This document shows, piece by piece, positions 1 through 64,000 of a stretch of DNA of 64,000 nucleotides. Below the pieces are notes generated by a model. That model saw only the letters and a list, made by a program, of their open reading frames with translations. It was not told the origin of the DNA and searched no databases. Within the stretch, counting starts at the first letter, position 1, and each line of letters opens with the position of its first letter. The position numbers and the translations under genes were made by a program. Source of the stretch: Saprospirales bacterium (GTDB lineage: Bacteria > Bacteroidota > Bacteroidia > Chitinophagales > Saprospiraceae); the NCBI GenBank assembly GCA_002698985.1, contig PAAY01000027.1:11231-75230 (forward strand), in the 5' to 3' direction.

Positions 1-380
1 GATTTTGAAGGTTGTTGTAGGTTGTAGGTTGTAGGTTGTAGGTTGGCAGTAGCTAGCACTTTCATTCCTCATCCCTCATCCCTGGTTTATTGGGATTATT
101 GAGGATTATAGGGATTATGCGGTTTAGCAGGGATACTCTGCTAAACTCTGTTTTCAACTCAGATAACTCTGTGGTAAAAAAAGTGTAGAGTTTAGGGTTT
201 GGAGGCGCTAGCACTTTCATCCCTCCCCCGATGCCGATCCCGAATCCCGAAATCCTTCGGGATCGGGATATCGGCATGGGGCATCCCTCACCCCTCATCC
301 CTGACTTATGCGGTTTAGCAGAATCAGCTACGAGCTACGAGCCACAGCCTGCCCCGAGTACTCGGGGAGCTACGAGCCAC
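1..380. repeat. Mosaic intergenic repeat locus (heptamer arrays, ~95-bp core, palindromes) upstream of guaA
   Basis: Seen directly. (GTTGTAG)x4.5 at about 14-46. GCTAGC at 52-57 and 207-212. CCTCATY heptamers at 61-84. (GGATTATNNN)x3 at 91-118. Core GCGGTTTAGCAGGGATACTCTGCTAAACTCTGTTTTCAACTCAGATAACTCTGTGG...GGCGCTAGC at 119-212. Imperfect long hairpin at 229-277. CTACGAG units at 328-341 and 370-376. Perfect palindrome CCCCGAGTACTCGGGG at 352-367. The same modules recur at many other loci in the window. Confidence 0.9.
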
Positions 381-412
381 GCGCAATGTTCACCAACTTT
401 CATCGCTCTGGC

Positions 413-420
413 TATATTTG
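413..420 (+). promoter_or_regulatory. Possible Bacteroidota -7 promoter element (TAnnTTTG) 5 nt before the guaA ATG, implying a leaderless or near-leaderless mRNA
   Basis: TATATTTG matches the TAnnTTTG consensus exactly. I see no clean -33 TTG at the expected spacing, so the call is weak. Confidence 0.25.
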
Positions 421-425
421 CCGCC

Positions 426-1967
426 ATGACAGAAAAAATACTCATCCTCGACTTCGGATCCCAATACACGCAGCTGATAGCACGCCGTGTGCGGGAGTTG
501 CACACTTACTGCGAAATAGTACCCTACAACAAAGTGCCTGCCCTCGATGACACCATCAAGGGCATCATTCTTTCGGGCAGTCCCTTTTCGGTGAAAGAGC
601 CCGATGCACTGCGGCTGGACCTGAATGAACTGGTCGGAAAAAAGCCCCTGCTCGGCATTTGCTACGGGGCGCAGCTGCTCACTGATTTTTACGGCGGTGT
701 GGTACAGCGCAGCGATAAAAGGGAATACGGCAAAGCGCATCTTTCCAATGTGCGTTATCAGGATCCATTTCTCCACGGGGTGCCTGATGGTTCACAGGTG
801 TGGATGTCGCACGGTGATTCCATCATGGAGTTGCCGCCGCAGTTCGAACTGCTGGCCAGCACAGAGAGCATTCCGGTGGCGGTATTCCGCTCCAAAAAAG
901 GAGCTTTCGCAAATCCGGTTTACGGCATTCAGTTCCATCCGGAAGTGACCCACAGTGTGGACGGCCGCAACATCCTCCGCAATTTCGTTTACGACATCTG
1001 CGGCTGCTCCGGTGAATGGACGCCCGCCCATTTCGTTGAGGAAACGGTGGAGGGTTTGCGAAGAAAAATAGGCAGGGAAAGGGTGCTGATGGGTCTGTCC
1101 GGCGGAGTGGATTCCACCGTGGCAGCCGAACTGCTCCACAAGGCCATTGGCGATCAGCTGATCTGCTTTTTCATCGACAATGGTCTGCTTCGCAAAAACG
1201 AGTTTGAGGAAGTGCTCAAATCCTATGAGAGCATGGGCCTCAACGTGGTGGGCATCGACGCCAAACAGCGCTTCTGGGATGCCCTGGCCGGCGAGAGCAG
1301 CCCCGAAAAGAAGCGGAAGATCATCGGCAGGGAGTTCATCCATGTTTTCGAAGAAGAGGCGCAAAAACTGGAGGGCATTGAATGGCTGGGACAGGGCACC
1401 ATCTATCCCGACGTGATAGAATCGGTATCAGTGCATGGCCCTTCGGTAACCATCAAGTCGCACCACAACGTTGGCGGCCTGCCCGATGTGCTGAAACTGA
1501 AAATTGTGGAACCCCTGCGCATGTTGTTCAAAGATGAAGTGCGGGAGGTAGGCAAAGAGCTGGGCATTCCGATGGAAATTCTGGGGCGGCATCCTTTTCC
1601 GGGGCCGGGCCTCGGCGTCAGAATTTTGGGCGACATCACCCCTGAAAAGGTGGCCTTGCTGCAGGAAGCTGACCACATTTTCATCAGCAAACTCAAAAAA
1701 TACGGCCTTTACGACAAAGTTTGGCAGGCCGGTGCTATCTTGTTGCCCGTCCAATCCGTTGGAGTAATGGGTGATGAAAGAACCTACGAGCGCACCGCTG
1801 TGCTGCGTGCCGTCAACAGCGTTGATGGCATGACCGCAGAGTGGAGCCGCCTGCCACACGATTTCCTGGCCGATGTGTCCAGCGAGATCGTGAACAATGT
1901 AAAAGGCATCAACAGGGTTGTTTTTGACATCAGCAACAAACCACCCTCAACCATCGAATGGGAATAA
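426..1967 (+). CDS. guaA: GMP synthase (glutamine-hydrolysing)
   Basis: ORF 231..1967 trimmed to the ATG at 426 ([21 protein letters not shown]). N-terminal class-I amidotransferase region and C-terminal ATP-PPase motif SGGVDS, ending ...PPSTIEWE. The 65 upstream codons only translate intergenic repeat modules. Confidence 0.95.
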
Positions 1968-2013
1968 GCCCATCGGAATTTGAAAAAACTTTTCAGCCTG
2001 CCACCCATAGTAG

Positions 2014-2198
2014 CACAGCCTTCAGGCTGTGCAAGTAAATCGACCTTCAGGTCGATGAAAATGAAGCCTTCAGGCTGTGCAAGTAAAATCGACCTTTAGG
2101 TCGATGAAAGAGCCTTCAGGCTGTGCAAGTAAATCGACCTTCAGGTCGATGAAAAAGCCTTCAGGCTGTGCAGGCACAAGTGGCCTTCCGGTCGCAGG
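2014..2198. repeat. Tandem ~46-bp repeat (about 4 units), each unit carrying two small hairpins with TTCA loops
   Basis: The unit AGCCTTCAGGCTGTGCAAGTAAATCGACCTTCAGGTCGATGAAA is repeated head to tail. The hairpins are CACAGCC-TTCA-GGCTGTG and ATCGACC-TTCA-GGTCGAT. The last unit is degenerate. Confidence 0.9.
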
Positions 2199-2255
2199 AT
2201 AAGATGAATGGGCAGCACCGTGGACAAGGATTAACCAAGCGTCAACAACAAAACT

Positions 2256-3701
2256 ATGTTTCGAAAGGTCTCATTTTTCTCAGCTTTTTTGCTCGTCGCA
2301 ATCGGCCTGTCTCTCAGCTCATGCGATCTGTTCAAACCCGCCAAAGCTTCCGAAAAAGAAAAAGTTTACGAAGATGATGAACTGGAGGATATCCAGGGCA
2401 AGCGCGTCTTCGACCCCGTGACCGGCACCTGGCGCATCGTTCACGAAGTGACCGAAAAAGTGGATACGGTGCAATGGACCATTTTGCCGGAAGATAAGTA
2501 CCCGCCCATCACCTCTGACGGTTCCTGGGATGCCATCGATCCGAACAACACGTCAACAACGAATCCCGGCGGCATCGCCGGCACGCAGGAAGTGGTGGTC
2601 ATGCTGCCTTTCTTCGCCAACAAGCTTACCGGCGATTTTATTGACGACAATTCTTCATGGGCACTGCATTTCTACGCCGGTGCCCGCCTGGCATACGATG
2701 AACTCAGCACGGAAGGAGCAAAGCTCCACATCAGTGTTTTCGATACGGAAGGATCTGAAGCCAAAGTCAGGAACCTGCTGCGCAGGGTTGAACTGGAGAA
2801 GGCGGATGTGATCATCGGCCCCTATAAACGCGACAATGTGGTCATTTGCGAAGCCTACGCCAAAGAACACGAAACACCCCTGGTGGTGCCACACACCGCC
2901 AGCATGGGCATTCCCGAAGGAAACCCCTGGTATGTACAGGTGAATCCCTCCCTGCAAAGCCACTGTGAAGCAATCGTGAAACACGCCCGCAGCCGCTATT
3001 CACCCGAAAACATGGTACTGGTGTCGCTGGAAAGGGAAGCGGCCAGCGGTAGTTTTGAGTTTTTTCAGAAGGCCAACCTGTCGCTGAATAACTTTGGTGA
3101 CACCACCCGGCTGAAAGAGGTGCGCATTGACAACGATCCCTCCAAATTCAATGACATCGATCTGAGTGACTACATCAAAGCCGGAGAACCCAATGTTTTC
3201 CTGGTGCCCTCATGGTCAAGTGAAGCATTTGTTTACAGCCTGTTGCGCCACCTGATGGAGTTCCAGACCCAGGGCGAGGAGATCATCGTGTACGGCATGC
3301 CGCAATGGATGGGCTTTGAGCAGGTTGATTACGAATTCTTCGAGCGCCTGCAGGTGCACGTCAGCAGTTCCTCCTACCTCAACAAAGACGACGAACGCCT
3401 GCGCAACTTCCAGCGTGAATTTTTTGAAGAATACGGCACCATTCCACGGGAAGAAGCCTTCCTCGGCTACGACATCATGCGGTACTTCGGCAGCATGACG
3501 GCGCAGTACGGCAAGAATTTCGTCGGCCGCATCGATGCCATGCCTTACGACGTACTGCTGGGCCGCTTTGAGTTTTCCAGGGTCGTGCGGGAACCGGAAA
3601 AACACCGGGAGCAACTCAATTACTTCGACCAGTTGGAAAACAAGTTTGTCCACATTCTGAAATTTCAGGATTACCACTTTCAGCCAGCAGAAACGCCATG
3701 A
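2256..3701 (+). CDS. Lipoprotein, possibly type-1 periplasmic-binding-fold (LivK-like) family
   Basis: 481-aa ORF with a signal peptide and lipobox (LSLSSC). The body (VVVMLPFFANK..., ADVIIGPY) resembles PBP1-like binding proteins, but that family call is tentative. Its stop overlaps the next start (ATGA). Confidence 0.6.
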   Translation: MFRKVSFFSAFLLVAIGLSLSSCDLFKPAKASEKEKVYEDDELEDIQGKRVFDPVTGTWRIVHEVTEKVDTVQWTILPEDKYPPITSDGSWDAIDPNNTSTTNPGGIAGTQEVVVMLPFFANKLTGDFIDDNSSWALHFYAGARLAYDELSTEGAKLHISVFDTEGSEAKVRNLLRRVELEKADVIIGPYKRDNVVICEAYAKEHETPLVVPHTASMGIPEGNPWYVQVNPSLQSHCEAIVKHARSRYSPENMVLVSLEREAASGSFEFFQKANLSLNNFGDTTRLKEVRIDNDPSKFNDIDLSDYIKAGEPNVFLVPSWSSEAFVYSLLRHLMEFQTQGEEIIVYGMPQWMGFEQVDYEFFERLQVHVSSSSYLNKDDERLRNFQREFFEEYGTIPREEAFLGYDIMRYFGSMTAQYGKNFVGRIDAMPYDVLLGRFEFSRVVREPEKHREQLNYFDQLENKFVHILKFQDYHFQPAETP

Positions 3702-4339
3702 CTCCCGAACGCACAGAAAAGTTCCGGAAAGTGGTGGCCAACCGCCAGCCTGACCTGACGGTGGTGCTGGAAAACGTCCACGATCCGCATAACATCGGCG
3801 CCGTTTTGCGCAGCTGCGATGCAGTTGGTGTGCAACAGATCTTCGTGCTCTACACCGAACCACACCTGGCAAAAGACGAAATCATCATCGGCAAACGCAC
3901 CAGTTCCGGTGCCCGCCACTGGGTGGATGTGCATTACTACACCGATCCTGAAGCCTGTTTCAGGCATGTGCGCAGCATTTGTGAGCAGGTGTTTGCAACG
4001 CACCTCGGCGTTGAGAGCCGCTCGTTGCACGCCATCGATTTTACCCGCCCCACGGCCCTCATCTTCGGCAACGAGCGCGATGGGGTTTCCGAAGAAGTTT
4101 TGAAGTACGCCGACGGCAATTTTCTCATTCCGCAAGTGGGCATGGTGGAAAGCCTCAACATTTCCGTGGCCTGTGCCGTATCGCTTTACGAAGCCTTCCG
4201 CCAACGTTCCGACGCCGGATACTATTCCGGCAACAGGCCGTTGAGTCCGGAACAACAGGAGGCGCTGTTTCAGGACTACCTCCGGCGACATGCATCCAAA
4301 GGCAGCGGCAAAAACGTGGTGGTGAAAAAGAAAGGGTGA
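3698..4339 (+). CDS. SpoU/TrmH-family RNA 2'-O-methyltransferase
   Basis: Motifs NVHDPHNIGAVLRSCDAVGV, LIFGNERDGVS and IPQVGMVESLNISVACAVSLYE are typical of the SPOUT TrmH family. 4-bp overlap with the upstream gene. Confidence 0.85.
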   Translation: MTPERTEKFRKVVANRQPDLTVVLENVHDPHNIGAVLRSCDAVGVQQIFVLYTEPHLAKDEIIIGKRTSSGARHWVDVHYYTDPEACFRHVRSICEQVFATHLGVESRSLHAIDFTRPTALIFGNERDGVSEEVLKYADGNFLIPQVGMVESLNISVACAVSLYEAFRQRSDAGYYSGNRPLSPEQQEALFQDYLRRHASKGSGKNVVVKKKG

Positions 4340-4465
4340 CAAATGACAGCCCGGCACGAAATTTTTTCTTCAAAAATGTACATTTGCCCGTCCCGCCAAA
4401 CCGGTTCCAATCTGCAAACACCATCCTGCCCTAAACGCATATAAGACCGCAAAACCACTGATGCA

Positions 4466-5527
4466 ATGGTGAAACAGGCCAATTCGCAAATGACTGCCCA
4501 GTTGAGTGGAAAAGCCTTGTTGGGATGGCGCATCCTGCAATGGCTGTTTCTTGCCATTGGTCTCACCATACTCTCCCTGCTTTTCTTCGCTCCGCAAATT
4601 GGCATCCACGCTTTTTGGAACGGCCTCATTCCGGTGGCACCGCTGTTGCTGGTGCTATTGCCGGGCTTGTGGCGCAACGTATGTCCGCTGGCTTTCTCTG
4701 CCATTTTGCCGCACCGCATTGGCTTGAGCGCAAAAAAACGGCTCACCGTAGCCCGGCAGGGCAAGCTCATTCTCACCGGCGTCATCCTGCTGATGCTGAT
4801 CTTGCCCTGGAGGCACCTGGTGTTGGATAACAATGGTCCTGCCACGGGGGTGGTTCTGATCTTGCTGGGTGCCATGGCCTTTTACATGGGCACGCAATAT
4901 GAATGGAAATCCGGCTGGTGTTCCGGCATGTGCCCGGTCCATCCTGTGGAGAAGTTTTACGGATCACGGCCACTGGCACCCATGCCCAACGCCCAGTGCA
5001 CCTCCTGCCACAACTGCGTAATCCCCTGTCCTGATTCCACCAAATTGCTGCAGCCGGAAAAACAGGACAACACCCGCAACCACAAACTGGCAGCCACCCT
5101 GCTGATTGGTGGCTTTCCCGGTTACATCTGGGGCTGGTTCCACATACGGGATTATCACGGCACGGAAGGCCTGGAACACATTCTTGCCGCCTACACCCTG
5201 CCATTGGCGGGCATGGCATTCACCCTTGCAGTTTACCTCTTCCTTCGGAAAAATTCAGGGATTGAAAAGTCGCTGCTAACAAGAATTTTCGCAGCCGCAG
5301 CCGTGACCTGCTACTACTGGTACCGCCTGCCAGCGCTCATCGGATTTGGCATCTATCCTGGTGACGGCATGCTCGTGGATTTGAGTGGTCAAGTTCCGAA
5401 TTACCTACCTTTCATCCTTCAGGGCGCTGCCTTGTTGTTTTTCAGCTGGTGGCTGCTCTGGAAACCAACCCCGCAAACGAGCTGGACCATCCGGCCACCT
5501 TTTGCCAATAGGAGGAAAAGATTATGA
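4466..5527 (+). CDS. Polytopic membrane protein with one ferredoxin-like Cys cluster (CTSCHNCVIPCP)
   Basis: 353-aa ORF with multiple hydrophobic spans and a central C-x2-C-x2-C-x3-CP motif. Function unknown and start codon uncertain. Confidence 0.6.
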   Translation: MVKQANSQMTAQLSGKALLGWRILQWLFLAIGLTILSLLFFAPQIGIHAFWNGLIPVAPLLLVLLPGLWRNVCPLAFSAILPHRIGLSAKKRLTVARQGKLILTGVILLMLILPWRHLVLDNNGPATGVVLILLGAMAFYMGTQYEWKSGWCSGMCPVHPVEKFYGSRPLAPMPNAQCTSCHNCVIPCPDSTKLLQPEKQDNTRNHKLAATLLIGGFPGYIWGWFHIRDYHGTEGLEHILAAYTLPLAGMAFTLAVYLFLRKNSGIEKSLLTRIFAAAAVTCYYWYRLPALIGFGIYPGDGMLVDLSGQVPNYLPFILQGAALLFFSWWLLWKPTPQTSWTIRPPFANRRKRL

Positions 5528-5534
5528 GAATTGT

Positions 5535-5668
5535 CTGCCTGCCGCCGGGCAGGCAGGGATTATAGAGGATTATAGGGATTATTGAGGGTTATAAGGGTTA
5601 GCAGTGCAAGTCACCAGCTACGAGCCACGAGCTACAGCCTGCCCCGAGTACTCGGGGAGCTACGAGCC
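5535..5668. repeat. Mosaic intergenic repeat locus
   Basis: Perfect hairpin CTGCCTGCC-GCCG-GGCAGGCAG at 5535-5556, right after the stop codon. GGATTATNNN units, GGTTAGCAG and CTACGAG units follow. The palindrome CCCCGAGTACTCGGGG at 5642-5657 has the same context as at 352-367. Confidence 0.9.
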
Positions 5669-5673
5669 AAATC

Positions 5674-6642
5674 CTACTTAACCACCAACCGCTGCGTACT
5701 CTCCAGCGTCCCGGATTGAATTTTGACGATGTAAACACCAGAAGTGATTCCGGAAAGGTTCATTAAAGAACCATCGGCTTTGCCTTGCTCCACCAGCCTT
5801 CCCTGTGCATCGAAAATGCTGACCAGGCTGCCTGCCCATTCTTCCGGCAGTTGCACCTGCGCAGATTCACCCATTGGATTCGGAAAGATGACCGGTTCCT
5901 GAACCGATAGCTCCATGTCCACCACCACGATGGGTGAGTACTCCATGCTGCCGTCGTAATCAACTTGTTGCAGGCGGTAGTAATTCAGCCCTTTCAGAGG
6001 CTTCCTGTCTTCGAAAACATAGTGATGGAAATCGAGGCTGGTACCGTGTCCATCCACCCAGCCGATCTTTTCCCAGACGCTGCCATCGGCACTGCGCTGC
6101 ACCTCGAAGCCGGCATTGTTCAGCTCACTGGCCGAAGCCCACTCCAGCAGGATTCCCTCGTTCAATTCACTTGCAACGAAGCGGGTCAGCTCAACGGGGA
6201 GGGGAGCGGCACCGGAGGAGGTGAGTTGGGTGGGTGGAGTAAGACCGTTGACTGCACTGTAGCTAAAAATTGCAGACCCTATAGTTATAGCTGTGTTGTT
6301 TCCGTTGTTGGAAGCGGTCATGCTGCCCGAAGTAAAATTAATTACTGCAGCCGTGTGAAGTATCAATTCGCCATTATTGTGAAAGAATGAAAGTGTTCCA
6401 CCATTGATATTTATAATTGTGGCAGGATTGGCAGCCTGATTTAGATTAATTTGTGAATTTATCTCAACTGTTGCCCCTGTGGGAATGACAATGATATCTC
6501 CTGATTTTGGCTGGCAATTGCAGTCCCAGGTAGAATTGTTCGTCCAATTACCGGTTCCACTATTTGCAGTTACAGTGTTCTGTTGAGAAAATGCAGTGAA
6601 AGCCGCTGCGATCAGCATGAAAGTAAAGTAAATGCGAACCAT
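5674..6642 (-). CDS. Secreted protein with T9SS (Por) C-terminal sorting domain
   Basis: N-terminal signal peptide (MVRIYFTFMLIAAAFTAFSQ). The C-terminal ~80 aa (VIFPNP...VSIFDAQGRLV...GVYIVKIQSG...QRLVVK) matches the T9SS CTD pattern. Confidence 0.8.
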   Translation of the reverse strand: MVRIYFTFMLIAAAFTAFSQQNTVTANSGTGNWTNNSTWDCNCQPKSGDIIVIPTGATVEINSQINLNQAANPATIININGGTLSFFHNNGELILHTAAVINFTSGSMTASNNGNNTAITIGSAIFSYSAVNGLTPPTQLTSSGAAPLPVELTRFVASELNEGILLEWASASELNNAGFEVQRSADGSVWEKIGWVDGHGTSLDFHHYVFEDRKPLKGLNYYRLQQVDYDGSMEYSPIVVVDMELSVQEPVIFPNPMGESAQVQLPEEWAGSLVSIFDAQGRLVEQGKADGSLMNLSGITSGVYIVKIQSGTLESTQRLVVK

Positions 6643-6791
6643 AATGTTAAATGTAGGGGGGGGGTTAAGAATTAAATACCTTGCTAAGACGTGTATGGTC
6701 TGTTGGCGTCACTAATAAATGCAAAGATAGCCAAATTGTTTTTGGCGGTTTTAAATTTTATAGAATGTAGTCCAAGTTCCGGCGGGTACAT

Positions 6792-6829
6792 TAAAAATAG
6801 CGCCCTGCCAGCTTTCCTGGCAGGGCGCT
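6792..6829 (-). terminator. Rho-independent terminator downstream of the M14 peptidase gene
   Basis: Perfect 13-bp stem AGCGCCCTGCCAG / CTGGCAGGGCGCT with a 5-nt loop (6799-6829). On the minus strand it is followed by ATTTTTAAT. Confidence 0.75.
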
Positions 6830-6858
6830 TTGCGATTTGAAAAGTGAATAAACGCTTC

Positions 6859-9441
6859 CTATTCTCCCTGCACCGTCCGGCCGGAGATCAGGTTTCCGAA
6901 GAAAACGGCATTGGCCATGATCTTGTTGGTGCCATACCAGAAGGCCCTGAAACTGGTGTTGTCCGTCAGGCAAATGACTCGGCCGGCGCCAATGCCTCCC
7001 ACTGCAACAGAGGCACTGCCGGGAGCCAGTTCATCAAAACTTTCGTGCATGTAGCCCGCCATCAGTGGCTTGTCGCTGTAAATGATGGGGGTGGCGTAGG
7101 GGTTTTTGGCCGGCTCCAGAAAGCGGTTGGAGCTCCTGAACACCGGCAGTTTGCTGTTACGGTAGCCGTAGCACAGCGGGTGTGTCAAGTCCAGTTCTGC
7201 CTCAAAAATGGAACCCGATAGCCGCAGTGCTCCCGCGTCGTCATCGGCACCGGCGTAGGGTTTCCGGCCGGTTTCCTTTTCGTCGTTTTCCGACTTTTTG
7301 AAGTTCAGGTTCACCAGCTTTTGGTTTACGGCCCAGTTCACCGCATTTTCCAGTGCGATGAGCACATTGCCGGCTTTTACCCAGTTGCGCAAGGCATCCG
7401 TATCCAATCCTCTGATTCGCCCTCCGGGCAACACCAGCACATTGAAACGGGCCAGGGTGGACTCATTGAGGTCATTAGCTTCGATCTTCGTCACCGGCAT
7501 CTGGTAGCGGGTATCCAACAGATGCCAGATCTCACCGGCATCGTAAGAGGTGATGCCGTCCCCGACCACTAGGGCCACTTTAGGTTTTCTGACAGTGAGC
7601 ACCTTGCGGCTGCCCAGGTCATAACCGCCGGGTGTCAATCCGGTGCTGATGCCGTAGATGGGCAGTTGCCCCAGCCGGGCAGCCTCGTCCAGGATTTTGC
7701 GAAGCGAAGCCTTGTCCATGGGTTGGTTTTGCGTCGGAACAATGATGGCGCCGTAAGTGAAAGCCCTGTTACCTTCCGGGGTGACGGCCGTGAAAGGCGT
7801 TCCGGCCACTTTTACCCGCACCTTGTTTTTCTGAAGGTGGTAAAGGGCTGCCGGGGCAAGGTAGTGGTCCCAGTCGAAAGCCCATGCGTAGGCATTGCCG
7901 TCGTCTTTCACTTCGCCTGCGGCAACGGGGAGGGTGGTGCCTGTGAGTTGTTTGCCGAGCAGACCGGGCAGTGCCTCACCGGCGGCCTCGTACTTCAGGT
8001 TGAAGGCCAGCGGCATGGTCCAGGCGCTGATGTCGTAAAAGAGGCTGTCCTCGAAGCTCGTCTCCCGCTGGAAAATGCCCTGGATGAGGCGGTACTGCGG
8101 CTGATCAAATGGAATGACGTAGGCTTTGCCGGGTTCGAAGTCGGTGCCGTTGAGGGTGGTCTTTTTAGTCAGTTCGTAAACTTTGATGTCTTGCCTCAGC
8201 AGCATTTCCACGAAGCGACTCAGCCTGACGGGGTCGTAGTCATCACCTACAACGAAACCCCGGCGTTTGTCCCTGCGGGCCAGGTCCAGGCCGGTTTTAT
8301 AGTGCTCCCGCTGAAAGTCCAGCAGTTCCTTCCGCAATGCCACGATGGCCGCATGGGTGGAGAGCGCCGTGGTCACCTGGTTGCGGATGGTGAAAGGAAA
8401 GGAGAGCGGGCCGTTGTCGGTTTTCTGCAAATGCCCCCGGCTGCTGGCCTGTTCGAACAGGATGCCGATGCAACCCTGCGCATCGGGGAAGGTGGAGCCT
8501 TTGCCGTAGTAGAAATCGTCGTAACCCTCCTCGGTGTAATACAGCGAGCCGATCTTGTCCAGGGCTTTGGCGTGGAAGGTGGCGATTTTGGCGGTGAGTT
8601 CCTGGTTCTTTTTGGGTGTGATGGGATTGATGCGGCTCTGCACCCCAGGCATGAAAAAGAAGGTGCTGTTGGTGCCCATTTCGTGGTGGTCGGTCAACAC
8701 GTTGGGCTTCCATTTCTGGAACAGCGCAATGCGTCCCTGGCTTTCCGGGTGCTGTGCCGGCAGCCAGTCCCGGTTCAGGTCGAACCAGTAGTGGTTGGTG
8801 CGGCCCCGTGGCCAAACCTCATTGTACTCCCGGTCTGCCGGATCGCCAGTGAGGTTTTTGTTTTTGTGCATGTTGGTCCAGGTGCTGAAACGCTGAAATC
8901 CGTCGGGGTTGAAACAGGGATCGAAAATGATAACGGCATTCTGCAACAGGGTTTCTACCTCCTGGCTCTTTCCCGCAGCCAGGTAATAGGCCACAAGCAG
9001 TGCACCATTGGCACCGCTGGCTTCATTGCCGTGTATGCTGAAACCCTGGTAGAGCACTACGGGCATGTCGCTGATGTCCACATCTGCCGAGCGGGCGGGG
9101 TCGGTCAGCGCCACATGCTGCCGGCGGATGTCCTCCAGCCGGCCGTGGTTTTCCGGTGAGGTGATGATCAGGTGAATGAGCGGCCGGTTTTCGTAAGTGC
9201 GGCCGTGTTCTTCCAGTTTGATGCGGTCGGGAGCGGCGGCAGCAAGGGTCCGGTAGTAGTACAGCAACTGGTCGTGGCTGGCGTGCCATTCACCCACCTG
9301 GTAGCCCAATACAGATTCCGGCGTCGGAATGGCCGGGTCGTATTCGATGTCGGGCAGGTAGTAGGTGATGGGCAGCGACTGTGCCGGCATTGCGCCAGCG
9401 ATGAAAAAAACAGCAAGTAAAGTAGTGAGTAATTTGCGCAT
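6859..9441 (-). CDS. M14-family zinc metallocarboxypeptidase, secreted
   Basis: 860 aa with a signal peptide (MRKLLTTLLAVFFIAGAMPAQS). Contains FSIHGNEASG, which fits the HxxE zinc motif of M14 carboxypeptidases, followed by a long C-terminal extension. Confidence 0.85.
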   Translation of the reverse strand: MRKLLTTLLAVFFIAGAMPAQSLPITYYLPDIEYDPAIPTPESVLGYQVGEWHASHDQLLYYYRTLAAAAPDRIKLEEHGRTYENRPLIHLIITSPENHGRLEDIRRQHVALTDPARSADVDISDMPVVLYQGFSIHGNEASGANGALLVAYYLAAGKSQEVETLLQNAVIIFDPCFNPDGFQRFSTWTNMHKNKNLTGDPADREYNEVWPRGRTNHYWFDLNRDWLPAQHPESQGRIALFQKWKPNVLTDHHEMGTNSTFFFMPGVQSRINPITPKKNQELTAKIATFHAKALDKIGSLYYTEEGYDDFYYGKGSTFPDAQGCIGILFEQASSRGHLQKTDNGPLSFPFTIRNQVTTALSTHAAIVALRKELLDFQREHYKTGLDLARRDKRRGFVVGDDYDPVRLSRFVEMLLRQDIKVYELTKKTTLNGTDFEPGKAYVIPFDQPQYRLIQGIFQRETSFEDSLFYDISAWTMPLAFNLKYEAAGEALPGLLGKQLTGTTLPVAAGEVKDDGNAYAWAFDWDHYLAPAALYHLQKNKVRVKVAGTPFTAVTPEGNRAFTYGAIIVPTQNQPMDKASLRKILDEAARLGQLPIYGISTGLTPGGYDLGSRKVLTVRKPKVALVVGDGITSYDAGEIWHLLDTRYQMPVTKIEANDLNESTLARFNVLVLPGGRIRGLDTDALRNWVKAGNVLIALENAVNWAVNQKLVNLNFKKSENDEKETGRKPYAGADDDAGALRLSGSIFEAELDLTHPLCYGYRNSKLPVFRSSNRFLEPAKNPYATPIIYSDKPLMAGYMHESFDELAPGSASVAVGGIGAGRVICLTDNTSFRAFWYGTNKIMANAVFFGNLISGRTVQGE

Positions 9442-9620
9442 GAGGCAGTTGTTTTTGTTGGGCGGCTAAGATAGTTTTTTGCGGGAAGAGCGTGGCACTT
9501 CATGCCCGTCTTAGATTGAGTGAGAAACAGCACTTTGGCATCCCTTACGGGATTAGCAGGATTTAGTCAGTGGACAGAGGGGCAGAGTAGTTAATCTCTA
9601 CCTACCCCTGACATAAGTAC

Positions 9621-9735
9621 CCCCTTTGTCATCCGTCGGAGGCGGATCTTCCTAACAAGCGGTTAGGTACATGGGTGCCCACAGTGCTCTGAACTCCCCG
9701 TTGGTAGTTCCTCCTTTGGAGGATGACAAAGGGGG
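9621..9735 (+). repeat. MITE-like ~115-bp element, copy 1
   Basis: 14-bp terminal inverted repeats CCCCTTTGTCATCC ... GGATGACAAAGGGG. Subterminal hairpins ATCCGYC-GGAG-GCGGAT and TCCTCC-TTY-GGAGGA. Confidence 0.85.
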
Positions 9736-9777
9736 GAGTGGTTGCTTTCATGATTCCTGCTGTTCAGTCAAAGCTAG

Positions 9778-9892
9778 CCCTCTTTGTCATCCGCCGGAGG
9801 CGGATCTTCAAAGAAAACGGGCAGGTACATGGGCGCCGACAGTGCCCTGAAAACCTCATTGGTAGTTCCTCCTTCGGAGGATGACAAGGGGG
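9778..9892 (+). repeat. MITE-like ~115-bp element, copy 2
   Basis: Same architecture as copy 1, largely identical by eye. Immediately preceded by GCTAGC at 9773-9778. Confidence 0.85.
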
Positions 9893-9898
9893 AGGGGG

Positions 9899-9985
9899 GC
9901 CGCAGGTGGATCTTCAAAGAAAACGGGCAGGTACATGGGCACCCACAGTGCCCTGAACGCCCCGTTGGTAGTTCATCCATTGATA
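9899..9985 (+). repeat. MITE-like element, copy 3 (5'-truncated, degenerate 3' end)
   Basis: Shares GGATCTTCAAAGAAAACGGGCAGGTACATGGGCNCC-ACAGTGCCCTGAA with copy 2 but lacks the left terminal repeat. Confidence 0.75.
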
Positions 9986-10111
9986 CCGCCAACCACCAAC
10001 CAATTTGACCCTGCACTGACTTTTCTCATTGGCCCTCTTGGCCTGATTTCAGAACATTGCGGCTCATTTTCAGAACCATCTATCAAGTCCAAAACTCAAC
10101 AATAACCAACC

Positions 10112-10753
10112 ATGATTTTAGTAGGAAAAAAAGCACCGGATTTCAAAGCTGCTGCCGTGGTGAACGGCAATGAGATCGTCGAAGATTTCTCACTCTCCGA
10201 TTTCAAAGGCAAGAAGTACGTCATCCTGTTTTTCTATCCCAAAGACTTCACCTTCGTTTGCCCCACGGAGCTTTTCGCCTTTCAGGAAAAGCTGGAAGAA
10301 TTTGAAAGCCGCAACTGCCAGGTCATCGCCTGCTCTACCGACACAGAAATGTCCCACTGGGGCTGGCTCCAGATGGAGCGCAAGTTGGGTGGCATCAAGG
10401 GCGTGAAATACCCCCTGGTGGCCGACACCAACAAGACCATTGCCGCCAACTACGATGTGCTGGCCGGTGAGTGGGATTACAACGAAGAGGGAGAAATGAT
10501 CGCTACCGGCGAGATGGTGGCCTACCGCGGCCTGTTCCTCATCGACAAAGAAGGCATCGTGCGCCACCAGGTGGTCAACGACATGCCCCTTGGCCGCAGC
10601 GTGGAGGAGGCCCTCCGGGTGCTCGATGCCCTGCAGTACACCGAACAATACGGCCAGGTATGCCCCGCCAACTGGCACAAAGGCGAAGAAGCCATCCCCA
10701 CCACCCACGAAGGCGTGGCTGAATATCTGGAAAGCAAGTTCCGTCAGAACTGA
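10112..10753 (+). CDS. Typical 2-Cys peroxiredoxin (AhpC/Prx1 subfamily)
   Basis: Peroxidatic Cys motif DFTFVCPTE and resolving Cys motif VCPANW. 213 aa. Confidence 0.92.
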   Translation: MILVGKKAPDFKAAAVVNGNEIVEDFSLSDFKGKKYVILFFYPKDFTFVCPTELFAFQEKLEEFESRNCQVIACSTDTEMSHWGWLQMERKLGGIKGVKYPLVADTNKTIAANYDVLAGEWDYNEEGEMIATGEMVAYRGLFLIDKEGIVRHQVVNDMPLGRSVEEALRVLDALQYTEQYGQVCPANWHKGEEAIPTTHEGVAEYLESKFRQN

Positions 10754-10798
10754 TTTTTTATGTCCGACCCCTGCCGGATGGCAGGTGGCACCACCCGC

Positions 10799-10836
10799 AA
10801 GCCTCTCCCGTATGGAGGGGCTTGTGTGGTTTTGGA
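10799..10836 (+). terminator. Possible terminator after the peroxiredoxin gene
   Basis: Hairpin AAGCCTCTCC-CGTAT-GGAGGGGCTT with one mismatch, followed by GTGTGGTTTTGG. The T tract is weak. Confidence 0.4.
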
Positions 10837-10914
10837 GGTACAGGAGCTAACTTTCAGATAGCTCCTGTTTTCAGGTCTTACAGATGTGAATTATATCAGG
10901 CGAGTGGCGAGGAC

Positions 10915-13116
10915 TCATTCGTTACCCTTTGCTTCCCGCTCGTCCAACACGGCCAGCCCTTGGAGTACATTTTTTGAATACGGATGTTCCGCCCCCAACT
11001 TCGACAAAAAGACCGCTTTCGCCTTTTCGAGGAGGCTGCGCGCTTCACCGAACTCTTTCATGTTCATGAGCACGGCGGCCAGGTTTGAGTAACTCACAGC
11101 GGTGTTGGGATGTTCGGTGCCAAAATTTTTCTCATCAGACTCCACGGCCTTTTCCAATAGCTCCTTTGCCCCTTTGTAATCTCCGAGGGCCTTAAGCACC
11201 GAAGCCAGGTTTGAGTAAGTCACAGCGGTTGTGGGATGTTCTGGGCCAAAATTTTTCTCCGCAGATTCCATGGCCTTTTGCAATAGCCCCTTTGCCGCCT
11301 TGTAATCTCCGAGGGCCTGAAGCACCGAAGCCAGGTTTGAGTAAGTCACAGCGGTTGTGGGATGGTGGGGGCCAAAATTTTTCTCATCAGACTCCACGGC
11401 CTTTTCCAATAGCCCCTTTGCCGCCTTGTAATCTCCGAGGGCCTGAAGCACCGAAGCCAGGTTTGAGTAAGTCACAGCGGTTTTGGGATGGTGGGGGCCA
11501 AAATTTTTCTCATCAGACTCCATGGCCTTTTGCAATAGCCCCTTTGCCCCCTTGTAATCTCCGAGGTCCTTAAGCACTAAAGCCAGGTTTGAGTAACTCA
11601 CAGCGGTGTTGGGATGTTCTGGGCCAAAATTTTTCTCATCAGACTCCATGGCCTTTTCCAATAGCTCCTTTGCCGCCTTGTAATCTCCGAGGGCCTGAAG
11701 CACTAAAGCCAGGTTTGAGTAAATCACAGCGGTTTTGGGATGTTCTGGGCCAAAATTTTTCTCCGCAGATTCCATGGCCTTTTGCAATAGCCCCTTTGCC
11801 CCCTTGTAATCTCCGAGGTCCTTAAGCCTCAAACCCAAGTTGTTTCGGAGGGTAGCCTTTTCACTGAATTCGAGGTGTTCGGCGGCATCGAGCACGGCCT
11901 GCCCGTAGGGTATCCAGGGGAATTTGTCCACCGGGTTGTCTTTCGTTTGGTCTATGTAGAGTTTTTGTGTAAAAGTTTCCACCAGCGGCAGCAAGTCTTC
12001 AAGGGTGGGTGGGTGGGCATGGGCTACAATGGCTTTTATCAGCCGGTGGGTGCCGTAGCGGTGTTTGGCGGGTTGCATGAGCCAGCCTAGCTTATAAAGT
12101 GTCTGTAGGTTGTTGGCAAAGGCAGTGGTCTGCCCTTCTTCGATTTGGAACCACTCGGCCAGGTCTTTGGCGGGGTATCCTTCGGCAGTAGGGGGCAGGG
12201 CGGCCATTTGCTTCAGCAGTCGCATCAGTTCGGGGCGTTGCGCAATGCCGGAGAGGTCGAAGGCCTGCAAGAGGTGGCGGTACAAAGTGGTTTCACCGCC
12301 GGCGTGTTCCAGTTCCACGATGGTTTGCAGGCTGGCAGCATCGAGCTGGTTGTTCTTCAGGTATTCGGCTAGCTCTTCCACGGTTTCCATTATCGGGTGG
12401 GTGTCCAGGATCTTGGCAAAGAGCTCGATGCTGAGGGTGTGCCGCTCCAAAGTGTTTTCCAGAAAGTCAGTCAACGCAGCTTCATCCTGTGGCTTTTCGC
12501 AATGTTTCCGGAAGAGTGCTTTGGCGGCCTCCAGGTCGAGTTTCCCCAATTCTTTCACTTTGATGTTGCCAATGACCTGTCGTGAAGTCAGCAGCACATG
12601 CCAATTTGGACCGTGCGGTAGTTTACCCAGGGCCTCTCTACTCGACTGATCCACATTGTCGAGTACGAGCAGAGCACGTTTTCCCTCTGCACGGTTTTGC
12701 AGAGCAAGCATCATTTTTTCATAAACGGCTTCGTAAGGTTCTCCAGGCTCCTGTTTGATGCCAAGGGCTGCCTGCAAACCTGGATCATTGACCACGGATT
12801 CCTGAAGTGTCGTCTTTTGCTCGATCCAGGCAAGGTGGTCGTACTGTTCCCGGTATTTGTTGGCGTACAGCTTGGCCAGGGTAGTTTTGCCAATGCCACC
12901 TATGCCGTTCATGAGGAGCAGGCTGGAAGATTCCTCCAGCAGTGCTCTGAGGTCCGAAAGGTCATCGTCCCGGCCAATTACGTCGTTGGGATCGATGTGC
13001 GGAATCGAGGTGAGGTAGTGGGGAATTTCCGGTGACTCCGAGCCGTGCATGTGTACCGGCCCGTAATTCTTCTCAATATTGACCTGTTTGTTTGCAATAA
13101 ATTTCTTCTTTTCCAT
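10915..13116 (-). CDS. STAND NTPase: short N-terminal motif + NB-ARC P-loop domain + C-terminal TPR (kinesin-light-chain-like) repeats (NLR-like)
   Basis: Walker A GIGGIGKTTLA and Walker B LLVLDNVD, both typical of NB-ARC. At least 7 x 42-aa TPR units (NFGPEHPxTAVxYSNLAxVLxxLGDYKxAKxLLxKAxES). The N-terminus MEKKKFIANKQVNIEKNYGPVHMHG shares a motif with the upstream small protein. Confidence 0.88.
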   Translation of the reverse strand: MEKKKFIANKQVNIEKNYGPVHMHGSESPEIPHYLTSIPHIDPNDVIGRDDDLSDLRALLEESSSLLLMNGIGGIGKTTLAKLYANKYREQYDHLAWIEQKTTLQESVVNDPGLQAALGIKQEPGEPYEAVYEKMMLALQNRAEGKRALLVLDNVDQSSREALGKLPHGPNWHVLLTSRQVIGNIKVKELGKLDLEAAKALFRKHCEKPQDEAALTDFLENTLERHTLSIELFAKILDTHPIMETVEELAEYLKNNQLDAASLQTIVELEHAGGETTLYRHLLQAFDLSGIAQRPELMRLLKQMAALPPTAEGYPAKDLAEWFQIEEGQTTAFANNLQTLYKLGWLMQPAKHRYGTHRLIKAIVAHAHPPTLEDLLPLVETFTQKLYIDQTKDNPVDKFPWIPYGQAVLDAAEHLEFSEKATLRNNLGLRLKDLGDYKGAKGLLQKAMESAEKNFGPEHPKTAVIYSNLALVLQALGDYKAAKELLEKAMESDEKNFGPEHPNTAVSYSNLALVLKDLGDYKGAKGLLQKAMESDEKNFGPHHPKTAVTYSNLASVLQALGDYKAAKGLLEKAVESDEKNFGPHHPTTAVTYSNLASVLQALGDYKAAKGLLQKAMESAEKNFGPEHPTTAVTYSNLASVLKALGDYKGAKELLEKAVESDEKNFGTEHPNTAVSYSNLAAVLMNMKEFGEARSLLEKAKAVFLSKLGAEHPYSKNVLQGLAVLDEREAKGNE
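11078..11833. repeat. Six near-identical 126-bp tandem units encoding the TPR array of the NLR-like gene
   Basis: GCCAGGTTTGAGTAA recurs at 11078, 11204, 11330, 11456, 11582 and 11708, an exact 126-nt period. Degenerate units flank the array on both sides. Confidence 0.9.
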
Positions 13117-13157
13117 AGCTCGAATTTATATGGAAAATTGGGTGTTACCCTATTGTC

Positions 13158-13544
13158 TCACATGTTGATCGGTCCGTAATTCGTCTGAATATTGACGATT
13201 TTTTCGGCTGTTTGCTGGTTGAGTTGGATGATGCCGTTTTGGTGGAGATCATGGAGGTGATGGGCCAGCTGGGCCAGGAACTGTGGATCGGAAGCAGCTT
13301 TTTGTTCAATGGCCTGGGTCAACCGTTTTTCGGTCTCTGTAGTAGGTGGTTTTTGCTCCACTTCTTCGACGAGTTCGGGTTGCTCCTTCAAAAAGATGGG
13401 CCTCATCCATTCCCAAATGGCTGTGGAAAGTTCCTTGCTGGCAGTTTTGGCGCCTTCGGTCTTAGATAGGGCCTTGAGGATGTAGCCGGCTGCAGCAGCG
13501 GCAAGTGTAATGGGTTCAATCGCCATGGTTGAATTACTTTGCAA
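13158..13544 (-). CDS. Small helical protein with hydrophobic N-terminal helix and C-terminal NLR-matching motif (candidate effector/adaptor partner)
   Basis: 128 aa, located 41 bp upstream of and co-oriented with the NB-ARC/TPR gene. N-terminal IEPITLAAAAAGYILKAL. The C-terminus ...AEKIVNIQTNYGPINM-stop aligns with residues about 8-23 of the NTPase. Confidence 0.7.
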   Translation of the reverse strand: MQSNSTMAIEPITLAAAAAGYILKALSKTEGAKTASKELSTAIWEWMRPIFLKEQPELVEEVEQKPPTTETEKRLTQAIEQKAASDPQFLAQLAHHLHDLHQNGIIQLNQQTAEKIVNIQTNYGPINM

Positions 13545-13927
13545 TTTCGTAGGACTGTCAGTTTGCTCCTCTGTAGAAGCATACTATTTATTTTAATTCT
13601 TCTCGTTTTCTCTAAGCATGTCTTTTTTGCAGGAATTGCTATCACATAGCCCTGCTCATTATTCATCTGGGTGCAAGGTAAAAAAGTTTTTTAGCAATCG
13701 ATGGATGTTGGTTTTAGTTATCAACCGACGTTGCCCCGAAAAACAAAAAAACTTTTTGTTTCAAAGAGTAAAACAATCAAAAACAAAAAGTTTTAAAACT
13801 CCTTCCCGCCCCTTACCTTTGCCTCCCGGCCCACCGCCGGAGAATCGAACACGCACTCCCCGCATACAAGACTGGACCCAGTGCCCGGCGCATACATGAG
13901 TTTCCGGATCATCGGCAGCGCAGTGCA

Positions 13928-13972
13928 GCCCACTGCCTACTGCCCACTGAACACTGCCCACTGAACACTGCC
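13928..13972. repeat. Short tandem repeat (TGCCCACTGAACAC-type) abutting the dnaE2-like start codon
   Basis: CCCACTGCCTACTGCCCACTGAACACTGCCCACTGAACACTGCC. The reverse-complement module (CAGTGTTCAGTGGGCAGT) occurs inside the gene at about 14815-14832. Confidence 0.85.
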
Positions 13973-13973
13973 T

Positions 13974-16900
13974 ATGCACCTGGCATCGCACACATATTAC
14001 AGCCTGCGCTACGGCACCCTGTCGCCCCGGCAGCTGGTGGAGGCGGCGCAGGCCCGCGGGGTGGAGACCCTGGCCCTCACCGATGTGAACAACACCTCGG
14101 CGGCGGGGGAATTCGTGCGGCTGTGCCGGGAGGCGGGCATCCGGCCCCTGCTGGGCATCGACTTCTTCCGCGACGGGCAGCGGCTCTACACCGGCCTGGC
14201 CCGCAACGCCGACGGCTTCTGCGCCCTCAACCGCTTCCTGTCGGTGCACTCCATCCAGGGGCGGCCCCTGCCCACCCTGGCCAGCGAGTGGGACTGGAAC
14301 CCCGCCGAGGTGGCCTTCATCTACCCCCGCCTGGTCAAGCCCATCGAGCGCTTTGCCGGGTACGAGTACCTGGGCGTGCGGCCCGAGCACGTACACCGGC
14401 TGTTCAGCTCGCCGGTGCGCCACCACCCCGACCGGCTCATCGCCTTCAGCCCCGTGACCTTCCTCGACGAGGAGGGCTGGGAACTGCACCGCCTGCTGCG
14501 GGCCATCGACCTGAACACCCTGCTGTCGAAACTCCAACCCACCGATCACGCCCCAAAGACCGAACTCTTCCACCCGCCGGCCGTGCTGCGGGATTTTTAC
14601 AAGCTCTACCCCCGCCTGCTCGAAAACGCCGGGCGCCTCGCCGAATCCTGCGAGATCGAGCTGGAAACGGGCCTGCACATCAACCGCCAAACCTTCACCG
14701 GCAGCCGAGAGGGCGACTACAAGCTGCTCGAAAAACTCACCCTCGAGGGATTCAAAAGGCGGTTTCCGGAGTGTTCAGTGGCCCCCGATACCGAAAGCTT
14801 TCGGTATCGGGGTCAGTGTTCAGTGGGCAGTAAGCAGTTGGCAGTTGGGCGTTCCGACGCGACCAGAAAGCCCCCTCATCCCTCCCCCGATGCCGATAGC
14901 TATCGGCACGGGGCATCCCCCTCCTCGAAGGGCCCCAGGGGGCTGACCAACCCTACACCCTCAACCCTCAACTCTAAACTCTCAACCCTACACCCTACAC
15001 CCTACACCCGCCTCCACCGCGAGCTCGAGGTGATCCGCGAGATGGACTTCTGCGCCTACTTCCTCATCACCTGGGACATCGTGCGCTATGCGCAGTCGGC
15101 GGGCTACCACCACGTGGGGCGGGGCAGCGGAGCGAACTCGCTGGTGGCCTACTGCCTGGGCATCACCGACGTGGACCCGCTGGAGCTGGACCTCTACTTC
15201 GAGCGCTTCATCAACCGCAACCGGCCCTCGCCGCCGGATTTCGACATCGACTTTTCCTGGGACGAGCGCGACGACGTGACCGACTACATCTTCAAGCGCT
15301 ACGGCTGGGAGTACACGGCCCTGCTGGCCACCTACAGCACCTTCCAGTTCAACGCCGCCGTGCGCGAGGTGGGCAAGGTTTTCGGTTTGCCGAAGGAAGA
15401 AATAGACAACTTTGCCGACGAACTGCTCCGCAAGATGGGCACCGAGGATGTGCGCTACTGGAAGCGCGAGCAGGGTGGCCGGCTGTTGCGCAGCGAAGAG
15501 GAACCCAACCGCCGCCACCTGCCCTCCGACATCCACGCGCAGGTGCTTCGCTTCGCAAAACGGCTGCACGGCTTCCCCAACCACCTGTCCATCCACGCCG
15601 GCGGGGTGCTCATCTCCGAGCGGCCCATCTTCTACCACACGGCCCTGCAGATGATGCCCAAGGGCTTCCCCATCACGCACTTCGACATGCACCACGCCGA
15701 AGACCTCGGCTTCCACAAGTTCGATGTGCTCAGCCAGCGCGGCCTGGGCCACATCAAAGACGCCGTGGACCTCATCAAACTCAACCAGGGCAAGGCCGTC
15801 GACATCCACGACGTGGCCGCCATCAAAAAGGACGAGCGGGTGCGGGCTCAACTGCGCAGCGGCCACTGCATCGGCTGCTTTTACATCGAAAGCCCGGCCA
15901 TGCGGGGCCTGCTCAAAAAGCTGCGCTGCGACACCTACCACCACCTGGTGGCGGCCAGCAGCATCATCCGCCCCGGCGTGGCGCAGTCTGGCATGATGAA
16001 GGAGTACATCCGCCGCTTCCACGCACCCAATTCTTTCGACTACCTGCACCCGGTGTTCAAAGAGCACCTGGGCGAGACCTTCGGCGTCATGGTCTATCAG
16101 GAGGACGTGATGAAGATCGTACACCACTTCGCCGGCCTGGGCCTCGACGAGAGCGACATGCTGCGGCGCCTCATGAGCGGCAAAAAGCGCCAGGGCGACC
16201 AGTTCGAGCTGCTCAAGCGCAAGTACTTCGACAACTGCCGCCGCCTGGGCCACCCCGATGCGCTGGCCAAAGAGGTGTGGCGCCAGATCGAGAGCTTTGC
16301 CGGCTACTCCTTCTGCAAGGCCCACTCGGCCAGCTACGCCGTGGAGAGCTTCCAGAGCCTGTACCTGAAGACCTACTACCCGCTGGAGTTCATGGTGGCC
16401 GTCATCAACAACTTCGGCGGTTTCTACCGCACGGAGTACTACTTCCACGAGGCCCGCATGGCCGGCGCCACCATCCACGCTCCCTGCGTCAACAACAGCC
16501 AGTACCTCACTTCGCTGCGCAACAAAGACATCTACGTGGGCTTCATCCACCTCAACGGCCTGGAGCGACAGACGGCGGCCAAAATCGTGCACCAGCGCAC
16601 GGTGGGTGGCCCCTTCCGCAGCCTGGCCGATTTCATCAGCCGGGTGGACATCGGCGCCAGCCAGCTGGAGCTGCTCATCCGCATCGGGGCCTTCCGCTTC
16701 ACGGGCCTCAGCAAGGGCGCCCTGCTCTGGGAGAAAAACGCCGTGTTCAATCCCCGCGAAAAGTTCGAGGCTTCGGGCCTGCTCTTCCCCGATCCGCACG
16801 AAAACTACGAGCTGCCTCCCCTGGAGGAGGGCCCCTACGACCAGGCTTTCGACGAAATAGAACTGCTGGGCTTCCCGCTCTGCTCGCCCTTCGAGCTGCT

Positions 16901-17231
16901 GGCCGATGCCTCCTGGGCCGCCGAGGGCATCACCGCCGCCGACCTGTCCCGCAGCCTGGGCCGATACGTCACCATGATCGGCTACTACGTCTGCCGCAAG
17001 GACGTGCGCACCGTCAAAAAGGAGCTGATGCACTTCGGCACCTGGCTCGACCGCGACGGCCATTTCTTCGACACGGTGCACTTCCCCAATTTCATCAAAA
17101 ACGCTCCCTTCCGCGGCCGCGGCATCTACCGCATCGAGGGCCGCGTGGTGGAGGAGTTCGGCTTCTGCTCACTGGAAGTGGTGAAGATGGAAAAACTGCC
17201 GTTCAGGAAAGATGAGCGGTATGGAGGATGA
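13974..17231 (+). CDS. DNA polymerase III alpha-subunit family protein, DnaE2/ImuC-like (error-prone type), with an in-frame repeat-derived insertion
   Basis: 1085 aa. N-terminal PHP domain (MHLASHTYYSLRYGTLSPRQLVEAAQARGVETLALTDVNN), then REMDFCAYFLITWDIVRYA, and polymerase core motifs (HAGGVLIS, FDVLSQRGL, FCKAHSASYA). Third codon positions are almost all G/C. The subtype call (DnaE2 rather than replicative DnaE) is inferred from the N-terminal sequence type and the length. Confidence 0.85.
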   Translation: MHLASHTYYSLRYGTLSPRQLVEAAQARGVETLALTDVNNTSAAGEFVRLCREAGIRPLLGIDFFRDGQRLYTGLARNADGFCALNRFLSVHSIQGRPLPTLASEWDWNPAEVAFIYPRLVKPIERFAGYEYLGVRPEHVHRLFSSPVRHHPDRLIAFSPVTFLDEEGWELHRLLRAIDLNTLLSKLQPTDHAPKTELFHPPAVLRDFYKLYPRLLENAGRLAESCEIELETGLHINRQTFTGSREGDYKLLEKLTLEGFKRRFPECSVAPDTESFRYRGQCSVGSKQLAVGRSDATRKPPHPSPDADSYRHGASPSSKGPRGLTNPTPSTLNSKLSTLHPTPYTRLHRELEVIREMDFCAYFLITWDIVRYAQSAGYHHVGRGSGANSLVAYCLGITDVDPLELDLYFERFINRNRPSPPDFDIDFSWDERDDVTDYIFKRYGWEYTALLATYSTFQFNAAVREVGKVFGLPKEEIDNFADELLRKMGTEDVRYWKREQGGRLLRSEEEPNRRHLPSDIHAQVLRFAKRLHGFPNHLSIHAGGVLISERPIFYHTALQMMPKGFPITHFDMHHAEDLGFHKFDVLSQRGLGHIKDAVDLIKLNQGKAVDIHDVAAIKKDERVRAQLRSGHCIGCFYIESPAMRGLLKKLRCDTYHHLVAASSIIRPGVAQSGMMKEYIRRFHAPNSFDYLHPVFKEHLGETFGVMVYQEDVMKIVHHFAGLGLDESDMLRRLMSGKKRQGDQFELLKRKYFDNCRRLGHPDALAKEVWRQIESFAGYSFCKAHSASYAVESFQSLYLKTYYPLEFMVAVINNFGGFYRTEYYFHEARMAGATIHAPCVNNSQYLTSLRNKDIYVGFIHLNGLERQTAAKIVHQRTVGGPFRSLADFISRVDIGASQLELLIRIGAFRFTGLSKGALLWEKNAVFNPREKFEASGLLFPDPHENYELPPLEEGPYDQAFDEIELLGFPLCSPFELLADASWAAEGITAADLSRSLGRYVTMIGYYVCRKDVRTVKKELMHFGTWLDRDGHFFDTVHFPNFIKNAPFRGRGIYRIEGRVVEEFGFCSLEVVKMEKLPFRKDERYGG
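14768..15008. repeat. Intergenic-type repeat modules embedded in frame within the polymerase gene
   Basis: Perfect 30-bp palindrome CCCCGATACCGAAAGCTTTCGGTATCGGGG at 14783-14812. ATGCCGATAGCTATCGGCAc at 14890-14909. CCTCATCCCTCCCC and (CTACACC)x3 at about 14985-15008. It encodes a low-complexity ~75-aa stretch (CSVAPDTESFRYRGQ...STLHPTPY). Confidence 0.85.
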
Positions 17232-17310
17232 AATAGGGATGAGGGATGAGGGATGAGGGATGAAGGCGCTAGCGCTCTCTACTCTCTACTCCCTACTCTC
17301 TACTCCCTAC
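17232..17310. repeat. Mosaic repeat locus filling the convergent gap between dnaE2-like and the FG-GAP gene
   Basis: (GGGATGA)x4, GGCGCTAGCGC, then (TCTCTAC/TCCCTAC)x5. The array supplies the stop codon and the last ~6 codons (RVGSRE) of the minus-strand gene. Confidence 0.9.
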
Positions 17311-19038
17311 CCTAACTTTCACTGCCGTCGTCCATCCATCGCCGGTCAGGTTCAGGATGAGTATTTGGTCGGGGGCGAGACCGGCGGTGTTTATGGAAAA
17401 GCTGTTCTCTCCCGGATGGGCCTCGATTTCTTCTTCGTAAACGAGGCGGCCGGTCAGGGTGTGGAGGCGGGCCAGGTAGCGGCCGGCTTTCGGGCTGTTG
17501 AATGTTGCGACGAAAAAGCCATGAGAGGGGTTGGGCATTACCCGAAGGGAAATGTTTGAGGCAGATTGCTGTTCGGCGGTGGCGGTGGCATTGCCGAAGA
17601 GGATGCCCTCTTGCGGCTCATTGCCTTCGGTGATGGTGTAGTACTTGCCGGGGGCAGGCGGCGTGATGGATTGTACCAGTCCGGAAGGCCAGTGGATGGT
17701 CATGGCGGTGATGGCATCGGCGGTGCCCAGGCCGAATAGGAAATGCCGGCTGCCCTGGCTGAGCCAGCCGTTGCCGGCGGTGAGCTCGTCATAATGCAGT
17801 TTACCGGTGTTGTCGGTCATTTCGATGCGGGCGCCGATGGCCTGGCGGTTGCTCTGCACGCCGATGAGTTTGATGCCGATCCAGTTGCCCGAAGGGCCGT
17901 CATTGTGGAAAACCTGTGCCTGTTCGCTGTCGCTGCGGTTGGCCACGGCGATGTCGGGGCGGCCGTCGAGGTCCAGGTCGAAAACGGCGTTGCCGTAGCT
18001 CTGGTACTGGTTGCAGACGGGGCCGGTGGTATCGGCCTTTTCGAAGGTCAGGTCACCCCTGTTGCGGAAGAGGAGGTTGGGGAAGGGGGAGAATTTGTAG
18101 TCGTTGCAGAGGTAGAGGTCCTGCTGGACGTCGAGGTCGAAATCGAGGAAGCTGATGCCCCAGCCCATGCCGAGGTCGCCCACGCCGGCGCTGCTGCTGA
18201 TGTCGGTGAAGCCGGTGCCGGAGCCGTCGTTCAGGAGCAGTAAATTCTGGTACAGGTTGGCGATGGCGATGTCGGGCCAGCCGTCGTTGTTCACATCGCC
18301 GATGTCCACGCCCATGGCGAAGCTGGCTGTGTTGGCGCCGGTGCTGACACCCACCTCGGTGAAATGGCCGCTGCCGTCGTTTTGGTAGAGCAGGTTGGGT
18401 TCGTTGCCATCGTGAACGAGGTAGAGGTCGGCGTCACCGTCTTTGTCGAAGTCAAAAAAGATGGCGCCCATGGCCTTGCCTTCGTCCACGGCACCGGATT
18501 GGATGGTGTTGTCGGAAAATGTCAGATCGCCGTTGTTGAGCAGCAGCAGATTTTGTTCCTGAAAATTGGCCACGTAAATATCGAGGAAGCCGTCGCCGTT
18601 TACGTCTGCCATGTTGAGCGACTGCGGCCAGCCCAGTTGGCCGATGCCGGCACTTGTGCTGATGTCGGTGAATGACTGCCCCTGGTTGTTTTTGAAAAGC
18701 CGGTCGGGTGCGCCTTTGTTGGCGAGGTAGAGGTCGAGCCAGCCGTCGTTGTCGATATCGCCCCAGATGGCGGCTTTGGTGTTGTCAGCGGCGCTGAGGT
18801 CAAGCCCCAGATCGGGTGCCACGTTGGTGAAGGTGCCGTCGCCGTTGTTGCGCCAGAGCTGGTTCGGGTAATTGGGGAAACTCAGGTAGAGGTCCTCATA
18901 ACCGTCGTTGTTGTAGTCGCCTGCGGCAATGCCTTCGGCACCGGGGGAGGGGGGAAGACCGGGGATTTCGGAATAGAAATTCTGGGCCTGAATGTTCAGG
19001 CAGAAAAGCATTGCCAGGGTGAAGAGTGGCCATTTCAT
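17293..19038 (-). CDS. FG-GAP/VCBS-repeat (ASPIC/UnbV-like) secreted protein with T9SS C-terminal sorting domain
   Basis: Signal peptide MKWPLFTLAMLFCLNIQAQ. Repeated DxNxDGxxD(L/I)Y FG-GAP calcium motifs. C-terminal LRVMPNPSHGFF...LHTLTGRLVYEEE... fits a T9SS CTD. Confidence 0.85.
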   Translation of the reverse strand: MKWPLFTLAMLFCLNIQAQNFYSEIPGLPPSPGAEGIAAGDYNNDGYEDLYLSFPNYPNQLWRNNGDGTFTNVAPDLGLDLSAADNTKAAIWGDIDNDGWLDLYLANKGAPDRLFKNNQGQSFTDISTSAGIGQLGWPQSLNMADVNGDGFLDIYVANFQEQNLLLLNNGDLTFSDNTIQSGAVDEGKAMGAIFFDFDKDGDADLYLVHDGNEPNLLYQNDGSGHFTEVGVSTGANTASFAMGVDIGDVNNDGWPDIAIANLYQNLLLLNDGSGTGFTDISSSAGVGDLGMGWGISFLDFDLDVQQDLYLCNDYKFSPFPNLLFRNRGDLTFEKADTTGPVCNQYQSYGNAVFDLDLDGRPDIAVANRSDSEQAQVFHNDGPSGNWIGIKLIGVQSNRQAIGARIEMTDNTGKLHYDELTAGNGWLSQGSRHFLFGLGTADAITAMTIHWPSGLVQSITPPAPGKYYTITEGNEPQEGILFGNATATAEQQSASNISLRVMPNPSHGFFVATFNSPKAGRYLARLHTLTGRLVYEEEIEAHPGENSFSINTAGLAPDQILILNLTGDGWTTAVKVRVGSRE

Positions 19039-19087
19039 GCGCTGGATGTTTTTGTGTGAATGGAAAATCCAGGCGCCAATTTAATGG

Positions 19088-19133
19088 AAAGGTTGAGAAA
19101 GGTTGAGAGGGGTTTAGAGGAGTTTAGAGGAGT
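19088..19133. repeat. Short tandem decamers (GGTTGAGARR x2, RGTTTAGAGG x2)
   Basis: Seen directly in the intergenic gap. The GTTTAG word is shared with other repeat modules. Confidence 0.8.
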
Positions 19134-19160
19134 TCCGAACCCCTGCCTGCGTTGGGGGCT

Positions 19161-19502
19161 TCATGGATCATGCTTCCAGATGAGGGTTTGTTTGAGGTTG
19201 GGGAAATCGGGGCAGGTGCCGTCGCCACCGCCGCCAAAGCCGCCGTCAGGGGCGCAGATCCGATCGCAATTGTCGTCGTAAAGGAAGTGGAAGCAGTCGA
19301 AGCAATCGGCGGTGTTGAGGTAATAGCCCTTGCCGCCTTCCCATTCCCATTTCCAGAGCTCAGAGGCATAGGGCTGCTTTTTGAGGAAGATGACTTTGTC
19401 CACCATGCACCGGGGCAGCTTGTCGAATTCGTCCTCTTTGTTGCACGAAGTGCCAAGGACAAAGAAAAGCAGGAGCAAAACGGAAATGACTTTTGTATTC
19501 AT
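19161..19502 (-). CDS. Small Cys-rich lipoprotein, function unknown
   Basis: ORF trimmed to MNTKVISVLLLLFFVLGTSC (lipobox). 113 aa with 8 Cys. Confidence 0.6.
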   Translation of the reverse strand: MNTKVISVLLLLFFVLGTSCNKEDEFDKLPRCMVDKVIFLKKQPYASELWKWEWEGGKGYYLNTADCFDCFHFLYDDNCDRICAPDGGFGGGGDGTCPDFPNLKQTLIWKHDP

Positions 19503-19792
19503 GATCGCAGGGTTTGAGGGTTCTGGAAGGCTGTAAAGCCAGACGGAATTAGCTGTCTCAGGGTTGGGGATGCGCCACAATTCAACGCTATTGGTTTTTG
19601 GCTTTCCGGGATTGAACACTCACTTTAGCGCCCTTCAAAGTTTTATGCAATCGTAAATTTCAACTTTAGATTTACATAAAAAACCGCCGGCGGAATTGGC
19701 TGTTCATCTCCAGCGGCTGCTTTTTCTCAACCTGCTTATTCCGTTCCGGCAAATTGCTTTCTATTTGCAGTTCCGGAAAAAATTTGCCTTGT

Positions 19793-20188
19793 ATGAAAAG
19801 CCTTTCGATTGTGTTTTCTGTGTTTCTCGTGGCCTTGCTCGCTGCCTGCCACGACAATCCGTACAAACAGGGCGAACTGTACTACACCAACCTGTGCGCC
19901 AACTGCCACATGGAAGACGGTGGTGGACTGGAACTGCTGGTGCCACCCCTTGCCGGCGCCGATTTTGTCAGAGACCATCCGGAAAAGGTGGCTTGCATCA
20001 TCCGCCATGGCATGAGCGGCAAAGTGGTGGTGAACGGCATAGAATACGAAGGCGAAATGCCCGCCGTGCCAGAATTGACCGATTTCGAAATCGTCAATGT
20101 GATCAACTTCATCAACAAGGCCTGGGGCAATGACTACCCGCCGGTGACCTACGAACAGGTGAAATCAGCCCTCGAAAATTGTGAATGA
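19793..20188 (+). CDS. Class I c-type cytochrome (lipoprotein)
   Basis: ORF trimmed to MKSLSIVFSVFLVALLAAC. Heme-binding CANCH motif and a downstream Met ligand region (GEMPAV). Confidence 0.85.
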   Translation: MKSLSIVFSVFLVALLAACHDNPYKQGELYYTNLCANCHMEDGGGLELLVPPLAGADFVRDHPEKVACIIRHGMSGKVVVNGIEYEGEMPAVPELTDFEIVNVINFINKAWGNDYPPVTYEQVKSALENCE

Positions 20189-20232
20189 CGGGAACCCTTT
20201 GGGCTGGCCGCTGTTACTGCCCAAAAAATACC

Positions 20233-20691
20233 ATGCACCGTTTCCAATGTCAGCAAACCCTCCCCATCAGTCTCGATGAAGCCTGGGAATTTTTTTCCTC
20301 TCCGGCCAACCTGCAACTGATGACCCCACCGGAACTGAACCTGGTGCCCCTCACCGAAATTCCGGAAGAAATGTATGAAGGCATGTTCGTGACCTACCGG
20401 GTCAAACCCCTTGCGGGCATTCCCATGACCTGGGTCACGGAAATCACCCACCTGAAACACCGCCAGTATTTCGTCGACGAGCAACGGCTGGGGCCTTACA
20501 GCATCTGGCACCACCAGCACCTCTTCAAAGAAGTGCCGGGCGGGGTGGAAATGACCGATATCGTGGATTACAGGGTGCCGCTGGGGCCGCTGGGGATTTT
20601 GCTCCAAAAACTTGTCGTTGGAAAAAAGGTGGAGGGGATTTTCGAATACCGCCGAAAGCGGCTCATTGAGTTGTTTGGAGAGGGTAAATAA
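20233..20691 (+). CDS. SRPBCC-superfamily protein
   Basis: ORF trimmed to MHRFQCQQTLPISLDEAWEFFSSPANL. Length and pattern fit the START/Bet v1-like SRPBCC fold family. Confidence 0.65.
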   Translation: MHRFQCQQTLPISLDEAWEFFSSPANLQLMTPPELNLVPLTEIPEEMYEGMFVTYRVKPLAGIPMTWVTEITHLKHRQYFVDEQRLGPYSIWHHQHLFKEVPGGVEMTDIVDYRVPLGPLGILLQKLVVGKKVEGIFEYRRKRLIELFGEGK

Positions 20692-20692
20692 A

Positions 20693-20723
20693 CAACTGAC
20701 AGCACGGCGAGTGCTGTCAGTTG
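20693..20723. terminator. Hairpin between convergent genes, possibly a bidirectional terminator
   Basis: Perfect 13-bp stem CAACTGACAGCAC / GTGCTGTCAGTTG with loop GGCGA. Flanking T tracts are weak. Confidence 0.5.
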
Positions 20724-20735
20724 GGCATGGTGTAA

Positions 20736-21758
20736 TTACTTCGTGCGTTTCTTCACCACGGGTTGCATTTTGGGGTTCTTGTTCCTTTTCTTCAGCGCTC
20801 TGCGCAATTTCCTTTCAACCAGTTTGCGGTCTTTTTCCAGTTGCTTTTTGGCTTTCAGTTTTTGCTTGCGCTGGTATTTGAGGGAGCGCTTTTTCTTCAG
20901 CTCCCTTTTGAGTTTTTCAGGGTCGGGTTGTTTGAGGTGGTCCTTGAAGGGCTCGTATTTGGGATCGAAGTCGATGCCGTATTTGTCGGTCAGGTTCACC
21001 GTCAGGTTGATGCCGGCGAAAAAGTACCAGTCCTTGTTGTTGGGGTTGCCCCGCATCTGGCCCATTGGGTCTTCGGTAAATTCCCCGGTCAGCTCAGGAG
21101 TTCTGTACGACAGGGCCGCATTCAGCGGGGCGTAAGAGCGCATGCCAATTACGTCCGGGTAGCGGTTGCTAACGTCGTCCAGGTAGTCGGTGAAGGTTTT
21201 GCGGGCTCCAAACTCAAAACCGAAATTGGCTTTGTAGGAAAGGTTGAATTTCATTCCGATGCCAAAAGGGATGGCCACGATGGTGCGCTTGTAATCCACA
21301 CCCTCAGTGTGCCGCGGATGCAGATCGTACCATTGGCCGTGCATCTGGGCTTCGGGGTTGAAGCTGGTCAGTGCCAGTCCTGCAAAAAGGTAAGGCACTC
21401 CGGTTTTCTGGTCGCGTATGTTGTAGGGCGTCAGGTTGTATTCACCCATCACAGAAAACTCATACACCTGCGAGCGGAAGTGCAGGTTGCGCATCCTCGT
21501 TGCCGGCGAAAGGGAATTCTGATCGTTGCCGCTGATGGTGGCCCGTGTCAGGCCCGCTCTGGCCGAAAACGTAGGTGTAAAGTTGTACCTCGCCATGATG
21601 CCCATCATCAGGTTGGTTTCTTCCGGAACGATGCGCTGCGAGCTGAGGTCGCCCATGTAGTTGGCACCGCCGAAGAGAATTCCGGCTTCCATGTACTGGG
21701 CACGCATCAGCGTGCTTGCGAGGAGTGAGAGGATGAAAAGGGTGAATAGTCTTTTCAT
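20736..21758 (-). CDS. Outer-membrane beta-barrel protein with a highly basic Lys-rich C-terminal tail
   Basis: Signal peptide MKRLFTLFILSLLASTLMRAQ. Alternating beta-strand pattern with aromatic ends. The last ~75 aa are K/R-rich (KLKRELKKKRSLKYQRKQKLKAKKQLEKDRKL...). Confidence 0.65.
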   Translation of the reverse strand: MKRLFTLFILSLLASTLMRAQYMEAGILFGGANYMGDLSSQRIVPEETNLMMGIMARYNFTPTFSARAGLTRATISGNDQNSLSPATRMRNLHFRSQVYEFSVMGEYNLTPYNIRDQKTGVPYLFAGLALTSFNPEAQMHGQWYDLHPRHTEGVDYKRTIVAIPFGIGMKFNLSYKANFGFEFGARKTFTDYLDDVSNRYPDVIGMRSYAPLNAALSYRTPELTGEFTEDPMGQMRGNPNNKDWYFFAGINLTVNLTDKYGIDFDPKYEPFKDHLKQPDPEKLKRELKKKRSLKYQRKQKLKAKKQLEKDRKLVERKLRRALKKRNKNPKMQPVVKKRTK

Positions 21759-21875
21759 GATTATTGGCTCATTTAAAACATGTGTTCAGCTCTGCGAAAC
21801 AGAGTTTTTCATATTATAAATAAGCAAATAAGAAGCCAAAATCGGCGAGATTCACCCTTCTTATGAAAAAAAATA

Positions 21876-23219
21876 CTAATTGATTTCCTCCTCATCAGCA
21901 GTTTTGAGGAGTTCCGGGGGCATGTTTTTGGTGGTTTTGGCACCCAGGTCTTTGATGCGCTGTGCCCTGCCAACCACCGTATCGCCGAAGCGGCTGGAGT
22001 TGTTGAGCTTGTTCATGGCAGCGGTATAGGCTCGCTGCGCCTGGTCCATTCGTTGGCCGAGTTCTTTCAAATCTTCTATGAAGGCCACCAGCTTGTCATA
22101 GAGCTTCCCGCTTTCCCTTGCGATCTTGTCCACGTTTTTCCGCTGGTCGTCTTGTTTCCAGATGAAAGAGACGGTGCGCATGGTGGCCAGCAGGGTGGAG
22201 GGGCTCACCAGCACGATGTTGTTGTCCAGCCCAAACTGAAAGAGGCCCAGGTCGTTTTGCACAGCGGTGATGAAAGCCGGCTCGATGGGCACGAACAGCA
22301 GCACATAATCCGGGCTGTTGATCTGGTAAAGTTGCTGGTAGTTTTTAGCGGCCAGGCCTTTGACGTGTTTGCGGAGGCTGTCCAGGTGGGTCAGCAGGTG
22401 TTTTGCCTTCTTATTTTCATCCTCTTCGTTGAAATACCGCTCATAAGCCGTCAGCGACACCTTGCAGTCGATCACCAGGTTTTTCCCTTCGGGTAAATGA
22501 ATGATGAAGTCGGGCCGCACATTTTTACCGTCATCGGTTTTGTAGGTGTCCTGGGTAGCGAAGTGGATGCCTTTTTGGAGGCCGGCGGCTTCCAGCAGTC
22601 GCTCCAGTTGCATCTCGCCCCAGTCGCCCTGGGTTTTGGAATCGCCTTTCAGGGCCAGGGCCAGGTTTCGGGCATCGCTGCTCACCTGCTGGTTGAGCTC
22701 TTTCAGGTGTTCGATTTCTTTTTTCAGCGAAACCACATCTTTAGCCTCTTCGGAAAAGCGCTTTTCGATGTCCTGCCCGAATTCCCGGATTCGCTCACGC
22801 AATGGGTTGAGGATGTCGTTGAGCTGCTTCTGGTTTTCGTTTGTGAACTTTTTGGATTTTTCTTCCAAAATCCTGTTGGCCAGGTTTTCAAACTCCAGTT
22901 TCGACTGCTTTTGCAATTCCGCCATTTGCAGTTCCCAGGTGTCCAGTTTTTCCTGCATATGCCGCAGGTCGGATTTTCTGGCTGCCAGTTCACGTTCAGC
23001 CACCAGCAGCTGTTCATTGGTTTGCTGAAGCGCTTGCCGTGACTGCGCCAGTTGTTCTTGAACAGCCTGGTGCTGCTCTTTGCTCACATGGCTTTTTTCC
23101 AGTTCCCCTCGGGAAATGTAGCGGGAAGAAAGGCTCAGTTTCGTGTAAAGCCAGACGATGAGTCCTCCGAGCAACAAGCCAATCAACAGGGGCAGCAGCA
23201 GCGTTTCTGAATATTCCAT
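21876..23219 (-). CDS. rmuC: DNA recombination protein RmuC
   Basis: ORF trimmed to MEYSETLLLPLLIGLLLGGLIVWLY (N-terminal TM). Long coiled coil, then the RmuC nuclease-like C-terminal domain (RPDFIIHLPEGKNLVIDCKVSLTAY). Confidence 0.85.
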   Translation of the reverse strand: MEYSETLLLPLLIGLLLGGLIVWLYTKLSLSSRYISRGELEKSHVSKEQHQAVQEQLAQSRQALQQTNEQLLVAERELAARKSDLRHMQEKLDTWELQMAELQKQSKLEFENLANRILEEKSKKFTNENQKQLNDILNPLRERIREFGQDIEKRFSEEAKDVVSLKKEIEHLKELNQQVSSDARNLALALKGDSKTQGDWGEMQLERLLEAAGLQKGIHFATQDTYKTDDGKNVRPDFIIHLPEGKNLVIDCKVSLTAYERYFNEEDENKKAKHLLTHLDSLRKHVKGLAAKNYQQLYQINSPDYVLLFVPIEPAFITAVQNDLGLFQFGLDNNIVLVSPSTLLATMRTVSFIWKQDDQRKNVDKIARESGKLYDKLVAFIEDLKELGQRMDQAQRAYTAAMNKLNNSSRFGDTVVGRAQRIKDLGAKTTKNMPPELLKTADEEEIN

Positions 23220-23290
23220 GAGACGAAAAGTTTGATTCAGGCCCGAAAGGTATGTATTTGTTTGAATTTGTGAAACAAAATGTTTTGGGG

Positions 23291-23335
23291 CGTGACACGT
23301 GACACGTGACTCATTGAGTTGGCCTGGCGTCAGCA
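23291..23335. repeat. GTGACAC/GTGACTC heptamer module with an ATTGAGTTGGCCTG tail
   Basis: CGTGACACGTGACACGTGACTCATTGAGTTGGCCTG. A second copy at 25475-25522 is the target of the IS insertion. Confidence 0.85.
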
Positions 23336-23420
23336 TGTCCAACCCTCGTCTCTCCAGACGGACAGGGACAAGCTGGACAGATGAGCCTGGGAGGCTACAC
23401 TTTACTTTCATTAGCCATTG

Positions 23421-23450
23421 GAAGATCCGCCTTCGGCGGATGACAAAACG
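23421..23450 (-). repeat. Fragment of the MITE-like element (left end), inverted orientation
   Basis: GAAGATCCGCCTTCGGCGGATGACAAA is the reverse complement of TTTGTCATCCGCCGGAGGCGGATCTTC from the 9.6-9.9 kb copies. Confidence 0.75.
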
Positions 23451-23576
23451 GTACCTGCCTTCTTAGTGGTACCTGGCTCATAAAGTGGGTGTCTTTTTCC
23501 TACTCTACACTACCGTCGGGCTCTGTAAACCTGGCGGGCAAGGGCAGACTTCAGAATTCTGATAATTCAGCTATGA

Positions 23577-23812
23577 GTGATGAAAAAGCTAGCGCTTCCA
23601 AACTCTACACCCTACACTCTCAACCCTACACTTTTCTAACCACAGAGTTATCAGAGTTGAAAACAGAGTATAGCAGAGTATTCCTGCTAAACCTTATAAT
23701 CCTCCATAATCCTCCATAATCCTCCATAATCCTCCATAATCCTCCATAATCCTCATAATCCTCATAATCCCACAACCGGCAACCGCCAACCGGTAACCGA
23801 AAACCCCTATCT
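23577..23812 (-). repeat. Mosaic repeat locus (core in minus orientation plus decamer, nonamer and heptamer arrays)
   Basis: GATGAAAAAGCTAGCGC, CTACACC-type units, then the core ...AACCACAGAGTTATCAGAGTTGAAAACAGAGTATAGCAGAGTATTCCTGCTAAACC. Arrays follow: (ATAATCCTCC)x5, (ATAATCCTC)x2 and (CAACCGN)x4. Confidence 0.9.
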
Positions 23813-23844
23813 TTCGCCCGCATTTTTGACGAAGAAAAAACTCC

Positions 23845-25479
23845 ATGAAAGAACTTACCGGGAACATCATCGACCTGCACAAGCGGCGTATTTATTACGG
23901 GCGGGTGCAGTTTGCCGAAGGAAAAATAATTTCAATCACAGAAGAGGAGGGCAGGAGCGAGCGGTACATCCTGCCCGGCTTTGTGGATGCGCATGTCCAC
24001 GTCGAAAGCAGCATGCTCATTCCCTCCGAATTTGCCCGGCTGGCGGTGGTGCATGGCACCGTGGCCACGGTTTCCGATCCGCACGAAATTGCCAATGTGG
24101 TGGGGGTGCCGGGCGTGGAGTTCATGATTGAAAACGGGCGGCAGGTGCCGTTCAAGTTCAATTTCGGGGCGCCTTCCTGTGTGCCGGCCACGGCCTTTGA
24201 AACTGCGGGTGCCGTGCTGGACGTGGAGGCGGTGACGGCGCTGCTGAAAAAGCCGGAAATCCGCTACCTGTCGGAAATGATGAATTATCCCGGCGTGATA
24301 TTTCAGGATGCGCAGGTCTTGGCAAAACTGGCTGCGGCCAAAGCCTTGAACAAACCCATAGACGGGCATGCACCGGGGCTGAGGGGCGAAGACGCTCGAA
24401 AGTATTTTGCCGAAGGCATCAGTACTGACCACGAGTGCTTCACCTATGAAGAGGGGCGGGAAAAGGCGCAGCTCGGGGTGAAAATCCTGATCCGTGAGGG
24501 CAGTGCAGCCCGGAACTTCGAAGCCCTCATCCCGCTGTTAGAGGAGTTTCCGGAGCAGATCATGTTTTGTTCCGACGACAAACACCCCGACGACCTGATT
24601 CTTGGCCACATTAATCAGTTGGTGGCCCGGGCCCTGGCCAAAGGCTGCGACCTCATCAGCACCTTGCGAGCTGCCTGTGTGCATCCGGTGGAGCATTACA
24701 AGCTGCCCGTCGGCTTGTTGCGGGAGGGCGATCCGGCCGATTTCATCGTGACTTCCGACCTCGAAGACTTTCGAATCGATCAAACCTGGATCAACGGCGA
24801 ACTGGTGGCAGAAAACGGCCGAAGCCTGATTCAACAGGTGGCTTGCCAGCCCATCAATAATTTTCAGACGGAAAAGAAAAGCCCCGAAGATTTTCGCCTC
24901 ACTGCCTCCGGCAGCAACATGCGGGTTATCAAAGCCCTGGATGGGGAGCTGATCACGGAGGAGTTCATGGCTCCGGTGATTGCCCCGGATGGTTTTGCCG
25001 AAGGCGATGAAGAAAAAGATATTTTGAAATTCACCGTCGTCAACCGCTACCAGGATGTGCCACCGGCGATAGCCTTTATCAACGGCTTCAACATCAGGGG
25101 CGGGGCCATCGCCTCTTGTGTGGGGCACGACAGCCACAACATCCTGGCCGTGGGCAGCAACGATGAACTGCTCTGCCGGGCTGTCAACCTTATCGTCGAA
25201 AACAAGGGCGGCATCAGTGCAGTGGCTGCGGATGGAACCGAGATGGTGCTGCCGCTGCCCGTGGCCGGCATCATGACCACCGCCGACGGTTACGAAGTGG
25301 CGAAACTGTATTCCGAGATTGACAAATTTGTGAAAACCAAACTGGGCAGTACCTTGCGGGCGCCGTTTATGACCCTGTCGTTCATGGCGCTGCTGGTCAT
25401 CCCGCAACTGAAACTCAGTGACAAGGGCCTTTTTGATGGAAAGACTTTCCGATTTGTGGATTTGTTTGAAAAGCCGTGA
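23845..25479 (+). CDS. ade: Adenine deaminase
   Basis: 544 aa. Amidohydrolase metal motif [14 protein letters not shown] and a typical Ade C-terminal domain. The stop codon lies inside the first GTGAC heptamer of the downstream repeat. Confidence 0.9.
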
Positions 25480-25522
25480 CTCGTGACTCGTGACACGTAA
25501 CGCGTGACTCGTTGAGTTGGCC
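25475..25522. repeat. GTGACTC heptamer module, interrupted by the IS3-family element
   Basis: CGTGACTCGTGACTCGTGACACGTAACGCGTGACTCGTTGAGTTGGCC. The remainder (AAGTCACGTGAAAGG) continues after the IS at 26919. Confidence 0.85.
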
Positions 25523-25556
25523 TGAAATAAGTTGCCCAAAAAAAGCAACTTAAATC

Positions 25557-25976
25557 ATGGCAAAGATCAAAAAAAGCCAACTTGAGATTCGCAAAAGGCG
25601 TATCTTTAGTGAAGAGTTCAAGCGCCAGAAAGTCCAACAAATTGTTGAAAAAAAGCTCTCCATTGCTGAGGTATCTGAGCTCTATGGCGTTGCTCGCATG
25701 ACTGTTTACAGATGGCTCTATAAATTCTCTCCCCATCATAAAAAAGGGACAACCCAGGTGATTCAAATGGAAAGTGAAGAACACAAAACAAAGCAACTGC
25801 TGAAGAAGGTAGCAGAGTTGGAACAAGCCATTGGGCGCAAACAACTCCACATTGACTACCTGGAAAAACTCATTGCCATTTGCAGTGACGAGCTGAAAAT
25901 AGATCTTAAAAAAAATTTCGGTCAATCACACTCGAATGGTTCCGACAGCATCAAGACCAAACACCCTGGACAATGA
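25557..25976 (+). CDS. IS3-family transposase OrfA (HTH DNA-binding part)
   Basis: 139 aa with an HTH region (LSIAEVSELYGVARMTVYRWL) and a leucine-zipper-like helix. Confidence 0.85.
   Translation: MAKIKKSQLEIRKRRIFSEEFKRQKVQQIVEKKLSIAEVSELYGVARMTVYRWLYKFSPHHKKGTTQVIQMESEEHKTKQLLKKVAELEQAIGRKQLHIDYLEKLIAICSDELKIDLKKNFGQSHSNGSDSIKTKHPGQ
25908..25916 (+). other. Candidate -1 programmed ribosomal frameshift site (A8 run)
   Basis: CTT AAA AAA AAT in the OrfA frame. The -1 frame has a TAA at 25907-25909 and is open from 25910 onward, so only a slip within the A run can join OrfA to OrfB. Confidence 0.6.
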
Positions 25977-26893
25977 CAGCTCTTTATCGAACAGCCGGAA
26001 TCAGTAAACAGGCCCACTTGTCCTACATCAAAAGGCACCAGCAAAGGCAGTACAAATTCCTGATGCTCCAACTTCGACTGGACGATGAACGCAGCAAGCA
26101 TCCGGCTATGTCACTCAAGAAACTCTACAAGCGCATGTCCCCACAGTTTATTGGACGGGACTTGTTCATAGCGTATTGCCAGGAGCATGGCTATGAGACC
26201 ATATTGCCCCGTAAAACCCACTCTTCCAGACCTTTATCTGAAAAGGCACCTTACCCAAACCGTTGTGTGGATTTGGTGCTCATTGATATTAACCAGCTAT
26301 GGGTTAGCGACATTACCTATTTCAAAATTGGGAACGTGTTCTTTTACATCGTTCTGATCATGGATGTCTATTCCAGAAGAATTCTGGGCTATAATGCTAG
26401 TGCCAATATGTTCGCACAAGCCAATTTCAAGGCCCTTCAGATGGCACTCAAGCAAAGGAATATCGACCACTACAAAGACCGACTCATTCATCATTCAGAC
26501 AAAGGGAGCCAATACAAGAGTCTGCTATATGTAGAACATCTAAGAGATAAAGGCATCCTGGTCAGTATGGGGAATTGCTGTTTTGACAATGCACACATGG
26601 AGAGCCTTAACGGCATCTTGAAAAACGAGTACCTAAAGCACAGACCAATACACTCTGCACAAGACCTTGTAAAGTTTCTCAAACAAGATGTGCGCCTCTA
26701 TAACGAGGAACGCCCGCATGGCAGCCTAGGCAAAAGAACCCCTGTTGAATTTGAACGTTACATTTGTAACATACCTTTAGAAGAACGGACACGTTTGCCC
26801 ATTTTCGCCGACAAGGTTAAAGCAAACAAATTGTTGGTTTCTTCGACTGACCCTAAACAACTTAAAATCAATTTTCCAAATTTTATTCTGTAA
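25973..26893 (+). CDS. IS3-family transposase OrfB (DDE/rve integrase core), probably expressed as an OrfAB fusion by -1 frameshift
   Basis: DDE-type motifs LWVSDITYF, HHSDKGSQYKS and ESLNGILKNEY, then ...YNEERPHGSL. The frame is -1 relative to OrfA and is open from 25910. Confidence 0.88.
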   Translation: MTALYRTAGISKQAHLSYIKRHQQRQYKFLMLQLRLDDERSKHPAMSLKKLYKRMSPQFIGRDLFIAYCQEHGYETILPRKTHSSRPLSEKAPYPNRCVDLVLIDINQLWVSDITYFKIGNVFFYIVLIMDVYSRRILGYNASANMFAQANFKALQMALKQRNIDHYKDRLIHHSDKGSQYKSLLYVEHLRDKGILVSMGNCCFDNAHMESLNGILKNEYLKHRPIHSAQDLVKFLKQDVRLYNEERPHGSLGKRTPVEFERYICNIPLEERTRLPIFADKVKANKLLVSSTDPKQLKINFPNFIL

Positions 26894-26953
26894 CAACCTG
26901 GGCAACTTATTTCAGGCCAAGTCACGTGAAAGGACTGCTAAACTGCACAATAC

Positions 26954-27220
26954 AGGGATGAGGGGTGAGGGATGAGGGATGAAAAAGCTAGCGCCTCAAA
27001 ACTCTACACTCAAAACCCTACATCCTAAACTTTTTTAACCACAGAGTTAAGCAGAGTTGTTACACGGAGTTGCTCAGAGTTTTGACACGGAGTTTAACGG
27101 AGCTAGCGCCCCCAAACTCTACACCCTAAACCCTACACCCTAAACTCTTTAAAAAACAGAGTATCCCTGCTGAACCCCATAATCCCCATAATCCTCTATA
27201 ATCTTCTATAATCCTCTATA
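26954..27220 (-). repeat. Mosaic repeat locus, long double-GCTAGC variant, minus orientation
   Basis: (GGGATGA/GGGGTGA)x4, AAAAAGCTAGCGC, CTACAC-type units, the core with phased AACTCYG units, a second GCTAGC at about 27102, then CATAATCC/CTATAATC arrays ending 3 nt before the next ATG. Confidence 0.9.
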
Positions 27221-27223
27221 AAT

Positions 27224-27988
27224 ATGCTTTTGTTCGAAAAACACGACAAGGTAGGCTGGCTGACGCTCAACCGGCCGGATGTTTACAATGCCTTCAACCG
27301 GGAAATGGCACTTGCCGTGCAGGATGCCCTCAAGGATTGCGAAGCTGACAAAGCGGTGCGGGCTATTTACCTGACGGGAGCCGGCAAGGCTTTTTGTGCC
27401 GGGCAGGACCTGCAGGAGGCCATGCAGACGGAGAGTTTGCACACCATTCTGCACGAGCATTACAACCCCATCATCCGGCTGTTGCGCAGCATCGAAAAAC
27501 CCATCGTTTGTGCGGTGAACGGCGTGGCTGCCGGCGCCGGCGCCAACATTGCCCTGGCCTGCGATATTACGGTGGCAACGGCTTCGGCATCTTTCATTCA
27601 GGCTTTCAGCAAAATTGGCCTGATACCTGACAGCAGCGGCACTTTCTTCCTGCCCAGAATCGTGGGCTTCCAGCGGGCCTCGGCATTGATGATGCTGGGC
27701 GACAAGGTGAACGCTGCGGATGCAGAGACCATGGGCATGATTTACCGCTGTATTCCGGATGAGCAGTTTTCCGAAGAGAGTAAAAAACTGGTGCTCAAAC
27801 TGTCGGATATGCCCACCAAAGGTCTGGGTCTGACCAAGCGTGCCCTCAACGCTTCTTTCCAAAACAACCTTGAACAGCAACTCCAACTGGAAGATGAACT
27901 CCAGTCAGAGGCCGGAAAAACCTACGACTACAACGAGGGTGTTAAGGCCTTTTTGGAAAAGCGCAGGCCGGAGTTTAGGGGGGAATAA
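27224..27988 (+). CDS. Enoyl-CoA hydratase/isomerase family protein (PaaG-like)
   Basis: 254 aa. Crotonase motifs LTLNRPDVYNAF, LTGAGKAFCAGQDL and AVNGVAAGAGANIALACD. Confidence 0.85.
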   Translation: MLLFEKHDKVGWLTLNRPDVYNAFNREMALAVQDALKDCEADKAVRAIYLTGAGKAFCAGQDLQEAMQTESLHTILHEHYNPIIRLLRSIEKPIVCAVNGVAAGAGANIALACDITVATASASFIQAFSKIGLIPDSSGTFFLPRIVGFQRASALMMLGDKVNAADAETMGMIYRCIPDEQFSEESKKLVLKLSDMPTKGLGLTKRALNASFQNNLEQQLQLEDELQSEAGKTYDYNEGVKAFLEKRRPEFRGE

Positions 27989-27990
27989 AG

Positions 27991-28106
27991 GTTTAATTGT
28001 TTAAGCCTTCGGCGTTTAGCGGCTTCGCCGGTTTAGTCCGCCTGCTGGCGGAGTTTAGGCCTTTGGCGTTTAGCGGCTTCGCCGGTTTAGGCCTTTGGAC
28101 GTTTAT
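27991..28106. repeat. GTTTAR-punctuated array of 9-16-nt mini-hairpins
   Basis: GTTTAA GCCTTCGGC GTTTAG CGGCTTCGCCG GTTTAG TCCGCCTGCTGGCGGA GTTTAG GCCTTTGGC GTTTAG CGGCTTCGCCG GTTTAG GCCTTTGGAC GTTTAT. Starts directly after the stop codon. Confidence 0.85.
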
Positions 28107-28138
28107 TTGGGAATGATGGTCTTGACCAGGGTTTACAG

Positions 28139-28210
28139 CCTCATCCCTCATTCCTCATTCCTCATTCCTCATTCCTCATTCCTCATTCCTCATCCCTCAT
28201 TCCTCATCCC
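28139..28210. repeat. Heptamer array (CCTCATT/CCTCATC) x10
   Basis: Seen directly: ten head-to-tail heptamers between convergent genes. Confidence 0.95.
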
Positions 28211-28267
28211 TTCTTATTGCGTGCAGCTGTTGTTTGATGGGAGCCCTAATGAAGAGTAAATACCTGT

Positions 28268-29182
28268 TCAGGATAGTCTCACCTTTCGTTCCACCTCTGC
28301 CAGCCAGCCAAAGAAAATCCGGTGGGAGGCGGCATCCGGCCGAAACCAGCCGGCGCTGTCCAGGTGGTTGCCGCCGGGCAGGATTTCCAAACGGGTTTCG
28401 GCCTGGTTGAGTTCTTTAAGCTTTTCAGCAAAGGCGATGACGCTGTCAGTTTCCACCAATCCGTCATTTTCGCCGTGCATGATGAGCACTGGCAGCTTGA
28501 CGGGGCCGGAGAGGTGGCGGTAGGGATTTGCGTTGCGGAACCGGTCGGAATTTCTTCTGCCGGCCAGCAGGTAGAGGGGAGGGGAGTGCCACATCATTTC
28601 CAGATGCACGGGGGCACCCAGCAGGAAAAGACCGTGAATGGCAGCAGCCTCGGGGCCCGCCTCTTTGCGCAGCGAGGCATCAAAAGCAAAAAGCGCCGAC
28701 AAATGCCCGCCGGACGAAGAGCCACCCAAAATGACGGGCCAATGGCCAATGTCTTCCACCGCCATCAAGGAGCGGATGGTGGCCATGATTCTGACCATGT
28801 CTTGCCGCATGTGCGGGATGAAGTGCCTCGGCAGCCGCCGGTGGGAGGGCATGAAAACCCGGTAGCCCGCCTGCGTGAGCCGGAAGGCATTGGCCCTGAA
28901 CATTTCAGGGCTGCCAAACATCCAGCCGCCCCCGTGGATGTACACGATGACCAGCTCTTTTGTGGGATGCCCCGGCGGAGGAGCAAACTCCAGGATGTAT
29001 TGCCGGCGGTGCGTGCCGTATCGGTGCCGCTGTTCCAGCATCGGCCGGCGGGGGGCAGCATAAAGTTTTGGAAGCCAAAGCGGGATGCGAAGGATCTCGT
29101 ACAGGAAGATGCCCTTTGGACACAGTGCCAGGCCGAGCAGGTAAATCAAAATGATTGTTCCAAAAATCTTCACTAACAGCAT
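28268..29182 (-). CDS. Alpha/beta hydrolase (esterase/lipase-like, fold-3)
   Basis: HGGGW oxyanion motif and the nucleophile elbow GGSSSGGH. N-terminal membrane anchor. Confidence 0.8.
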   Translation of the reverse strand: MLLVKIFGTIILIYLLGLALCPKGIFLYEILRIPLWLPKLYAAPRRPMLEQRHRYGTHRRQYILEFAPPPGHPTKELVIVYIHGGGWMFGSPEMFRANAFRLTQAGYRVFMPSHRRLPRHFIPHMRQDMVRIMATIRSLMAVEDIGHWPVILGGSSSGGHLSALFAFDASLRKEAGPEAAAIHGLFLLGAPVHLEMMWHSPPLYLLAGRRNSDRFRNANPYRHLSGPVKLPVLIMHGENDGLVETDSVIAFAEKLKELNQAETRLEILPGGNHLDSAGWFRPDAASHRIFFGWLAEVERKVRLS

Positions 29183-29239
29183 TTGGCTTGTTTTCTTTGT
29201 CGCTGCGCAATGTAAGTATTCGCTTTAAATCCACTGACC

Positions 29240-29737
29240 GTGAAAAGAGTTCAGTTGCTTGTTTTGTCAGTTTTTATCGTCGCAATGGCGGGCTGCTATT
29301 CCTTCAAAGGCATCAGCATACCGCCTGATGTGAACACTTTTTATGTATCGCTTTTCGAAGACCAAAGCCAGGCTTCCATCCCCACCTTGCCACGGGATTT
29401 TACCGAACAACTGAAAGACAAAATCCGGCGTGAAACCCGCCTCAGCTACAACGATGAGGAACCGGACATTGAATTTCACGGTGCCATCACCGGCTTCCGG
29501 GTGCAGGCCGAAGCTCCAAAGGCCGATCAGCAAATCGGTTTCAACAAGCTCACCGTCACCGTGCGGGTGGAGTTCATCAACAACAAAAACGAAAAGGCCA
29601 ACTGGAAACAGCAGTTCAGCTACGATGAATTCTTCGAACCCGACCAGAACCTCCTCGACGTGCAGGACCAACTCCTCGAAACCATCAACAAAGAACTCAT
29701 CGACCAGATCTTCAACCGGGCATTTACGAATTGGTAG
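29240..29737 (+). CDS. Lipoprotein, LptE-like
   Basis: GTG start. Signal peptide plus lipobox (VAMAGC). Size and pattern (CYSFKGISIPPDVNTFYV) resemble Bacteroidota LptE-family proteins. The family call is tentative. Confidence 0.55.
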   Translation: MKRVQLLVLSVFIVAMAGCYSFKGISIPPDVNTFYVSLFEDQSQASIPTLPRDFTEQLKDKIRRETRLSYNDEEPDIEFHGAITGFRVQAEAPKADQQIGFNKLTVTVRVEFINNKNEKANWKQQFSYDEFFEPDQNLLDVQDQLLETINKELIDQIFNRAFTNW

Positions 29738-29740
29738 TTG

Positions 29741-30212
29741 ATTGGGGATTATGGTGTTGTAAGTTGTAGGTTGTAAGTTGTAAGTTGACGCAGGAACACT
29801 CCGTTTAACTCTGTTTTTAACGCTTATAACTCTGTGGTTAATTGAGGATTATGGAGGATTATGAAGGATTATGCGGTTCAGCAGGAACACTCTGTTCAAC
29901 TCTGTTTTCAACTCCGATAACTCTGTGGTTTAAAAAGTTTAGGGTGTAGGGTTTGGGGGCTCTAGCTCCGTTAAACTCCGTGTCAAAACTCTGTGCAACT
30001 CTGTGAAATAACTCTGCTCAACTCTGCGGTTAAAAAAGTTTAGAGTGTAGGGTTTAGGTTGTAGAGTTTGGGAGCGCTAGCTTTTTCATCCCTCATCCCT
30101 CATCCCTCATCCCTCATCTCTCATCCCTCATCCCTGATTATGGGGATTATAGGGATTATGGGGTTCAGCAGAACTTGCTACGAGCTACGAGCTACGAGCT
30201 ACGAGCTACGCC
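29741..30212 (+). repeat. Largest mosaic repeat locus, ~470 bp, plus orientation
   Basis: GTTGTAR heptamers (about 29755-29790), two core copies, (GGATTATNNN) units, GCTCTAGC at about 29959 and GCGCTAGC at about 30074, phased AACTCYG units at 29973-30029, (TCATCCC)x7 at about 30087-30136 and (CTACGAG)x4.5 at 30178-30210. Confidence 0.92.
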
Positions 30213-30276
30213 TCACGCTTTCCTAAAAATCAAATTCCCTACATTTGGCCGTCATTTCACAAAAACCACTTTGCGC

Positions 30277-31578
30277 ATGGACTTTTTGATCACCCTTGTA
30301 CGGGCATTGTTTGGACTGGCGGTCATGATCGCTTTCCTGTATGCACTCAGTTACGACCGCAAATCCATCAACTGGCGGCTGGTGGGAGCCGGGCTGCTGT
30401 TGCAACTCGTCTTGGGGGTGCTGGTGCTGAAAGTGGACATGATTACACACATTTTTGATGGGATCGCTCACTTTTTTGTGAAGGTGCTGGACTTTACCCA
30501 TGCGGGTACTGACTTCCTGCTCACCCCTTTTGGCGCAGCCGAAGTGGACACGGCCCTGAACAATTTTGTTTTCAAAATTTTGCCGACCATCGTGTTCTTT
30601 TCGGCGGTTTCTTCCATGCTCTATTATTTCGGAATACTGCAATTGATCACCAAAGGCATTGCCTGGGTGATGAGCAAAACCATGAAGCTGACCGGAGCTG
30701 AGAGCCTGGCCGCCGCCGCCAATGTTTTCATCGGACAAACAGAGGCGCCGCTGGTCATCAGGCCCTACCTGGAGGGCATGTCCCGCTCGGAGATCATGTG
30801 CCTGATGACGGGGGGCTTTGCCACCATAGCGGGCAGTGTGTTTGCGGCCTACGTTGGCTTCCTCGGGGGTGATGACCCGGCGGAGCAGCAGCTTTTTGCC
30901 CGACACCTGCTCAATGCCTCCATCATGTCGGCACCGGCGGCCATTGTGGCTGCCAAGATCCTGTACCCCTTGAAAGGGGAAATTCCATTGGAAGCTCAAA
31001 AACTGGATGTTCCTAAAGAAAAATCCGGCAACAACGTGCTGGATGCCATCACCCGTGGCTCTACCGATGGCTTCCGGCTGGCGGTGAACGTGGGCATCAT
31101 GCTGCTGGTGTTCACGGCTTTCATCAGCATGATCAATTACGGACTGGAGCACGGCTTCGGCGATTGGTTCGGCTGGAACGAGGCCATTGCAAAAAGCACG
31201 GACGGACGCTTTTCCGGTTTCACCATCGAGTATGTGCTGGGGGTTGTGTTTGCACCGGTGGCCTGGCTGTTGGGTGTGCCCTGGGAGGACTGTACGGTGG
31301 TGGGGCAGTTGCTCGGCATGAAAACGGCCATCAATGAATTTTACGCTTATGCCCAGATACCGTCCGTTGCACCGGTTCTGCAGGAAAAGTCAATTCTGAT
31401 AGCCACCTATGCCTTGTGCGGCTTTGCCAACTTTGCTTCCATCGGCATTCAGATCGGTGGTATCAGTGCGCTGGCACCGGGCCAACGCCAAAACCTGACG
31501 GAGCTGAGCTTCAAGGCCATGATCGGTGGTACCATTGCGGCATTCTTCACGGCCATTTTTGCAAGCCTTCTCGTTTAG
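30277..31578 (+). CDS. NupC/NupG-family concentrative nucleoside transporter
   Basis: ORF trimmed to MDFLITLVRALFGLAVMIAF. Conserved CNT motifs (AAANVFIGQTEAPL, GGFATIAGSV, LCGFANFASIGI). Confidence 0.9.
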   Translation: MDFLITLVRALFGLAVMIAFLYALSYDRKSINWRLVGAGLLLQLVLGVLVLKVDMITHIFDGIAHFFVKVLDFTHAGTDFLLTPFGAAEVDTALNNFVFKILPTIVFFSAVSSMLYYFGILQLITKGIAWVMSKTMKLTGAESLAAAANVFIGQTEAPLVIRPYLEGMSRSEIMCLMTGGFATIAGSVFAAYVGFLGGDDPAEQQLFARHLLNASIMSAPAAIVAAKILYPLKGEIPLEAQKLDVPKEKSGNNVLDAITRGSTDGFRLAVNVGIMLLVFTAFISMINYGLEHGFGDWFGWNEAIAKSTDGRFSGFTIEYVLGVVFAPVAWLLGVPWEDCTVVGQLLGMKTAINEFYAYAQIPSVAPVLQEKSILIATYALCGFANFASIGIQIGGISALAPGQRQNLTELSFKAMIGGTIAAFFTAIFASLLV

Positions 31579-32123
31579 GCCCTTCGGCTGGCGCCAACGG
31601 CTTTCAGGGTCCTTTCGATTTGTTTCCGGTGCCTGTTGAAGTGACCGGAGAAGAACTGAAACATCCCGTCGAGGGTCAGTCTGCCTGCCATGGCGTGTTT
31701 GTAAATGTTGCTGTCTTGCAACTCCGGTGGAATCTCGTTCAACAATTTGCCCATCTCTGTCCTGATCTCTCTCCATTTGGTAGCCAGGGTCTCAAAATCC
31801 ACATCATTGCTGAATTTCTGTTCTGAAACAATGGAGGGTGCCTTGAATTTGATGGGTGCATCCATGAAAAAACGCAACAGCAGCAGCCTGACCCTGTTCT
31901 CGATGCCGGGCTTTTTCAATCCGTGTGGATATTGGATTTTTTTGCGGACGTAGCCCACCGACAACCGCTCTGCCAGCATCAGGTGCTGCATCACTTCCAC
32001 CACCGACCAGGCAGTGGGGGAGGGCTTCTCCTTGAGTTTTTCCGAAGGGAAAGAAGAAAGGTAAGCGAGCAGGGATTCAAGATCCTGGTTCAGGCGATCC
32101 AGCTTTGATTGGTACTTCGACAT
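31575..32123 (-). CDS. DinB-family protein
   Basis: ORF trimmed to MSKYQSKLDRLNQ. Four-helix DinB pattern with a His triad (WSVVEVMQHL..., HFNRHRKQI). The 3' end overlaps the nupC-like stop by 4 nt (convergent). Confidence 0.7.
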   Translation of the reverse strand: MSKYQSKLDRLNQDLESLLAYLSSFPSEKLKEKPSPTAWSVVEVMQHLMLAERLSVGYVRKKIQYPHGLKKPGIENRVRLLLLRFFMDAPIKFKAPSIVSEQKFSNDVDFETLATKWREIRTEMGKLLNEIPPELQDSNIYKHAMAGRLTLDGMFQFFSGHFNRHRKQIERTLKAVGASRRA

Positions 32124-32175
32124 GAGGGTGCAATTTGTGATTGAATGAGCAAATGTACCTTTCAAAAGCCGGAAC

Positions 32176-32835
32176 TCATTTTCTGGCCCTGGTCATTTCT
32201 CTTTTGCCGGGAGGTCCGGGAAGGGCTTCCACCTCAAAACCAGCGCTTTTCAATGCCCGTTTAAAGGCACTTTTGGCGCAGTAAGTTACCAGCACTCCAC
32301 CTTGTATGAGCGAATCGTACATGTTTTGCATGATTTCAGGGGTCCACAATTCGGGCTGGCTGCTGGGTGCAAATGCATCGTAATAAATAAGGTCGTAGGT
32401 GTTTTCCGAGCGCCAGGCTTCAGCCTTGGCGTTTTTCTTCAGCAAATTGAATCCTTCGGTAACGGAGGTTTCCACCTCCCAATCGCATTGGTGTAGTTGA
32501 AGAAACAGCTCACGGGTCGCAGGCTCATTCAGGAATTGAGCATAGTCGAGTGCGGTAAAAATCTCGGGCGGCAGGGGCTTGGTATCCAGTGCCGTATAGT
32601 GCACGTTAAGGGTTAGGCGGTCCACCTCCAGGCATGTAAGAAAAGTGTTAAGTCCGGTTCCAAATCCCACCTCCAGGATACTCAGCTCCTTTTTGGTGAC
32701 GGCCTTGTAATACAGGCCTGCTTCGATGAAGACATGCTGGCTTTCCTGCACGGCACCGTACCGCGAGTGGTAAGTAACCCCCTCAGCCTCAAGTCTTATG
32801 GTTGGTGAACCGTCTTGTGTCTTAATTACTTCCAT
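32176..32835 (-). CDS. SAM-dependent tRNA U34 methyltransferase, MnmD-like
   Basis: ORF trimmed to MEVIKTQDGSPTIRLEAEGVTYHSRYGAVQES. SAM motif ILEVGFGTGLN and YDLIYYDAFAP. Confidence 0.7.
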   Translation of the reverse strand: MEVIKTQDGSPTIRLEAEGVTYHSRYGAVQESQHVFIEAGLYYKAVTKKELSILEVGFGTGLNTFLTCLEVDRLTLNVHYTALDTKPLPPEIFTALDYAQFLNEPATRELFLQLHQCDWEVETSVTEGFNLLKKNAKAEAWRSENTYDLIYYDAFAPSSQPELWTPEIMQNMYDSLIQGGVLVTYCAKSAFKRALKSAGFEVEALPGPPGKREMTRARK

Positions 32836-33470
32836 CTTTTGTGGTTTTCTGGATTGCTTGCAATTAACGGAAGAATCTGGAATTGTCTGGGGTGCCATTG
32901 CTGACAGTCAGTTCAATTTTTTGTCTGAGAATTCTGAAAAAGGCCTTTAACCTTGGACTTGACTGCGATTGTGGGTGGTTTGGAGGAGTTTACCTCATAC
33001 CGACTTAAACGCTTTCAACGACCGAAGTTACTTTTTGCAGATCAATCATTTCTCAGAATGAAAAGAAAACAGTGCTTCTGAATTGGGTAGATGCAAGGAA
33101 AACGAACAGGTAACCAAGTTGGAAAAGTTGCGTACACCTCAGCTTGAAGACTAACAGCATTTGGAGGCCACAACCTGATTGCAGGGGGTAAAGGTCTGAT
33201 TTCTTCTCTTCTTTCCGAAAAATCCTGCGGTCATTTTCTTTTTCTGTTCTCACAAACACGCCTGACGGACACAAAAGCTTTTTAAGCTCATCTTTACTGA
33301 AGTACAAATTCAAAGTTGGAACAATATTTGAATTTCTCTCATGTGTTATTGATCGCCACACTAAGACAGACAAATACAGATTGAAATTTTGTTAAAACAA
33401 ACAACACTGGTGAACAACCTAAACCATCCCCTGCGGTGTTAAGTAAGATGCTCGATGGCAGGGGTGTCCC

Positions 33471-34544
33471 ATGAACATTTTAAAACAAAATCCCATGCTA
33501 TTGACAAAAAGACTTCCGTTGATTGTCAGTTTGACCAGTGCCCTGACCTTGGCTTGTTTGACCGTTTATCAATCGGATGTTATCAATGACCTCAGAAACC
33601 TGCTCCAGACGACCAACGAAAAGCTGGTGAAAACCAGGGGGCAATTGGAAATCGAGGTTCAGAAAAACGAAGACCTGGAACGCCAGGTGCTCGTGCTGAA
33701 CGATTCCATCAGCCTGCTTAATGCCAGAATAGAAGATTTCAAAGTTGAGATCAACCGGCTGAAGTCAAAGGTCAAGCAACTGAATGGCAGGATTCAGCAG
33801 CAGGAAGACAAAGTGAAACAGCTTACGGCGGCCATCAACAAGCTCAAAGCCGACAACTCCGAAAAAAGTGCCCAGGTGGCCAAATTGGAAGAGGAACGGA
33901 ACAAGTTGCTCATTTCCATGGAAGCCGCTGACAAAGTGCGCATTGAGATGCAGGAGGAAATCAACAGACTGAGGGCACAGTTGGGTTTGGCGAGCGAGCA
34001 GGCCGAAGCAACTGAAAGCAGGCTCGATGAAATAAGGCCGGCAATCAAGGAAGAGCCGGCACCGCCAATGACCGGCATCGAAGATGAAAAAGTGGAACAC
34101 GCACCCCAGAAAAAGCTGGCATCCATCCTCGGTTTTACCGAAGTGCAATTTGGTGAAATTGTGGTCAAGGAAGACCAGAACGGCCCGGCCCTGAAGCGGG
34201 CAGGCAACAATTGGCAATATGTAATGCTCAATTTCGTATTGAATCATCAGGACCCCGAAGTGCTGGTAGGCGAGGAATTCCTCGTTCAGGTTTACGACCT
34301 CGATCAGCACAAAGTGGTGCCATTCAATGAGTTCAATCCGGAGTACCCCGACAGCCCTGTGGGCAACAAAGGATATTCTTTTGTTTACCAGGGACAGCCC
34401 GTTGGAATCAAGTATTTCAACAGCCAGAAAAAGGAGAGCAAGAATTACGAATTGCGCCTGTACTACTACAAAGACGGAATGATCTATCAATTGCGGAACA
34501 ACCGTGTCAAGATCATCGAGCGTGGAAAAGTGGTAACCAGGTAA
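33471..34544 (+). CDS. Membrane-anchored coiled-coil protein, function unknown
   Basis: 357 aa. N-terminal TM, ~170 aa of heptad-rich coiled coil, then a C-terminal beta-rich domain. Confidence 0.6.
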   Translation: MNILKQNPMLLTKRLPLIVSLTSALTLACLTVYQSDVINDLRNLLQTTNEKLVKTRGQLEIEVQKNEDLERQVLVLNDSISLLNARIEDFKVEINRLKSKVKQLNGRIQQQEDKVKQLTAAINKLKADNSEKSAQVAKLEEERNKLLISMEAADKVRIEMQEEINRLRAQLGLASEQAEATESRLDEIRPAIKEEPAPPMTGIEDEKVEHAPQKKLASILGFTEVQFGEIVVKEDQNGPALKRAGNNWQYVMLNFVLNHQDPEVLVGEEFLVQVYDLDQHKVVPFNEFNPEYPDSPVGNKGYSFVYQGQPVGIKYFNSQKKESKNYELRLYYYKDGMIYQLRNNRVKIIERGKVVTR

Positions 34545-34607
34545 AACCCGCCGGAGTTATCCGGCCCCTGAATCGGAAAGCCTTTATCTCAATAGAAGTT
34601 GTTTTTG

Positions 34608-34637
34608 GGCAGTAGCTTCGGCTGCTGCCTTTTTTTA
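34608..34637 (+). terminator. Rho-independent terminator
   Basis: GGCAGTAGC-TTCG-GCTGCTGCC (one G-U pair) followed by TTTTTTTA. Confidence 0.7.
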
Positions 34638-34660
34638 TCTTGGGGCCCGAACAAAGCCCA

Positions 34661-36118
34661 ATGCGCTGGATGAACTACCCCTGCCTTCGCTCCGCAATGA
34701 TTCTGACTGCCATTTTTTTGGTGGGATGTACTCCTGTGAAGCGCCTTTACCAGGTTGCGGAACCAGCCAGCCATCCACCGGGGGCCCCAAAATACAGCGA
34801 TGTTTGTTTCTCGAGTCGTGTGCCCCATCCGAAGAACAGTGCCGACAGCCTTGACACGTTTCGGGCGGCAGCTCAGTTTCACGCCACCTACCTCAACTGG
34901 GTTTACACCACTGATGCCGGATTTATCAGAAAAGCCGATTCCCTCGGCTTAAAAGTTCAGGTTACCTTGTCGCCAACCCTGCCCGATCTTTCCTCCGACC
35001 CACCACAAAGAAATACCGGCCGCATCCTGGATGCTGAAGGCAAAAAAGTGAGCGCCCCCTGGATGAAGGGCTGGGGCTATTGGTGGGGCTGCGTCAACCA
35101 TCCGGATTTCCGAAAATTATGGCTGACTTACATCCGGAATGCCATCGATGCCGGTGCCCACGGTTTCCAGGTGGACGATCCCGCTTTCAGTCAGTTATTT
35201 CTTCGCAACAAATGGGCGGACGTGTGCTATTGTGAACATTGCAAGGCCAAAGCAGACAGCCTGGGGATGACTCCCCCTGAAATTCAGGAGCAATCCGTAG
35301 TGGATTTTCACCGGTGGGCGAAACAACAGGCCAATGCTTACGCAGGCCGGGAGGTGCCTTTCTCCTGTAACAATTTTCGGGGCGAGTGGGAGCTTTTCCC
35401 CTTCGATGAGTTTGTTTACGGTGTTGCCGAATTGCCGGAACGGCGAGCCAATCCGGAATACATATATGCCTCCCTTCGGGAAACCCGGCGGCGGGGCAAG
35501 GCACAGGTCTTTTCCTTCGCCAATGACCGTGCTTTTCTGACGGAAAAAGTCATTGCCACAGTTTATGCCTGCGGTGGCAACCCATTGGTTCCCTGGGATG
35601 TGTGGATGGGCAGCGGAAAAGACCGCTATTACGGAAAACCGGAAGATTTTGCCCCTTTGTTCGGATTTGCAAGGGCCATAGCCCCCTGGCTCGACGGCTA
35701 TGAAGATGCCTTTTATGCCAACACGCAGGATGAATTTCGCTACACGGATGTTCGGAAACTCCCGGTTTTTTTCAGAGATTACCGCCGGCAAATTCACGCC
35801 TTCGTTCGGGCTAAACCAGGTGAGCATCATGCTCCGGTTGTGGTTCATCTGGTGGACTGGGAAGTGCTGACACAGCCTTTTGATATTTTTTTCAACGAAA
35901 AAGCATTTTTCAAAAGCGGAATCGGAAGAATAGAATTGTTGGTGCCAAAAGTATATGAGGAGTCAGAACACGATTTAGCGCAGAAGAAAAAGGATTTTTC
36001 CTCCCTGGTAATGAGGAGAGAATTACAGTCCGAGAGGGGTAACAACAAGCTTAAAGTAACGATTCCTGCCATAGAGAGAAGTTGGGCAGTACTGGTACTG
36101 TATCCGGGAAGACCTTGA
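34661..36118 (+). CDS. Lipoprotein, function unknown
   Basis: ORF trimmed to the ATG at 34661 (MRWMNYPCLRSAMILTAIFLVGC, lipobox) because the earlier ATG overlaps the terminator T tract. No confident family. Confidence 0.6.
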   Translation: MRWMNYPCLRSAMILTAIFLVGCTPVKRLYQVAEPASHPPGAPKYSDVCFSSRVPHPKNSADSLDTFRAAAQFHATYLNWVYTTDAGFIRKADSLGLKVQVTLSPTLPDLSSDPPQRNTGRILDAEGKKVSAPWMKGWGYWWGCVNHPDFRKLWLTYIRNAIDAGAHGFQVDDPAFSQLFLRNKWADVCYCEHCKAKADSLGMTPPEIQEQSVVDFHRWAKQQANAYAGREVPFSCNNFRGEWELFPFDEFVYGVAELPERRANPEYIYASLRETRRRGKAQVFSFANDRAFLTEKVIATVYACGGNPLVPWDVWMGSGKDRYYGKPEDFAPLFGFARAIAPWLDGYEDAFYANTQDEFRYTDVRKLPVFFRDYRRQIHAFVRAKPGEHHAPVVVHLVDWEVLTQPFDIFFNEKAFFKSGIGRIELLVPKVYEESEHDLAQKKKDFSSLVMRRELQSERGNNKLKVTIPAIERSWAVLVLYPGRP

Positions 36119-36166
36119 TGCGATGGCCATTGGCTTCGTTATATACAACCACTCAAACTCATCCTG

Positions 36167-39100
36167 ATGAAAAAAAAGATCCTTTTCCTTATTCTGCTAT
36201 TACCGGTTTTACTATTTGCCGACAACCCTCTTAAACCAGTTTGGGAAGCCCTCGAAAACCAGGACAGGGCCCTCGCCAGAAAGCTTCTGAACGATGCTTT
36301 GTCGGACCCGCAACACGGGGCAGACGCCATGGCGACCTTGTTGTATCTCAATAAACTGGAAGGCAATGAAAGTTCCGGGGACTTGTTCCGGGAGTGGTAC
36401 GATAAACTGCCGGATCCTTCGCCATACCTCTACGCTCTTTGGTACGAGGAAGCAGTCGCCGGAGATCCACCGGTATTTGAGTCCAAGGATATTCGGTTTT
36501 TGCAAAAGATCTCTGAGGATGCCAGGGTTCACGAGTCGGTGAAAAGTTCCTGCTATTATTCTCTGGGGATGTCGTACCTCTTGCAATGGAAAGAGAAAAA
36601 AGCACTGCCCTTGTTTGACCAAATCGGTTCGCTCAAAAACTGGCAGGTAACCGGTCCTTTTGACAACACCAACGGAAGTGGTCACGATACGGATTATCCT
36701 CCCATTCAACATCCTGAGCAGGGGGCAAAATTTGAAACCAGGGCCGGGCTGACCGTCGGCTGGTTCACTCCGACGATCTTAAGGGATCAGGGCTGGTCCG
36801 CTGTGGATGAACTTTTCGATGAAAGGGTCGGAACGGCTTATTTTCAAACCTTCGTAAAAAGCCCTGCGGATCAGAAAGTGCTGCTGTCATTGGGCGGGTA
36901 TGGTAAAATGAAAGTGTGGCTGAACGATGCACTTGCCATTGACGTAGACAAAGAGCGGCGGACCGACATGGATGTATTTGTAAGGGAAGTCAATCTGAAA
37001 CAAGGGTACAACAGAATCCTGGTACAGGTGAGTTTCACTGGGAATGTCACATATCCCAATTTCATTGTGCGGCTGCTGGATGAGAACTACAAAGTCGTCA
37101 GCGGCCTCGAGCACCAGGCTGCTTATGCCGCTTATCCCAAAGCCTCTGCCGGAGACATTGGAGAAGTTCGCCCCCATTTTGCAGAAGAATATTTCAGGAA
37201 AAAACTGGAAAATGACCCTGCCGGTGTTCAGAATTACCTCTTGTTGGCCACAGCTTATTTGAGGAGCCAGGATTTTGACCGTGCGATAAAAGTCCTCAGA
37301 AATGGACTGGAGATGTATCCCAACAACCCCTTGCTGAATTATGAGCTGATAATGACCTATCAGGAAAAAGGCAACAGGACTGAAACGCTGAGGCAATTGG
37401 AAAAACTACGTGAGTTGTCAGCTGATCTACCGGTATTTTACATGTATGATTTTGATCAGCTGTATGAGAATGAGGAGTTTCAAAAAGCCGAACAATTGAT
37501 TGACAAACTGGCTGCATTCATCGGTGATGACCACGAGAAGATTCATCAAATGCGGGTGCAGCTGATGGCTGCCCGCCAGGAGAATGAAAAACTCGTGAAA
37601 GCCATTAACCTGGGCTACCGTAAATTTAAATATAATCCATTCTTCATAAGGCTTTGGTACCTCGTTCAGAAAAATATGACCAACAATGTTTCTTATGCAA
37701 GCAACATCCTGGAAAATTTTCTGCTGGAAAGGTTCAATAGCAGCCTTTGTGATTTGCTCATCAACGAGAAAAAGTCGGTGGGCGAAATGAAGGATGCCTT
37801 GAGGTGGATAAAGAAAAGCATATTCATTTCTCCGGATGATTATGGTCCGAAAGGAATGCTCATCAATTATTACTACAACAAAAAGGACTATGACAAGGCC
37901 CTCGATGTGGTGCAGGAATTGTTTGAATTGAATCCATACCGTTCTGGAATCTGGGTAGACAAAGGCAGGATCTACGAAGCCATGGGAGAGGAAGACGAGG
38001 CAATTAGGGCGTACAAAAGGGCCTTGCAGATAAACCCGAACCTTTTTTCGGAACGGGCAAAGTTGAGAGAACTCGAGGGCAAAGGTTCCATTTACGATTA
38101 TTTTGAAAAAAAGAATGTTTACCCGGAAATATCCAGGGCGCTGGAAGCTCCCCTGGATGAGAATTACAACTTTGAATATGTTTTTTACGAAGAGAACTAT
38201 GTTGTTTATCCCGGCGGCGCATACAATAAGTACGGCACCCTCTGTGCCCGGATATTCAACCAGTCAGGGCTTGATTATTGGAAAGAAAGTGGGGTGGGCT
38301 ATCGCAACAATGAGGATTTGAATATTGACAAAGCAGAGGTTGTCAAGAAAAACGGTGAAAAAATCCGGGCCGAGATCAAGGGTAACAAAATCGTCTTTCC
38401 TTCACTGGAAGTGGGCGATGCCATTTACCTGGTGTATAAAATTGATGGGTATGCGCTCGGGCGGTTGAGTAATGAATTCTGGTACGAGTGGTTTGCCAAT
38501 TCATTCACCCCCATACGGCATTCGGTTTTCAGGCTGATGATGCCAAAGGACCTTGCACCTCAAATTGTGGTGAAAAATCTTGAAAATGACTACAAACAGG
38601 AAGCCGTTGAAGATTTCGTGAAATATGAATGGATAATTGAAAACCCTGAAGTTCTGAAAGATGAACCCTACATGCCGGCCTTCTCAGAGCTGGCAAAGCA
38701 GGTGCAGGTTTCTACCGTTGAAAGCTGGGACGAAATCGCCGAATGGTATCATTATGTTGGCTTGTCGAGTGCGGAAGAAGATATTTTTGTGGAGGATGCC
38801 TACGACGCAATATTTGGGGAAAACAATTACGAAAAACCCGTTGAAAAGGCCAGGGCCATTTACGACTATCTCTGCAATAACATCCGATATAGCTATGTTG
38901 ATTTCAGGCAAAGTGGTCAAATTCCGCAAATACCTTCGCAAACCATTACGACGCAATTGGGCGATTGCAAGGATCTTGCGACACTGTATCACGTACTGGC
39001 CAAAAAGGCAGGCCTGGAAACCCATTTGGTGCTGGTTACGACGCGTGACAACGGTGAGCAAAATATGCTGCTGCCCACTGACCAGTTTAACCATGCCATC

Positions 39101-39916
39101 ATCGCCATCGATCTACCGGAGGGGCGCCTGTTTCAGGAATTGACCGATTCGAAATTGCCCTTTGGGGCGATGCCCAATTCAAATGTGAATGCCCAGGCAC
39201 TGGTGATTCCCAACAATGGGGAGCTGGAGCAGCAAAACGATCTGATCAACCTGCCGGAGCACGGCTGGATAAAACCGGTGGATCACAACAACGTTTCGGT
39301 TTCCATAGAAGGTACCAAACTGGTGGTTAGCAACCGGATGCACGCCGTTGGCAGCGAGGCAAGTATTTACAGGAATTATCTGGCAGGATTGACCCAGGAT
39401 CGCGAGAAGGAGGAAGTGACCGGATTGATGGGAAGGCACTTCAGCAATCCGATCGAACTGGATGATTATCAGATTAAAAACCTGAATGCCAACAGCGATA
39501 CCTTTTCGATCGATGCCAGATTTTATGTAACCGGTGGAGTGCTGAAACTGGGTGGCATGTATGCTTTCAAAGTGCCTTATTTGGCGAAAATAGTGGACAG
39601 TAAAACCTTTGCCCTGACTGACAGGAAATGGCCGTTTACCTATTGGAATTACGAGTCTGCGGATGAATATGTCACGGAAGTCAGCATCAACTTGCCGGAG
39701 GGTGTTGAGATAACGGAAATGCCCGCCAATTTGACCATTCAGAATGACCTCATGGATTACCAACTGAGTTTTGAAGCTGTCAGCGGTAATCAGATCGAGG
39801 TCAGGCGGAATGTGAGAACCAACAGGAGTACCATTCCGGCATCTGAATACGATAGGCTGAAAGCGCTGGCCCAGCAAATTTTGGAGGCAGAAGAACAGCA
39901 CATTGTGTTCCGGTAA
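36167..39916 (+). CDS. Large secreted TPR + transglutaminase-like (DUF3857/DUF3858-type) protein
   Basis: 1249 aa with a signal peptide. Central TPR block. Transglutaminase-like catalytic signature GDCKDLATLYHVLAKKAGL with downstream FNHAIIAI. Confidence 0.75.
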   Translation: MKKKILFLILLLPVLLFADNPLKPVWEALENQDRALARKLLNDALSDPQHGADAMATLLYLNKLEGNESSGDLFREWYDKLPDPSPYLYALWYEEAVAGDPPVFESKDIRFLQKISEDARVHESVKSSCYYSLGMSYLLQWKEKKALPLFDQIGSLKNWQVTGPFDNTNGSGHDTDYPPIQHPEQGAKFETRAGLTVGWFTPTILRDQGWSAVDELFDERVGTAYFQTFVKSPADQKVLLSLGGYGKMKVWLNDALAIDVDKERRTDMDVFVREVNLKQGYNRILVQVSFTGNVTYPNFIVRLLDENYKVVSGLEHQAAYAAYPKASAGDIGEVRPHFAEEYFRKKLENDPAGVQNYLLLATAYLRSQDFDRAIKVLRNGLEMYPNNPLLNYELIMTYQEKGNRTETLRQLEKLRELSADLPVFYMYDFDQLYENEEFQKAEQLIDKLAAFIGDDHEKIHQMRVQLMAARQENEKLVKAINLGYRKFKYNPFFIRLWYLVQKNMTNNVSYASNILENFLLERFNSSLCDLLINEKKSVGEMKDALRWIKKSIFISPDDYGPKGMLINYYYNKKDYDKALDVVQELFELNPYRSGIWVDKGRIYEAMGEEDEAIRAYKRALQINPNLFSERAKLRELEGKGSIYDYFEKKNVYPEISRALEAPLDENYNFEYVFYEENYVVYPGGAYNKYGTLCARIFNQSGLDYWKESGVGYRNNEDLNIDKAEVVKKNGEKIRAEIKGNKIVFPSLEVGDAIYLVYKIDGYALGRLSNEFWYEWFANSFTPIRHSVFRLMMPKDLAPQIVVKNLENDYKQEAVEDFVKYEWIIENPEVLKDEPYMPAFSELAKQVQVSTVESWDEIAEWYHYVGLSSAEEDIFVEDAYDAIFGENNYEKPVEKARAIYDYLCNNIRYSYVDFRQSGQIPQIPSQTITTQLGDCKDLATLYHVLAKKAGLETHLVLVTTRDNGEQNMLLPTDQFNHAIIAIDLPEGRLFQELTDSKLPFGAMPNSNVNAQALVIPNNGELEQQNDLINLPEHGWIKPVDHNNVSVSIEGTKLVVSNRMHAVGSEASIYRNYLAGLTQDREKEEVTGLMGRHFSNPIELDDYQIKNLNANSDTFSIDARFYVTGGVLKLGGMYAFKVPYLAKIVDSKTFALTDRKWPFTYWNYESADEYVTEVSINLPEGVEITEMPANLTIQNDLMDYQLSFEAVSGNQIEVRRNVRTNRSTIPASEYDRLKALAQQILEAEEQHIVFR

Positions 39917-39925
39917 ATTCCTCAG

Positions 39926-39968
39926 GCCCCGGTGGAGTTCCCAATCCCCACCGGGGCTTGTATCTTTG
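39926..39968 (+). terminator. Probable terminator after the transglutaminase-like gene
   Basis: 10-bp perfect stem GCCCCGGTGG / CCACCGGGGC with a 12-nt loop, followed by TTGTATCTTTG. Confidence 0.55.
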
Positions 39969-39991
39969 CCAGGCACCAAAGCCGGCACAGC

Positions 39992-41092
39992 TTGCACTTA
40001 GAAAAGCTCATACTCACCCATTTCCGCAATTACGAATTTCAATCCCTGGAATTTGCGCCCAGGCTCAACCTGGTGGTAGGCCTCAACGGCATGGGCAAAA
40101 CCAACCTGCTGGATGCGGTTTATTACCTGTGCATGGGCAAAAGCCAGTTCAGTGGCAATGACCGAAATGTGCGTCAGAAAGGTGCTGACTTTTTTCGCCT
40201 GGAGGGATATTTTCAAAATAACGGCGGCCAGCAAAAAGTGGTGGCCAAAGTGATTCCGGGACAGCTCAAGCAACTTGAACTGGACGACAAAGCCTACGAC
40301 AAACTGAGCGACCATGTGGGACATTTCCCGGTGGTGTTCAAAGCCCCTGACGATACCGCACTGGCGCTGGAAGGCAGCGAGGAACGGCGGCGCTTTGTTG
40401 ACAATACCCTGTGCCAGTTGGACAATCGCTACCTGGCCGAACTTATGGAGTACAACCGCCTGCTGCAAAGGCGCAACGCCGCCCTCAAACAAATGGCCGA
40501 GCAACACCGCTGGGACCCGACCCTGCTCCAGGTTTACGACGAAAAAATGAAAGTGCCGGCAGAGTACATCCTCCAACGGCGCACGTCTTTTGTGCAGGAT
40601 TTCGAACCGGTGTTCAACCGGCAGTTTACAGTGATCAGCGGAGGCAAAGAGCAGGTGCACATCAAATTCAAATCTCAGCTTCAGGATACGGGATTCAAGA
40701 GCCTGATGGAGGCCAACCGTGAAAAAGATCGCATTCTGCAACGGACCACCGGCGGCATTCACAAAGACGACCTGGGCTTCCAACTCAATGACATGCCCCT
40801 GAAGCGATTCGCTTCGCAAGGGCAACTCAAATCTTTCGTGCTGGCACTGAAGCTGGCGCAATACGAATTGCTGAAACAACAAAAACAATTCAAACCCATC
40901 CTCCTGCTGGATGACCTCTTCGACAAACTGGACGACGAGCGGGTGAACCATCTCATCCGCCTGCTCGTAGAAGGGGATTTCGGGCAGGTCTTCATCACCG
41001 ATACCCACCCCGAAAAAGCAGAGGCCATTGCCCGCAACTTCGGTGGTGAATACCGCAAATTTGTGGTTGAGGCGGGAACGGTGGCGGTGTGA
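39992..41092 (+). CDS. recF: DNA replication and repair protein RecF
   Basis: Walker A GLNGMGKTNLLDA and signature/Walker B region LLLDDLFDKLD. Start placed at the TTG at 39992 (HLEKLILTHFRNY), because the ATG at 39932 would lie inside the upstream terminator hairpin. The start remains uncertain. Confidence 0.85.
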   Translation: MHLEKLILTHFRNYEFQSLEFAPRLNLVVGLNGMGKTNLLDAVYYLCMGKSQFSGNDRNVRQKGADFFRLEGYFQNNGGQQKVVAKVIPGQLKQLELDDKAYDKLSDHVGHFPVVFKAPDDTALALEGSEERRRFVDNTLCQLDNRYLAELMEYNRLLQRRNAALKQMAEQHRWDPTLLQVYDEKMKVPAEYILQRRTSFVQDFEPVFNRQFTVISGGKEQVHIKFKSQLQDTGFKSLMEANREKDRILQRTTGGIHKDDLGFQLNDMPLKRFASQGQLKSFVLALKLAQYELLKQQKQFKPILLLDDLFDKLDDERVNHLIRLLVEGDFGQVFITDTHPEKAEAIARNFGGEYRKFVVEAGTVAV

Positions 41093-41132
41093 TCCGCCGG
41101 CTGGCGGATGAGGAACTGAGGATTTGAGGAAC
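41092..41132. repeat. Hairpin plus GAGGAACT-type octamer module
   Basis: ATCCGCC-GGCT-GGCGGAT overlaps the recF stop. GAGGAACTGAGGATTTGAGGAAC follows; it is the reverse complement of the octamers at about 43990-44030. Confidence 0.75.
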
Positions 41133-41294
41133 CCCTGTTGTTGCCATTGAAAACCCTGTGGCTCGTCACGAGCTTTGCTCGTTGACGCTTTTAAGTTGCG
41201 GCCTCTGGCCGCTTCATGGTCTTTTGATAGGCGACACAGGATATTAGAAAGCGATGAATCACAACACATTAACCATTAATCAATCACAGCATCC

Positions 41295-41972
41295 GTGGTC
41301 GTAGATCTAAAAGAAGTTGACATTTTTCAGGGCGGCAAGCTCGTTCTCGAAAAAGTGAATTTGCAAATCAGCAAGGGCGAATTCGTTTACCTCATTGGCA
41401 AAACCGGAAGCGGCAAAAGTAGCCTGCTGAAAACCCTGTACGCCGCCCTGCCGCTGGAAAAGGGCCGTGGCACAGTGGCCGGCTTCGACCTTGCGAAACT
41501 CAACCGCAAGACCATACCGCTTTTGCGACGGAAGCTCGGCATCGTCTTTCAGGATTTCAACCTCCTCGATGACCGCAGCGTGGAAGACAACCTCCTTTTT
41601 GCCCTGAAAGCCAGTGGCTGGAAAGACCAGAATAAAATGAAGCAGCGCATCGATGAATTGTTGAAGAAAGTCGGACTGGAGGGCAAAAACGGGCACATGC
41701 CGCACACCATTTCCGGTGGGGAGCAGCAGCGGGTGGTCATCGCCCGGGCACTGCTCAACGATCCCGAACTCATCATTGCCGACGAGCCTACCGGAAACCT
41801 GGACCCCGAAACCAGTGACGACATCCTTCTGCTGCTTCGCAAACTGGCCAGCGAAAACAACACCGCCGTCCTCTTTGCCACCCACGACTACCGGATTCTG
41901 GAAAGCTTTCCCGCCCGCATCCTGCGCTGCCACGACCGCCGTGTTTTTGACGAAGATGAGGTGATGATCTGA
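41295..41972 (+). CDS. ftsE: FtsE-like ABC transporter ATP-binding protein
   Basis: GTG start. Walker A GKTGSGKSS, signature ISGGEQQRV and Walker B LIIADEPTGNLD. No FtsX gene is adjacent. Confidence 0.7.
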   Translation: MVVDLKEVDIFQGGKLVLEKVNLQISKGEFVYLIGKTGSGKSSLLKTLYAALPLEKGRGTVAGFDLAKLNRKTIPLLRRKLGIVFQDFNLLDDRSVEDNLLFALKASGWKDQNKMKQRIDELLKKVGLEGKNGHMPHTISGGEQQRVVIARALLNDPELIIADEPTGNLDPETSDDILLLLRKLASENNTAVLFATHDYRILESFPARILRCHDRRVFDEDEVMI

Positions 41973-42005
41973 GAACCTTTCTGCTGATTTGCGGTTGTTG
42001 CCTGC

Positions 42006-43325
42006 ATGAAAAACTGCGCCATATTCTGGTTCCGCCGGGACCTGCGGCTTGAAGACAATGCCGGCCTTTACCACGCACTCCGGAGCGGCCTTCCGGTTCT
42101 GCCAATTTTTATTTTTGACACCAACATTCTGGATGAATTGCCCGACAGGGATGATGCCCGGGTGACCTTTATCCATCGGGAAGTGAGCCGCCTTTCCGGT
42201 GAACTGAAAAAACTGGGCAGTTCCCTGCTCGTCTTGCATGGGAAGCCTTTGGATATCTGGCAGGAGCTCATCAAAAACCACCAGCCCAAAGCCGTTTTTA
42301 CCAACTCCGATTACGAACCGTACGCCCGGGAGCGCGATGCCGCTGTGGAGAAATTGCTGAAAGGCAAAGGCATTCCCTTTTACACTTTCAAAGACCAGGT
42401 CATCTTCGAGAAAGATGAGGTGCTCAAAGACAATGGCGAGCCGTACACCGTTTTCACACCTTACTCCAAAAAGTGGAAGCAAAAGCTGGATTTACCTGCC
42501 TTCGGCCAAAACTCACCCGCTTTGCAAGCCTTCCCTTCGGAGAAATACCTCGACAATTTTTTGAAGATTGGGCCGCAACCACTGCCTTCCCTGGAGGCAC
42601 TGGGTTTCAAGGCTTCAGGCATCGAGTTTCCGCCAAAGTCGGTGCCGCAGAAGCTGATCATGAATTACGACAAGACCCGGGATTTTCCCGGCCTGGATGC
42701 CACCTCCCGGCTGGGGGTGCACTTCCGTTTCGGAACCATCAGCATCCGTGAAAAGGCCCGGAAAGCACTCCAGCTGAATCAGACCTTCCTCAATGAACTC
42801 ATCTGGCGGGAATTTTACAGTATGATCCTTTGGCACTTTCCCCAGGTGGTCACCAATGCTTTTAAACCAAAATACGATCTCATTCGCTGGCGCAACGACG
42901 AGGAGGATTTCCGGCGCTGGTGCGAGGGCCTGACGGGGTTTCCCCTGGTGGACGCAGGTATGCGGCAATTGAAAGCCACTGGCCACATGCACAACCGGGT
43001 GCGCATGCTGGCCGCCAGTTTTCTGACGAAAGACCTGCTGATTGATTGGCGATGGGGCGAGGCCTGGTTTGCCCGCTACCTGCTCGATTTCGAGCTGGCC
43101 AGCAACAACGGTGGCTGGCAATGGGCGGCAGGCTGCGGCACCGATGCGGCCCCCTATTTCCGGATTTTCAACCCGGAAACCCAGCTTAAAAAATTCGACC
43201 CCGATTTGACTTATGTAAAAAAATGGATACCGGAATACGGCACATCGGAATACCCCGCTCCCATGCTCGATCACAGCGAGGCCAGAAAGCGCTGTCTGGA
43301 GGTGTACCGGGAGGCGCTGCGCTGA
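42006..43325 (+). CDS. Deoxyribodipyrimidine photolyase / cryptochrome-family protein
   Basis: N-terminal IFWFRRDLRLEDNAGL and C-terminal FAD-binding motifs (GFPLVDAGMRQL, MHNRVRM, WQWAAGCGTDAAPYFRIFNP). Confidence 0.88.
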   Translation: MKNCAIFWFRRDLRLEDNAGLYHALRSGLPVLPIFIFDTNILDELPDRDDARVTFIHREVSRLSGELKKLGSSLLVLHGKPLDIWQELIKNHQPKAVFTNSDYEPYARERDAAVEKLLKGKGIPFYTFKDQVIFEKDEVLKDNGEPYTVFTPYSKKWKQKLDLPAFGQNSPALQAFPSEKYLDNFLKIGPQPLPSLEALGFKASGIEFPPKSVPQKLIMNYDKTRDFPGLDATSRLGVHFRFGTISIREKARKALQLNQTFLNELIWREFYSMILWHFPQVVTNAFKPKYDLIRWRNDEEDFRRWCEGLTGFPLVDAGMRQLKATGHMHNRVRMLAASFLTKDLLIDWRWGEAWFARYLLDFELASNNGGWQWAAGCGTDAAPYFRIFNPETQLKKFDPDLTYVKKWIPEYGTSEYPAPMLDHSEARKRCLEVYREALR

Positions 43326-43329
43326 GGCT

Positions 43330-43851
43330 TCATTCCTCCGGCTGGAATTTCAAGGCAGCAGAATTGATGCAATAGCGCAGTCCCGTGGGCTTGGGGCCAT
43401 CTTCAAACACATGCCCCAGGTGGCCGCCGCAGCGGGCACAGCGCACCTCTGTCCGCACCATTCCGAAGCTGGTATCTTTAACTTCCTCGATGCAGTAATC
43501 GTTGAGCGGCTGGTAGTAGCTTGGCCAGCCCGTGCCGCTTTCAAACTTCGTTTCCGACGAAAACAGCGGAAAGCCGCAGGCCCGGCAGGTGTAGATTCCG
43601 TCCTCGTGGTTGTTCCAGTACTCGCCGGTAAAGGCCCTTTCGGTGCCTCCCTCCCGCAGTACGTAATACTCAAAAGGCGCCAGCACCTCTTTCCATTCTT
43701 CCTTGCTTTTGATCACTTTTTGAATGGTGTCGCCTTCCGGCGTAATGATTGGACTGGCATCCACGGCCATGCTGTGTGCCTGCTGCGCCTGGTTGCAGCC
43801 AGGACCCAGCAGCAGAATTAGAAGTGGCAGGTAGTTTATGATGCGGTGCAT
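43330..43851 (-). CDS. msrB: Peptide-methionine (R)-S-oxide reductase MsrB (exported/lipoprotein form)
   Basis: Two CxxC zinc motifs ([20 protein letters not shown]) and the catalytic RYCINS. N-terminal signal with LLGPGC. Confidence 0.9.
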
Positions 43852-44062
43852 TTTGTTATGATTATGAGGATTATGGAGGATTATATGGATTATGGAGGAT
43901 TATATGGATTATGGAGGTTGTTGTCGGTTGTCGGTTCCTTAATTTCTGAGCCCCTCATGCCGATAGCTATCGGCATCGGTATCGGGGCTCAGTTCCTCAG
44001 TTCCTCGGTTCCTCAAATCTTCAAATCTTCAAATCTTCAGTTCTTCAGTTCTTCAATTCCTC
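43852..44062 (+). repeat. Mosaic repeat locus, left member of an inverted pair
   Basis: (GGATTATNNN)-type units, (GTTGTCG)x2, a unique stretch GTTCCTTAATTTCTGAGCCCCTC, the perfect 20-bp palindrome ATGCCGATAGCTATCGGCAT at 43957-43976, then octamer arrays (AGTTCCTC, AAATCTTC, AGTTCTTC). Confidence 0.9.
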
Positions 44063-44621
44063 ATTCCTCCAACACCAATCTAATGTTCCAGTTCACGCTT
44101 TGGCCGGTTCTTTCTTCGAAGGTCTTCCAATCGCCGTCGGTGCTGAGGAAGAGCCAGTCGCCGTCGTTTTTGCGGGGGCCGGCATCGCAGCCGATGGACT
44201 GTTGTTCGGCCGGGTGCTGCACCTGAACGGATACCCAAAGGTCTTCATCACCGATGGTGAGGTCAGGGCCGATGGTATGGGTATTCCATGCAGGGGTGTT
44301 CAGGTCATTGGTGACAGTGGCCTGGTACAGGCTGGAGCCGGGTTGGGTGGCCGTGCCCTGGCCGTAAATCCGCACCTTGCAGTCTGCCGGGTTGTTGCCG
44401 GCAAAAAAGCTGACGGCCTGAATTCGTTTGCCCTTGTGGGCAGCCAGATCAGCAGCGGGGAATCTCACAGCCAGTTCGTGAATGCCGGGTGCCAGCAAGG
44501 GTCCCGAAAAATTATCGCCGTCGTAATGCAGCACATTGTTTCCGGTGGGGGCGGGGCTTTCGTCTTTTTGGCAGGAAAGGGTCAGGGTCAGCATTGCAAT
44601 TGCGAAGAAAAAATACTTCAT
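44061..44621 (-). CDS. Lipoprotein, function unknown
   Basis: MKYFFFAIAMLTLTLSC lipobox. 186 aa, beta-rich. Confidence 0.6.
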   Translation of the reverse strand: MKYFFFAIAMLTLTLSCQKDESPAPTGNNVLHYDGDNFSGPLLAPGIHELAVRFPAADLAAHKGKRIQAVSFFAGNNPADCKVRIYGQGTATQPGSSLYQATVTNDLNTPAWNTHTIGPDLTIGDEDLWVSVQVQHPAEQQSIGCDAGPRKNDGDWLFLSTDGDWKTFEERTGQSVNWNIRLVLEE

Positions 44622-44769
44622 GGTCAGACAGGTTTTGGTGTAAAGCTATCTCCCACCAACATTTGCCGTAGGCGAAGCCGGGATAATTAACAGCCTTTTA
44701 GCAGCTGCAGGCAGATTTGACCTAAAAGGAATCCTGAGCCGGTTATCTTTGGCGCCAAATAAAATCAAC

Positions 44770-47184
44770 ATGAAGTTCATTTTTACCTTTTTTACCGCCA
44801 CCTTATTTGTTCTCACTTCGGCCTTCGGCCAACTGACCAGCCTGAGCAAACCCGTCAACAACAGTCCGCTGACCATAACCCAGTTCATGCAGGGCGAGCG
44901 CTTCGTCGGCTTCCTGCCGGAAGACATCCGCTGGTCTTTGGACAGCAAGACCATCTACTTCTCCTGGAACCCCGATGGCGACACATTGCGCAGCGATTAC
45001 AAAATCAGCCTTGACGACAAGGGCAGGGCAGGGGAGCCCCTGAAAGTGGAGCTGGAAGAGCTGAGAACATTGCCCGAAACGGGCGACTACAACAAGGCGC
45101 GCAATGCCCTGCTGTACGATAAAAATGGCGACATCTTTCTGGCTACCCTTTCGGCCTCCGGCCAATGGGAAAGCAGGCAACTGACCAATACCCTGGACCG
45201 GGAAGGAAATCCCCGTTTCAGTGGTGACGAGCAGCAGGTCATTTTCCAGAACGGCGACAACCTGTTCAGTTGGGACCTCAACAGCCACGAACTGAGCCAG
45301 TTAACGGACTTCCGTTCCGGAAAAGAGCGGGGAGAGCGCCCATCTCCGCCACATGAGGCCTGGCTGGAAACTGAAAATATGGAACTGTTCGAGGTGTTGG
45401 CGGAACGCAAACAAAAAGGCGAACTCAGAAGAGAACGCCGCAAGGCCCTCGCGCCTGACAGACCTCTCACCTGGCGATACGGTGATGCCAACATCGGCAA
45501 CCTGCAGGTAACGCCTGATCTTCATTTTGTCACCTTCCGGCTTTACCACGATAGCGACGGAAAAGGCACCGAAGTGCCCAACTATGTGACCGAATCCGGT
45601 CAGGTGGAAATGCTCCGCTCCCGTGAGAAGGTGGGCAGTCCGCAAGGCTGGACGGAACTGGGCATTTACGACCGCCAGCGCGATACGGTGTACCTGGTGG
45701 AGGTGGAGCAGATCGAGGGCATTTACGACAAGCCGGAATTCTTGCGGGAATACCACAAGGATACCACGGAGTACAATCCCAAATACGACAAGCCCCGCAA
45801 GGTGATCTTCAACGGCCCGGTGTTTTCGGAAGACGGGAAAGCCGTGGTGGTCATTCGCAGCCTGGACAACAAAGACCGCTGGATCATGCTTCTAAACCTG
45901 GAAAACGGAAAACTGGAGTTGATCGACCGGCAACGGGACGAAGCCTGGGTGGGCGGCCCCGGCATCAGCGGCTGGAATTTTTCCACCGGAACCCTGGGCT
46001 GGCTGCCGGATAACAAAACCCTTTATTTTCAATCGGAAGAGAGCGGCTTTTCGCACCTGTACCTCTACAATGTTGAGACGAAAAAGAAAAAGCAGTTGAC
46101 CTCCGGCAATTTTGAAATTCTGGATGTGCAGCTTTCCAACGACGGCAAGCTGTTTTACCTGCGCTCCAACCGGGAGAGCCCTTTTGAGCAGCACCTTTAC
46201 AGCCTGCCCGTTGCCGGAGGCGAAATGAAAAAAATTACTTCCCTTCCGGGAAATCACGAGACCTACCTCTCACCCGATGAGCGCTGGATCGCGGTTCGAT
46301 ACTCCTACAGCAACAAGCCCTGGGAGCTGTACCTGATGCCCAATGAAGCCGGAGCGAAAGCTGTTCAACTGACCCGCTCCACCACCAAAGATTTTGAAGC
46401 CTACCCCTGGCGGGAACCTGAGCTGGTGTGGTTCGAGGCCGCCGACGGGGTGAAGGTGCCGGCCCGGCTCTACCGCCCGGAAGCCCCTAAGCGCAACGGT
46501 GCCGCCGTGGTCTTTGTGCATGGCGCCGGCTATCTTCAGAACGTGCACCGCTGGTGGAGCAGTTATTACCGGGAGTACATGTTCCACAACTTCCTGGCGG
46601 ACAACGGCTACACGGTGCTGGACATCGACTACCGGGCCAGCAGCGGCTACGGCCGTGACTGGCGCACCGCCATCTACCGGTACATGGGCGGCAAAGACCT
46701 CTCCGACCAGGTGGATGGCGCCCGCTACCTGGTGGCAGAGCACGGCATCGATGCCGACAGGATTGGAATTTACGGGGGCAGCTACGGCGGCTTCATCACC
46801 CTCATGGCGCAGTTCACGGCACCGGGTGTTTTCAAAAGCGGCGCTGCGCTTCGTTCCGTAACGGACTGGGCGCATTACAACCACGGCTACACCTCCAACA
46901 TCCTCAACACCCCGGTGGAAGACAGCATTGCCTACCGGCGCTCCTCTCCCATTTATTTTGCCGAAGGGCTGAAAGGACACCTGCTCATCCTGCACGGCAT
47001 GGTGGATGTGAACGTGCAGTTTCAGGATGTGGTACGCCTTTCGCAAAGGCTCATCGAACTCGGCAAAGACAACTGGGAAATGGCCGTCTTCCCCATGGAA
47101 GACCACGGCTTCATAGAGCCCAGCAGCTGGGCCGATGAGTACAAACGGATTTACCGGCTGTTTGATAAAACGCTGAGGAAGTGA
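44770..47184 (+). CDS. S9-family serine peptidase (prolyl oligopeptidase / dipeptidyl peptidase type)
   Basis: ORF trimmed to MKFIFTFFTATLFVLTSAFGQ. N-terminal beta-propeller region. C-terminal alpha/beta hydrolase with GGSYGG nucleophile elbow and terminal D/H region (HGMVDVNV, EDHGF). Confidence 0.88.
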   Translation: MKFIFTFFTATLFVLTSAFGQLTSLSKPVNNSPLTITQFMQGERFVGFLPEDIRWSLDSKTIYFSWNPDGDTLRSDYKISLDDKGRAGEPLKVELEELRTLPETGDYNKARNALLYDKNGDIFLATLSASGQWESRQLTNTLDREGNPRFSGDEQQVIFQNGDNLFSWDLNSHELSQLTDFRSGKERGERPSPPHEAWLETENMELFEVLAERKQKGELRRERRKALAPDRPLTWRYGDANIGNLQVTPDLHFVTFRLYHDSDGKGTEVPNYVTESGQVEMLRSREKVGSPQGWTELGIYDRQRDTVYLVEVEQIEGIYDKPEFLREYHKDTTEYNPKYDKPRKVIFNGPVFSEDGKAVVVIRSLDNKDRWIMLLNLENGKLELIDRQRDEAWVGGPGISGWNFSTGTLGWLPDNKTLYFQSEESGFSHLYLYNVETKKKKQLTSGNFEILDVQLSNDGKLFYLRSNRESPFEQHLYSLPVAGGEMKKITSLPGNHETYLSPDERWIAVRYSYSNKPWELYLMPNEAGAKAVQLTRSTTKDFEAYPWREPELVWFEAADGVKVPARLYRPEAPKRNGAAVVFVHGAGYLQNVHRWWSSYYREYMFHNFLADNGYTVLDIDYRASSGYGRDWRTAIYRYMGGKDLSDQVDGARYLVAEHGIDADRIGIYGGSYGGFITLMAQFTAPGVFKSGAALRSVTDWAHYNHGYTSNILNTPVEDSIAYRRSSPIYFAEGLKGHLLILHGMVDVNVQFQDVVRLSQRLIELGKDNWEMAVFPMEDHGFIEPSSWADEYKRIYRLFDKTLRK

Positions 47185-47362
47185 GCCCCGAAGCCGATGC
47201 CGATAGCTATCGGCATGAGGGACTCAGGAATTAAGGAACCGACAACCGACAACAACCTCCATAACCCATATAATCCATATAATCCATATAATCCATATAA
47301 TCCTCCATAATCCTCCATAATCCTCCATAATCCCCATAATCCATATAACCCCACAACAACAC
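47185..47362 (-). repeat. Mosaic repeat locus, right member of the inverted pair
   Basis: Reverse complement of 43856-43992. Palindrome ATGCCGATAGCTATCGGCAT at 47197-47216, then TTAAGGAACCGACAACCGACAACAACCTCC and CATATAATC / CATAATCCTC arrays. Begins at the S9 peptidase stop codon. Confidence 0.9.
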
Positions 47363-47365
47363 CCC

Positions 47366-48388
47366 ATGCAACTGACCATCCACCCCTACACCCTGAAACT
47401 GAAAGAGACCTTTACCATTGCCCGGGGGGCTTACAGCGAGCGCAAGGTTCTGTTTGTTGGCCTCAGTGCTGCGGGCAAAACAGGCTACGGCGAGGCCGGC
47501 GAACACGAGTATTACGGCGTCAGAATAGATGATTTACTGGCAGGAGCTGAAAAGTTGAAGCCCATCGTTCAGGGCTATGCATTCGACAATCCCGCCAACT
47601 TCCACGAGTACATCAAACCCCATTGCGAAGGCAACACTTTTCTGCTGGCGGCATTGGACGAGGCCGCCCACGACCTGTACGGGAAACTGGGAAACAAACC
47701 CTGTTTCGAGCTTTGGGGCTGGCAGCCCGAAGCAGCTCCGAAAAGCTGTTACACCCTGCCCATCGATGATCCGGATACCATGCTTCGAAAACTGCGGGAG
47801 ACGGACTTCAGCATTTACAAGGTGAAGCTGGGAAGCAGCAAAGACCTGGAAGTGATGCGGATGCTGCGGGACAATACCGATGCCATTTTACGAGTGGATG
47901 CCAATTGCGCCTGGACGGTGAAAGAGGCCATTGATAGGTCCGAAAAATTGGCGGAACTGAAGGTGGAGTTCATCGAACAGCCGCTGGCCCATGACAACTG
48001 GGAAGGGATGAAAGAACTGGCCCGCCACAGTGCCCTGCCGCTCATTGCCGACGAATCCTGCCGGACACCGGATGACTTGGAGCGCTGCGCCGAGGTTTTC
48101 AATGGCATCAACATAAAATTGGTGAAATGCGGCGGCCCGACCGCAGCCCTGAAAATGATCAAACTGGCCCGCTCTCTGGATTTGAAAATCATGGGTGGTT
48201 GCATGGTGGAGAGCAGCGTGGCCATTTCGGCCATGGCGCACCTGGCTCCCGCTCTCGATTACCTGGACATCGACGGACCGCTCTTGCTGGCCAACGATCC
48301 CGCAAGCGGTATCCGGCTGGATGAGCAGGGTGGGGTGCATTTCAATGGAAAGCCCGGCTTCGGTACCGACCTGCTTGTGCAGGGTTAG
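47366..48388 (+). CDS. Dipeptide epimerase (L-Ala-D/L-Glu epimerase type, enolase superfamily)
   Basis: MR/MLE-type motifs: KVKLG, RVDANCAWT, IEQPL, IADES and INIKLVKCGG. Confidence 0.82.
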   Translation: MQLTIHPYTLKLKETFTIARGAYSERKVLFVGLSAAGKTGYGEAGEHEYYGVRIDDLLAGAEKLKPIVQGYAFDNPANFHEYIKPHCEGNTFLLAALDEAAHDLYGKLGNKPCFELWGWQPEAAPKSCYTLPIDDPDTMLRKLRETDFSIYKVKLGSSKDLEVMRMLRDNTDAILRVDANCAWTVKEAIDRSEKLAELKVEFIEQPLAHDNWEGMKELARHSALPLIADESCRTPDDLERCAEVFNGINIKLVKCGGPTAALKMIKLARSLDLKIMGGCMVESSVAISAMAHLAPALDYLDIDGPLLLANDPASGIRLDEQGGVHFNGKPGFGTDLLVQG

Positions 48389-48477
48389 TTATTGCGACGA
48401 AAAAGAAACACGTCATGCCAACCGCCAATTCACACCATCGAATACCTTTGTAAGCAGACTCAACCACTTTCCTCTCA

Positions 48478-48933
48478 ATGATCAAAAAAGCCGCCGAAAA
48501 ACTCGACGAATTTCAACAGCGCCTTTTGGAGCAGTACCAAAAGAGCGGGAAAACCCTGCGGCGGCATGCTACCAAATTGCTGAAGGTGCCGCAAAGACTG
48601 CTCTGGGCTTTCGTTACCGAGGGGGTTGAGACCAAAGACATGATGGTCACCTTCGTGAAACACGGAAAACGGGTGGTGATCAAAAATGCCGGCGAGGATG
48701 GCCCTTCCGAAGAGGAGCTCCAAAAGGCACTGGCACAACTCAAAGACATTCCGCGGATGTTGCCTTTCTTTATCGTGACCGTGGTTCCGGCACCCGGCAT
48801 TACCGAAGGCTATGTGGTGCTGGCGCTCACAGTGGAGAAATGGCTGGGAAAGAAAATCAGCCTGCTGCCATCGGGTTTCCGCAACCTTTTTGGAGGAAAA
48901 GAAGAAAAGAATGAAAACCCTGAAAAGGATTAA
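48478..48933 (+). CDS. Hypothetical protein
   Basis: 151-aa ORF with coding-like composition. Overlaps the next gene by 23 nt. No confident family. Confidence 0.5.
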   Translation: MIKKAAEKLDEFQQRLLEQYQKSGKTLRRHATKLLKVPQRLLWAFVTEGVETKDMMVTFVKHGKRVVIKNAGEDGPSEEELQKALAQLKDIPRMLPFFIVTVVPAPGITEGYVVLALTVEKWLGKKISLLPSGFRNLFGGKEEKNENPEKD

Positions 48934-50353
48934 GGCCGGCCACCTCATCATCCTGTTTTTCCTGTTGAGGCTGTACGGCATCACCAACCCGCCGCTGGAG
49001 CGTAACCACAACTGGCGCCAGGCCACCACCAACATGTACGCCCGCAATTTTCTGGAGGTGGACAACAACATCCTGTACGCCCGGGTGGACATGGCCGGCG
49101 ACCTCACCGGCATCACTGCCAAGGAGTTTCCGCTTTTCAACTACAGCATTTACCTCACGGCCCGGGCTTTTGGCTGGCAACACTGGTACGGCCGGCTCAT
49201 CAACCTCATCATCTCTTCCCTCGGCGTCTGGTTCTTTTACCTCATTCTGAAAAAATACCTGGAACCACGGCTGCCCCACCTCGAGAACCTGGCATTCTAT
49301 TCCACCATCTTTCTGTTGGCGGGTATCTGGTTCGGACATTCCCGGGCCATCCTGCCCGATACCTTCAGCACTTCGCTGGTGCTGATTGGCTTGTTTTACG
49401 GACTGGAATACCTGTACAGGGGCAGGTGGTACCAGTTGCTGCTGTTCTTCCTTATGGCCACTGCCGGGGTGCTCAGCAAACTGCCCTCCGGATTCCTGCT
49501 GGCTGCCTTGTGCCTGCCGGTTTTCGGAAGGGAGGTGCCGCTGAAAAGGACCCTTGCACTGGCGGCCCCCGCCGGACTGATGCTGGACATGGCCGGCTGG
49601 TGGTACTTTTACTGGATTCCGCATGTGGTCAGCACCTACGGTTATGAGCATTACCCCATGCGGGATTTGCTGACGGGCCTTCGGGAAATCCTCTCAGACC
49701 TGCCCGAAACGGCCGAGCGCTTTTATGTGAGTGCCACCAAGGGCTTCACCTATTTTGCTTTGTACCTGGCAGGCCTGGTTTTGCTTTTTCGTCGCAAAAA
49801 CCGCTTGCTGCTCAGGTTGTGGCTGGTGTTGTCCTTCGTCTTCCTGTTTTACATGTTCAAGGCCGGCGCCAGCTTTTACCACCACAACTATTATATCGTT
49901 CCCTTTGCGCCGGTGATGGCACTGGTGGCCTCTGTCGCCATTTGCCATATCAGGAAGGTGAAATGGAGAGTGTTGCTGCTTTTGGCGGTACTGGCCGAGG
50001 GCATCGGCAACCAGCAGGATGCCTTTCGCATCCGGGATGATGAAAAGCCAAAGCTGAGCCTCGAAACGATTGCGGATTCGCTGTCGCAACGGCAGGATCT
50101 CGTTGCCTTCTTTACCGATGACGGCAATCCGCAGGAGCTGTACTTTGCCCACCGGAAGGGCTGGGTCTCCAATCGGGCTGAGCTGCTCAACCCCGACTAC
50201 ATCGAGCTATTGCGAAGCAAAGGATGCCGGCTCATCTTCATCAACAAGCGGCAGTGGGCGGCTGAGTCTCCTCCCGGTTTGCCCCTCGTTTACGAAGATG
50301 AAAACTATTGGGTGTTCGGCCTGGGCAATGAAAAAGTAGCACCTTCCCAATAG
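48911..50353 (+). CDS. Polytopic membrane glycosyltransferase, GT39/ArnT-like
   Basis: ORF trimmed to MKTLKRIKAGHLIILFFLLRLYG. About 10 or more hydrophobic spans with a first-loop pattern like PMT/ArnT-family enzymes. The family call is tentative. Confidence 0.6.
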   Translation: MKTLKRIKAGHLIILFFLLRLYGITNPPLERNHNWRQATTNMYARNFLEVDNNILYARVDMAGDLTGITAKEFPLFNYSIYLTARAFGWQHWYGRLINLIISSLGVWFFYLILKKYLEPRLPHLENLAFYSTIFLLAGIWFGHSRAILPDTFSTSLVLIGLFYGLEYLYRGRWYQLLLFFLMATAGVLSKLPSGFLLAALCLPVFGREVPLKRTLALAAPAGLMLDMAGWWYFYWIPHVVSTYGYEHYPMRDLLTGLREILSDLPETAERFYVSATKGFTYFALYLAGLVLLFRRKNRLLLRLWLVLSFVFLFYMFKAGASFYHHNYYIVPFAPVMALVASVAICHIRKVKWRVLLLLAVLAEGIGNQQDAFRIRDDEKPKLSLETIADSLSQRQDLVAFFTDDGNPQELYFAHRKGWVSNRAELLNPDYIELLRSKGCRLIFINKRQWAAESPPGLPLVYEDENYWVFGLGNEKVAPSQ

Positions 50354-50396
50354 ACCGGAACCTCGATGCGTTTGTGAGGCCATTCAAGCATCAACC

Positions 50397-50876
50397 ATGA
50401 AAGCATACCTCCTCACCCTCGTCCTTTTTTCTTTTTGTTCTTCGCTGCGCAACGAAGCCAACCCTGTTGCGGCCCCCGAATCCTGGCAAGCCGAAGTGCT
50501 CCGGCTGGTGAACCAGGCCCGGGTGAGCGGTTGCTCCTGCGGCGGCAAGCGCATGTCACCGGCGCCGGTTTTGCGGTTCAGCGATGACCTCACCCGCATT
50601 GCAAAAGGTCATGCCGATTATCTTCGCAAAAGGGGATACATCACCCACCGGGGCCGTGGTGGCACACGGGTGGGGCAGCGCGCCAGCCGTGCCGGTTACC
50701 GGTGGAGGGCCATAGGCGAAAACATTGCCAGCGGCTATACTACACCTCGTGCAGTGGTGGAGTCCTGGCTGGAAAGCCCCGGCCACTGCCGGAACATCAT
50801 GGACGCCAGTTATACGCAAATGGGTGTCGCCCGGTCGGGCAACATCTACGTCCAGGTTTTGGCGAAGCCGATGTAA
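50397..50876 (+). CDS. CAP (SCP/PR-1-like) domain protein, secreted
   Basis: Signal peptide. CAP motifs HRGRGG..., GENIASG and SPGHCRNIMD...MGVA. Confidence 0.8.
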   Translation: MKAYLLTLVLFSFCSSLRNEANPVAAPESWQAEVLRLVNQARVSGCSCGGKRMSPAPVLRFSDDLTRIAKGHADYLRKRGYITHRGRGGTRVGQRASRAGYRWRAIGENIASGYTTPRAVVESWLESPGHCRNIMDASYTQMGVARSGNIYVQVLAKPM

Positions 50877-51002
50877 GGATGCACGCATATGCAATCTATT
50901 TGTCATTTTAGAAAAAAATACCAACTCTCGAAAACCCGAATCAGAATGTGCTGTTAGGCGCCCGTATTTAATCATCCTTTCTAACCAAAAAAGTTTCTCA
51001 TT

Positions 51003-51935
51003 ATGAAGAACCTGACAAATGTGTTGGGAGTAACCCTGCTTGTCCTTTTCGGAATTTTCACCACTGCATGTAGCGACGATGACAACCAGGTACAACAGCC
51101 CCAAACCATCTCCCAGATTGCCGCAGGCGATGCCCAATTCAGTACGCTCGTGGGTGCACTCGATCGTGTAGGTTTGGTATCTGTACTCGATGGAGCTGGA
51201 ACATTCACTGTTTTTGCACCAACCAATGCAGCCTTCGATGCCCTCGGTGTCGATTTGAACACGCTTACTGACGACCAACTCAAAGACATTCTTCTTTACC
51301 ACGTATTGGGCGCACAGGTGATGTCAACTGATCTTTCCGAGGGGCAAACGTATGCATCCACGGCCAGCACCTCTGGCCCCAATGGAACAGCTCTTTCCGT
51401 GCTCATCGAAAAAAGCAGCTCCGGCGTCAAAGTGAACAATGTTGCCAATGTAACCACTGCCGATATCGAGGCTTCAAATGGCGTAATCCATGTCATTGAC
51501 AATGTGATCTTGCCCTTGGATATCGTTGGACATGCAGCGGCTAACAGTAATTTCACAGAGCTTGTCGGAGCCCTGGGTGCTGCAAGTGGAGACCTTGTAA
51601 CCGTTCTTAGTGGTGATGGTCCATTTACGGTTTTTGCACCCCTCAACAGTGCCTTCGAAGCCATTTCAGACGTAACGGCAACATTGACTGCTGATCAGCT
51701 TGCCAAAGTGCTCACCTATCACGTGGTTGCAGGTAATGTGCTTTCCAGCCAGCTCAGCAACGGGATGACAGTTGCTACCGTCAATGGCGAATCGTTCACC
51801 ATCAACATCAACGGATCTGCTGTGACCATTACTGATGCCAATGGCAATGTTGCCAATGTCGTGCTTACCGATGTGCAAGCCACCAACGGTGTGATTCATG
51901 TGCTTGACAAAGTGATTCTCCCTGAGAGTCTGTAA
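51003..51935 (+). CDS. Fasciclin (FAS1) domain protein, two FAS1 domains, lipoprotein
   Basis: Lipobox FTTAC. Motifs appear twice: TVFAPTNAAF / TVFAPLNSAF and NGVIHVID / NGVIHVLD. Confidence 0.9.
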   Translation: MKNLTNVLGVTLLVLFGIFTTACSDDDNQVQQPQTISQIAAGDAQFSTLVGALDRVGLVSVLDGAGTFTVFAPTNAAFDALGVDLNTLTDDQLKDILLYHVLGAQVMSTDLSEGQTYASTASTSGPNGTALSVLIEKSSSGVKVNNVANVTTADIEASNGVIHVIDNVILPLDIVGHAAANSNFTELVGALGAASGDLVTVLSGDGPFTVFAPLNSAFEAISDVTATLTADQLAKVLTYHVVAGNVLSSQLSNGMTVATVNGESFTININGSAVTITDANGNVANVVLTDVQATNGVIHVLDKVILPESL

Positions 51936-52011
51936 ATGCTAGTTTTTCTCAGTCAGCGTGCTGGAATCTGACCCCAGTTAAGCTGGGAAATTTGCAGAAT
52001 TGCGAAAATGC

Positions 52012-52039
52012 AATGGCCCGGGTCGAGTCCCGGGCCATT
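52012..52039. terminator. Bidirectional terminator hairpin between fasciclin and the giant gene
   Basis: Perfect 11-bp stem AATGGCCCGGG / CCCGGGCCATT with loop TCGAGT. Followed by TGTGTTTTGG on the plus strand and GCATTTTCG on the minus strand. Confidence 0.6.
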
Positions 52040-52063
52040 TGTGTTTTGGATGGGTTGGTATTA

Positions 52064-55000
52064 TCAGGGTAGTTTCTCGGTCACTATATAGTTGGCCAGC
52101 AGGGCCGAATTTTCCGGGTGCTTCAGAATGGTGAAGAACAGGATCATGCTGCGGTCGTTGTTCGGGCCCTGGTAAATGGTCCTTCCGTCCAGGTTTACAT
52201 CGAAGTTGTTGTAGGACTGGCATATGAAGTTGGCCAGGTTCAGATCATTGCCCTGGAAGGTCATCACGTAGAAGAACATGCCGAACACGTCGTTGTATGG
52301 CCCCTGGTAGATGACCTTGTGGTCGCCGTTGAGGTCGCCGGGCCACAGGGCGTATTTACCATCAAAAGTGGTCGTGGTTGAATGACTGCCGTACAGGCTG
52401 TGGTCGTTGCCGGTAAAGTCAATCTCGGTTGGCACCGGAGACAGCGTCAGCGGGTTTTCGGTGGTCACGCCGAGGTGGTTGCGGTGGCGGAGCACGACAT
52501 AGTATTCACCGCTCGGGATGGAATCAAACATCAGTATTGGATTACCATCCGTGCTGGTGACTTCTCCGTCTCGTTCCAGCAAGGCTGTTTTGGTGGCGAG
52601 TACCGTTTTGGGTGCACTGGAGGGGCGCAATTCCACGAATACCCAATCAACAATTGAGCTCTCAGCCTTGTCGTCAAATGTTCCTGCAGGCAGTGGCGTT
52701 TGCCCATTGTTTTCCAGGTTGGTGTAGGTTGGCATGGCTGAGTAGGGTTCTGTTGTCGGAATCAGGTCTTTGGCTCGCAGGTCATCCCGCATCAGCGTGT
52801 CAGCACCTACGCCCATCATGGCACCGTAGAGCTTGACTTTCAGCTTCACAGCCACGCCGATACAATTTGCATTGAGGTAGGGGTCGCAGGGATCCCGCGG
52901 GTCACTTTCCAGCGGTTCGTCCACCTCGCCGTCCTGGTTGGCATCTTCCACCCCGTCAATGAGGGTGTCACCATCGGTGTCGGGGTTCAGCGGGTCGGTT
53001 TCCGGCCCCACGTCGTAAACGCCGTCTTTGTCGGTATCCTCGATGCCGTCGATGATGTAGTCATCGTCGCTGTCCTCGTCGAGGTAGCCGGTTTCACCTT
53101 CATCCTGGCGGCCGTTGAGGTTTTTGTCCTCGATGTTGTCGGGCAGCAGGTCGTTGTCACTGTCGAGGTCCAGGAAGTTGGGGATGTTGTCGCCGTCGTC
53201 GTCCGCGTCGGGTTCCAGATTCAGATCACCGAAGGTGCCGTCTGGATAAAAGGAGACGTAGGCACTGGTGCTGACATCCAGACCATCTTCTGGTCTTCCG
53301 TCCGGTGTCAGGCCGTCGGATTCGGTCATCATGCGGCCAACCAGGGTGTCCACCATGCCGTCCAGGTTGGCGTCTGTCAGCAGGTCGCTGATACCGTCCC
53401 CATCCAGGTCGAAGTCGAAGTTGCCGCATTCGTAGATGTCCACGATGCCGTCGCCGTCGCTTTCCAGGTCGCGGCGGTTGGGTTGGCCGTCCAGGTCTTT
53501 GTCGTCGGAAACGAGGGCGCCGTCGTCATTGTAGTCATAAGGCCGGCCATCGTTTTCATCAAGGGTGTTGATGTCTGTTTTGACGAGGGGCAGGTTTTCA
53601 TACACATCAGCCATGCCAGTGGAATCGCTGTCTTCGTAAACAGCCGCATCCACGATGCCATCGCCATCGGAATCCACCCCGCCGCTTTCCAGCAGGTCGG
53701 AGATGCCGTCGTTGTCGCTGTCCCTGTCGAGGAAGTCGGGCACGCCGTCACCGTCGAAGTCAGGATTGAAGCCGGTGGTGCCGCTGGCCAACTCATCGGT
53801 GGGCAGGGAGTACAGCAGCGCCATTTGCAGTTTGTCCGTTCCGTAAATTCCGTCGAAATCGGTGTCGTACCAGTCGCAGAATCCATCGCCATCGTCATCG
53901 GGCATGGAGCCGGGGTCAGAAGGCACGGGGTAGTCAATTACACCGTTACCATCCACGTCCAGTCCGCCGTTTTCGATGAGATCGGGAATGCCGTCGTTGT
54001 CGCTGTCGGCATCCAGGAAGTTGGGCACGCCATCTCCGTCACGATCGTGCTGGAAGTCGGTCCGGTTGTAGTTGTCTGAAGCAAGCAGAGAGGTATCCAG
54101 GTCGTTGGCGTCGTACTCGTTGGCAAGGCCGTCGCCATCGGTGTCCCAGTCGGGTTCGCCGAATGAATCCACCACACCATCGCCGTTCAGGTCCGTAAAG
54201 CCGGTTTCGAGGATGTCGGGCACGCCGTCGTTGTCAGCGTCCAGGTCCAGGTAGTTGGGGATGCCGTCACCATCGCGGTCTGTCGTTGTTTCATCCACGT
54301 CAGGAATACCGTCGTTGTCGTCGTCCAGGTCAAAAGGATCCGGCACACCGTCGTCGTCGTTGTCGTTGGGGTTGAACACGGTGATGCGCTGCACCTTGGT
54401 CACCATGTTTCCGCAGCGATCTATTAGCGACCAGGTACGCAGGATGTATCCTGCACAGCCGTTCAGGAAGTTGTAGTTGTCCACGTAGGTGGCTTGCAGG
54501 TTCTCTGTGCAGTTGTCCCACTCATCGGTCACATCACCTGTGATGCTCAGGTCGTGGATGTCATCGGTGCAGGGAATGGTAATGTCCGCCGGCACCGTAA
54601 AGGTGGGCATGGTGGTGTCACTCAGCACGAAATACTGCGTGTAGGCGGTGATGTTGCCACACTCATCCTGCACGTAATAGGTGCGGCTGTGTGTGGTGTC
54701 GCTGCCGCAATCGAAAGTCGATGGGCTTTCGATTATGGTAAGCGGTACGGTATTGTCGCAGTTGTCCACTGTGAAGATCTCCGTTCCGTAATTCAGCGGT
54801 GCGGGTATTTCGGAACACTCCACATGGGTGTCGAAAGGCACGCTGCCCTCCACCACGATGTAGGTCAATTCTTCGGCCGGGTGGGTTTCGCTGAGATAAT
54901 TCCAGGCATCAATGTGCACTTCGAAAGACTTGGTCGTGACATTGCGTGCCCGGATGGTAGCCGGAGTGCCGTTCGTTCCTCTGAAGCCTCCCAACAGTAC

Positions 55001-58000
55001 CACCGGGTTTTGGTAGCTGTGCTGCAAGTTGACGGTGGTGAAATTGTGGTCAACACTCACGGTTCCGAATTCACCGAACACCTCTCCCGTTTCCGTTTTC
55101 AAGGCTCCGTCTCCCTCGATGGCCATGTAGCCGAGGTATTCCAGACCGTGATTCGTTTCCGGATCGAGGGAGGTTTCCTCCTGACAGCGGATGTTCACCA
55201 TGTTGCCGTTCAGCGAACTGATCAGCGGATAAACCGGGTTGTTCTCGTTGTAGGTCATTACCGAGGGGAGCAGTCCTGGAGCACTGAAGTTTTGCGTCCA
55301 ATAAATCTGAGTGGGCGAGCTGTCGAACAACTTCTTCCCGGCCTCCAGAATGACGCCGTTGTCATCAAAAGCACCTTCCTCGATGGCAATCCAGGCAACA
55401 CTTTCTTCGGCGTGTGTTCCATCTGCTGCTTCTTCCTCCTGCACCCGCAATTGGAACTGGGTGGTGGAAACATTGCGCAAGCGAGGCGCAACAGCCGCTG
55501 CATCATTTTCCGAAACAATTTGCGTCAGCACCACAGGCTGTGTGGTGAACTGAATCGGGAAGCCGACTGTCTTCCAGCGGTTGGTTACGTTGTGCATGAC
55601 CCCGGCCACCATGCGTTTGCCGTTGGGCAGGGTGTACACCCGGTAGATGTTGGGTGCCGTGAGGTCCTGCACGGTGATGACCTGCTGGTCGCTAATGCTG
55701 TTGCCGCAATAATCCACGGCCACCCAGGTGCGTGTGAACTGGTAACTGTACAACGAACAACTGTCAATGCCGATGGTAGCTTCTTCCTCCATGGACAGTG
55801 AAACACTCTGGCAATTTTCCCAGGCAGTCACCGTGGGTGCCAGTGGAAATTCTTCGTCGCAATGGATGGTCAGGTCAGCCGGAACATCCTGCAATATCGG
55901 CTTCTCTTTGTCCGTCAGGTCAATGAAGCACTGTGCCTGTACACAGCAGGAGGTGCCATCCACACAAACCTGGTAGATGAAAGCCTCAAAGCCACAGAAA
56001 GCACTGTTGGGTGTATAGAAAAATTCCCCGTTGGGATCCATCTCCACCACGCCGTTGGTTGCCTGTGTGACCAGCGAGTAGGTCACTGCCATTGTGGCTG
56101 TGTCGTTGTCGGCCACATTGCCGTAGAAGACAAATCCAGGGCAGGCGGCGTTGTAGCTGTCGTTCAGCACCGCAGGCAGCGGTGTGTATAGTTTCGTCAC
56201 AATGTTGGAGTAGGCCCAATCGCCGCAGGGTTGGCGGCGCACTTTCCGGCGGTACTGGGTGGTGACGTTGATGCTGCCGGGGGTATAGGTGGCCTCGTTG
56301 GCACCGGCTATATCCTGCCAGGCCGTCCAACCGCCGTTGCCGTCGCTCTCGCGCTTCTCCCACTGGTATTCTGTGCTGCCACCCCATCCTCCTGAAGGCT
56401 CACCAGCCACGATGATGGTTTTGGGTGTGGAGGTGCCGCAGAGGTCTTCGTCACTGCCGATGCTTCCGCCATCGGTAAAGTTGGAAACGATGGCAAGGCT
56501 GGTGTCTTTGGTGCTTTGACACCCATCGAGGGTCAGTGAAAGAACCACTTGCTTTTCTCCACCAGCATTATAGGTTACGTTGTGAGGTCCTGTTCCTGTT
56601 GCAGTGGCAGGGCTGGCACCTGCGCCGAAGTTCCAGCTCATGGTCGGGTTGGTATTCCCTTCGGGCAAAGCCTGAATGATGACCGTGGTACCCAGGCAGG
56701 TGGTATCCGTTGAGAGGATGATGTTAGCCGAAGGCGGAGTGGGCTCATTCAGTGAAACACTGGTTCCGGAAACGGCACAATCGCCACCGGCATACCGCAC
56801 CTGAACGTTGTAAAGTCCTGCAGGCAAGTTGCTGAAGGTCAGCGGTTCAGCCTGCCAGGTGGCACCACCGTCGATGCTGGCCTCCAGGCTGGTGCCTGTT
56901 GGGTGTGTGGCGCTGATGCTGATTTGTCCGTCGGACAAACCACAGCCACTTGGGCCTGTGCCCTCTGCATGGATGTTGGTTAACTCCGGCCTTACATTGA
57001 AGCTCTTGCTGTCCGTGTCCTGGCAGCCGAAACGGTTCACAGTCAGTTGTACATTGACGGTGGTGGACGGATTGAGTTGCGAAACATCAAAGGTGACGAA
57101 ATGCGGGCCGGGTCCGCTGGCGGTAGCGGGTGTTGCCGCCGATCCGAAGTTCCAGGAATAGGTTGCCCCGAAACCGCCAGATGCTGCTGCGAATTCATAG
57201 GTCGTGTTTTCGCAGAGGTAGTTGCCCCCTGTGGGGTAGGTGCTTATTTGCGCTGTCAGGTCGGGTAGCACCGTTTTGGTTACCACGTTGGAGTTGATCC
57301 AGTTGGAGCAGGGGGTGCGAACGGCCTGCCTGCGGTAATGGGTGGTTTGGCTGATGGTGGGTGGATCGTAATAAGCCGTGCTCACCCCGGATATGGTGGT
57401 CCAGTTGATGCCGTCGGTGCTTTGCTGCCAACGGTACACGAGGTAACCGCCGCTGCCGCCATCGGCGTCAAAGTCGTTGATGATCAGGTCGGGGTCATAG
57501 CTGCCGCAGTTGCTCTCATCACCGGCTATCAATCCACCGTCGTTGGTGTTTTTGACCACGGTCTTTACCACAGAATTGGTATAGCTGAACCCAGTGCATG
57601 GTGAGCGCCTTGCACCTCTGCGGTACCAGGTGGTCTGCAGGATGCTTCCCGGGTTGTAGGTCTCGAAAATGGCTCCCGGAATGTCGTACCAGTAGTAGTT
57701 GTCAATGCTGTATTGCCATTGGTATTCCAATTGACCGAATGCTCCTCCTGTGGCTTCTACCACACTGGTAATCTCAGCCGGGTCAAAGGGGCCACAGTTG
57801 TCTTCATTGCCGGCAATGGCACCTGGGTCGCTGATGTTCTCCACTACGTATTTTGCCACCGGTGTGGTGTAAATGTAGTTGCTGCAACCGTACTCCGTAG
57901 CACCCCGGCGGTACCAGGTAGTTTGGCTGATGGCCGGAGGATCGTAATTCTCCTGATTGGCTCCCGGGATCAGGGTCCAGTTAGCGCCATTGTCGGTGCT

Positions 58001-61000
58001 TTGTTCCCAAATGTAGCTGGGGTTCGGGTTGTCATTGCCCGAAGGAGCTTCAAGACTGCTGATGATGGCCGGGTCATAGCCACCACACAGGGTTTCTTCC
58101 CCGCCGATGGTACCTGGATTGGTGAGGTCGTCTTTGAATGTCTTGATCACAATGTTTGAATACAGCCAGTCGCTGCATCCATAGATACGGGCTCCGCGGC
58201 GGAACCAGGTTTCCTGGGTGATGGCCGGTGGGTCGTAAAATGCACTGTCGGCGTTGGGGATCACTGCCCAGTTCTGGCCTCCATCGGTGCTGGATTCCCA
58301 TTTGTATTCGATGCTGCCGTTGATGCCGCCTGATGGCAGGCTGGCCTGGGTGATGATGGCAGGGTCAAAGGGTGATTCGCAAGCGGTCTCATCGCCCCAG
58401 ATGGCGCCACCGTCGGTGAAGTTGCCGCTGCTCTCGATGGTGAATGACTGCTGGATGAGGCAGCCGGAAGCTGAACTGATGGCTACGGAATAAGCGCCGG
58501 GTGTCAGGTTCTGACGGTTGTTGTATCCCTGCGCCATTTCGGCGATCACATTTGCCGGAACGGCCTGCTCAAAGAAATAGCGAACGTCGTCCATCCGGCC
58601 CGTGTAATAATTGCCGCTGCCGGTAATGCAGGAGCCATTCACTGCGGCACCGAGACCTCCGTTGTTTCCGTGATTTTTCACACTGTTGAAAGAAGCAGTC
58701 ACAGTGGTGCCGGGATTGCCATCCAGGTAGAGGGTGTATTGCCCGTTGTCAAATACAGCGGCCACGTGGTGCCATTTTCCATCGTTGGGGAAGCTGTGGT
58801 TGCCGGCCTCGAACAGCGGTCCGGTTTTAACGGCGGCTCTGAGCAGGTTGTCGTCCAAAAAGATGATCATGCCGTTGCCACTGCCACCTTCTTCGTAAAG
58901 CACCTGGGTGCCATGCAGGTCATCCGGTTTTACCCACATGCTCACGGTGAGCTGGCTGAATTCAACCTCCATGAAATTGTTGTCCACACTGTATCGGACA
59001 TAAGTGCTGCCGTTGAAGTAAGCTGATTGCTTGCCCTGTACGGCGTCATCGTCGTAGATCAGGTACCCGTCAACACCATTGTCGTGGTGGTTGTTTCCGG
59101 ACAGGTCGTCTGGATTGCCTTCAAAAGTCCACCAGGCGGTTTCGGGGTAGTCGCTCCAGGTGCAAGTGTAGGGGGCGTCGTTGCCCGAGGCAGTGATCTC
59201 GATGGCTCCCACATCATTGCCACAGTTTGCATTGATGACATTGTATGTGAAATTGTTGCCATTGTCGCCGCAATCAGGGTCGGCACAGTCCACCAATCCG
59301 TCCAGGTCGTCGTCGATTCCGTTGTCGCAGATTTCCGGCTCACAAACCGGAATCAGGGCAGATCCCGGAATGATGGTCCAGGTATTGATGCCAGGTCCTT
59401 GCCAGTAAACCTGGAAGTGATCGCCGCCACCTCCTTCCTTGTGCAGCAATTCGATGTAATACTTCTCGCCCTGTACCAGGGCAATGGAGGCAGAGGTCTG
59501 TTCCGGATACTTGTTGTGTTCGGTAGTGCCGGTCCAGCCAGAGACCCCGGCAATTTGAACCTTGTTGCTGAAAGTGGAATCCGTGCTCAGGTACAGGCGG
59601 GTTTCATCGTCGGAAGTGACATTGAAGGTGTAGTTTCCTGTTGCCGGAGGCACTAGCCATCCCATGACCCTGGTTCCGTAATTGTCGTCGGAATTGGCCG
59701 GCCACTGGAAACTGTTCAGCAAGCCCTTTTCATCGAAGTTATTGGGGTAGTTGGCATTGGTGATCAGGTCTGCCACCGTTGATCCACCGATACCGCCCCA
59801 CTTCTGGTAAGAGAGGCCTCCCGTTCCGCAATCCGTTTCCTGAAGGCAGTTAACTTTTGAGAGATAGACTGCGTCGATGGCTACACCTACATCTTCCCTC
59901 GATGAGGTGAACACAAAGTTGGAAATGGGATCCTGGCTGTCGTAGGTGAAGGTGTACTCATATTTCTTCCAGGCCAGGTTGCTAAAGCTTTTACTTTGCG
60001 GAACCGACCATTGGGCAACTGATGAAAACCCACTTACAAAGGTGAATTCAAGTTTCAATACACCCGATTTTTGGGTTGCCGGACCACCATCAGGAAGTCC
60101 GTTTGAACCGATGGATTCTGCCCAGGATGCTGCATAGAAACAGAAGGTATAGGTTTCTCCATCCTCCAGTTTCAGTTGGTTGGAGAAATCCGTCGAGGAC
60201 ACCCAGCAATCGTCGCTGTTGGGCAGCCATACGAAATAGTCGCCCTCCGGGTTGTTTACATTGTCCTGTGTGTCGTCGATGAGGAACATGTAGTCGCTGG
60301 TCAAACCCGGCGTCCAGGGTTTTACGGTTTGGTTACCGTTGCCGAGGGCCATGGCCGGGCTGCCCTGGATGTTGAGGTTGAAATTGGGACTGAAGAGTTC
60401 TTCAAAGCCACCATTTGGCACCAGGTTGTCAGAACAGCCACAGGTAAGGTCATAGGGGCCGCCACCCGGTGGGCTTGTGACGGTGATACAAAAATCATCC
60501 ACGAAAAGTGAGCTGTTGGAGCCCCCTTCTTTGTAGGCACCTATCTCTACTTTGGCGGTGCCGGCCGGTGCCGTTCCGACGAAAGAAAAGAAAGTGTATT
60601 CGGTGAGGTTATTCTGAATGGGTTGGATGATGTAATCCCCCAGCAACTGGTCGTTGGCATCGAGGAAACCGAAATAGAGCTCGGCATAGCTGGTTGGCTC
60701 ATCGCTGATCTTTGCCCAGGCTGACACTTCATAAGTCACACCTGCTGAAGCATCGATGATCTGATAAAGTTGAGCGCTGTAACTGTCGAGGCTGGCTGCC
60801 AGGGTTCCGCTGTAGGCATCACTGGAGGTTATCACGTCGTTGTCAACCGTCCAACCGGTCAGTCCGTATTCGAAGCCTGCGTTGACAATCGCTCCGCAAC
60901 CACAGCTTGCGTGGTTCTCGCAATCCGGATCTTCGCAATCGGTCAGGCCATCTCCGTCGTCATCGATACCGTTTCCGCAGAGTTCATTGGCTTGAAAGCC

Positions 61001-64000
61001 GAAGTCCACCGTCAGGTCGTAGTTGTCATCGTCGGCAGCATCCATGTCGTTGCCGTCACCGGTTTCGGTGCCGGCATCGGTGGGTTCGGCGTTGGCCGTC
61101 AGGCTGATCACAGCACTTGAAATACCCGTACTGGCCGGATTGACCGCATCCAGTCCGTTTTCATCGGCATCGTCGTCCAGTTGGTTGTCGCCGCCGCCGC
61201 CGGCAATGGAGAACATGCCATCCAGAGGCGCTCCCGGACCGAATTCAGAAGCAGGAATGTGGACGAAGTAATCGCCCTCTTCCAGGTTTTCGAAGAGGTA
61301 ACGCCCGCCAAATGCCGTGTAAGTCTCATGAACGGGAATACCGTTTTGCGGATCCTGACCGGAAGCAAAAAGCTGGATTTTTACATAGTCCTTGCCTTCG
61401 CCGGCATCGCAAATGCCATTTTTATTGGCATCGTAAAAGACGAGGTTGCCGATACCGGTTTTTTCTGCCGGGCAGGCATTGAACATGGCCGATGCCTCAA
61501 AGTCGGGGTCGGAAGGCATACCAGGCGCACCGAGGAATGTGGAAAGCTCCACGTTGTTGCCATTGGAACCGATGGTCACTTCGATGAATTTGTGGTTCTT
61601 GTTGTCAACGGCAATGAGCTTGTTGTGGAGGAAGTCCCAGGTCAGGGATTCGATGTCGGTGTTGCTGGCCACACCGCCGGGCATGTTGTTGTCGGCAATG
61701 GCAATGATGGCTCCGGTATTTTTATCTATTTCATACAATTCCTGATCGGTGCCGTCGGCCACATACAGGCGGCCGTCGTTGGTGATCTCCATGCCATCTA
61801 CGTATTTGTTGGCCTCACCAAGCCCCGATATCGGTCCAACATAGTTTAGTGAAGTGACGGCCATCACATTGCTGTTCAAGTCCCCCAGGCTCAGGTAGTA
61901 AAGGTCGTCTGTGGTGCTGCTTGAATTTTGTGAGCCATCCTTTGGGTCGGAAGTATAAAGTCGATTGGTCTCTGGGTCAAAGGCTAGATTTTCCATGGCA
62001 TGACCACTTGGCTGCAGCACATGGCCCAATAGCGTCAGAATGATATTCCCGGCATTGTCCTCGGCTTCGTTGAGGTCATAAGTCCACAAAGATTGTGAAT
62101 CATCCGGGGCACCATCAATGTGGTCAGAGGAAAAGATGTAGGCCCTGCCAGTGTATTTGTTCACTGCCATGGCTTCGATGTCGCCTCCCTGGGCAATATC
62201 AGTGATCTGGCCGGTTTGAGGATGAATGAACTTGAGGCGGCCGAAGTCAACGGCCGTATTCACCGGATCATTGTAATCGTAAAATGCCCAAAGGTGGAGA
62301 TGGTCTGAACCATCACTTTCTTCGTCAATGAGCCAAATTGGAAGTTGATTTGGTACGGAGTTGCAGTCAAAACTGCTGTTATAGCAGTTTACATCCACCC
62401 AAACAGTTCCTGCCAAAACGAAGGATTGTCCATTGCCCGAAGGGGAATTGATTTCAACGGTGAGCAACTGAGTTTCCGGAGCAACATCTTGCAATACGAT
62501 TTCAACGATGTCAATGCAACATCCGTTGGGGAATCCGCTTCCGTTGGGTCCCCATTTCTTCGTCAAACTCGTGGTAACATTGCCGGCTGTGGCGGTGAAG
62601 TTGAGTATTCTGTCGTCGTAGGTCAATTCCGAAACGGGAAGGCGCAGGGTGATGTCCCTCGGCTCTGTGCCGGTGGGGATCATGAAATTGAGGGTCTCGG
62701 TGGTGTTGTAACCGCCGATGGTGGTGAACTCGGTCACAGCGCTTTTTCCGGAACTGCCACTTTTGTAAATAAAGGCTACGATCGACTGTGCATTGCTTTC
62801 GGAGCTTTGGTTGTCGTAATAAACATAGGTAGTCGGCGGCAACTTGGTCCGGTAAACATATGCTCCGGAACCTACCGGTATGCGGCTAGCTGTGTAACCG
62901 TCGTTGTTGTCGTCGTAAATGGTGATGGTGGAACCTGGGTTTCCGGACTTGTAAACGATTTCAACGAATACAGAATCCATGTTGGCAGTGGAACCCAACT
63001 GAAGTGTTTTGGGAACCACATTTTTCAGCCCCTCCCATACGAGTTCAATGGTCCGGTTCTCTCCGCACTCAATTTCAGGCGTGAATTCATTGCCGCCACA
63101 ACAGGCACCGGCCTGGTAGTTTTGCAGGACTTCTGCTGCACTGATGGCCTTGTTGTAGAAAGCTACTGAATGGATATCGCCAAGCCAGGTCCGGTCTTGG
63201 GTCAGTTCATTGCCAAAGGCGAGTTTGTAAGTGTCATCCCAATTGGAGATGTTGCCGCTTCTGGTTCCGCTGTATTTTTCGATGCCATCCACGTATAGTT
63301 TTTCCGTTCCGGAATTGGCATCCCAGGTGTACACCACATGCTGGGCAGCGGCTGAACTCAATCCACCGGCCACAGCTTCGGGCATGCCGTTGTTGTCTCC
63401 GCCGCTGGTGGTTCTGTTTCTTACAATGTAGTTGGTGTTGGTTTGGCCGAGTGTAAAGTTTCTTTCGTAGGGATTCTTTGAAATGGTGACAATTCTGGCC
63501 GGGCCTGATTGCGACTGGCTTGCTGGCTTCACCCAGGCCTCCACGGTCATGGCATTTGTTGATTTAAGGGCTGAAATGACCTTGGAAGCTGCACCTCCCG
63601 TTTGGATAATGGTTCCACTGTTGATGGATAAACCGCAGTCCTGGTTCCAGGATATATTCGATGGGTTGAGCACAGTCAGGTGAAGGGGGCTGCCGCTGCT
63701 TGTCACGTCGTGAATGGTGGCGCCATTTCCTTCCCTGAAGTTGTAATAGGCGATAAGTCCGGTATTGATCCTTGCACTGCAAGTGTCCGGCTGGCAGTCG
63801 GAGCAACTTGGGTCAGCGCAGTCAATCAGCCCATCCCCATCGTCGTCAATGCCATTGTCACAATCTTCCGTGCCACATTCGGGTGTAAACCATACCGCAT
63901 CAAGGTCAACGTTGTAAACATTCAGTGTGGTGAATCTGAGGTAGCGGAAGTTGCTTTGAGCTGAAAGTGTCTGTGTGAAATAAGTAGTGGAAGAAAATGA
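52064..64000 (-). CDS. Giant multidomain surface protein/adhesin (5' end outside window; >3,978 codons)
   Basis: I translated the frame by hand from 63707 to 64000 and found no stop, so the GTG at 63706 in the ORF track is not the start. Domains recognised by motif: two LamG-like jelly rolls (about 63180-63700 and 58560-59130), three CxNGIDDDxDGLxDCxDPxC modules, a beta-propeller-like region, an SdrD-B/Cna-B-like domain, CBM-like domains, PA14 (about 59385-59835), 4+1 copies of a ~95-aa repeat, PKD-like and HYR-like domains, a ~500-aa Asp-rich TSP3-like calcium-binding region (about 52880-54375) and a dockerin-like C-terminus. Confidence 0.88.
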   Translation of the reverse strand, partial: SFSSTTYFTQTLSAQSNFRYLRFTTLNVYNVDLDAVWFTPECGTEDCDNGIDDDGDGLIDCADPSCSDCQPDTCSARINTGLIAYYNFREGNGATIHDVTSSGSPLHLTVLNPSNISWNQDCGLSINSGTIIQTGGAASKVISALKSTNAMTVEAWVKPASQSQSGPARIVTISKNPYERNFTLGQTNTNYIVRNRTTSGGDNNGMPEAVAGGLSSAAAQHVVYTWDANSGTEKLYVDGIEKYSGTRSGNISNWDDTYKLAFGNELTQDRTWLGDIHSVAFYNKAISAAEVLQNYQAGACCGGNEFTPEIECGENRTIELVWEGLKNVVPKTLQLGSTANMDSVFVEIVYKSGNPGSTITIYDDNNDGYTASRIPVGSGAYVYRTKLPPTTYVYYDNQSSESNAQSIVAFIYKSGSSGKSAVTEFTTIGGYNTTETLNFMIPTGTEPRDITLRLPVSELTYDDRILNFTATAGNVTTSLTKKWGPNGSGFPNGCCIDIVEIVLQDVAPETQLLTVEINSPSGNGQSFVLAGTVWVDVNCYNSSFDCNSVPNQLPIWLIDEESDGSDHLHLWAFYDYNDPVNTAVDFGRLKFIHPQTGQITDIAQGGDIEAMAVNKYTGRAYIFSSDHIDGAPDDSQSLWTYDLNEAEDNAGNIILTLLGHVLQPSGHAMENLAFDPETNRLYTSDPKDGSQNSSSTTDDLYYLSLGDLNSNVMAVTSLNYVGPISGLGEANKYVDGMEITNDGRLYVADGTDQELYEIDKNTGAIIAIADNNMPGGVASNTDIESLTWDFLHNKLIAVDNKNHKFIEVTIGSNGNNVELSTFLGAPGMPSDPDFEASAMFNACPAEKTGIGNLVFYDANKNGICDAGEGKDYVKIQLFASGQDPQNGIPVHETYTAFGGRYLFENLEEGDYFVHIPASEFGPGAPLDGMFSIAGGGGDNQLDDDADENGLDAVNPASTGISSAVISLTANAEPTDAGTETGDGNDMDAADDDNYDLTVDFGFQANELCGNGIDDDGDGLTDCEDPDCENHASCGCGAIVNAGFEYGLTGWTVDNDVITSSDAYSGTLAASLDSYSAQLYQIIDASAGVTYEVSAWAKISDEPTSYAELYFGFLDANDQLLGDYIIQPIQNNLTEYTFFSFVGTAPAGTAKVEIGAYKEGGSNSSLFVDDFCITVTSPPGGGPYDLTCGCSDNLVPNGGFEELFSPNFNLNIQGSPAMALGNGNQTVKPWTPGLTSDYMFLIDDTQDNVNNPEGDYFVWLPNSDDCWVSSTDFSNQLKLEDGETYTFCFYAASWAESIGSNGLPDGGPATQKSGVLKLEFTFVSGFSSVAQWSVPQSKSFSNLAWKKYEYTFTYDSQDPISNFVFTSSREDVGVAIDAVYLSKVNCLQETDCGTGGLSYQKWGGIGGSTVADLITNANYPNNFDEKGLLNSFQWPANSDDNYGTRVMGWLVPPATGNYTFNVTSDDETRLYLSTDSTFSNKVQIAGVSGWTGTTEHNKYPEQTSASIALVQGEKYYIELLHKEGGGGDHFQVYWQGPGINTWTIIPGSALIPVCEPEICDNGIDDDLDGLVDCADPDCGDNGNNFTYNVINANCGNDVGAIEITASGNDAPYTCTWSDYPETAWWTFEGNPDDLSGNNHHDNGVDGYLIYDDDAVQGKQSAYFNGSTYVRYSVDNNFMEVEFSQLTVSMWVKPDDLHGTQVLYEEGGSGNGMIIFLDDNLLRAAVKTGPLFEAGNHSFPNDGKWHHVAAVFDNGQYTLYLDGNPGTTVTASFNSVKNHGNNGGLGAAVNGSCITGSGNYYTGRMDDVRYFFEQAVPANVIAEMAQGYNNRQNLTPGAYSVAISSASGCLIQQSFTIESSGNFTDGGAIWGDETACESPFDPAIITQASLPSGGINGSIEYKWESSTDGGQNWAVIPNADSAFYDPPAITQETWFRRGARIYGCSDWLYSNIVIKTFKDDLTNPGTIGGEETLCGGYDPAIISSLEAPSGNDNPNPSYIWEQSTDNGANWTLIPGANQENYDPPAISQTTWYRRGATEYGCSNYIYTTPVAKYVVENISDPGAIAGNEDNCGPFDPAEITSVVEATGGAFGQLEYQWQYSIDNYYWYDIPGAIFETYNPGSILQTTWYRRGARRSPCTGFSYTNSVVKTVVKNTNDGGLIAGDESNCGSYDPDLIINDFDADGGSGGYLVYRWQQSTDGINWTTISGVSTAYYDPPTISQTTHYRRQAVRTPCSNWINSNVVTKTVLPDLTAQISTYPTGGNYLCENTTYEFAAASGGFGATYSWNFGSAATPATASGPGPHFVTFDVSQLNPSTTVNVQLTVNRFGCQDTDSKSFNVRPELTNIHAEGTGPSGCGLSDGQISISATHPTGTSLEASIDGGATWQAEPLTFSNLPAGLYNVQVRYAGGDCAVSGTSVSLNEPTPPSANIILSTDTTCLGTTVIIQALPEGNTNPTMSWNFGAGASPATATGTGPHNVTYNAGGEKQVVLSLTLDGCQSTKDTSLAIVSNFTDGGSIGSDEDLCGTSTPKTIIVAGEPSGGWGGSTEYQWEKRESDGNGGWTAWQDIAGANEATYTPGSINVTTQYRRKVRRQPCGDWAYSNIVTKLYTPLPAVLNDSYNAACPGFVFYGNVADNDTATMAVTYSLVTQATNGVVEMDPNGEFFYTPNSAFCGFEAFIYQVCVDGTSCCVQAQCFIDLTDKEKPILQDVPADLTIHCDEEFPLAPTVTAWENCQSVSLSMEEEATIGIDSCSLYSYQFTRTWVAVDYCGNSISDQQVITVQDLTAPNIYRVYTLPNGKRMVAGVMHNVTNRWKTVGFPIQFTTQPVVLTQIVSENDAAAVAPRLRNVSTTQFQLRVQEEEAADGTHAEESVAWIAIEEGAFDDNGVILEAGKKLFDSSPTQIYWTQNFSAPGLLPSVMTYNENNPVYPLISSLNGNMVNIRCQEETSLDPETNHGLEYLGYMAIEGDGALKTETGEVFGEFGTVSVDHNFTTVNLQHSYQNPVVLLGGFRGTNGTPATIRARNVTTKSFEVHIDAWNYLSETHPAEELTYIVVEGSVPFDTHVECSEIPAPLNYGTEIFTVDNCDNTVPLTIIESPSTFDCGSDTTHSRTYYVQDECGNITAYTQYFVLSDTTMPTFTVPADITIPCTDDIHDLSITGDVTDEWDNCTENLQATYVDNYNFLNGCAGYILRTWSLIDRCGNMVTKVQRITVFNPNDNDDDGVPDPFDLDDDNDGIPDVDETTTDRDGDGIPNYLDLDADNDGVPDILETGFTDLNGDGVVDSFGEPDWDTDGDGLANEYDANDLDTSLLASDNYNRTDFQHDRDGDGVPNFLDADSDNDGIPDLIENGGLDVDGNGVIDYPVPSDPGSMPDDDGDGFCDWYDTDFDGIYGTDKLQMALLYSLPTDELASGTTGFNPDFDGDGVPDFLDRDSDNDGISDLLESGGVDSDGDGIVDAAVYEDSDSTGMADVYENLPLVKTDINTLDENDGRPYDYNDDGALVSDDKDLDGQPNRRDLESDGDGIVDIYECGNFDFDLDGDGISDLLTDANLDGMVDTLVGRMMTESDGLTPDGRPEDGLDVSTSAYVSFYPDGTFGDLNLEPDADDDGDNIPNFLDLDSDNDLLPDNIEDKNLNGRQDEGETGYLDEDSDDDYIIDGIEDTDKDGVYDVGPETDPLNPDTDGDTLIDGVEDANQDGEVDEPLESDPRDPCDPYLNANCIGVAVKLKVKLYGAMMGVGADTLMRDDLRAKDLIPTTEPYSAMPTYTNLENNGQTPLPAGTFDDKAESSIVDWVFVELRPSSAPKTVLATKTALLERDGEVTSTDGNPILMFDSIPSGEYYVVLRHRNHLGVTTENPLTLSPVPTEIDFTGNDHSLYGSHSTTTTFDGKYALWPGDLNGDHKVIYQGPYNDVFGMFFYVMTFQGNDLNLANFICQSYNNFDVNLDGRTIYQGPNNDRSMILFFTILKHPENSALLANYIVTEKLP

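Follow-up and report, generated by a model that had tools for sequence, protein, structure and literature searches.

The 670-bp gap between an M14 carboxypeptidase gene and an AhpC/TSA peroxiredoxin gene in a Saprospirales genome holds a cluster of hairpin-rich repeats. The cluster lies between two divergent genes and points toward the peroxiredoxin. The question raised by this locus is what these repeats are, whether transposon, regulatory structure or something else. It lies in a stretch of 64,000 nucleotides, here called the window, which corresponds to C33:11231-75230 of a 4.83-Mb assembly (G000) in 102 contigs that is 95.5% complete. The original prediction, made from the letters of the window, described two full copies and one truncated copy of a structured element in this gap, and the copies, the size of the gap and both genes were all verified (Table 1). 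The closest named relative of the peroxiredoxin protein is from a Saprospiraceae MAG (78% identity).

A repeat search of the window returned two 122-nt copies (9620-9741 and 9778-9899) that are 83% identical and a third (9899-9978) that has 80 nt in common with copy 2 at 89% identity. Tandem Repeats Finder reported no array at 9620-9985 because the spacing of the units is irregular (158 and 106 nt). The full units have inverted arms of 33-34 nt that are 76-79% complementary (9620-9652/9703-9735 in unit 1; 9779-9812/9859-9892 in unit 2). The outer 14 nt are perfect in unit 1 (CCCCTTTGTCATCC/GGATGACAAAGGGG) and the outer termini of unit 2 are CCTCTTTGTCATCC/GGATGACAAGGGGG, so that the 14-bp inverted termini, like the subterminal hairpins, were found as described in both full units. 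The left hairpin of unit 1 (ATCCGTC-GGAG-GCGGAT) contains one G.T pair, and GTAG stands directly before its right hairpin. Unit 3 (9899-9985) is truncated: the outer stem is missing, as is the first (5') half of its left hairpin, and the right hairpin is decayed (GGTAGTTCATCCATTG); the central hairpin GGGCAC-CCACA-GTGCCC that had been noted in this copy is present. Both full copies fold far better than chance (z about -5.9; 0 of 200 dinucleotide shuffles as good), with predicted energies on the plus and minus strands of -61.5 versus -53.9 and -58.6 versus -45.0 kcal/mol. Open reading frames that cross the units, among them a 53-aa frame at 9723-9884 that begins at the ATG of GGATGACAAA, were rejected as coding, as the unit lengths found in the genome (139, 158-160, 177-179 and 197 nt) do not preserve the frame.

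Table 1. Features of the repeat cluster, its flanking genes and related loci. Positions are those of the window unless a contig (C) is given.
Feature	Positions	Strand	Remarks
M14 carboxypeptidase gene	6859-9441	-	
Degenerate heptamer-plus-leader module (GGATTAGCAGGATTTAGT...AGTA)	9550-9619	+	Abuts unit 1; from alignment to other loci
Unit 1 (full doublet), with outer stem CCCCCTTTGTC/GACAAAGGGGG, hairpins at 9631-9647 (left) and 9709-9723 (right) and a core between them	9620-9736	+	
Conserved linker (AGTGGTTGCTTTCATGATTCCTGCTGTTCAGTCAAAGCTAG)	9737-9777	+	Recurs in L032 and as the inter-unit spacer of the C10 and C25 arrays
Unit 2 (full doublet), with hairpins at 9789-9805 (left, ATCCGCC-GGAG-GCGGAT) and 9867-9881 (right, TCCTCC-TTC-GGAGGA)	9778-9892	+	
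Second junction type (AGGGGGG + CCGCAGGTGGATC), then unit 3	9893-9985	+	Recurs in sister-lineage array
AhpC/TSA 1-Cys peroxiredoxin gene	10112-10753	+	
Solitary hairpin module (TTTTGTCATCCGCCGAAGGCGGATCTTCC) in other composite repeat (CCAGGTACCACTAAGAAGGCAGGTACC..., 4 genome copies)	23420-23447	-	
Head-to-tail array, 7 units	C10:36573-37580		
Head-to-tail array, at least 3 units	C10:40224-40726		
Head-to-tail array, at least 8 units	C25:75219-76643		Runs off contig

Further copies elsewhere in the genome, for which the original prediction had proposed a search, are numerous. A profile built from 11 full copies gave 108 raw matches with nhmmer, which reduce to 60 non-overlapping copies in 30 clusters in the 4.8-Mb assembly. 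On a crude ORF map all 30 clusters are intergenic. At least 12 of them touch contig ends, so the true number is higher; the assembly is broken by these repeats at a dozen or more contig ends. The view that the copies are just a local duplication, or that the palindrome is due to chance, for which only the three adjacent copies would speak, has a negligible probability: there are 60 copies genome-wide, the reversed version of the search pattern described below matches nowhere in this genome against 53 matches for the pattern itself, and shuffled sequences never fold as well. The many other copies, together with the compensatory stem changes described below, mean that a reading as local duplication only fails. 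The genome copies are 75-84% identical to the window units and therefore show no recent burst.

The three longest arrays (Table 1) share a linker, ...ATTCCTGC...GCTAG, of ~40 nt, which is conserved (...GAGTGGGTGCCTGCTTGATTCCTGCTGCCCAATCAATGCTAG) and matches the linker between units 1 and 2 of the window. The reiterated unit is therefore the doublet plus its linker, 139-197 nt in all. Its length varies through alternative right hairpins (TCCTCC-TTC-GGAGGA, TCCGCC-TACC-GGCGGA and two extended versions of ~35 nt) and through a 19-nt insertion in the left hairpin. The cores are more alike within arrays (identity 0.87-0.88) than between them (0.64-0.83), which fits local tandem growth; unequal recombination between units, or slippage during replication, would let arrays expand and contract. 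On C10 an 837-aa gene (C10:37633-40146, minus strand) is flanked by two of these arrays, of 7 and at least 3 units, in the same orientation, a set-up for its deletion or duplication via recombination.

Twenty-five full copies were placed in a structural alignment and their consensus fold was computed with RNAalifold, which picked two hairpins independent of each other and a terminal stem made up of TTTGTC/GACAAA and C/G runs. Each unit consists of two inverted, 7-bp, GC-rich hairpins (ATCCNCC-loop-GGNGGAT) with a core of ~60 nt between them; the outer flank TTTGTC/GACAAA is invariant and the inner flank is of the type GNAG. Compensatory changes occur within each arm. The left-arm pair 16:45 is GC in 12 copies, AU in 9, GU in 2, UA in 1 and unpaired in 1 (paired in 24 of 25), and the right-arm pair 114:144 is UA in 7, GC in 6 and unpaired in 12 of the 25, the unpaired cases being, by eye, the extended variants with C opposite A. 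Across the arms, positions 16:144 pair in only 3 of 25 copies and 45:114 in 7 of 25, and the arms show no mutual covariation in this alignment. For the model of two local hairpins both the covariation score and the number of cells changed on both sides exceed those of all 500 shuffles. For one long hairpin neither does, and this model loses. The central hairpin and a putative core helix are paired in 72-73% of cells and show no compensatory change among the 25 copies. The covariance analysis that had been suggested for the stems thus upholds the arm hairpins and fails to uphold the central one. The conserved features are two self-contained hairpins with invariant outer flanks, not one long RNA-like fold.

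Such an architecture is familiar from other bacteria. In neisserial mosaic elements, where dRS3 flanks RS blocks, and in pneumococcal BOX elements, short inverted repeats bracket variable blocks to form modular arrays whose copy number varies between strains and which have no transposase of their own; the number of units in E. coli BIMEs also varies between strains. The present elements differ from the neisserial mosaics and BOX in having no CGTC tag and another order of modules and, unlike in that comparison, we know of no phage or integrase target role for them. (Neisserial dRS3 corresponds to CGTC-1 in PMC3733652.) The elements also resemble REP dimers and REPINs (PMC3116915, PMC3733652). 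There, as here, a spacer lies between two short, GC-rich hairpins in inverted orientation, which can be folded separately or as one long hairpin, the elements are intergenic and present in tens of copies, heterodimers with different stems occur, the tetranucleotide is on the inner side of the stem (the ‘TT’ arrangement), dimers cluster in tandem with flanking DNA and some dimers sit in longer palindromes. Reiteration of dimers in tandem with flanking DNA and their occurrence inside longer palindromes have both been described for REP families (PMC3733652). As in the BIMEs of E. coli (PMC3733652), palindromic units alternate in orientation with few conserved linker motifs, and the combination of palindromic units and a limited set of conserved linkers in variable arrays is found here. 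Unlike the BIMEs, the sequence is unrelated, the units are larger (doublets of 115-155 nt plus a linker of ~40 nt) and heptamer tandem repeats are combined with them. The cluster is probably made up of an orphan REP-dimer (REPIN/BIME-like) DNA repeat in a short tandem array, one module of the intergenic mosaic of this genome. The element is ordinary in kind but new in sequence.

A role in RNA has to be weighed against this reading, either as a cis-regulatory leader of the peroxiredoxin mRNA or as an array of small-RNA genes processed from a long transcript. The strong predicted folds, which are better on the plus strand for the two window copies, the compensatory changes in the hairpins and the orientation of the array toward the peroxiredoxin gene might all be taken in its favor. 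However, a scan of Rfam 15 (E<=10) found no family at E<0.1, only chance matches to microRNA models, the best being the mir-204 model at 18.8 bits against a gathering score of 48.4. The Bacteroidota -7 box (TAnnTTTG) was not seen in the unit by reading. The poor conservation of the core and central hairpin also tells against a functional RNA, as do the counts of G.T and A.C mismatches in the genuine stems, which show no strand bias, though cases are few. Compensation in palindromes can, moreover, arise at the DNA level by template switching and so is not by itself a sign of RNA. The other 29 clusters flank unrelated genes in either orientation, none adjoins a peroxiredoxin gene, the array at C10:40286 is antisense to both its neighbors and that on C13 is antisense to its upstream gene. 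Of the gaps that hold clusters 3 are convergent, 9 tandem and 4 divergent, roughly as expected for random placement. Set against GC skew, the orientation counts are 12 versus 6, in an assembly where the skew does not track gene-strand bias. A structured RNA is quite unlikely, and the suggestion that the cluster is a regulatory module for the peroxiredoxin found no support. Judged from sequence and context, nothing appears to link the units specifically to control of this gene, and an annotation as regulatory RNAs of neighboring genes would be inappropriate. Most likely the array is a passenger that is tolerated in this divergent gap, and the 127 unique bases between the end of the array and the start codon are where the promoter of the peroxiredoxin gene is expected.

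The REP-dimer reading places the element within a wider repertoire of intergenic repeats. Its left half, comprising the first ~60-70 nt (outer stem, left hairpin and GGATCTTCACAA...GCTACA.GG..GCC), occurs elsewhere without the right arm: after a heptamer array and a leader of ~50 nt ending in CCCAGT (C91, C20, C45, C47, C12 and C31), before the REP GCTCGTCACGAGC...GTAGCGGCCTCTGGCCGC (C43, C80 and C3), or after CCAGGTACCACTAAGAAGCCAGGTACC (C27, C38, C97 and window 23420-23447). The segment that precedes unit 1 in the window, together with the left half that follows it, matches C91:54851-55020 at 99 of 139 positions and is similar to the copies on C20, C45 and C47; by this alignment it is a remnant of the heptamer-leader module. 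The original prediction, which saw no vocabulary in common with the heptamer family, was wrong on this point, since the array begins next to such a module and its linker carries the GCTAG hub. The inverted left-end fragment that it placed near 23421-23450 is real, on the minus strand, but belongs to a different composite repeat (Table 1). The heptamer-leader module, the GCTAG hub and the logic of small hairpins are common to the element and the mosaic repeats of the genome, whereas the complete doublets, which have a linker of their own, and their long head-to-tail arrays set it apart as a separate sub-family, found within the window only at 9620-9985. The element is an optional module of the heptamer/GCTAGC mosaic that has formed doublets and arrays of its own. 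A solitary palindromic element of 138 nt at C3:31093-31230, with ends CTTTTTGTCAT...GGATGACAAAAAG and an unrelated core, may be another member of the same superfamily.

The distribution of the module was followed with the pattern TTGTCATCCNCC-N3-5-GGNGGAT. It has 53 matches in this genome, 91 in one congener (G022), 0-4 in each of 32 other congeners and none in 298 genomes from 167 other genera of the family; the reversed pattern, used as a control, had no match in any of these searches, and a scan of viral contigs gave no match. G022 has a nested-palindrome MITE of ~230 nt whose apex is the hairpin, either single or as a doublet, with outer inverted repeats GGTAGTGTTAATTTTGACG (GGTAGTGTTAATTTTGACGTGAT) and ~45 homogeneous copies, many of them at contig ends. 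These copies have 8-bp target duplications (CAATATTC, TGAAATAC and TCCTTTGC), and their center is either one TTTGTCATCCGCC-TTTA-GGCGGATGACAAA hairpin, whose loop occurs in both orientations, or a doublet in which the core is 47 nt long (examples are loci L124, L125, L128 and L129). No copy of this MITE with an empty center was found, hence there is no sign of the hairpin having inserted into it. A further congener, G012, has solo doublets of 85-110 nt, and two metagenome genomes have analogous doublets adjoining CACTCGTTCTTTGT tandem repeats. In the latter (Ga0182744_1000002, Ga0180219_1003271 and Ga0182744_1000008; loci L166, L167 and L169) the mosaic runs from CACTCGTTCTTTGT-type tandem repeats into TTTGTCATCCGCCAAAGGCGGATCT...AGATCCCG...CGGGATGACAAAGAAC doublets, and one copy has a GTAG-REP-like hairpin (GTAGTTCGCGGCCTCTGACCGC) in place of the right arm.

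Could the window units, then, be classical MITEs, deletion derivatives of a DDE cut-and-paste transposon moved through their 14-bp terminal inverted repeats? The termini, the small size, the lack of an ORF and the presence of the same hairpin at the center of the G022 element are what this view would draw on, but it is unlikely. In this genome no target-site duplications occur at the borders of units or arrays, many of which fall inside units, the outer repeat of the G022 element is absent, and no terminus was found near the two IS110-like, two DDE_Tnp_1 and two IS256 genes or the Y1 gene. The divergence among copies argues against a recent burst, and head-to-tail arrays with a conserved linker are not a product of transposition. 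The original prediction had also looked to a parent transposon with the same termini; neither this nor target duplications were found, although the parent could be unassembled, given the completeness of 95.5% in 102 contigs. The idea of a non-autonomous transposon family thus holds as far as a dispersed, non-coding repeat with inverted termini is concerned, and lapses for the duplications and parent expected of a MITE. No transposition event or empty site was observed.

It is very unlikely that the host itself uses the site, with the invariant TTTGTCAT-hairpin serving as a binding site for a protein of the nucleoid, of recombination or of the topoisomerase type, while the elements that carry it merely spread it. 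The hairpin and flank, ~25 nt, are nearly unchanged across composite elements and species in which the surroundings differ, as such a site would be. Yet most congeners, and all other genera of the family that were searched, gave no match to the module, a patchy distribution that argues against a needed host function, and no candidate binding protein was found. The same conservation across its carriers, from the doublet arrays of this genome, the 230-nt MITE of G022 and the solo doublets of G012 to the analogous doublets of Ga0182744 and Ga0180219, leaves a slim chance that the TTTGTCAT-hairpin-ATCT module represents a new Saprospiraceae element/enzyme pair, with a hairpin-specific nuclease or transposase other than a RAYT. 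Alternatively, and with no better a chance, the arrays might be transcribed, with cleavage at the hairpins yielding RNAs of unit length.

At the locus itself, ten independent marine assemblies with an identical peroxiredoxin, Tara Oceans records among them, are 100% identical to the window over 750 nt. A sister lineage (L032) with flanks 97.8% identical (356/364) has at least 8 units in shuffled order, joined by both junction types of the window. The array is therefore stable within a clone and remodeled between close lineages. The sister sequence is a contig of 1425 nt (RFGN01000574.1) in a MAG labeled Gammaproteobacteria, its flank match covering the start of the M14 peptidase gene and the leader; it is probably mis-binned, to judge from the 97.8% identity to a Saprospiraceae flank. 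Downstream of the peroxiredoxin, an NB-ARC/TPR gene (window 10915-13116, minus strand) is called at 565, 607, 649, 733 or 775 aa among marine assemblies (loci L174-L183) whose upstream sequences are otherwise identical. These lengths differ in steps of 42 aa, which correspond to a TPR unit of 126 bp and reflect either real copy-number polymorphism or assembly collapse.

If the array is an orphan REP-dimer repeat, new loci would be seeded by a trans-acting enzyme that recognizes the hairpin and its invariant flank, for which a single-strand-specific HUH/Y1 (RAYT-like) transposase acting in trans would be the prime and most natural suspect. The sole Y1_Tnp gene of the genome (IS200-like, RAYT-type; C58:22362-23015) is a candidate of this kind, but it is flanked by inverted arrays of a different, GTAG-tagged REP (GTAGCGGCCTCTGGCCGC), not by the TTTGTCATCC hairpin. 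Of 13 Y1 loci in this genome and five congeners, none has a hairpin module within 1.5 kb. A homolog of the C58 protein is encoded by 19 of 34 congeners, with no relation to module counts; the modules are abundant only in G000 and G022, and the latter has no homolog at E<=1e-10. A link to this RAYT was accordingly rejected, having failed on the flanks, on the neighborhood in six genomes and on phyletic correlation. Beside the stem, 42 of the 53 exact modules have the tetranucleotide GAAG, and the right arms carry GTAG (11 of 25), GCAG (11 of 25) or another tag (3 of 25), so the GTAG signature of RAYT substrates is not kept; 6 of the 53 modules have a GTAG REP within 200 nt. A search of the genome for a TnpB gene was negative. 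Unlike RAYT-linked REPs, then, this hairpin flanks no RAYT gene and, unlike in GTAG REPs, its tag is GNAG (mostly GAAG or GCAG) and the invariant part is the opposite flank, TTTGTC/GACAAA. With no transposase identified, the family is an orphan.

Much is known of REP-type repeats and mosaics in Proteobacteria, and very little in Bacteroidota. The same architecture of hairpin dimers, linkers and tandem reiteration is now seen in an abundant, uncultured marine member of the Saprospiraceae, and a family without the RAYT association thought to drive REPs is a test case for how orphan palindromic repeats spread.

The surroundings of the Y1_Tnp gene, outside the window at C58:21600-23500 (locus L034, 640-2498), are of interest on their own as a REPtron-like arrangement in a Bacteroidota genome. 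The 2013 survey lists GTAG REPs in Proteobacteria, Cyanobacteria, Chloroflexi and the PVC group and not in Bacteroidetes (PMC3733652). Here the gene, which encodes a Y1/HUH transposase of 217 aa, has inverted repeat units of ~240 nt on both sides, each with the GTAG-tagged hairpin and a second hairpin (GCTCGTCACGAGC), and the GTAG-tagged REP is present in 14 copies on 8 contigs.

What the first reader, a model, noticed from the sequence alone, without database searches (positions are those of the whole stretch)
10915..13544. NLR-like two-gene module: a small helical protein and an NB-ARC/TPR NTPase share a terminal ~16-aa motif (candidate amyloid or prion-like signalling pair)
Seen in sequence. 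The 128-aa protein ends ...AEKIVNIQTNYGPINM-stop. The NB-ARC/TPR protein, 41 bp downstream on the same strand, starts MEKKKFIANKQVNIEKNYGPVHMHG. Aligned, they give A-x-K-x-V-N-I-x-x-N-Y-G-P-[VI]-x-M, 10 of 16 identical. The match is also visible at nucleotide level (13161-13196 versus 13048-13083). The small protein has a hydrophobic N-terminal helix (IEPITLAAAAAGYILKAL) and is otherwise helical and charged. Established knowledge. In fungal HET-S/NWD2-type systems, and in the bacterial Bell-domain/BASS systems described by Dyrka, Saupe and colleagues, the C-terminus of a membrane-targeting effector and the N-terminus of the neighbouring NLR (NB-ARC or NACHT plus TPR/WD) carry the same short amyloid-forming motif. 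This lets the activated NLR template the effector. Inference. This pair has exactly that gene order, orientation, motif placement and domain logic. However, the motif is short and N/G/hydrophobic-rich, and I cannot match it from memory to any BASS family. The host also appears to be a Bacteroidota. It may therefore be an undescribed motif family or an abortive-infection-like cell-death module.
Basis: partly seen in the sequence, partly recalled or inferred. Interest (0 to 1): 0.86.

Follow-up and report, generated by a model that had tools for sequence, protein, structure and literature searches.

The report
Known Bell/BASS2–NLR amyloid signalling pair

Summary
A 122-aa helical protein (13158-13526, minus strand) ends in AEKIVNIQTNYGPINM. 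The NB-ARC/TPR protein 41 nt downstream (10915-13116) starts with ANKQVNIEKNYGPVHM at residues 8-23. That is 10 of 16 identical residues, and 0 of 20,000 shuffles reached the score.

The interpretation (Bell-type effector plus NLR sharing an amyloid signalling motif) is supported. The motif recurs and co-varies in related gene pairs from other Saprospiraceae/Bacteroidota assemblies. Close paralogous NLRs carry a fused trypsin-like domain where the motif would be.

The suggestion of an undescribed motif family is wrong. The last 27 residues of the small protein are, letter for letter, entry A0A2E0VQP9_9BACT in the BASS2 set of Dyrka et al. 2021. A profile built from that published block without this entry scores 25 bits on the Bell side and 12 bits on the NLR side. 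The N-domain profile hits a published Bacteroidota Bell protein at E = 2e-12.

Only the NLR pairing in this MAG seems unlisted: it is absent from Table S2 of the 2020 preprint.

Amyloid templating and membrane killing are inferred from tested relatives (BASS1, BASS3, BASS11 Bab/Agp), not shown here. Novelty is low.

The parts
13158..13526 (-). Bell-domain effector gene (122 aa, MAT53752.1 / CMN32_04680, annotated 'hypothetical protein'); true start is ATG 13526
   Evidence: ORF. Exact database match. phmmer finds 60 relatives, mostly about 116-148 aa, sharing the N-domain. The N-domain HMM hits the published Bell protein PAC32596.1 at 53 bits, E = 1.8e-12.
13239..13526 (-). Helical Bell-type domain, residues 1-96: five predicted helices (5-21, 28-48, 50-58, 63-79, 81-96)
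   Evidence: AlphaFold2 with a 55-sequence alignment gave pLDDT 71-89 over most of residues 1-100, dipping to about 60 in the 21-30 loop. Nearly invariant columns are W40, P43 and L87.
13464..13514 (-). N-terminal hydrophobic helix (residues 5-21, PITLAAAAAGYILKALS), the putative membrane-inserting element
   Evidence: Read from the sequence; helix 5-21. The role is inferred from Bell/HeLo/Bab literature.
13161..13241 (-). Bell-side BASS2 motif region (residues 96-122, QNGIIQLNQQTAEKIVNIQTNYGPINM); core 16 residues at 13161-13208
   Evidence: Identical to entry A0A2E0VQP9_9BACT / C02_s210 in the published BASS2 set. Scores 25.2 bits against an HMM of that block built without it; shuffle maximum 6.9. 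Predicted disordered in the monomer, pLDDT below 50 for residues 104-122.
13117..13157 (-). 41-nt intergenic spacer; the two genes are probably co-transcribed
   Evidence: No sigma-70-like promoter was found in 10700-13900, but that scan does not cover Bacteroidota promoters.
10915..13116 (-). NLR-type STAND NTPase gene (733 aa, MAT53751.1 / CMN32_04675): N-terminal motif, NB-ARC, then TPR array
   Evidence: Pfam; exact database match; homologues.
13048..13095 (-). NLR-side BASS2-type motif (residues 8-23, ANKQVNIEKNYGPVHM)
   Evidence: Alignment to the Bell C-terminus. Scores 12.3 bits against the published-block HMM, with shuffles at mean -1.4 and maximum 3.0. It is the second-best hit of that HMM in the whole six-frame translation of the window, but E = 0.61 there.
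12340..12942 (-). NB-ARC nucleotide-binding domain (residues 59-259), with P-loop GIGGIGKTT (residues 71-79, 12880-12906) and Walker B-like LLVLDNVD
   Evidence: Pfam PF00931 at 39.5 bits against a cut-off of 23.5. The motifs were read from the translation.
10969..11850 (-). TPR sensor array (residues 423-716): seven 42-aa units, six of them near-identical (126-nt period, 91% matches, 11078-11827)
10840..10868 (-). Perfect 10-bp hairpin (ACAGGAGCTA, 9-nt loop, TAGCTCCTGT) about 47 nt after the NLR stop; a possible terminator of the two-gene unit
   Evidence: Read from the sequence. The terminator scan did not report it because it has no T-run and its loop exceeds 8 nt. Weak evidence.

Best explanation
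This is a two-gene Bell/BASS2-NLR amyloid signalling module of the kind defined by Dyrka, Saupe and colleagues, carried by a marine Saprospirales (Bacteroidota) MAG.

**Shown here**
- The small protein is a Bell-family helical protein with a hydrophobic N-terminal helix and a disordered C-terminal BASS2-type motif.
- The neighbour is an NB-ARC/TPR STAND NTPase whose N-terminus carries the same motif.
- The motif pair is conserved and co-varies in related loci.
- In close paralogous NLRs a fused trypsin-like domain occupies the position where the motif sits here.

**Inferred from experimentally studied relatives**
1. The near-identical TPR repeats sense a ligand, probably derived from a phage or other invader.
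2. The NB-ARC domain oligomerises, which brings the N-terminal motifs together so that they adopt a cross-beta fold.
3. That fold templates the identical-type motif at the C-terminus of the Bell protein.
4. This conversion releases the Bell N-terminal helix to attack the membrane.
5. The cell dies or arrests, as in abortive infection.
For: - **Anatomy and significance of the match:** (score 56; 0 of 20,000 shuffles reach it).
- **Published classification:** the exact 27-residue C-terminus is in the BASS2 (C02) file of PMC8086366. Those files are described as Bell-side fragments matched by the BASS profile HMMs.
- **Independent re-test:** an HMM of the published block, built without this entry, gives 25.2 bits for the Bell side and 12.3 bits for the NLR side. 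Shuffle maxima are 6.9 and 3.0.
- **Bell homology:** 60 relatives, mostly small proteins, share the N-domain and carry very diverse C-terminal motifs. The profile hits the published Bell protein PAC32596.1 from Flectobacillus at E = 1.8e-12. The model has five helices and a disordered tail.
- **Co-variation between partners:**
  - window: GPINM / GPVHM
  - L008: GTINIY / GIINIH
  - L001 and L002: GDINL, GDIHL / GDIHV, GDIYV
  - L004: IKNQTNIDTNHG / MKNQINIDKNSG, plus a third partner carrying EAD11
  - L006: a different motif, KNIVRKDITRVKKVRIGD / KKNVVGKGITAKGNVTIGD
  - The cognate assignment is among the best 4 of 720 permutations.
- **Selection at protein level:** in L001, L002 and L008 the two motif-coding segments are only 55-60% identical in DNA.
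- **Effector-position swap:** paralogues P0007, P0008, P0010 and P0011 (53-59% identical) have Trypsin_2 at the N-terminus.
- **Mechanistic precedent:** BASS1 and BASS3 form prions and fibrils, and the NLR side converts the Bell side (abstract and section list). In E. coli, Bab/Agp (BASS11) is an abortive-infection system in which amyloid signalling activates a Bell-related killer that relocates to the cell periphery.
Against: - No experiment exists on this pair or, as far as I found, on any BASS2 peptide. The fibril and prion tests in the papers I read used BASS1, BASS3 and BASS11, plus three other bacterial and archaeal peptides whose BASS class I did not determine, one of them BASS3-like.
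- The NLR-side motif alone is weak against the BASS2 block: 12 bits, and E = 0.61 in a window-wide search.
- The pair is absent from Table S2 of the 2020 preprint.
- Foldseek found no significant structural match. The best hit had E about 1, and the MLKL executioner domain appeared only at E = 4.7. Fold-level kinship to HeLo, MLKL or Bab is therefore not shown.
- The neighbourhood is housekeeping genes, not a defence island, and PADLOC gives nothing significant.
- Some homologous NLRs with motif-like N-termini have no Bell gene in the sequence available (L005, L007). One Bell homologue (L010) has no adjacent NLR.
Confidence: 0.8

Rival explanations
1. The shared motif is a docking tag that mediates an ordinary, stoichiometric hetero-association between the NLR N-terminus and the small protein (beta-strand pairing or adaptor-like recruitment). 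There would be no prion-like amyloid templating. The small protein would still be the recruited effector.
For: - Sequence analysis cannot separate templating from simple binding.
- In L004 the same motif also sits on an EAD11 adaptor-type protein. That fits a general recruitment tag.
- The motif core is short (16 residues) and contains a proline.
Against: - The motif falls in a family (BASS) whose tested members form fibrils and prions.
- Its N/Q/G/V/I-rich composition with a conserved N-x-G turn matches the beta-arch pattern described for BASS.
- It is predicted disordered in the monomer.
- L006 has two pseudorepeats on the Bell side against one on the NLR side, the HET-s-like arrangement expected for templating.
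Confidence: 0.12
2. The similarity is a recent partial duplication or gene conversion of the NLR 5' end onto a neighbouring small ORF (or the reverse), or a chance resemblance, with no signalling function.
For: In this window the two segments are unusually similar in DNA: 75% over 48 nt, about 83% over the 36-nt core, and 8 of 10 identical residues use the same codon.
Against: - No shuffle out of 20,000 reaches the observed score.
- The small protein is an independently conserved family with 60 cluster representatives.
- Related pairs keep matching motifs while their DNA has diverged to 55-60% identity with different codons.
- Changes occur on both partners together.
- If gene conversion occurs, it is more likely the means by which the partners stay matched.
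Confidence: 0.03
3. The small protein is a regulator or inhibitor of the NLR, an antitoxin-like partner that caps the NLR N-terminus, rather than a death effector. The killing activity would lie elsewhere.
For: - The NLR has no recognisable enzymatic effector domain.
- No toxicity data exist for this Bell protein.
- The structure search did not link it to pore-formers.
Against: - The N-terminal hydrophobic helix and the five-helix architecture match the Bell/Bab description.
- Bab, a Bell-related domain, is the executioner in the one system tested.
- Paralogous NLRs place a trypsin-like effector domain where the motif sits, which implies the motif recruits an effector.
Confidence: 0.05

Closest known systems
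Bell-domain / BASS2 - NB-ARC/TPR gene pairs (Dyrka et al. 2020, bioRxiv 10.1101/2020.01.06.895854; data sets in Dyrka et al. 2021, PMC8086366)
   Same: - A small (~120 aa) helical Bell protein with a hydrophobic N-terminal helix.
- A C-terminal motif of about 25 residues rich in N, Q, G, V and I.
- A collinear adjacent NB-ARC/TPR gene whose N-terminus repeats the motif.
- A short intergenic distance, and TPR units of high internal identity.
- The Bell-side fragment of this exact protein is listed under BASS2.
   Different: - The pair itself is not in Table S2 of the preprint.
- The preprint describes paired BASS2 as specific to Actinobacteria, whereas this host is a Saprospirales (Bacteroidota) MAG.
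- The motif belongs to the 'EK-[QIL]-[VI]-N-I-Q-x-N-x-G-x-I-x-[MFL]' sub-block of BASS2, not the classical Streptomyces 'ISGGTQ-GPVLQGRDFSG' form.
Bab/Agp (BASS11) abortive-infection system of E. coli ECOR25 (Ibarlosa et al. 2024, bioRxiv 10.1101/2024.11.07.622273)
   Same: - Two adjacent genes.
- A small helical Bell-related killer with a C-terminal amyloid motif.
- A TPR-containing sensor with the same motif at its N-terminus.
- This system gives the experimental precedent for phage-triggered templating, relocation to the membrane and cell death.
   Different: - The sensor here is NB-ARC/TPR, not TPR-GreA/B-C-PIN.
- The motif is BASS2-type, not BASS11.
- The effector has 122 aa and five helices, against the 109-aa 'Babybell'.
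- The locus is not in a prophage or defence hotspot.
Fungal HET-S/NWD2 and HELLP/PNT1 NLR-amyloid pairs
   Same: The logic is the same: the NLR N-terminal motif templates the C-terminal prion-forming motif of a neighbouring membrane-targeting effector. Repeat sensor domains also show high internal conservation.
   Different: There is no HeLo or HELL domain hit and no HRAM, sigma or PP motif. The host is bacterial. The sensor is NB-ARC/TPR, whereas NWD2 is NACHT/WD.
Bacterial antiphage STAND NTPases (Avs, bNACHT)
   Same: STAND NTPase with a C-terminal repeat sensor and an N-terminal effector position.
   Different: There is no significant PADLOC hit (best Avs4 E = 0.049). The effector is encoded separately and recruited through a motif rather than fused.

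Membership tests
Bell/BASS-NLR amyloid signalling pair (Dyrka et al. 2020) | Small protein (~120-140 aa) with a ~100-aa alpha-helical Bell domain that begins with a hydrophobic helix | tested here: met
   - 122 aa, with five predicted helices in residues 5-96 and N-terminal helix 5-21.
- The family HMM hits the published Bell protein PAC32596.1 at 53 bits, E = 1.8e-12 with Z = 1e6.
- The protein is listed among Bell-side sequences in PMC8086366.
- The authors' own Bell HMM was not available, and Foldseek was uninformative.
Bell/BASS-NLR amyloid signalling pair (Dyrka et al. 2020) | Adjacent (within 5 kb), usually collinear gene encoding NB-ARC or NACHT plus TPR or WD repeats | tested here: met
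   Same strand, 41 nt downstream. NB-ARC at 39.5 bits (cut-off 23.5) and TPR_12 at 343 bits.
Bell/BASS-NLR amyloid signalling pair (Dyrka et al. 2020) | The same short motif at the Bell C-terminus and the NLR N-terminus | tested here: met
   10 of 16 residues identical, Smith-Waterman score 56, 0 of 20,000 shuffles reach it.
Bell/BASS-NLR amyloid signalling pair (Dyrka et al. 2020) | The motif pair is conserved and co-varies across related gene pairs | tested here: met
   Five further loci (L001, L002, L004, L006, L008) keep matching partner motifs that differ between loci. The cognate assignment is in the top 4 of 720 permutations. The sample is small.
Bell/BASS-NLR amyloid signalling pair (Dyrka et al. 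2020) | The motif forms amyloid fibrils or prions, and the NLR-side motif converts the Bell-side motif | not testable with these tools
   Needs peptides, ThT, EM, solid-state NMR or in vivo foci assays. The only indirect support is that the monomer tail is predicted disordered and has BASS-like composition.
Bell/BASS-NLR amyloid signalling pair (Dyrka et al. 2020) | The Bell domain executes cell death at the membrane | not testable with these tools
   Inferred from Bab. There is no structural match to pore-formers.
BASS2 motif family | Bell-side C-terminus matched by the BASS2 profile HMMs | tested here: met
   The exact 27-mer is listed in ucluster_02 (BASS2 according to the README) as A0A2E0VQP9_9BACT and as C02_s210. 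A surrogate HMM of 38 published block members, built without it, gives 25.2 bits against a shuffle maximum of 6.9, and E = 1e-5 against the whole six-frame window.
BASS2 motif family | NLR-side N-terminus matched by the same profile | tested here: inconclusive
   The 40-residue N-terminus scores 12.3 bits, with shuffles at mean -1.4 and maximum 3.0. It ranks second in the window, but E = 0.61 as a full ORF. It is not present in the published NLR-side test file or in Table S2.
BASS2 motif family | Better fit to BASS2 than to BASS1 and BASS3-11 | not tested
This point relies on the published assignment.
Bab/Agp (BASS11) system | Sensor with TPR-GreA/B-C-PIN architecture and a BASS11 motif | tested here: not met
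   Pfam shows NB-ARC plus TPR only, with no PIN or GreA/B domain. The system is analogous, not a member.
Fungal HET-S/NWD2-type pairs | HeLo or HELL effector domain with an HRAM, sigma or PP motif | tested here: not met
   The small protein has no Pfam hit at E <= 0.1. The system is analogous only.
Known antiphage defence systems (PADLOC-DB v2) | Significant match to a PADLOC model | tested here: not met
   Best non-TPR hits are PDC-S73 at E = 0.0021 and Avs4 at E = 0.049 for the NLR, and PDC-S48 at E = 0.018 for the small protein.

The most novel reading that the evidence does not exclude
This may be the first documented NLR-paired BASS2 motif outside Actinobacteria. In Saprospiraceae the same motif sub-type may link one NLR to more than one downstream partner, namely a Bell pore-former and an EAD11 adaptor protein as in locus L004. 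The partner motifs may be kept matched by local gene conversion, suggested by the high DNA identity of the two segments in the window and in L004. That would make BASS2 a modular, multi-output signalling tag in Bacteroidota rather than a one-to-one Actinobacterial pair.
Probability: 0.3. Interest if true: 0.35.

Novelty: already known. Interest (0 to 1): 0.22.

Why it matters
The finding adds little to biology. It confirms that NLR-amyloid-Bell modules extend into marine Saprospirales, and it shows that a careful reading of raw sequence can recover such a pair.

Three practical points follow:
- Both genes are still annotated 'hypothetical protein' in the MAG (MAT53752.1 and MAT53751.1) and could be annotated properly.
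- The pair was missed by the published pair table although its Bell side is in the BASS2 set. This illustrates the limited sensitivity of profile searches on NLR-side motifs.
- BASS2 appears to lack direct experimental tests. A short, clean Bacteroidota pair with a 16-residue core would be a convenient test case.

Tried and rejected
- **Family libraries.** Pfam, NCBIfam and PADLOC give nothing usable for the small protein.
- **Word-indexed protein search.** It found only 3 close relatives of the small protein. The full HMMER scan was needed.
- **The search for related loci.** With 8 close sequences the single genome-contig scan returned one locus, the same contig as L001, so no large-scale co-variation census was possible.
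- **Structure.** Foldseek against the PDB with the alignment-based model gave no hit better than E about 1. A profile search of PDB sequences gave nothing meaningful. Kinship to Bab, HeLo or MLKL could not be tested at fold level.
- **Loci without a visible partner.** L005 and L007 hold NLR homologues with motif-like N-termini but no small partner gene upstream, and the contigs end inside the NLR, so a downstream partner (as in L006) cannot be excluded. L010 has a Bell homologue with no adjacent NLR, and the weak IKNQ resemblance to the upstream 333-aa protein was not pursued.
- **L002 small protein.** It carries the motif, but only its C-terminal half resembles the Bell profile (16 bits, not significant).
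- **Context.** A defence-island setting was rejected: the neighbours are an M14 peptidase, a peroxiredoxin, a DnaE-type polymerase, an FG-GAP protein and RmuC.
- **RNA and regulatory signals.** Rfam found nothing in 9000-14200. No sigma-70 promoter was found, and the terminator-like sites were at the level seen in shuffles (4 found, 5.0 expected), none at the end of the unit.


Full report
**1. The observation**

On the minus strand a small ORF ends at 13158 with ...QNGIIQLNQQTAEKIVNIQTNYGPINM*. Forty-one nucleotides downstream a 733-aa ORF (13116 to 10915) begins MEKKKFIANKQVNIEKNYGPVHMHG.

Local alignment gives AEKIVNIQTNYGPINM against ANKQVNIEKNYGPVHM: 10 of 16 identical, score 56. None of 20,000 shuffles of the NLR N-terminus reached this (mean 17.3, sd 3.6, maximum 48).

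Eight of the 10 shared residues use the same codon.

One correction is needed. The small protein is 122 aa, starting at ATG 13526. Homologues and the database entry start there, not at the upstream TTG.

**2. What the two proteins are**

*The large protein.* It has an NB-ARC domain (39.5 bits against a cut-off of 23.5, residues 59-259), with P-loop GIGGIGKTT and a Walker B-like LLVLDNVD. Seven 42-aa TPR units follow, six of them 91% identical in DNA.

*The small protein.*
- It has no Pfam, NCBIfam or significant PADLOC hit.
- An exhaustive phmmer scan found 60 cluster representatives, mostly about 116-148 aa.
- These share an N-domain (consensus ..A.GYI....SKG...A..E.S.A.W.WIRP.FLKD.., with W40, P43 and L87 nearly invariant) but have very diverse C-terminal tails rich in N, Q, G, V and I.
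- With that alignment, AlphaFold2 predicts five helices (5-21, 28-48, 50-58, 63-79, 81-96) and a disordered tail from residue 104.

This is the description of the Bell domain in Dyrka et al. 2020: about 100 aa, a five-helix bundle with a hydrophobic N-terminal helix, in proteins of about 120-140 aa.

A profile of the N-domain alone hits PAC32596.1 of Flectobacillus at 53 bits, E = 1.8e-12. That is a published Bell protein of a Bacteroidota Bell/NLR pair.

Foldseek and PDB sequence searches were uninformative. Fold-level kinship with Bab, HeLo or MLKL is therefore not shown.

**3. The motif is already classified**

I searched the supplementary data of Dyrka et al. 2021 (PMC8086366) for fragments of the motif. 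The exact 27-residue C-terminus QNGIIQLNQQTAEKIVNIQTNYGPINM is there. It appears as A0A2E0VQP9_9BACT in ucluster_02.input.fa and as C02_s210 in the non-redundant sets. The README maps C02 to BASS2. The paper says these files hold Bell-side fragments matched by the BASS profile HMMs.

The same block contains other Bacteroidota tails and cyanobacterial ones:
- ..KVEKQINIQTNTGSINM (Sphingobacteriia)
- ..KVEKQINIQTNTGDIKF (Flavobacteriia)
- ..IEKLVQVGTNYGGIHI (cyanobacteria)

As my own test I built an HMM from 38 members of that block, leaving this protein out:

| Sequence | Score (bits) | Shuffle maximum |
|---|---|---|
| Window Bell tail | 25.2 | 6.9 |
| Window NLR N-terminus | 12.3 | 3.0 (mean -1.4) |

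In a six-frame search of the whole window these two ORFs are the two best hits. Only the Bell side is significant on its own (E = 1e-5 against E = 0.61).

The pair itself is not in Table S2 of the 2020 preprint, and the NLR side is not in the published NLR-side file. The preprint describes paired BASS2 as Actinobacteria-specific, although it already reports Bell/NLR pairs in Bacteroidetes such as Spirosoma and Flectobacillus.

The window comes from a marine 'Saprospirales bacterium' MAG. The two proteins are MAT53752.1 and MAT53751.1, both annotated as hypothetical.

**4. Conservation and co-variation**

The table shows related pairs.

| Locus | Bell-side C-terminus | Partner N-terminus |
|---|---|---|
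| window | AEKIVNIQTNYGPINM* | ANKQVNIEKNYGPVHM |
| L008 (GCA_003696825.1) | AQKIVEIKTNYGTINIY* | NSKLVQVQSNMGIINIH |
| L001 (Saprospiraceae MAG, NLR 65% identical) | ENVKIVHVGTNIGDINL* | GSKVVIVENQHGDIHVHG |
| L002 | GENVKIVSVGTNIGDIHL* (on a diverged 100-aa N-domain) | GSKVVIVENQHGDIYVHG |
| L004 | AEIKNQTNIDTNHGNLTFH* | MKNQINIDKNSGHVSIYN; a third gene encodes MEISNEKANIKNQINIQNNYAPINL.. fused to EAD11 |
| L006 (Bell gene downstream of the NLR) | KNIVRKDITRVKKVRIGD and KNIVEGNVSDVDEFTLGD (two pseudorepeats of another motif) | KKNVVGKGITAKGNVTIGD |

The residue after the conserved glycine (P, T/I or D) and the tail change on both partners together. The cognate assignment is among the best 4 of 720 permutations.

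In L001, L002 and L008 the two coding segments are only 55-60% identical in DNA and use different codons for shared residues. The match is therefore kept at the protein level and is not a fresh duplication. In the window and in L004 the DNA is more alike, which is compatible with occasional gene conversion.

NLR paralogues P0007, P0008, P0010 and P0011 are 53-59% identical to the window NLR. They carry a trypsin-like domain at the N-terminus instead of the motif. This is the effector-position swap typical of NLRs.

**5. How it most likely works**

*Shown here:* the architecture, the matched and co-varying motifs, Bell homology and BASS2 classification.

*Inferred:*
1. The near-identical TPR units bind a trigger.
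2. The NB-ARC domain oligomerises and clusters the N-terminal motifs into a cross-beta nucleus.
3. The nucleus templates the Bell C-terminal motif.
4. The Bell N-terminal helix is released to damage the membrane.
5. The cell dies or arrests.

The precedents come from the literature:
- BASS1 and BASS3 act as prion-forming domains and form fibrils, and NLR-side motifs convert Bell-side motifs.
- Bab/Agp of E. coli (BASS11) is an abortive-infection system in which phage T5 triggers amyloid assembly and a Bell-related killer moves to the cell periphery.

I found no direct test of a BASS2 peptide.

The locus lies among housekeeping genes. Its GC content is lower (44-55%) than that of its flanks (57-70%). 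The pairs in L001 and L002 sit in different neighbourhoods. Both points suggest a mobile two-gene cassette.

**6. Rivals**

- A plain docking tag without templating cannot be excluded by computation (about 0.12).
- A functionless duplication is contradicted by the independent conservation of the small protein and by the diverged DNA of matched motifs elsewhere (about 0.03).
- An inhibitor role for the small protein is unlikely given its Bell architecture and the effector-position swap (about 0.05).

**7. Verdict**

It is, however, a member of a described family (Bell/BASS2-NLR), and its Bell-side motif is already in a published data set.

The residual novelty is small:
- the NLR pairing in this Saprospirales MAG appears unlisted;
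- paired BASS2 had been described as Actinobacteria-specific;
- a related locus shows a three-partner arrangement with EAD11.

Interest is low (about 0.2).

Noticed in passing
window 11078-11827 (TPR array of the NLR) and cluster members P0004, P0095-P0102: Six 126-nt TPR units are 91% identical. Proteins at least 90% identical from other assemblies are 565, 607, 649, 733 and 775 aa long, which corresponds to 2, 3, 4, 6 and 7 'GDYK' units. This is either repeat-number polymorphism of the sensor domain, as described for fungal and bacterial NLRs, or collapse of repeats in short-read assemblies.
   Followed up: partly
window 9620-9990: The intergenic region between the M14 carboxypeptidase and the peroxiredoxin gene holds three direct copies of an ~80-122-nt element (9635-9714, 9793-9872, 9899-9978; 81-89% identical). 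The first two copies are each bracketed by ~33-nt inverted arms; no such arms were found around the third. There is no Rfam match. It looks like a MITE- or REP-like structured repeat.
   Followed up: partly
L004:10-2851 (JGI metagenome 3300037319): Three consecutive genes share one BASS2-like motif: a Bell-like C-terminus, a 112-aa protein with the motif at its N-terminus fused to EAD11 (PF19964), and an NB-ARC/TPR NLR. This suggests one NLR signalling to two partners.
   Followed up: partly
L006:2501-5268 (ENA ERZ26867463, 8.2-Mb contig): The Bell homologue lies downstream of the NLR and carries two pseudorepeats of a different motif (KNIV..[IL]GD) that matches the NLR N-terminus once, a HET-s-like r1/r2 arrangement. 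The NLR reading frame appears split inside the TPR array (a separate ORF at 4405-4812).
   Followed up: no
proteins P0007, P0008, P0010, P0011 (homologues of the window NLR): These close paralogues (53-59% identical over the NB-ARC region) carry a Trypsin_2 (PF13365) domain at the N-terminus in place of the amyloid motif.
   Followed up: no
window 10800-13800 versus its flanks: The Bell/NLR segment has 44-55% GC, whereas the flanking genes have 57-70%. This is consistent with horizontal acquisition of the cassette.
   Followed up: no
window 13928-13972: A short tandem repeat (14-nt unit GCCCACTGAACACT, 3.2 copies) lies immediately upstream of the DnaE-type polymerase gene (13974-17231).
   Followed up: no
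L002:3687-3989: A 100-aa protein carries the same C-terminal motif as the L001 Bell protein, but its N-terminal half is different. Only its C-terminal half resembles the Bell profile (16 bits, not significant). It may be a shortened or divergent effector domain.
   Followed up: partly

Follow-up and report, generated by a model that had tools for sequence, protein, structure and literature searches.

In a Saprospirales bacterium, a DnaE-family DNA polymerase gene carries an in-frame insert of about 240 nt that is a mosaic of heptamer arrays and GC-rich palindromes, and the same modules fill the intergenic gaps of the window (the whole 64,000-nt stretch of DNA that we analysed). The reading that we favour, with a probability of about 0.78, is that repeat material colonised a permissive linker of the polymerase, is read through as a tolerated loop, and has been remodelled under selection for the reading frame.

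In the mechanism that we envisage, selfish or neutral repeats of the genome itself (STRR-like heptamer arrays with nested GC-rich palindromic hairpins) would colonise a permissive linker that joins the last PHP-region helix to the first helix of the palm, corresponding to residues ~304-320 of E. coli alpha. The insert would be transcribed and translated straight through into a Ser/Pro/Thr-rich disordered loop of ~80 residues that the enzyme tolerates, and its DNA would change by expansion and contraction of the arrays (slippage) and by gain, loss and replacement of hairpins. Since the polymerase is under purifying selection, only insert variants of 3n length without an in-frame stop would get through. 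No mobilising enzyme was identified in the window.

Repeat modules within and around the polymerase gene

The features of the locus, in window coordinates, are the following:

13861..13899, + strand: upstream direct repeat, CGCATACAAGA and CGCATACATGA, 28 nt start to start (repeat D17)
13928..13972, + strand: GCCCACT/GAACACT heptamer array, 6.4 units, ending 1 nt before the ATG
13974..17231, + strand: DnaE-family DNA polymerase gene, 1085 aa (from the ORF list)
14769..15008, + strand: repeat-derived in-frame insert, codons 266-345, 80 aa (ECSVAPDTES...HPTPYT), predicted disordered loop
14770..14781, + strand: left fragment of a CAGTNNN heptamer array, AGTGTTCAGTGG, a direct repeat of 14815-14826 that flanks hairpin 1 (repeat family D13)
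14782..14813, + strand: variable segment 1, holding hairpin 1
14783-14812, + strand: hairpin 1, a perfect 30-nt palindrome, CCCCGATACCGAAAGCTTTCGGTATCGGGG
14814..14884, + strand: 71-nt core, identical in the sister strain
14814-14848, + strand: array CAGTGTT/CAGTGGG/CAGTAAG/CAGTTGG x2, within the 71-nt core
14885..14913, + strand: hairpin 2, CCCCGATGCCGATAGCTATCGGCACGGGG, nested in a TCATCCC array (repeats D4, I3, I17)
14914..14947, + strand: GC-rich spacer with a short inverted repeat, CCCCCT...AGGGGG
14948..15009, + strand: CCCTACA/CCCTCAA/CTCTAAA-type heptamer array, ~8.7 units, 21-nt superperiod
17235..17310: AGGGATG x4 and CTCTCTA x5 arrays around a GCGCTAGCGC palindrome, starting 4 nt past the stop codon

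According to the first-pass annotation, repeat modules of this genome sit in frame within the polymerase ORF, and this proved correct for 14769-15008, where the used frame has no stop codon and each of the other five has between 1 and 5. The segment of about 75 aa rich in Pro, Ser and Thr that it had described turned out as 80 encoded residues, 72 in excess of the homologue consensus, with Ser, Pro and Thr making up 32 of the 80. The junctions read ...RRFPECSVAPDTESFR... and ...STLHPTPYTR.

Several of the modules recur elsewhere. ATGCCGATAGCTATCGGCA, at 14890-14908, is found again at 43957 and 47197 (6 strand-matches against 0.01 expected), TCATCCCTCCCCCGATGCCGAT, a 22-nt junction of the insert, recurs at 217, and the junctions between hairpin 2 and its TCATCCC array recur at 217-296. 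The CCCTACA-type unit family is also present at 23605-23631, 26995-27022, 27110-27145 and 29943-29960. Beyond its CAGT-type array, the 71-nt core comprises a spacer that is unique and a CCCCTCATCCCTC piece of the TCATCCC array, and no other copy of the GC-rich spacer was found in the window. Hairpin 2 is 80% identical to hairpin 1, with the differences paired such that the palindrome is kept. Hairpin 1 itself had been put forward as a shared module; the perfect palindrome is indeed there, but as a whole it is unique in the window, with half-arms recurring at 43976-43988. In metagenomes, its 22-nt core was found at one further locus only (L129), an intergenic site in the metagenome of the sister strain.

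Overall, 13-mers that recur elsewhere in the window cover 45% of insert positions, compared to a mean of 6.5% and a maximum of 27% in 157 coding control windows. This control was run at k = 12-14, k = 11 being too permissive (45% coverage in the coding controls). Tandem Repeats Finder (TRF) and inspection of the sequence revealed period-7 tandem arrays across the window, mostly intergenic and of many unit types, resembling STRRs; by TRF the intergenic arrays have periods of 7, 14, 8, 9 or 10 nt and the intragenic arrays a period of 21 nt.

The array that abuts the start codon (13928-13972) is the inverted counterpart of the internal array at 14814-14848. A plus-strand copy of CAGTGTTCAGTGGGCA at 14814 is matched by two minus-strand copies at 13941-13970, right next to the ATG (3 matches, 0.07 expected), and the leader at 13936-13970 forms with 14814-14848 an inverted repeat of 35 nt that is 86% complementary, with 843 nt between its arms. 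The inverted module copy upstream of the start codon and the bracketing of the PHP-coding part by inverted repeats, both noted in the first reading of this DNA, are therefore real; nothing suggests that this bracket serves as a switch. Further upstream, the direct repeat at 13861-13899 is conserved in L001, L002 and L127, and its sequence is possibly that of a regulatory site rather than a repeat module.

The insertion site and its turnover among relatives

The polymerase (Pfam domains PHP, residues 2-95; DNA_pol3_alpha, 339-586; finger; HHH_6) has a DnaE2-like order of PHP, palm/NTPase, fingers, HhH and OB regions and lacks a tau-binding tail. Like the short DnaE2/ImuC proteins (~1000 aa) it has a C-terminal OB fold, a degenerate PHP metal-binding motif and no tau-binding domain; the base length of its homologues is ~980 aa, and an AlphaFold model places OB-like beta strands at residues 998-1075. 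It scores above the cut-off of the NCBIfam superfamily model TIGR00594 and below that of the error-prone model NF004225 (471.6 bits against 939), and it is flanked by unrelated genes both in the window and in L001, L002, L007 and L127, with no imuA or imuB nearby. The earlier label "DnaE2-like" thus holds for architecture, but finds no backing in the error-prone model or in gene neighbourhood. Foldseek matches the protein to Pol III alpha structures (E about 1e-46), and its PDFDIDF and KFD catalytic motifs align with those of E. coli.

On E. coli alpha, the insert falls between residues ~304 and ~320. Residues 269-340 are modelled by AlphaFold2 as coil with pLDDT below 50 (26-32 for residues 271-340), lying between confident helices at 245-263 and 343-356; the insert is thus predicted as a disordered loop, which may be exposed at the surface. 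Other low-confidence loops of the model (489-517, 665-676 and 929-948) lie at or beside the other insertion hot spots of the alignment, which follow aa ~509-511, 682 and 941.

As the first-pass annotation had stated, the junction is shorter in other DnaE-family proteins: homologues have a linker of ~9 residues at this position. Inserts of 10-72 aa are present at the site in 12 of 37 aligned sequences, none of them alignable to the insert of the window. Each of three orthologues that we examined (86%, 83% and about 75% identical, the last at 74% in the homologue alignment) holds a different, unrelated in-frame insert at the same site, and small palindromes are visible by eye in the inserts of the 86% and 83% orthologues. 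Among the best 120 polymerase homologues, 50 are at least 1000 aa long over a base of about 980 aa; in a control with GuaA, an internal insert was found in 3 of 120 homologues. Tolerance alone may fall short of a full explanation for this excess. The locus is a natural experiment on which loops of Pol III alpha-type enzymes can take tens of extra residues.

The closest view of turnover comes from a sister strain (P0121, L127, L128), whose polymerase gene is 98.3% identical in nucleotides to that of the window. The two genes show 53 nucleotide differences in 51 codons, 45 of which are synonymous. Variable segment 1 is a 32-nt hairpin segment in the window and a 71-nt heptamer array in the sister strain, a difference of 39 nt (3x13), and variable segment 2 measures 124 nt and 121 nt, respectively. 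Both pairs are equal modulo 3, so the frame is kept in each, in a comparison that is unpolarised as the outgroup inserts cannot be aligned with the strain alleles. In the non-coding upstream array, the sister strain is exactly one heptamer (7 nt) shorter. Two frame-preserving replacements of the insert thus already separate populations that are 98.3% identical in the gene, pointing to fast turnover, which probably proceeds by slippage or template switching. A hypervariable mosaic describes the insert better than a single inserted element does. The two ends of 14769-15008 are not paired by any inverted or direct repeat, as those of a MITE would be, and the 12-nt direct repeat around hairpin 1 belongs to the host array.

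Such turnover could also be that of a contingency or regulatory element, in which 7-nt slippage toggles the frame, or in which the 35-nt inverted repeat modulates initiation or inversion through mRNA or DNA pairing. The heptamer arrays within the ORF, the one-unit difference of the upstream array between the two strains, the statistically non-random inverted repeat and the insert RNA, whose folding (-91.4 kcal/mol) is stronger than that of shuffled sequence (z = -3.2), are consistent with this explanation, but we consider it unlikely. The frame is kept in both alleles and in all six assemblies. Being imperfect and having a 21-nt superperiod, the intragenic arrays would tend to slip without loss of frame. 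The window allele has three perfect tandem units only, no recombinase gene adjoins the locus, no inverted variant was seen, and the orthologues L001 and L002 lack an internal CAGTNNN array. Known phase-variation loci likewise have tandem repeats inside ORFs and change copy number fast; here, in contrast, imperfect arrays go with allele differences of 3n nt, and every allele seen was in frame.

It is decidedly improbable that the segment is a native, lineage-specific low-complexity linker that looks repeat-like by composition only. Family members do differ in length at this site, where E. coli alpha exceeds the minimum by ~15 residues. Against this reading, stretches of 12-22 nt in the insert are matched exactly by intergenic modules, among them the 22-nt junction and a 19-nt palindrome; palindromes with paired substitutions that keep their symmetry make no sense as protein-coding features; and the segment was replaced wholesale between strains that are 98.3% identical. 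Nor does any homologue carry a similar segment of real sequence similarity at this site.

Fate of the insert and of the gene

The colonised-linker reading takes the insert to be translated and tolerated. Removal before the protein functions, by an intron, an intein, translational bypass or DNA excision, would not need an open frame at all, and we regard it as scarcely probable, even though Cys267 stands at the start of the insert and its RNA is highly structured. Against Rfam, 13700-15200 scanned at a permissive E-value retrieved chance-level hits only, to unrelated families and far below gathering scores (best E 0.09-0.34), with no match to an intron model, which speaks against the removal at RNA level that had been suggested. 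An intein is disfavoured by the absence of any intein or Hint domain match in Pfam, by a length of 80 aa, which is too short, and by a C-terminal junction (...PYT|R) without His-Asn. The inteins of DnaE-family proteins resemble this case as in-frame intervening sequences in a Pol III alpha homologue, but the present insert has neither a Hint domain nor splice-junction residues. Excision finds no direct or terminal inverted repeats that bound the insert. No intrinsic terminator or sigma-70-like promoter was found in or near it.

A large foreign segment in a catalytic subunit, together with the degenerate PHP motif, could also mark a gene that is inactivated and on its way to becoming a pseudogene, an option raised in the first-pass annotation. 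The substitution pattern makes this highly improbable: dN/dS is 0.12-0.21 N-terminal and 0.05-0.10 C-terminal to the insert, in lineages that all bear inserts, and saturated or neutral in the insert columns. Purifying selection is acting on the polymerase on both sides of the insert. The preponderance of synonymous changes between the two strains, an ORF that is full length in every relative, and the conserved catalytic motifs all agree with a functional gene. Lastly, short-read metagenome assemblies can mis-join repeats, but an artefact has a negligible probability, as the DNA of the gene and its flanks is identical in four independent assemblies (from different samples and assemblers) and the sister allele is reproduced in two further assemblies.

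Relation to known repeats and spread of the palindrome

In cyanobacteria, heptamer arrays known as STRRs are reportedly intergenic and contain nested, hairpin-forming SDR modules; their presence is said to vary between near-identical sequences and to extend to RNase P RNA genes. The heptamer arrays and nested hairpins described here are similar, and the 19-mer palindrome was seen within RNase P RNA genes of Algoriphagus; the phylum and the unit sequences differ. To our knowledge, in-frame colonisation of conserved enzymes is not the emphasis of the cyanobacterial work.

Rickettsia palindromic elements (RPEs), the precedent invoked in the first-pass annotation, are closest in their relation to coding sequence. 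RPEs are palindromic repeats found in frame in unrelated housekeeping genes, where they are read through at sites compatible with the fold, with further copies in RNA genes and non-coding DNA (Ogata et al. 2000, 2002, via PMC10969869). The insert of the window is likewise in-frame palindromic repeat DNA that is predicted to be read through. Its repeat family is present in the same genome, it is absent from homologues with the frame kept, and the gene is under purifying selection; the short linker of homologues, the predicted disordered loop and the selection on both flanks support the idea of RPE-like repeats in a tolerated loop. Each RPE is a discrete element of ~100-150 bp, and its family has a consensus and a conserved peptide (PMC10969869), whereas the present insert consists of 7-nt arrays and 20-30-nt hairpins, has no fixed consensus and is remodelled between 98% identical strains. 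Its host is of another phylum, Bacteroidota, and the comparison is one of description, not of sequence. Given the different phylum and the modular build, membership in RPE-1 to RPE-10 is very unlikely. We rather see here an RPE-like and STRR/SDR-like case in a new phylum: repeat DNA read through within essential genes, of which Rickettsia offers the best-known examples, would also operate in free-living marine Bacteroidota, with heptamer arrays and mini-palindromes as the repeat type.

Two further systems share single traits with the locus. MacGregor 2015 (PMC4679880; Mrazek et al. 2007 cited there) reports heptamer direct repeats, mostly intergenic, that abut the start codons of genes in Beggiatoaceae, in Cyanobacteria and in a few Bacteroidetes, and points out that stop codons in the reading frames of a repeat limit where arrays can be placed relative to coding sequence. 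The array at 13928-13972 similarly lies directly upstream of a start codon, but that study concerns one intergenic heptamer (TAACTGA), while many unit types, palindromes and an intragenic copy occur here. REP/BIME/REPIN sequences are GC-rich imperfect palindromes of 20-40 nt that form mosaics, are highly repeated and are mobilised by RAYT transposases (PMC3116915); by definition they lie outside genes, and a RAYT gene goes with each family (PMC3116915). No RAYT (Y1 transposase) was seen among the called genes around the locus or the window ORFs scanned, and the sole nuclease association found is with a small GIY-YIG ORF in other genomes. Full-text literature searches returned neither the palindrome nor the heptamer arrays, translated or untranslated (QSAIRNPQ, GCGGATTGCGGATT), and nothing on heptanucleotide repeats in Saprospiraceae.

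The 16-20-nt palindrome occurs in several contexts. It is present in heptamer arrays and in relic tRNA copies, RNase P RNA genes of other Bacteroidota contain it, and it lies in frame within two essential enzymes, AroA and the polymerase. The palindrome-bearing tRNA-like copies are partial 3' copies rather than tRNAs with a long variable arm, and ARAGORN called none of them. At 8 of ~119 loci from different genomes, the palindrome is separated by 14-60 nt from a small stand-alone GIY-YIG gene, and the 19-mer had no match in viral contigs. A speculative possibility, which we hold with little confidence, is that the 16-20-nt palindrome GCCGATAGCTATCGGC and related palindromes with heptamer arms represent undescribed ultra-small mobile DNA across Bacteroidota, perhaps moved by a GIY-YIG nuclease, for which the polymerase would be a preferred landing site. 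The wide spread of one exact 19-mer, in RNase P RNA genes and beside GIY-YIG genes, makes the dispersal of the palindrome experimentally approachable.

These repeats also bear on annotation, as low-complexity peptides of Bacteroidota can be translated repeats, and so can spurious N-terminal extensions such as that of the GuaA ORF in the window. Palindromic heptamer arrays, distinct from the 16-20-mer palindrome, are in frame in 3 of 120 GuaA homologues. The 19-nt palindrome of the polymerase insert is also present, in frame, in an AroA gene elsewhere in Bacteroidota, where it makes a 6-aa insertion and encodes the same peptide, DADSYRHG.

Repeat modules within a DnaE-family polymerase gene

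The first-pass annotation had proposed that a stop-free segment of about 240 nt, built of intergenic repeat modules, adds about 75 Pro/Ser/Thr-rich amino acids to a DnaE2-like polymerase. All the modules it named (the palindrome, ATGCCGATAGCTATCGGCA, CCCTACA-type heptamers, and CAGTGTTCAGTGGGCA with its inverted copies) were found.

Features of the polymerase gene and its insert
13974..17231, plus strand: DnaE-family polymerase ORF, 1085 aa (ORF list, Pfam)
14769-15008, plus strand: in-frame insert of 80 codons, flanked by ...LEGFKRRFP and RLHRELEVIREMDF
14783-14812, plus strand: hairpin 1, a perfect 30-nt palindrome (repeat and exact-match search)
14814, plus strand: CAGTGTTCAGTGGGCA; two inverted copies at 13941-13970, ending one base before the ATG
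14890-14908, plus strand: ATGCCGATAGCTATCGGCA (19-mer of hairpin 2); copies also at 43957 and 47197
14949-15009, plus strand: CCCTACA-type heptamer array (TRF)

The insert, translated as ECSVAPDTESFRYRGQCSVGSKQLAVGRSDATRKPPHPSPDADSYRHGASPSSKGPRGLTNPTPSTLNSKLSTLHPTPYT, is indeed open over nt 14769-15008, with no stop codon in the used frame and one to five in each of the other five frames. Its composition is as proposed (Ser, Pro and Thr account for 32 of the 80 residues), but its size is 80 codons, 72 of them extra relative to homologues. Pfam assigns residues 2-95 of the protein to PHP, 339-586 to DNA_pol3_alpha, 592-756 to the finger domain and 831-915 to HHH_6. Membership in DnaE2/ImuC is unproven; the polymerase scores below the cut-off of the NCBIfam DnaE2/ImuC model, and no imuA/imuB linkage was found near it in the window, in the sister-strain contig L127 or in the more distant orthologue loci L001, L002 and L007. 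The gene has a GC content of 0.64 (GC3 0.88) as compared to 0.53 for the rest of the window, and the same excess is seen in L001, L002 and L007 (gene 0.57-0.60, flanks 0.47-0.54).

Exact matches of 12-22 nt tie the insert to the intergenic gaps of the window, which are packed with tandem arrays of 7-nt units, some of 8-10 nt (TRF), with GC-rich palindromes scattered among them. The array units are of many types, including TCATCCC/AGGGATG, CCCTACA, GTTGTAG, GCTACGA and ATAATCCTCC. Overall, 45% of insert positions fall in 13-mers that recur elsewhere in the window, as compared to a mean of 6.5% and a maximum of 27% in 157 coding control windows; ATGCCGATAGCTATCGGCA has six strand-matches (0.01 expected) and CAGTGTTCAGTGGGCA three matches (0.07 expected). 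Kin of the CCCTACA array occur at 23605, 27129 and 29943, and a second copy of TCATCCCTCCCCCGATGCCGAT at 217 has the same palindrome and the same TCATCCC-array junctions, with an extra hairpin nested in its loop. The shared matches and 13-mer coverage support the claim that the insert is made of the modules of the intergenic gaps, except that the whole 30-nt palindrome occurs only once there. Its 22-nt core has an intergenic copy in the sister strain's metagenome, embedded in a larger palindrome whose arms are heptamer units. Hairpin 1 has 80% identity to hairpin 2, and by eye their central differences are paired, preserving the palindrome (ATACCGAAAGCTTTCGGTAT versus ATGCCGATAGCTATCGGCAc).

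Among the ~42 ORFs of the window, the insert is the only internal heptamer/palindrome copy, all other heptamer-type arrays lying between ORFs or at extreme ORF ends. Tandem repeats inside other window genes are not heptamer-type, as in the 126-nt TPR repeat at 11078-11827. The latter has six copies (91% identity), which encode TPR units of an NB-ARC/TPR gene (10915-13116) that varies in size among assemblies of one population (607, 733 and 775 aa). Heptamer arrays enter gene 3' ends at 17275-17310 and 25475-25512, where repeat DNA supplies the last codons or stop codon of the genes for an FG-GAP protein (minus strand, ends 17293) and adenine deaminase (ends 25479). Elsewhere, an inverted pair of composite elements (43845-44070 and 47180-47370), both containing 9/10-mer arrays, GTTGTCG units and the ATGCCGATAGCTATCGGCAT palindrome, surrounds a block at ~44061-47184 with a minus-strand ORF (44061-44621) and an S9 peptidase gene (44770-47184). 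Between guaA and the next gene, a 45-nt tandem repeat (2017-2172, 3.4 copies) consists of alternating hairpins AGCCTTCAGGCT and TCGACCTTCAGGTCGA, a family distinct from the heptamer arrays.

Recurrent insertion, constraint and strain-level turnover

The best 120 homologues of the polymerase, found in MAGs of Saprospiraceae, Lewinellaceae and other Bacteroidota, have a base length of 978-982 aa, although 50 of them reach 1000 aa or more. The consensus linker at the insert site is ~9 residues long (RRYGxxxxxAxxRxxxELxVIREM) in an alignment of 37 sequences, and the window protein exceeds it by 72 residues, confirming that the insert lengthens the protein relative to homologues. At that site, twelve sequences of this alignment have 10-72 additional residues. 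None of these inserts can be aligned with that of the window, and a few relatives have one short insert in common there. Many of the twelve can be recognised as translated heptamer arrays, repeating every 7 aa (QPTTNNEQPTTNNQ, PPITSHQSPITN), and additional insertion hot spots follow residues ~509-511, 682 and 941. Comparison with orthologues, which the first-pass annotation had suggested, gave same-site inserts of 57 aa in L001 (86% identity), 43 aa in L002 (83%) and 67 aa in L007 (74%, from the alignment). The insert DNA of L001 and L002 is unrelated to that of the window and, by eye, has small palindromes of its own.

E. coli Pol III alpha 297-310 is the counterpart of residues 257-272 of the window protein, and E. 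coli 320 that of residue 342. By the domain limits reported in Lamers et al. 2006, the insert thus lies immediately behind the PHP region, where the palm begins. In an AlphaFold2 model built from the 37-sequence alignment (mean pLDDT 71.9), residues 269-340 form a coil (pLDDT 26-32) between two confident helices, 245-263 (pLDDT 92-95 over 241-260) and 343-356 (pLDDT 84-90). The model's other loops of low confidence (489-517, 665-676 and 929-948) coincide with or adjoin the remaining hot spots, and Foldseek matched Pol III alpha structures with E-values down to ~1e-46.

The first-pass annotation had considered that the gene might be inactivated. In comparison with L001 and L002, dN/dS is 0.12-0.21 upstream of the insert (264 codons) and 0.05-0.10 downstream of it (739 codons), with saturation in the insert columns; the catalytic motifs PDFDIDF and KFD line up with their E. 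coli counterparts. These values and motifs argue against inactivation, and as judged from its sequence the gene is functional. An assembly artefact was rejected on the evidence of four assemblies, from different samples and assemblers, in which the gene and flanking DNA are identical to the window; the insert sequence is genuine. An intein (no Hint domain in Pfam, no His-Asn at the C-terminal junction), an intron (no Rfam match of note over the insert region, best E-value 0.09) and a MITE (no terminal inverted repeats or target-site duplication) were rejected. The insert RNA fold (-91.4 kcal/mol, z = -3.2) is stabler than that of shuffled sequence, as expected from its palindromes, and no terminator-like site or sigma-70-type promoter was found in or near the insert.

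The second member of the 90%-identity protein cluster, P0121 (1099 aa; contigs L127 and L128), represents a sister strain. Outside the insert the two genes differ at 13/794 and 40/2223 nt (98.3% identity), and 45 of the 51 differing codons are synonymous. Within the insert, both strains have the same 71-nt core (14814-14884), and the parts on either side of it are replaced. The first variable segment is a 32-nt hairpin in the window and a 71-nt CAGTNNN array in L127, 39 nt apart in length; the second is 124 nt in the window (hairpin 2, a spacer and the CCCTACA array) and 3 nt shorter in L127, a pure 121-nt TCATCCC/TCACCCC/TCATTCC array. Each replacement independently preserves the frame, whereas the non-coding leader arrays ahead of the ATG are exactly one 7-nt unit apart in length. 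The intragenic arrays show a 21-nt superperiod (L127 10803-10916 and 10940-11059; window 14949-15003), as compared to periods of 7, 14, 8, 9 or 10 nt in intergenic arrays; this is the trace that selection for in-frame slippage products would leave.

Related repeats in other genes and genomes

In a 596-Gb collection of species-representative genomes, the hairpin 2 19-mer occurs at more than 119 loci (~4 expected by chance), nearly all in Bacteroidota (Saprospiraceae, Chitinophagaceae, Bacteroidales, Cyclobacteriaceae and Flavobacteriaceae).

Selected loci with the palindrome
L085:6212-7474, minus strand: EPSP synthase (AroA) of a Saprospiraceae MAG, in-frame 19-nt palindrome at 7056
L075:2709-3146: Algoriphagus type-A RNase P RNA gene, 438 nt, ATGCCGATAGCTATCGGCA palindrome at 2963-2981
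L094:4446-4909: Algoriphagus type-A RNase P RNA gene, 464 nt, ATGCCGATAGCTATCGGCA palindrome inside
L126:5977-6482 and L011:4250-4880: palindrome with GIY-YIG ORF; also L026, L046, L061, L102, L113 and L125

In AroA the palindrome adds six residues as compared to the V. cholerae enzyme (3nvs), with the peptide DADSYRHG, the same as in the polymerase insert. For the RNase P RNA genes the model length is 367 nt, and the palindrome inside them is similar to the STRR insertions reported for the RNase P RNA of cyanobacteria. In eight loci from different Bacteroidota genomes, a stand-alone GIY-YIG ORF (~90 aa, PF01541) lies 14-60 nt from the palindrome. In L126 and L011, both examined in full, the palindrome takes the place of the variable loop within an incomplete 3' copy of the neighbouring tRNA (Met and Asn, respectively), and others of the GIY-YIG loci have tRNA-like flanks. 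From this arrangement, palindrome and ORF may form a mobile cassette with a candidate mobilising nuclease. In the Bacteroidales MAG CAVTDE01, the 19-mer is at the centre of dozens of copies of a ~150-nt repeat (L012, L023, L027, L028 and ~25 more loci) with the layout ...AACCGCAAAGATCGCGAAGGATTTACGCAA[palindrome]CGCAAAGAGCTAATTATTAA....

As a control family, we examined the best 120 homologues of GuaA. Three of these, all Saprospiraceae GMP synthases (P0150, P0169 and P0175), have the in-frame insert ADLGLRNADS...QSAIRNPQ at a single site, after residue 315; it is a translated palindromic GCGGATT/AATCCGC heptamer array; the remaining long homologues are N-terminal miscalls into upstream repeats. 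Together with AroA and the polymerase, these cases show in-frame colonisation of several conserved genes, about an order of magnitude commoner in the DnaE-like family than in GuaA. In the window itself (231-425), the longest GMP synthase ORF begins 65 codons early, inside a repeat/palindrome block (217-345), and similar extensions, apparently over-called starts, occur in ~20 of the 120 best GuaA homologues. Such repeat-driven over-calling seems to be a systematic hazard for gene annotation in these genomes.

The building blocks of the insert are like the STRR arrays and small dispersed repeats of cyanobacteria, reportedly described by Vioque (1997) and Elhai (2008). They are also like the start-codon heptamer repeats of Beggiatoaceae, Cyanobacteria and some Bacteroidetes, as presented in PMC4679880, and the insert behaves like Rickettsia palindromic elements, as presented in PMC10969869. 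The proposal that in-frame repeat modules are tolerated as in the Rickettsia elements holds on repeat sharing, dN/dS and linker position; the repeat insertion in the polymerase is real. Our literature search retrieved no earlier description of the modules in Saprospiraceae, nor of the 19-nt palindrome. What the analysis adds is the remodelling between strains, the recurrence of the hot spots and a mini-palindrome found across the phylum.

The inverted repeat and the polymerase upstream region

The inverted repeats said to bracket the PHP-coding part are real and also present in the sister strain: the leader copies and the internal CAGTGTTCAGTGGGCA array make up a 35-nt inverted repeat whose arms are 86% complementary and 843 nt apart. 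The internal arm is absent from L001 and L002. No recombinase gene was found near the polymerase locus, and no inverted variant of the bracketed region was seen in the assemblies compared. Since in the 64 kb examined the CAGTGTTCAGTGGGCA family is essentially confined to these two nearby sites, local copying of the leader array (13928-13972) in inverted orientation may explain the internal array.

Further upstream, at 13861-13899, lies a direct repeat (CGCATACAAGA and CGCATACATGA, 28 nt start to start) that bears no resemblance to published Bacteroidetes SOS boxes. It is conserved in L001, L002 and L127 and is a possible regulator site.
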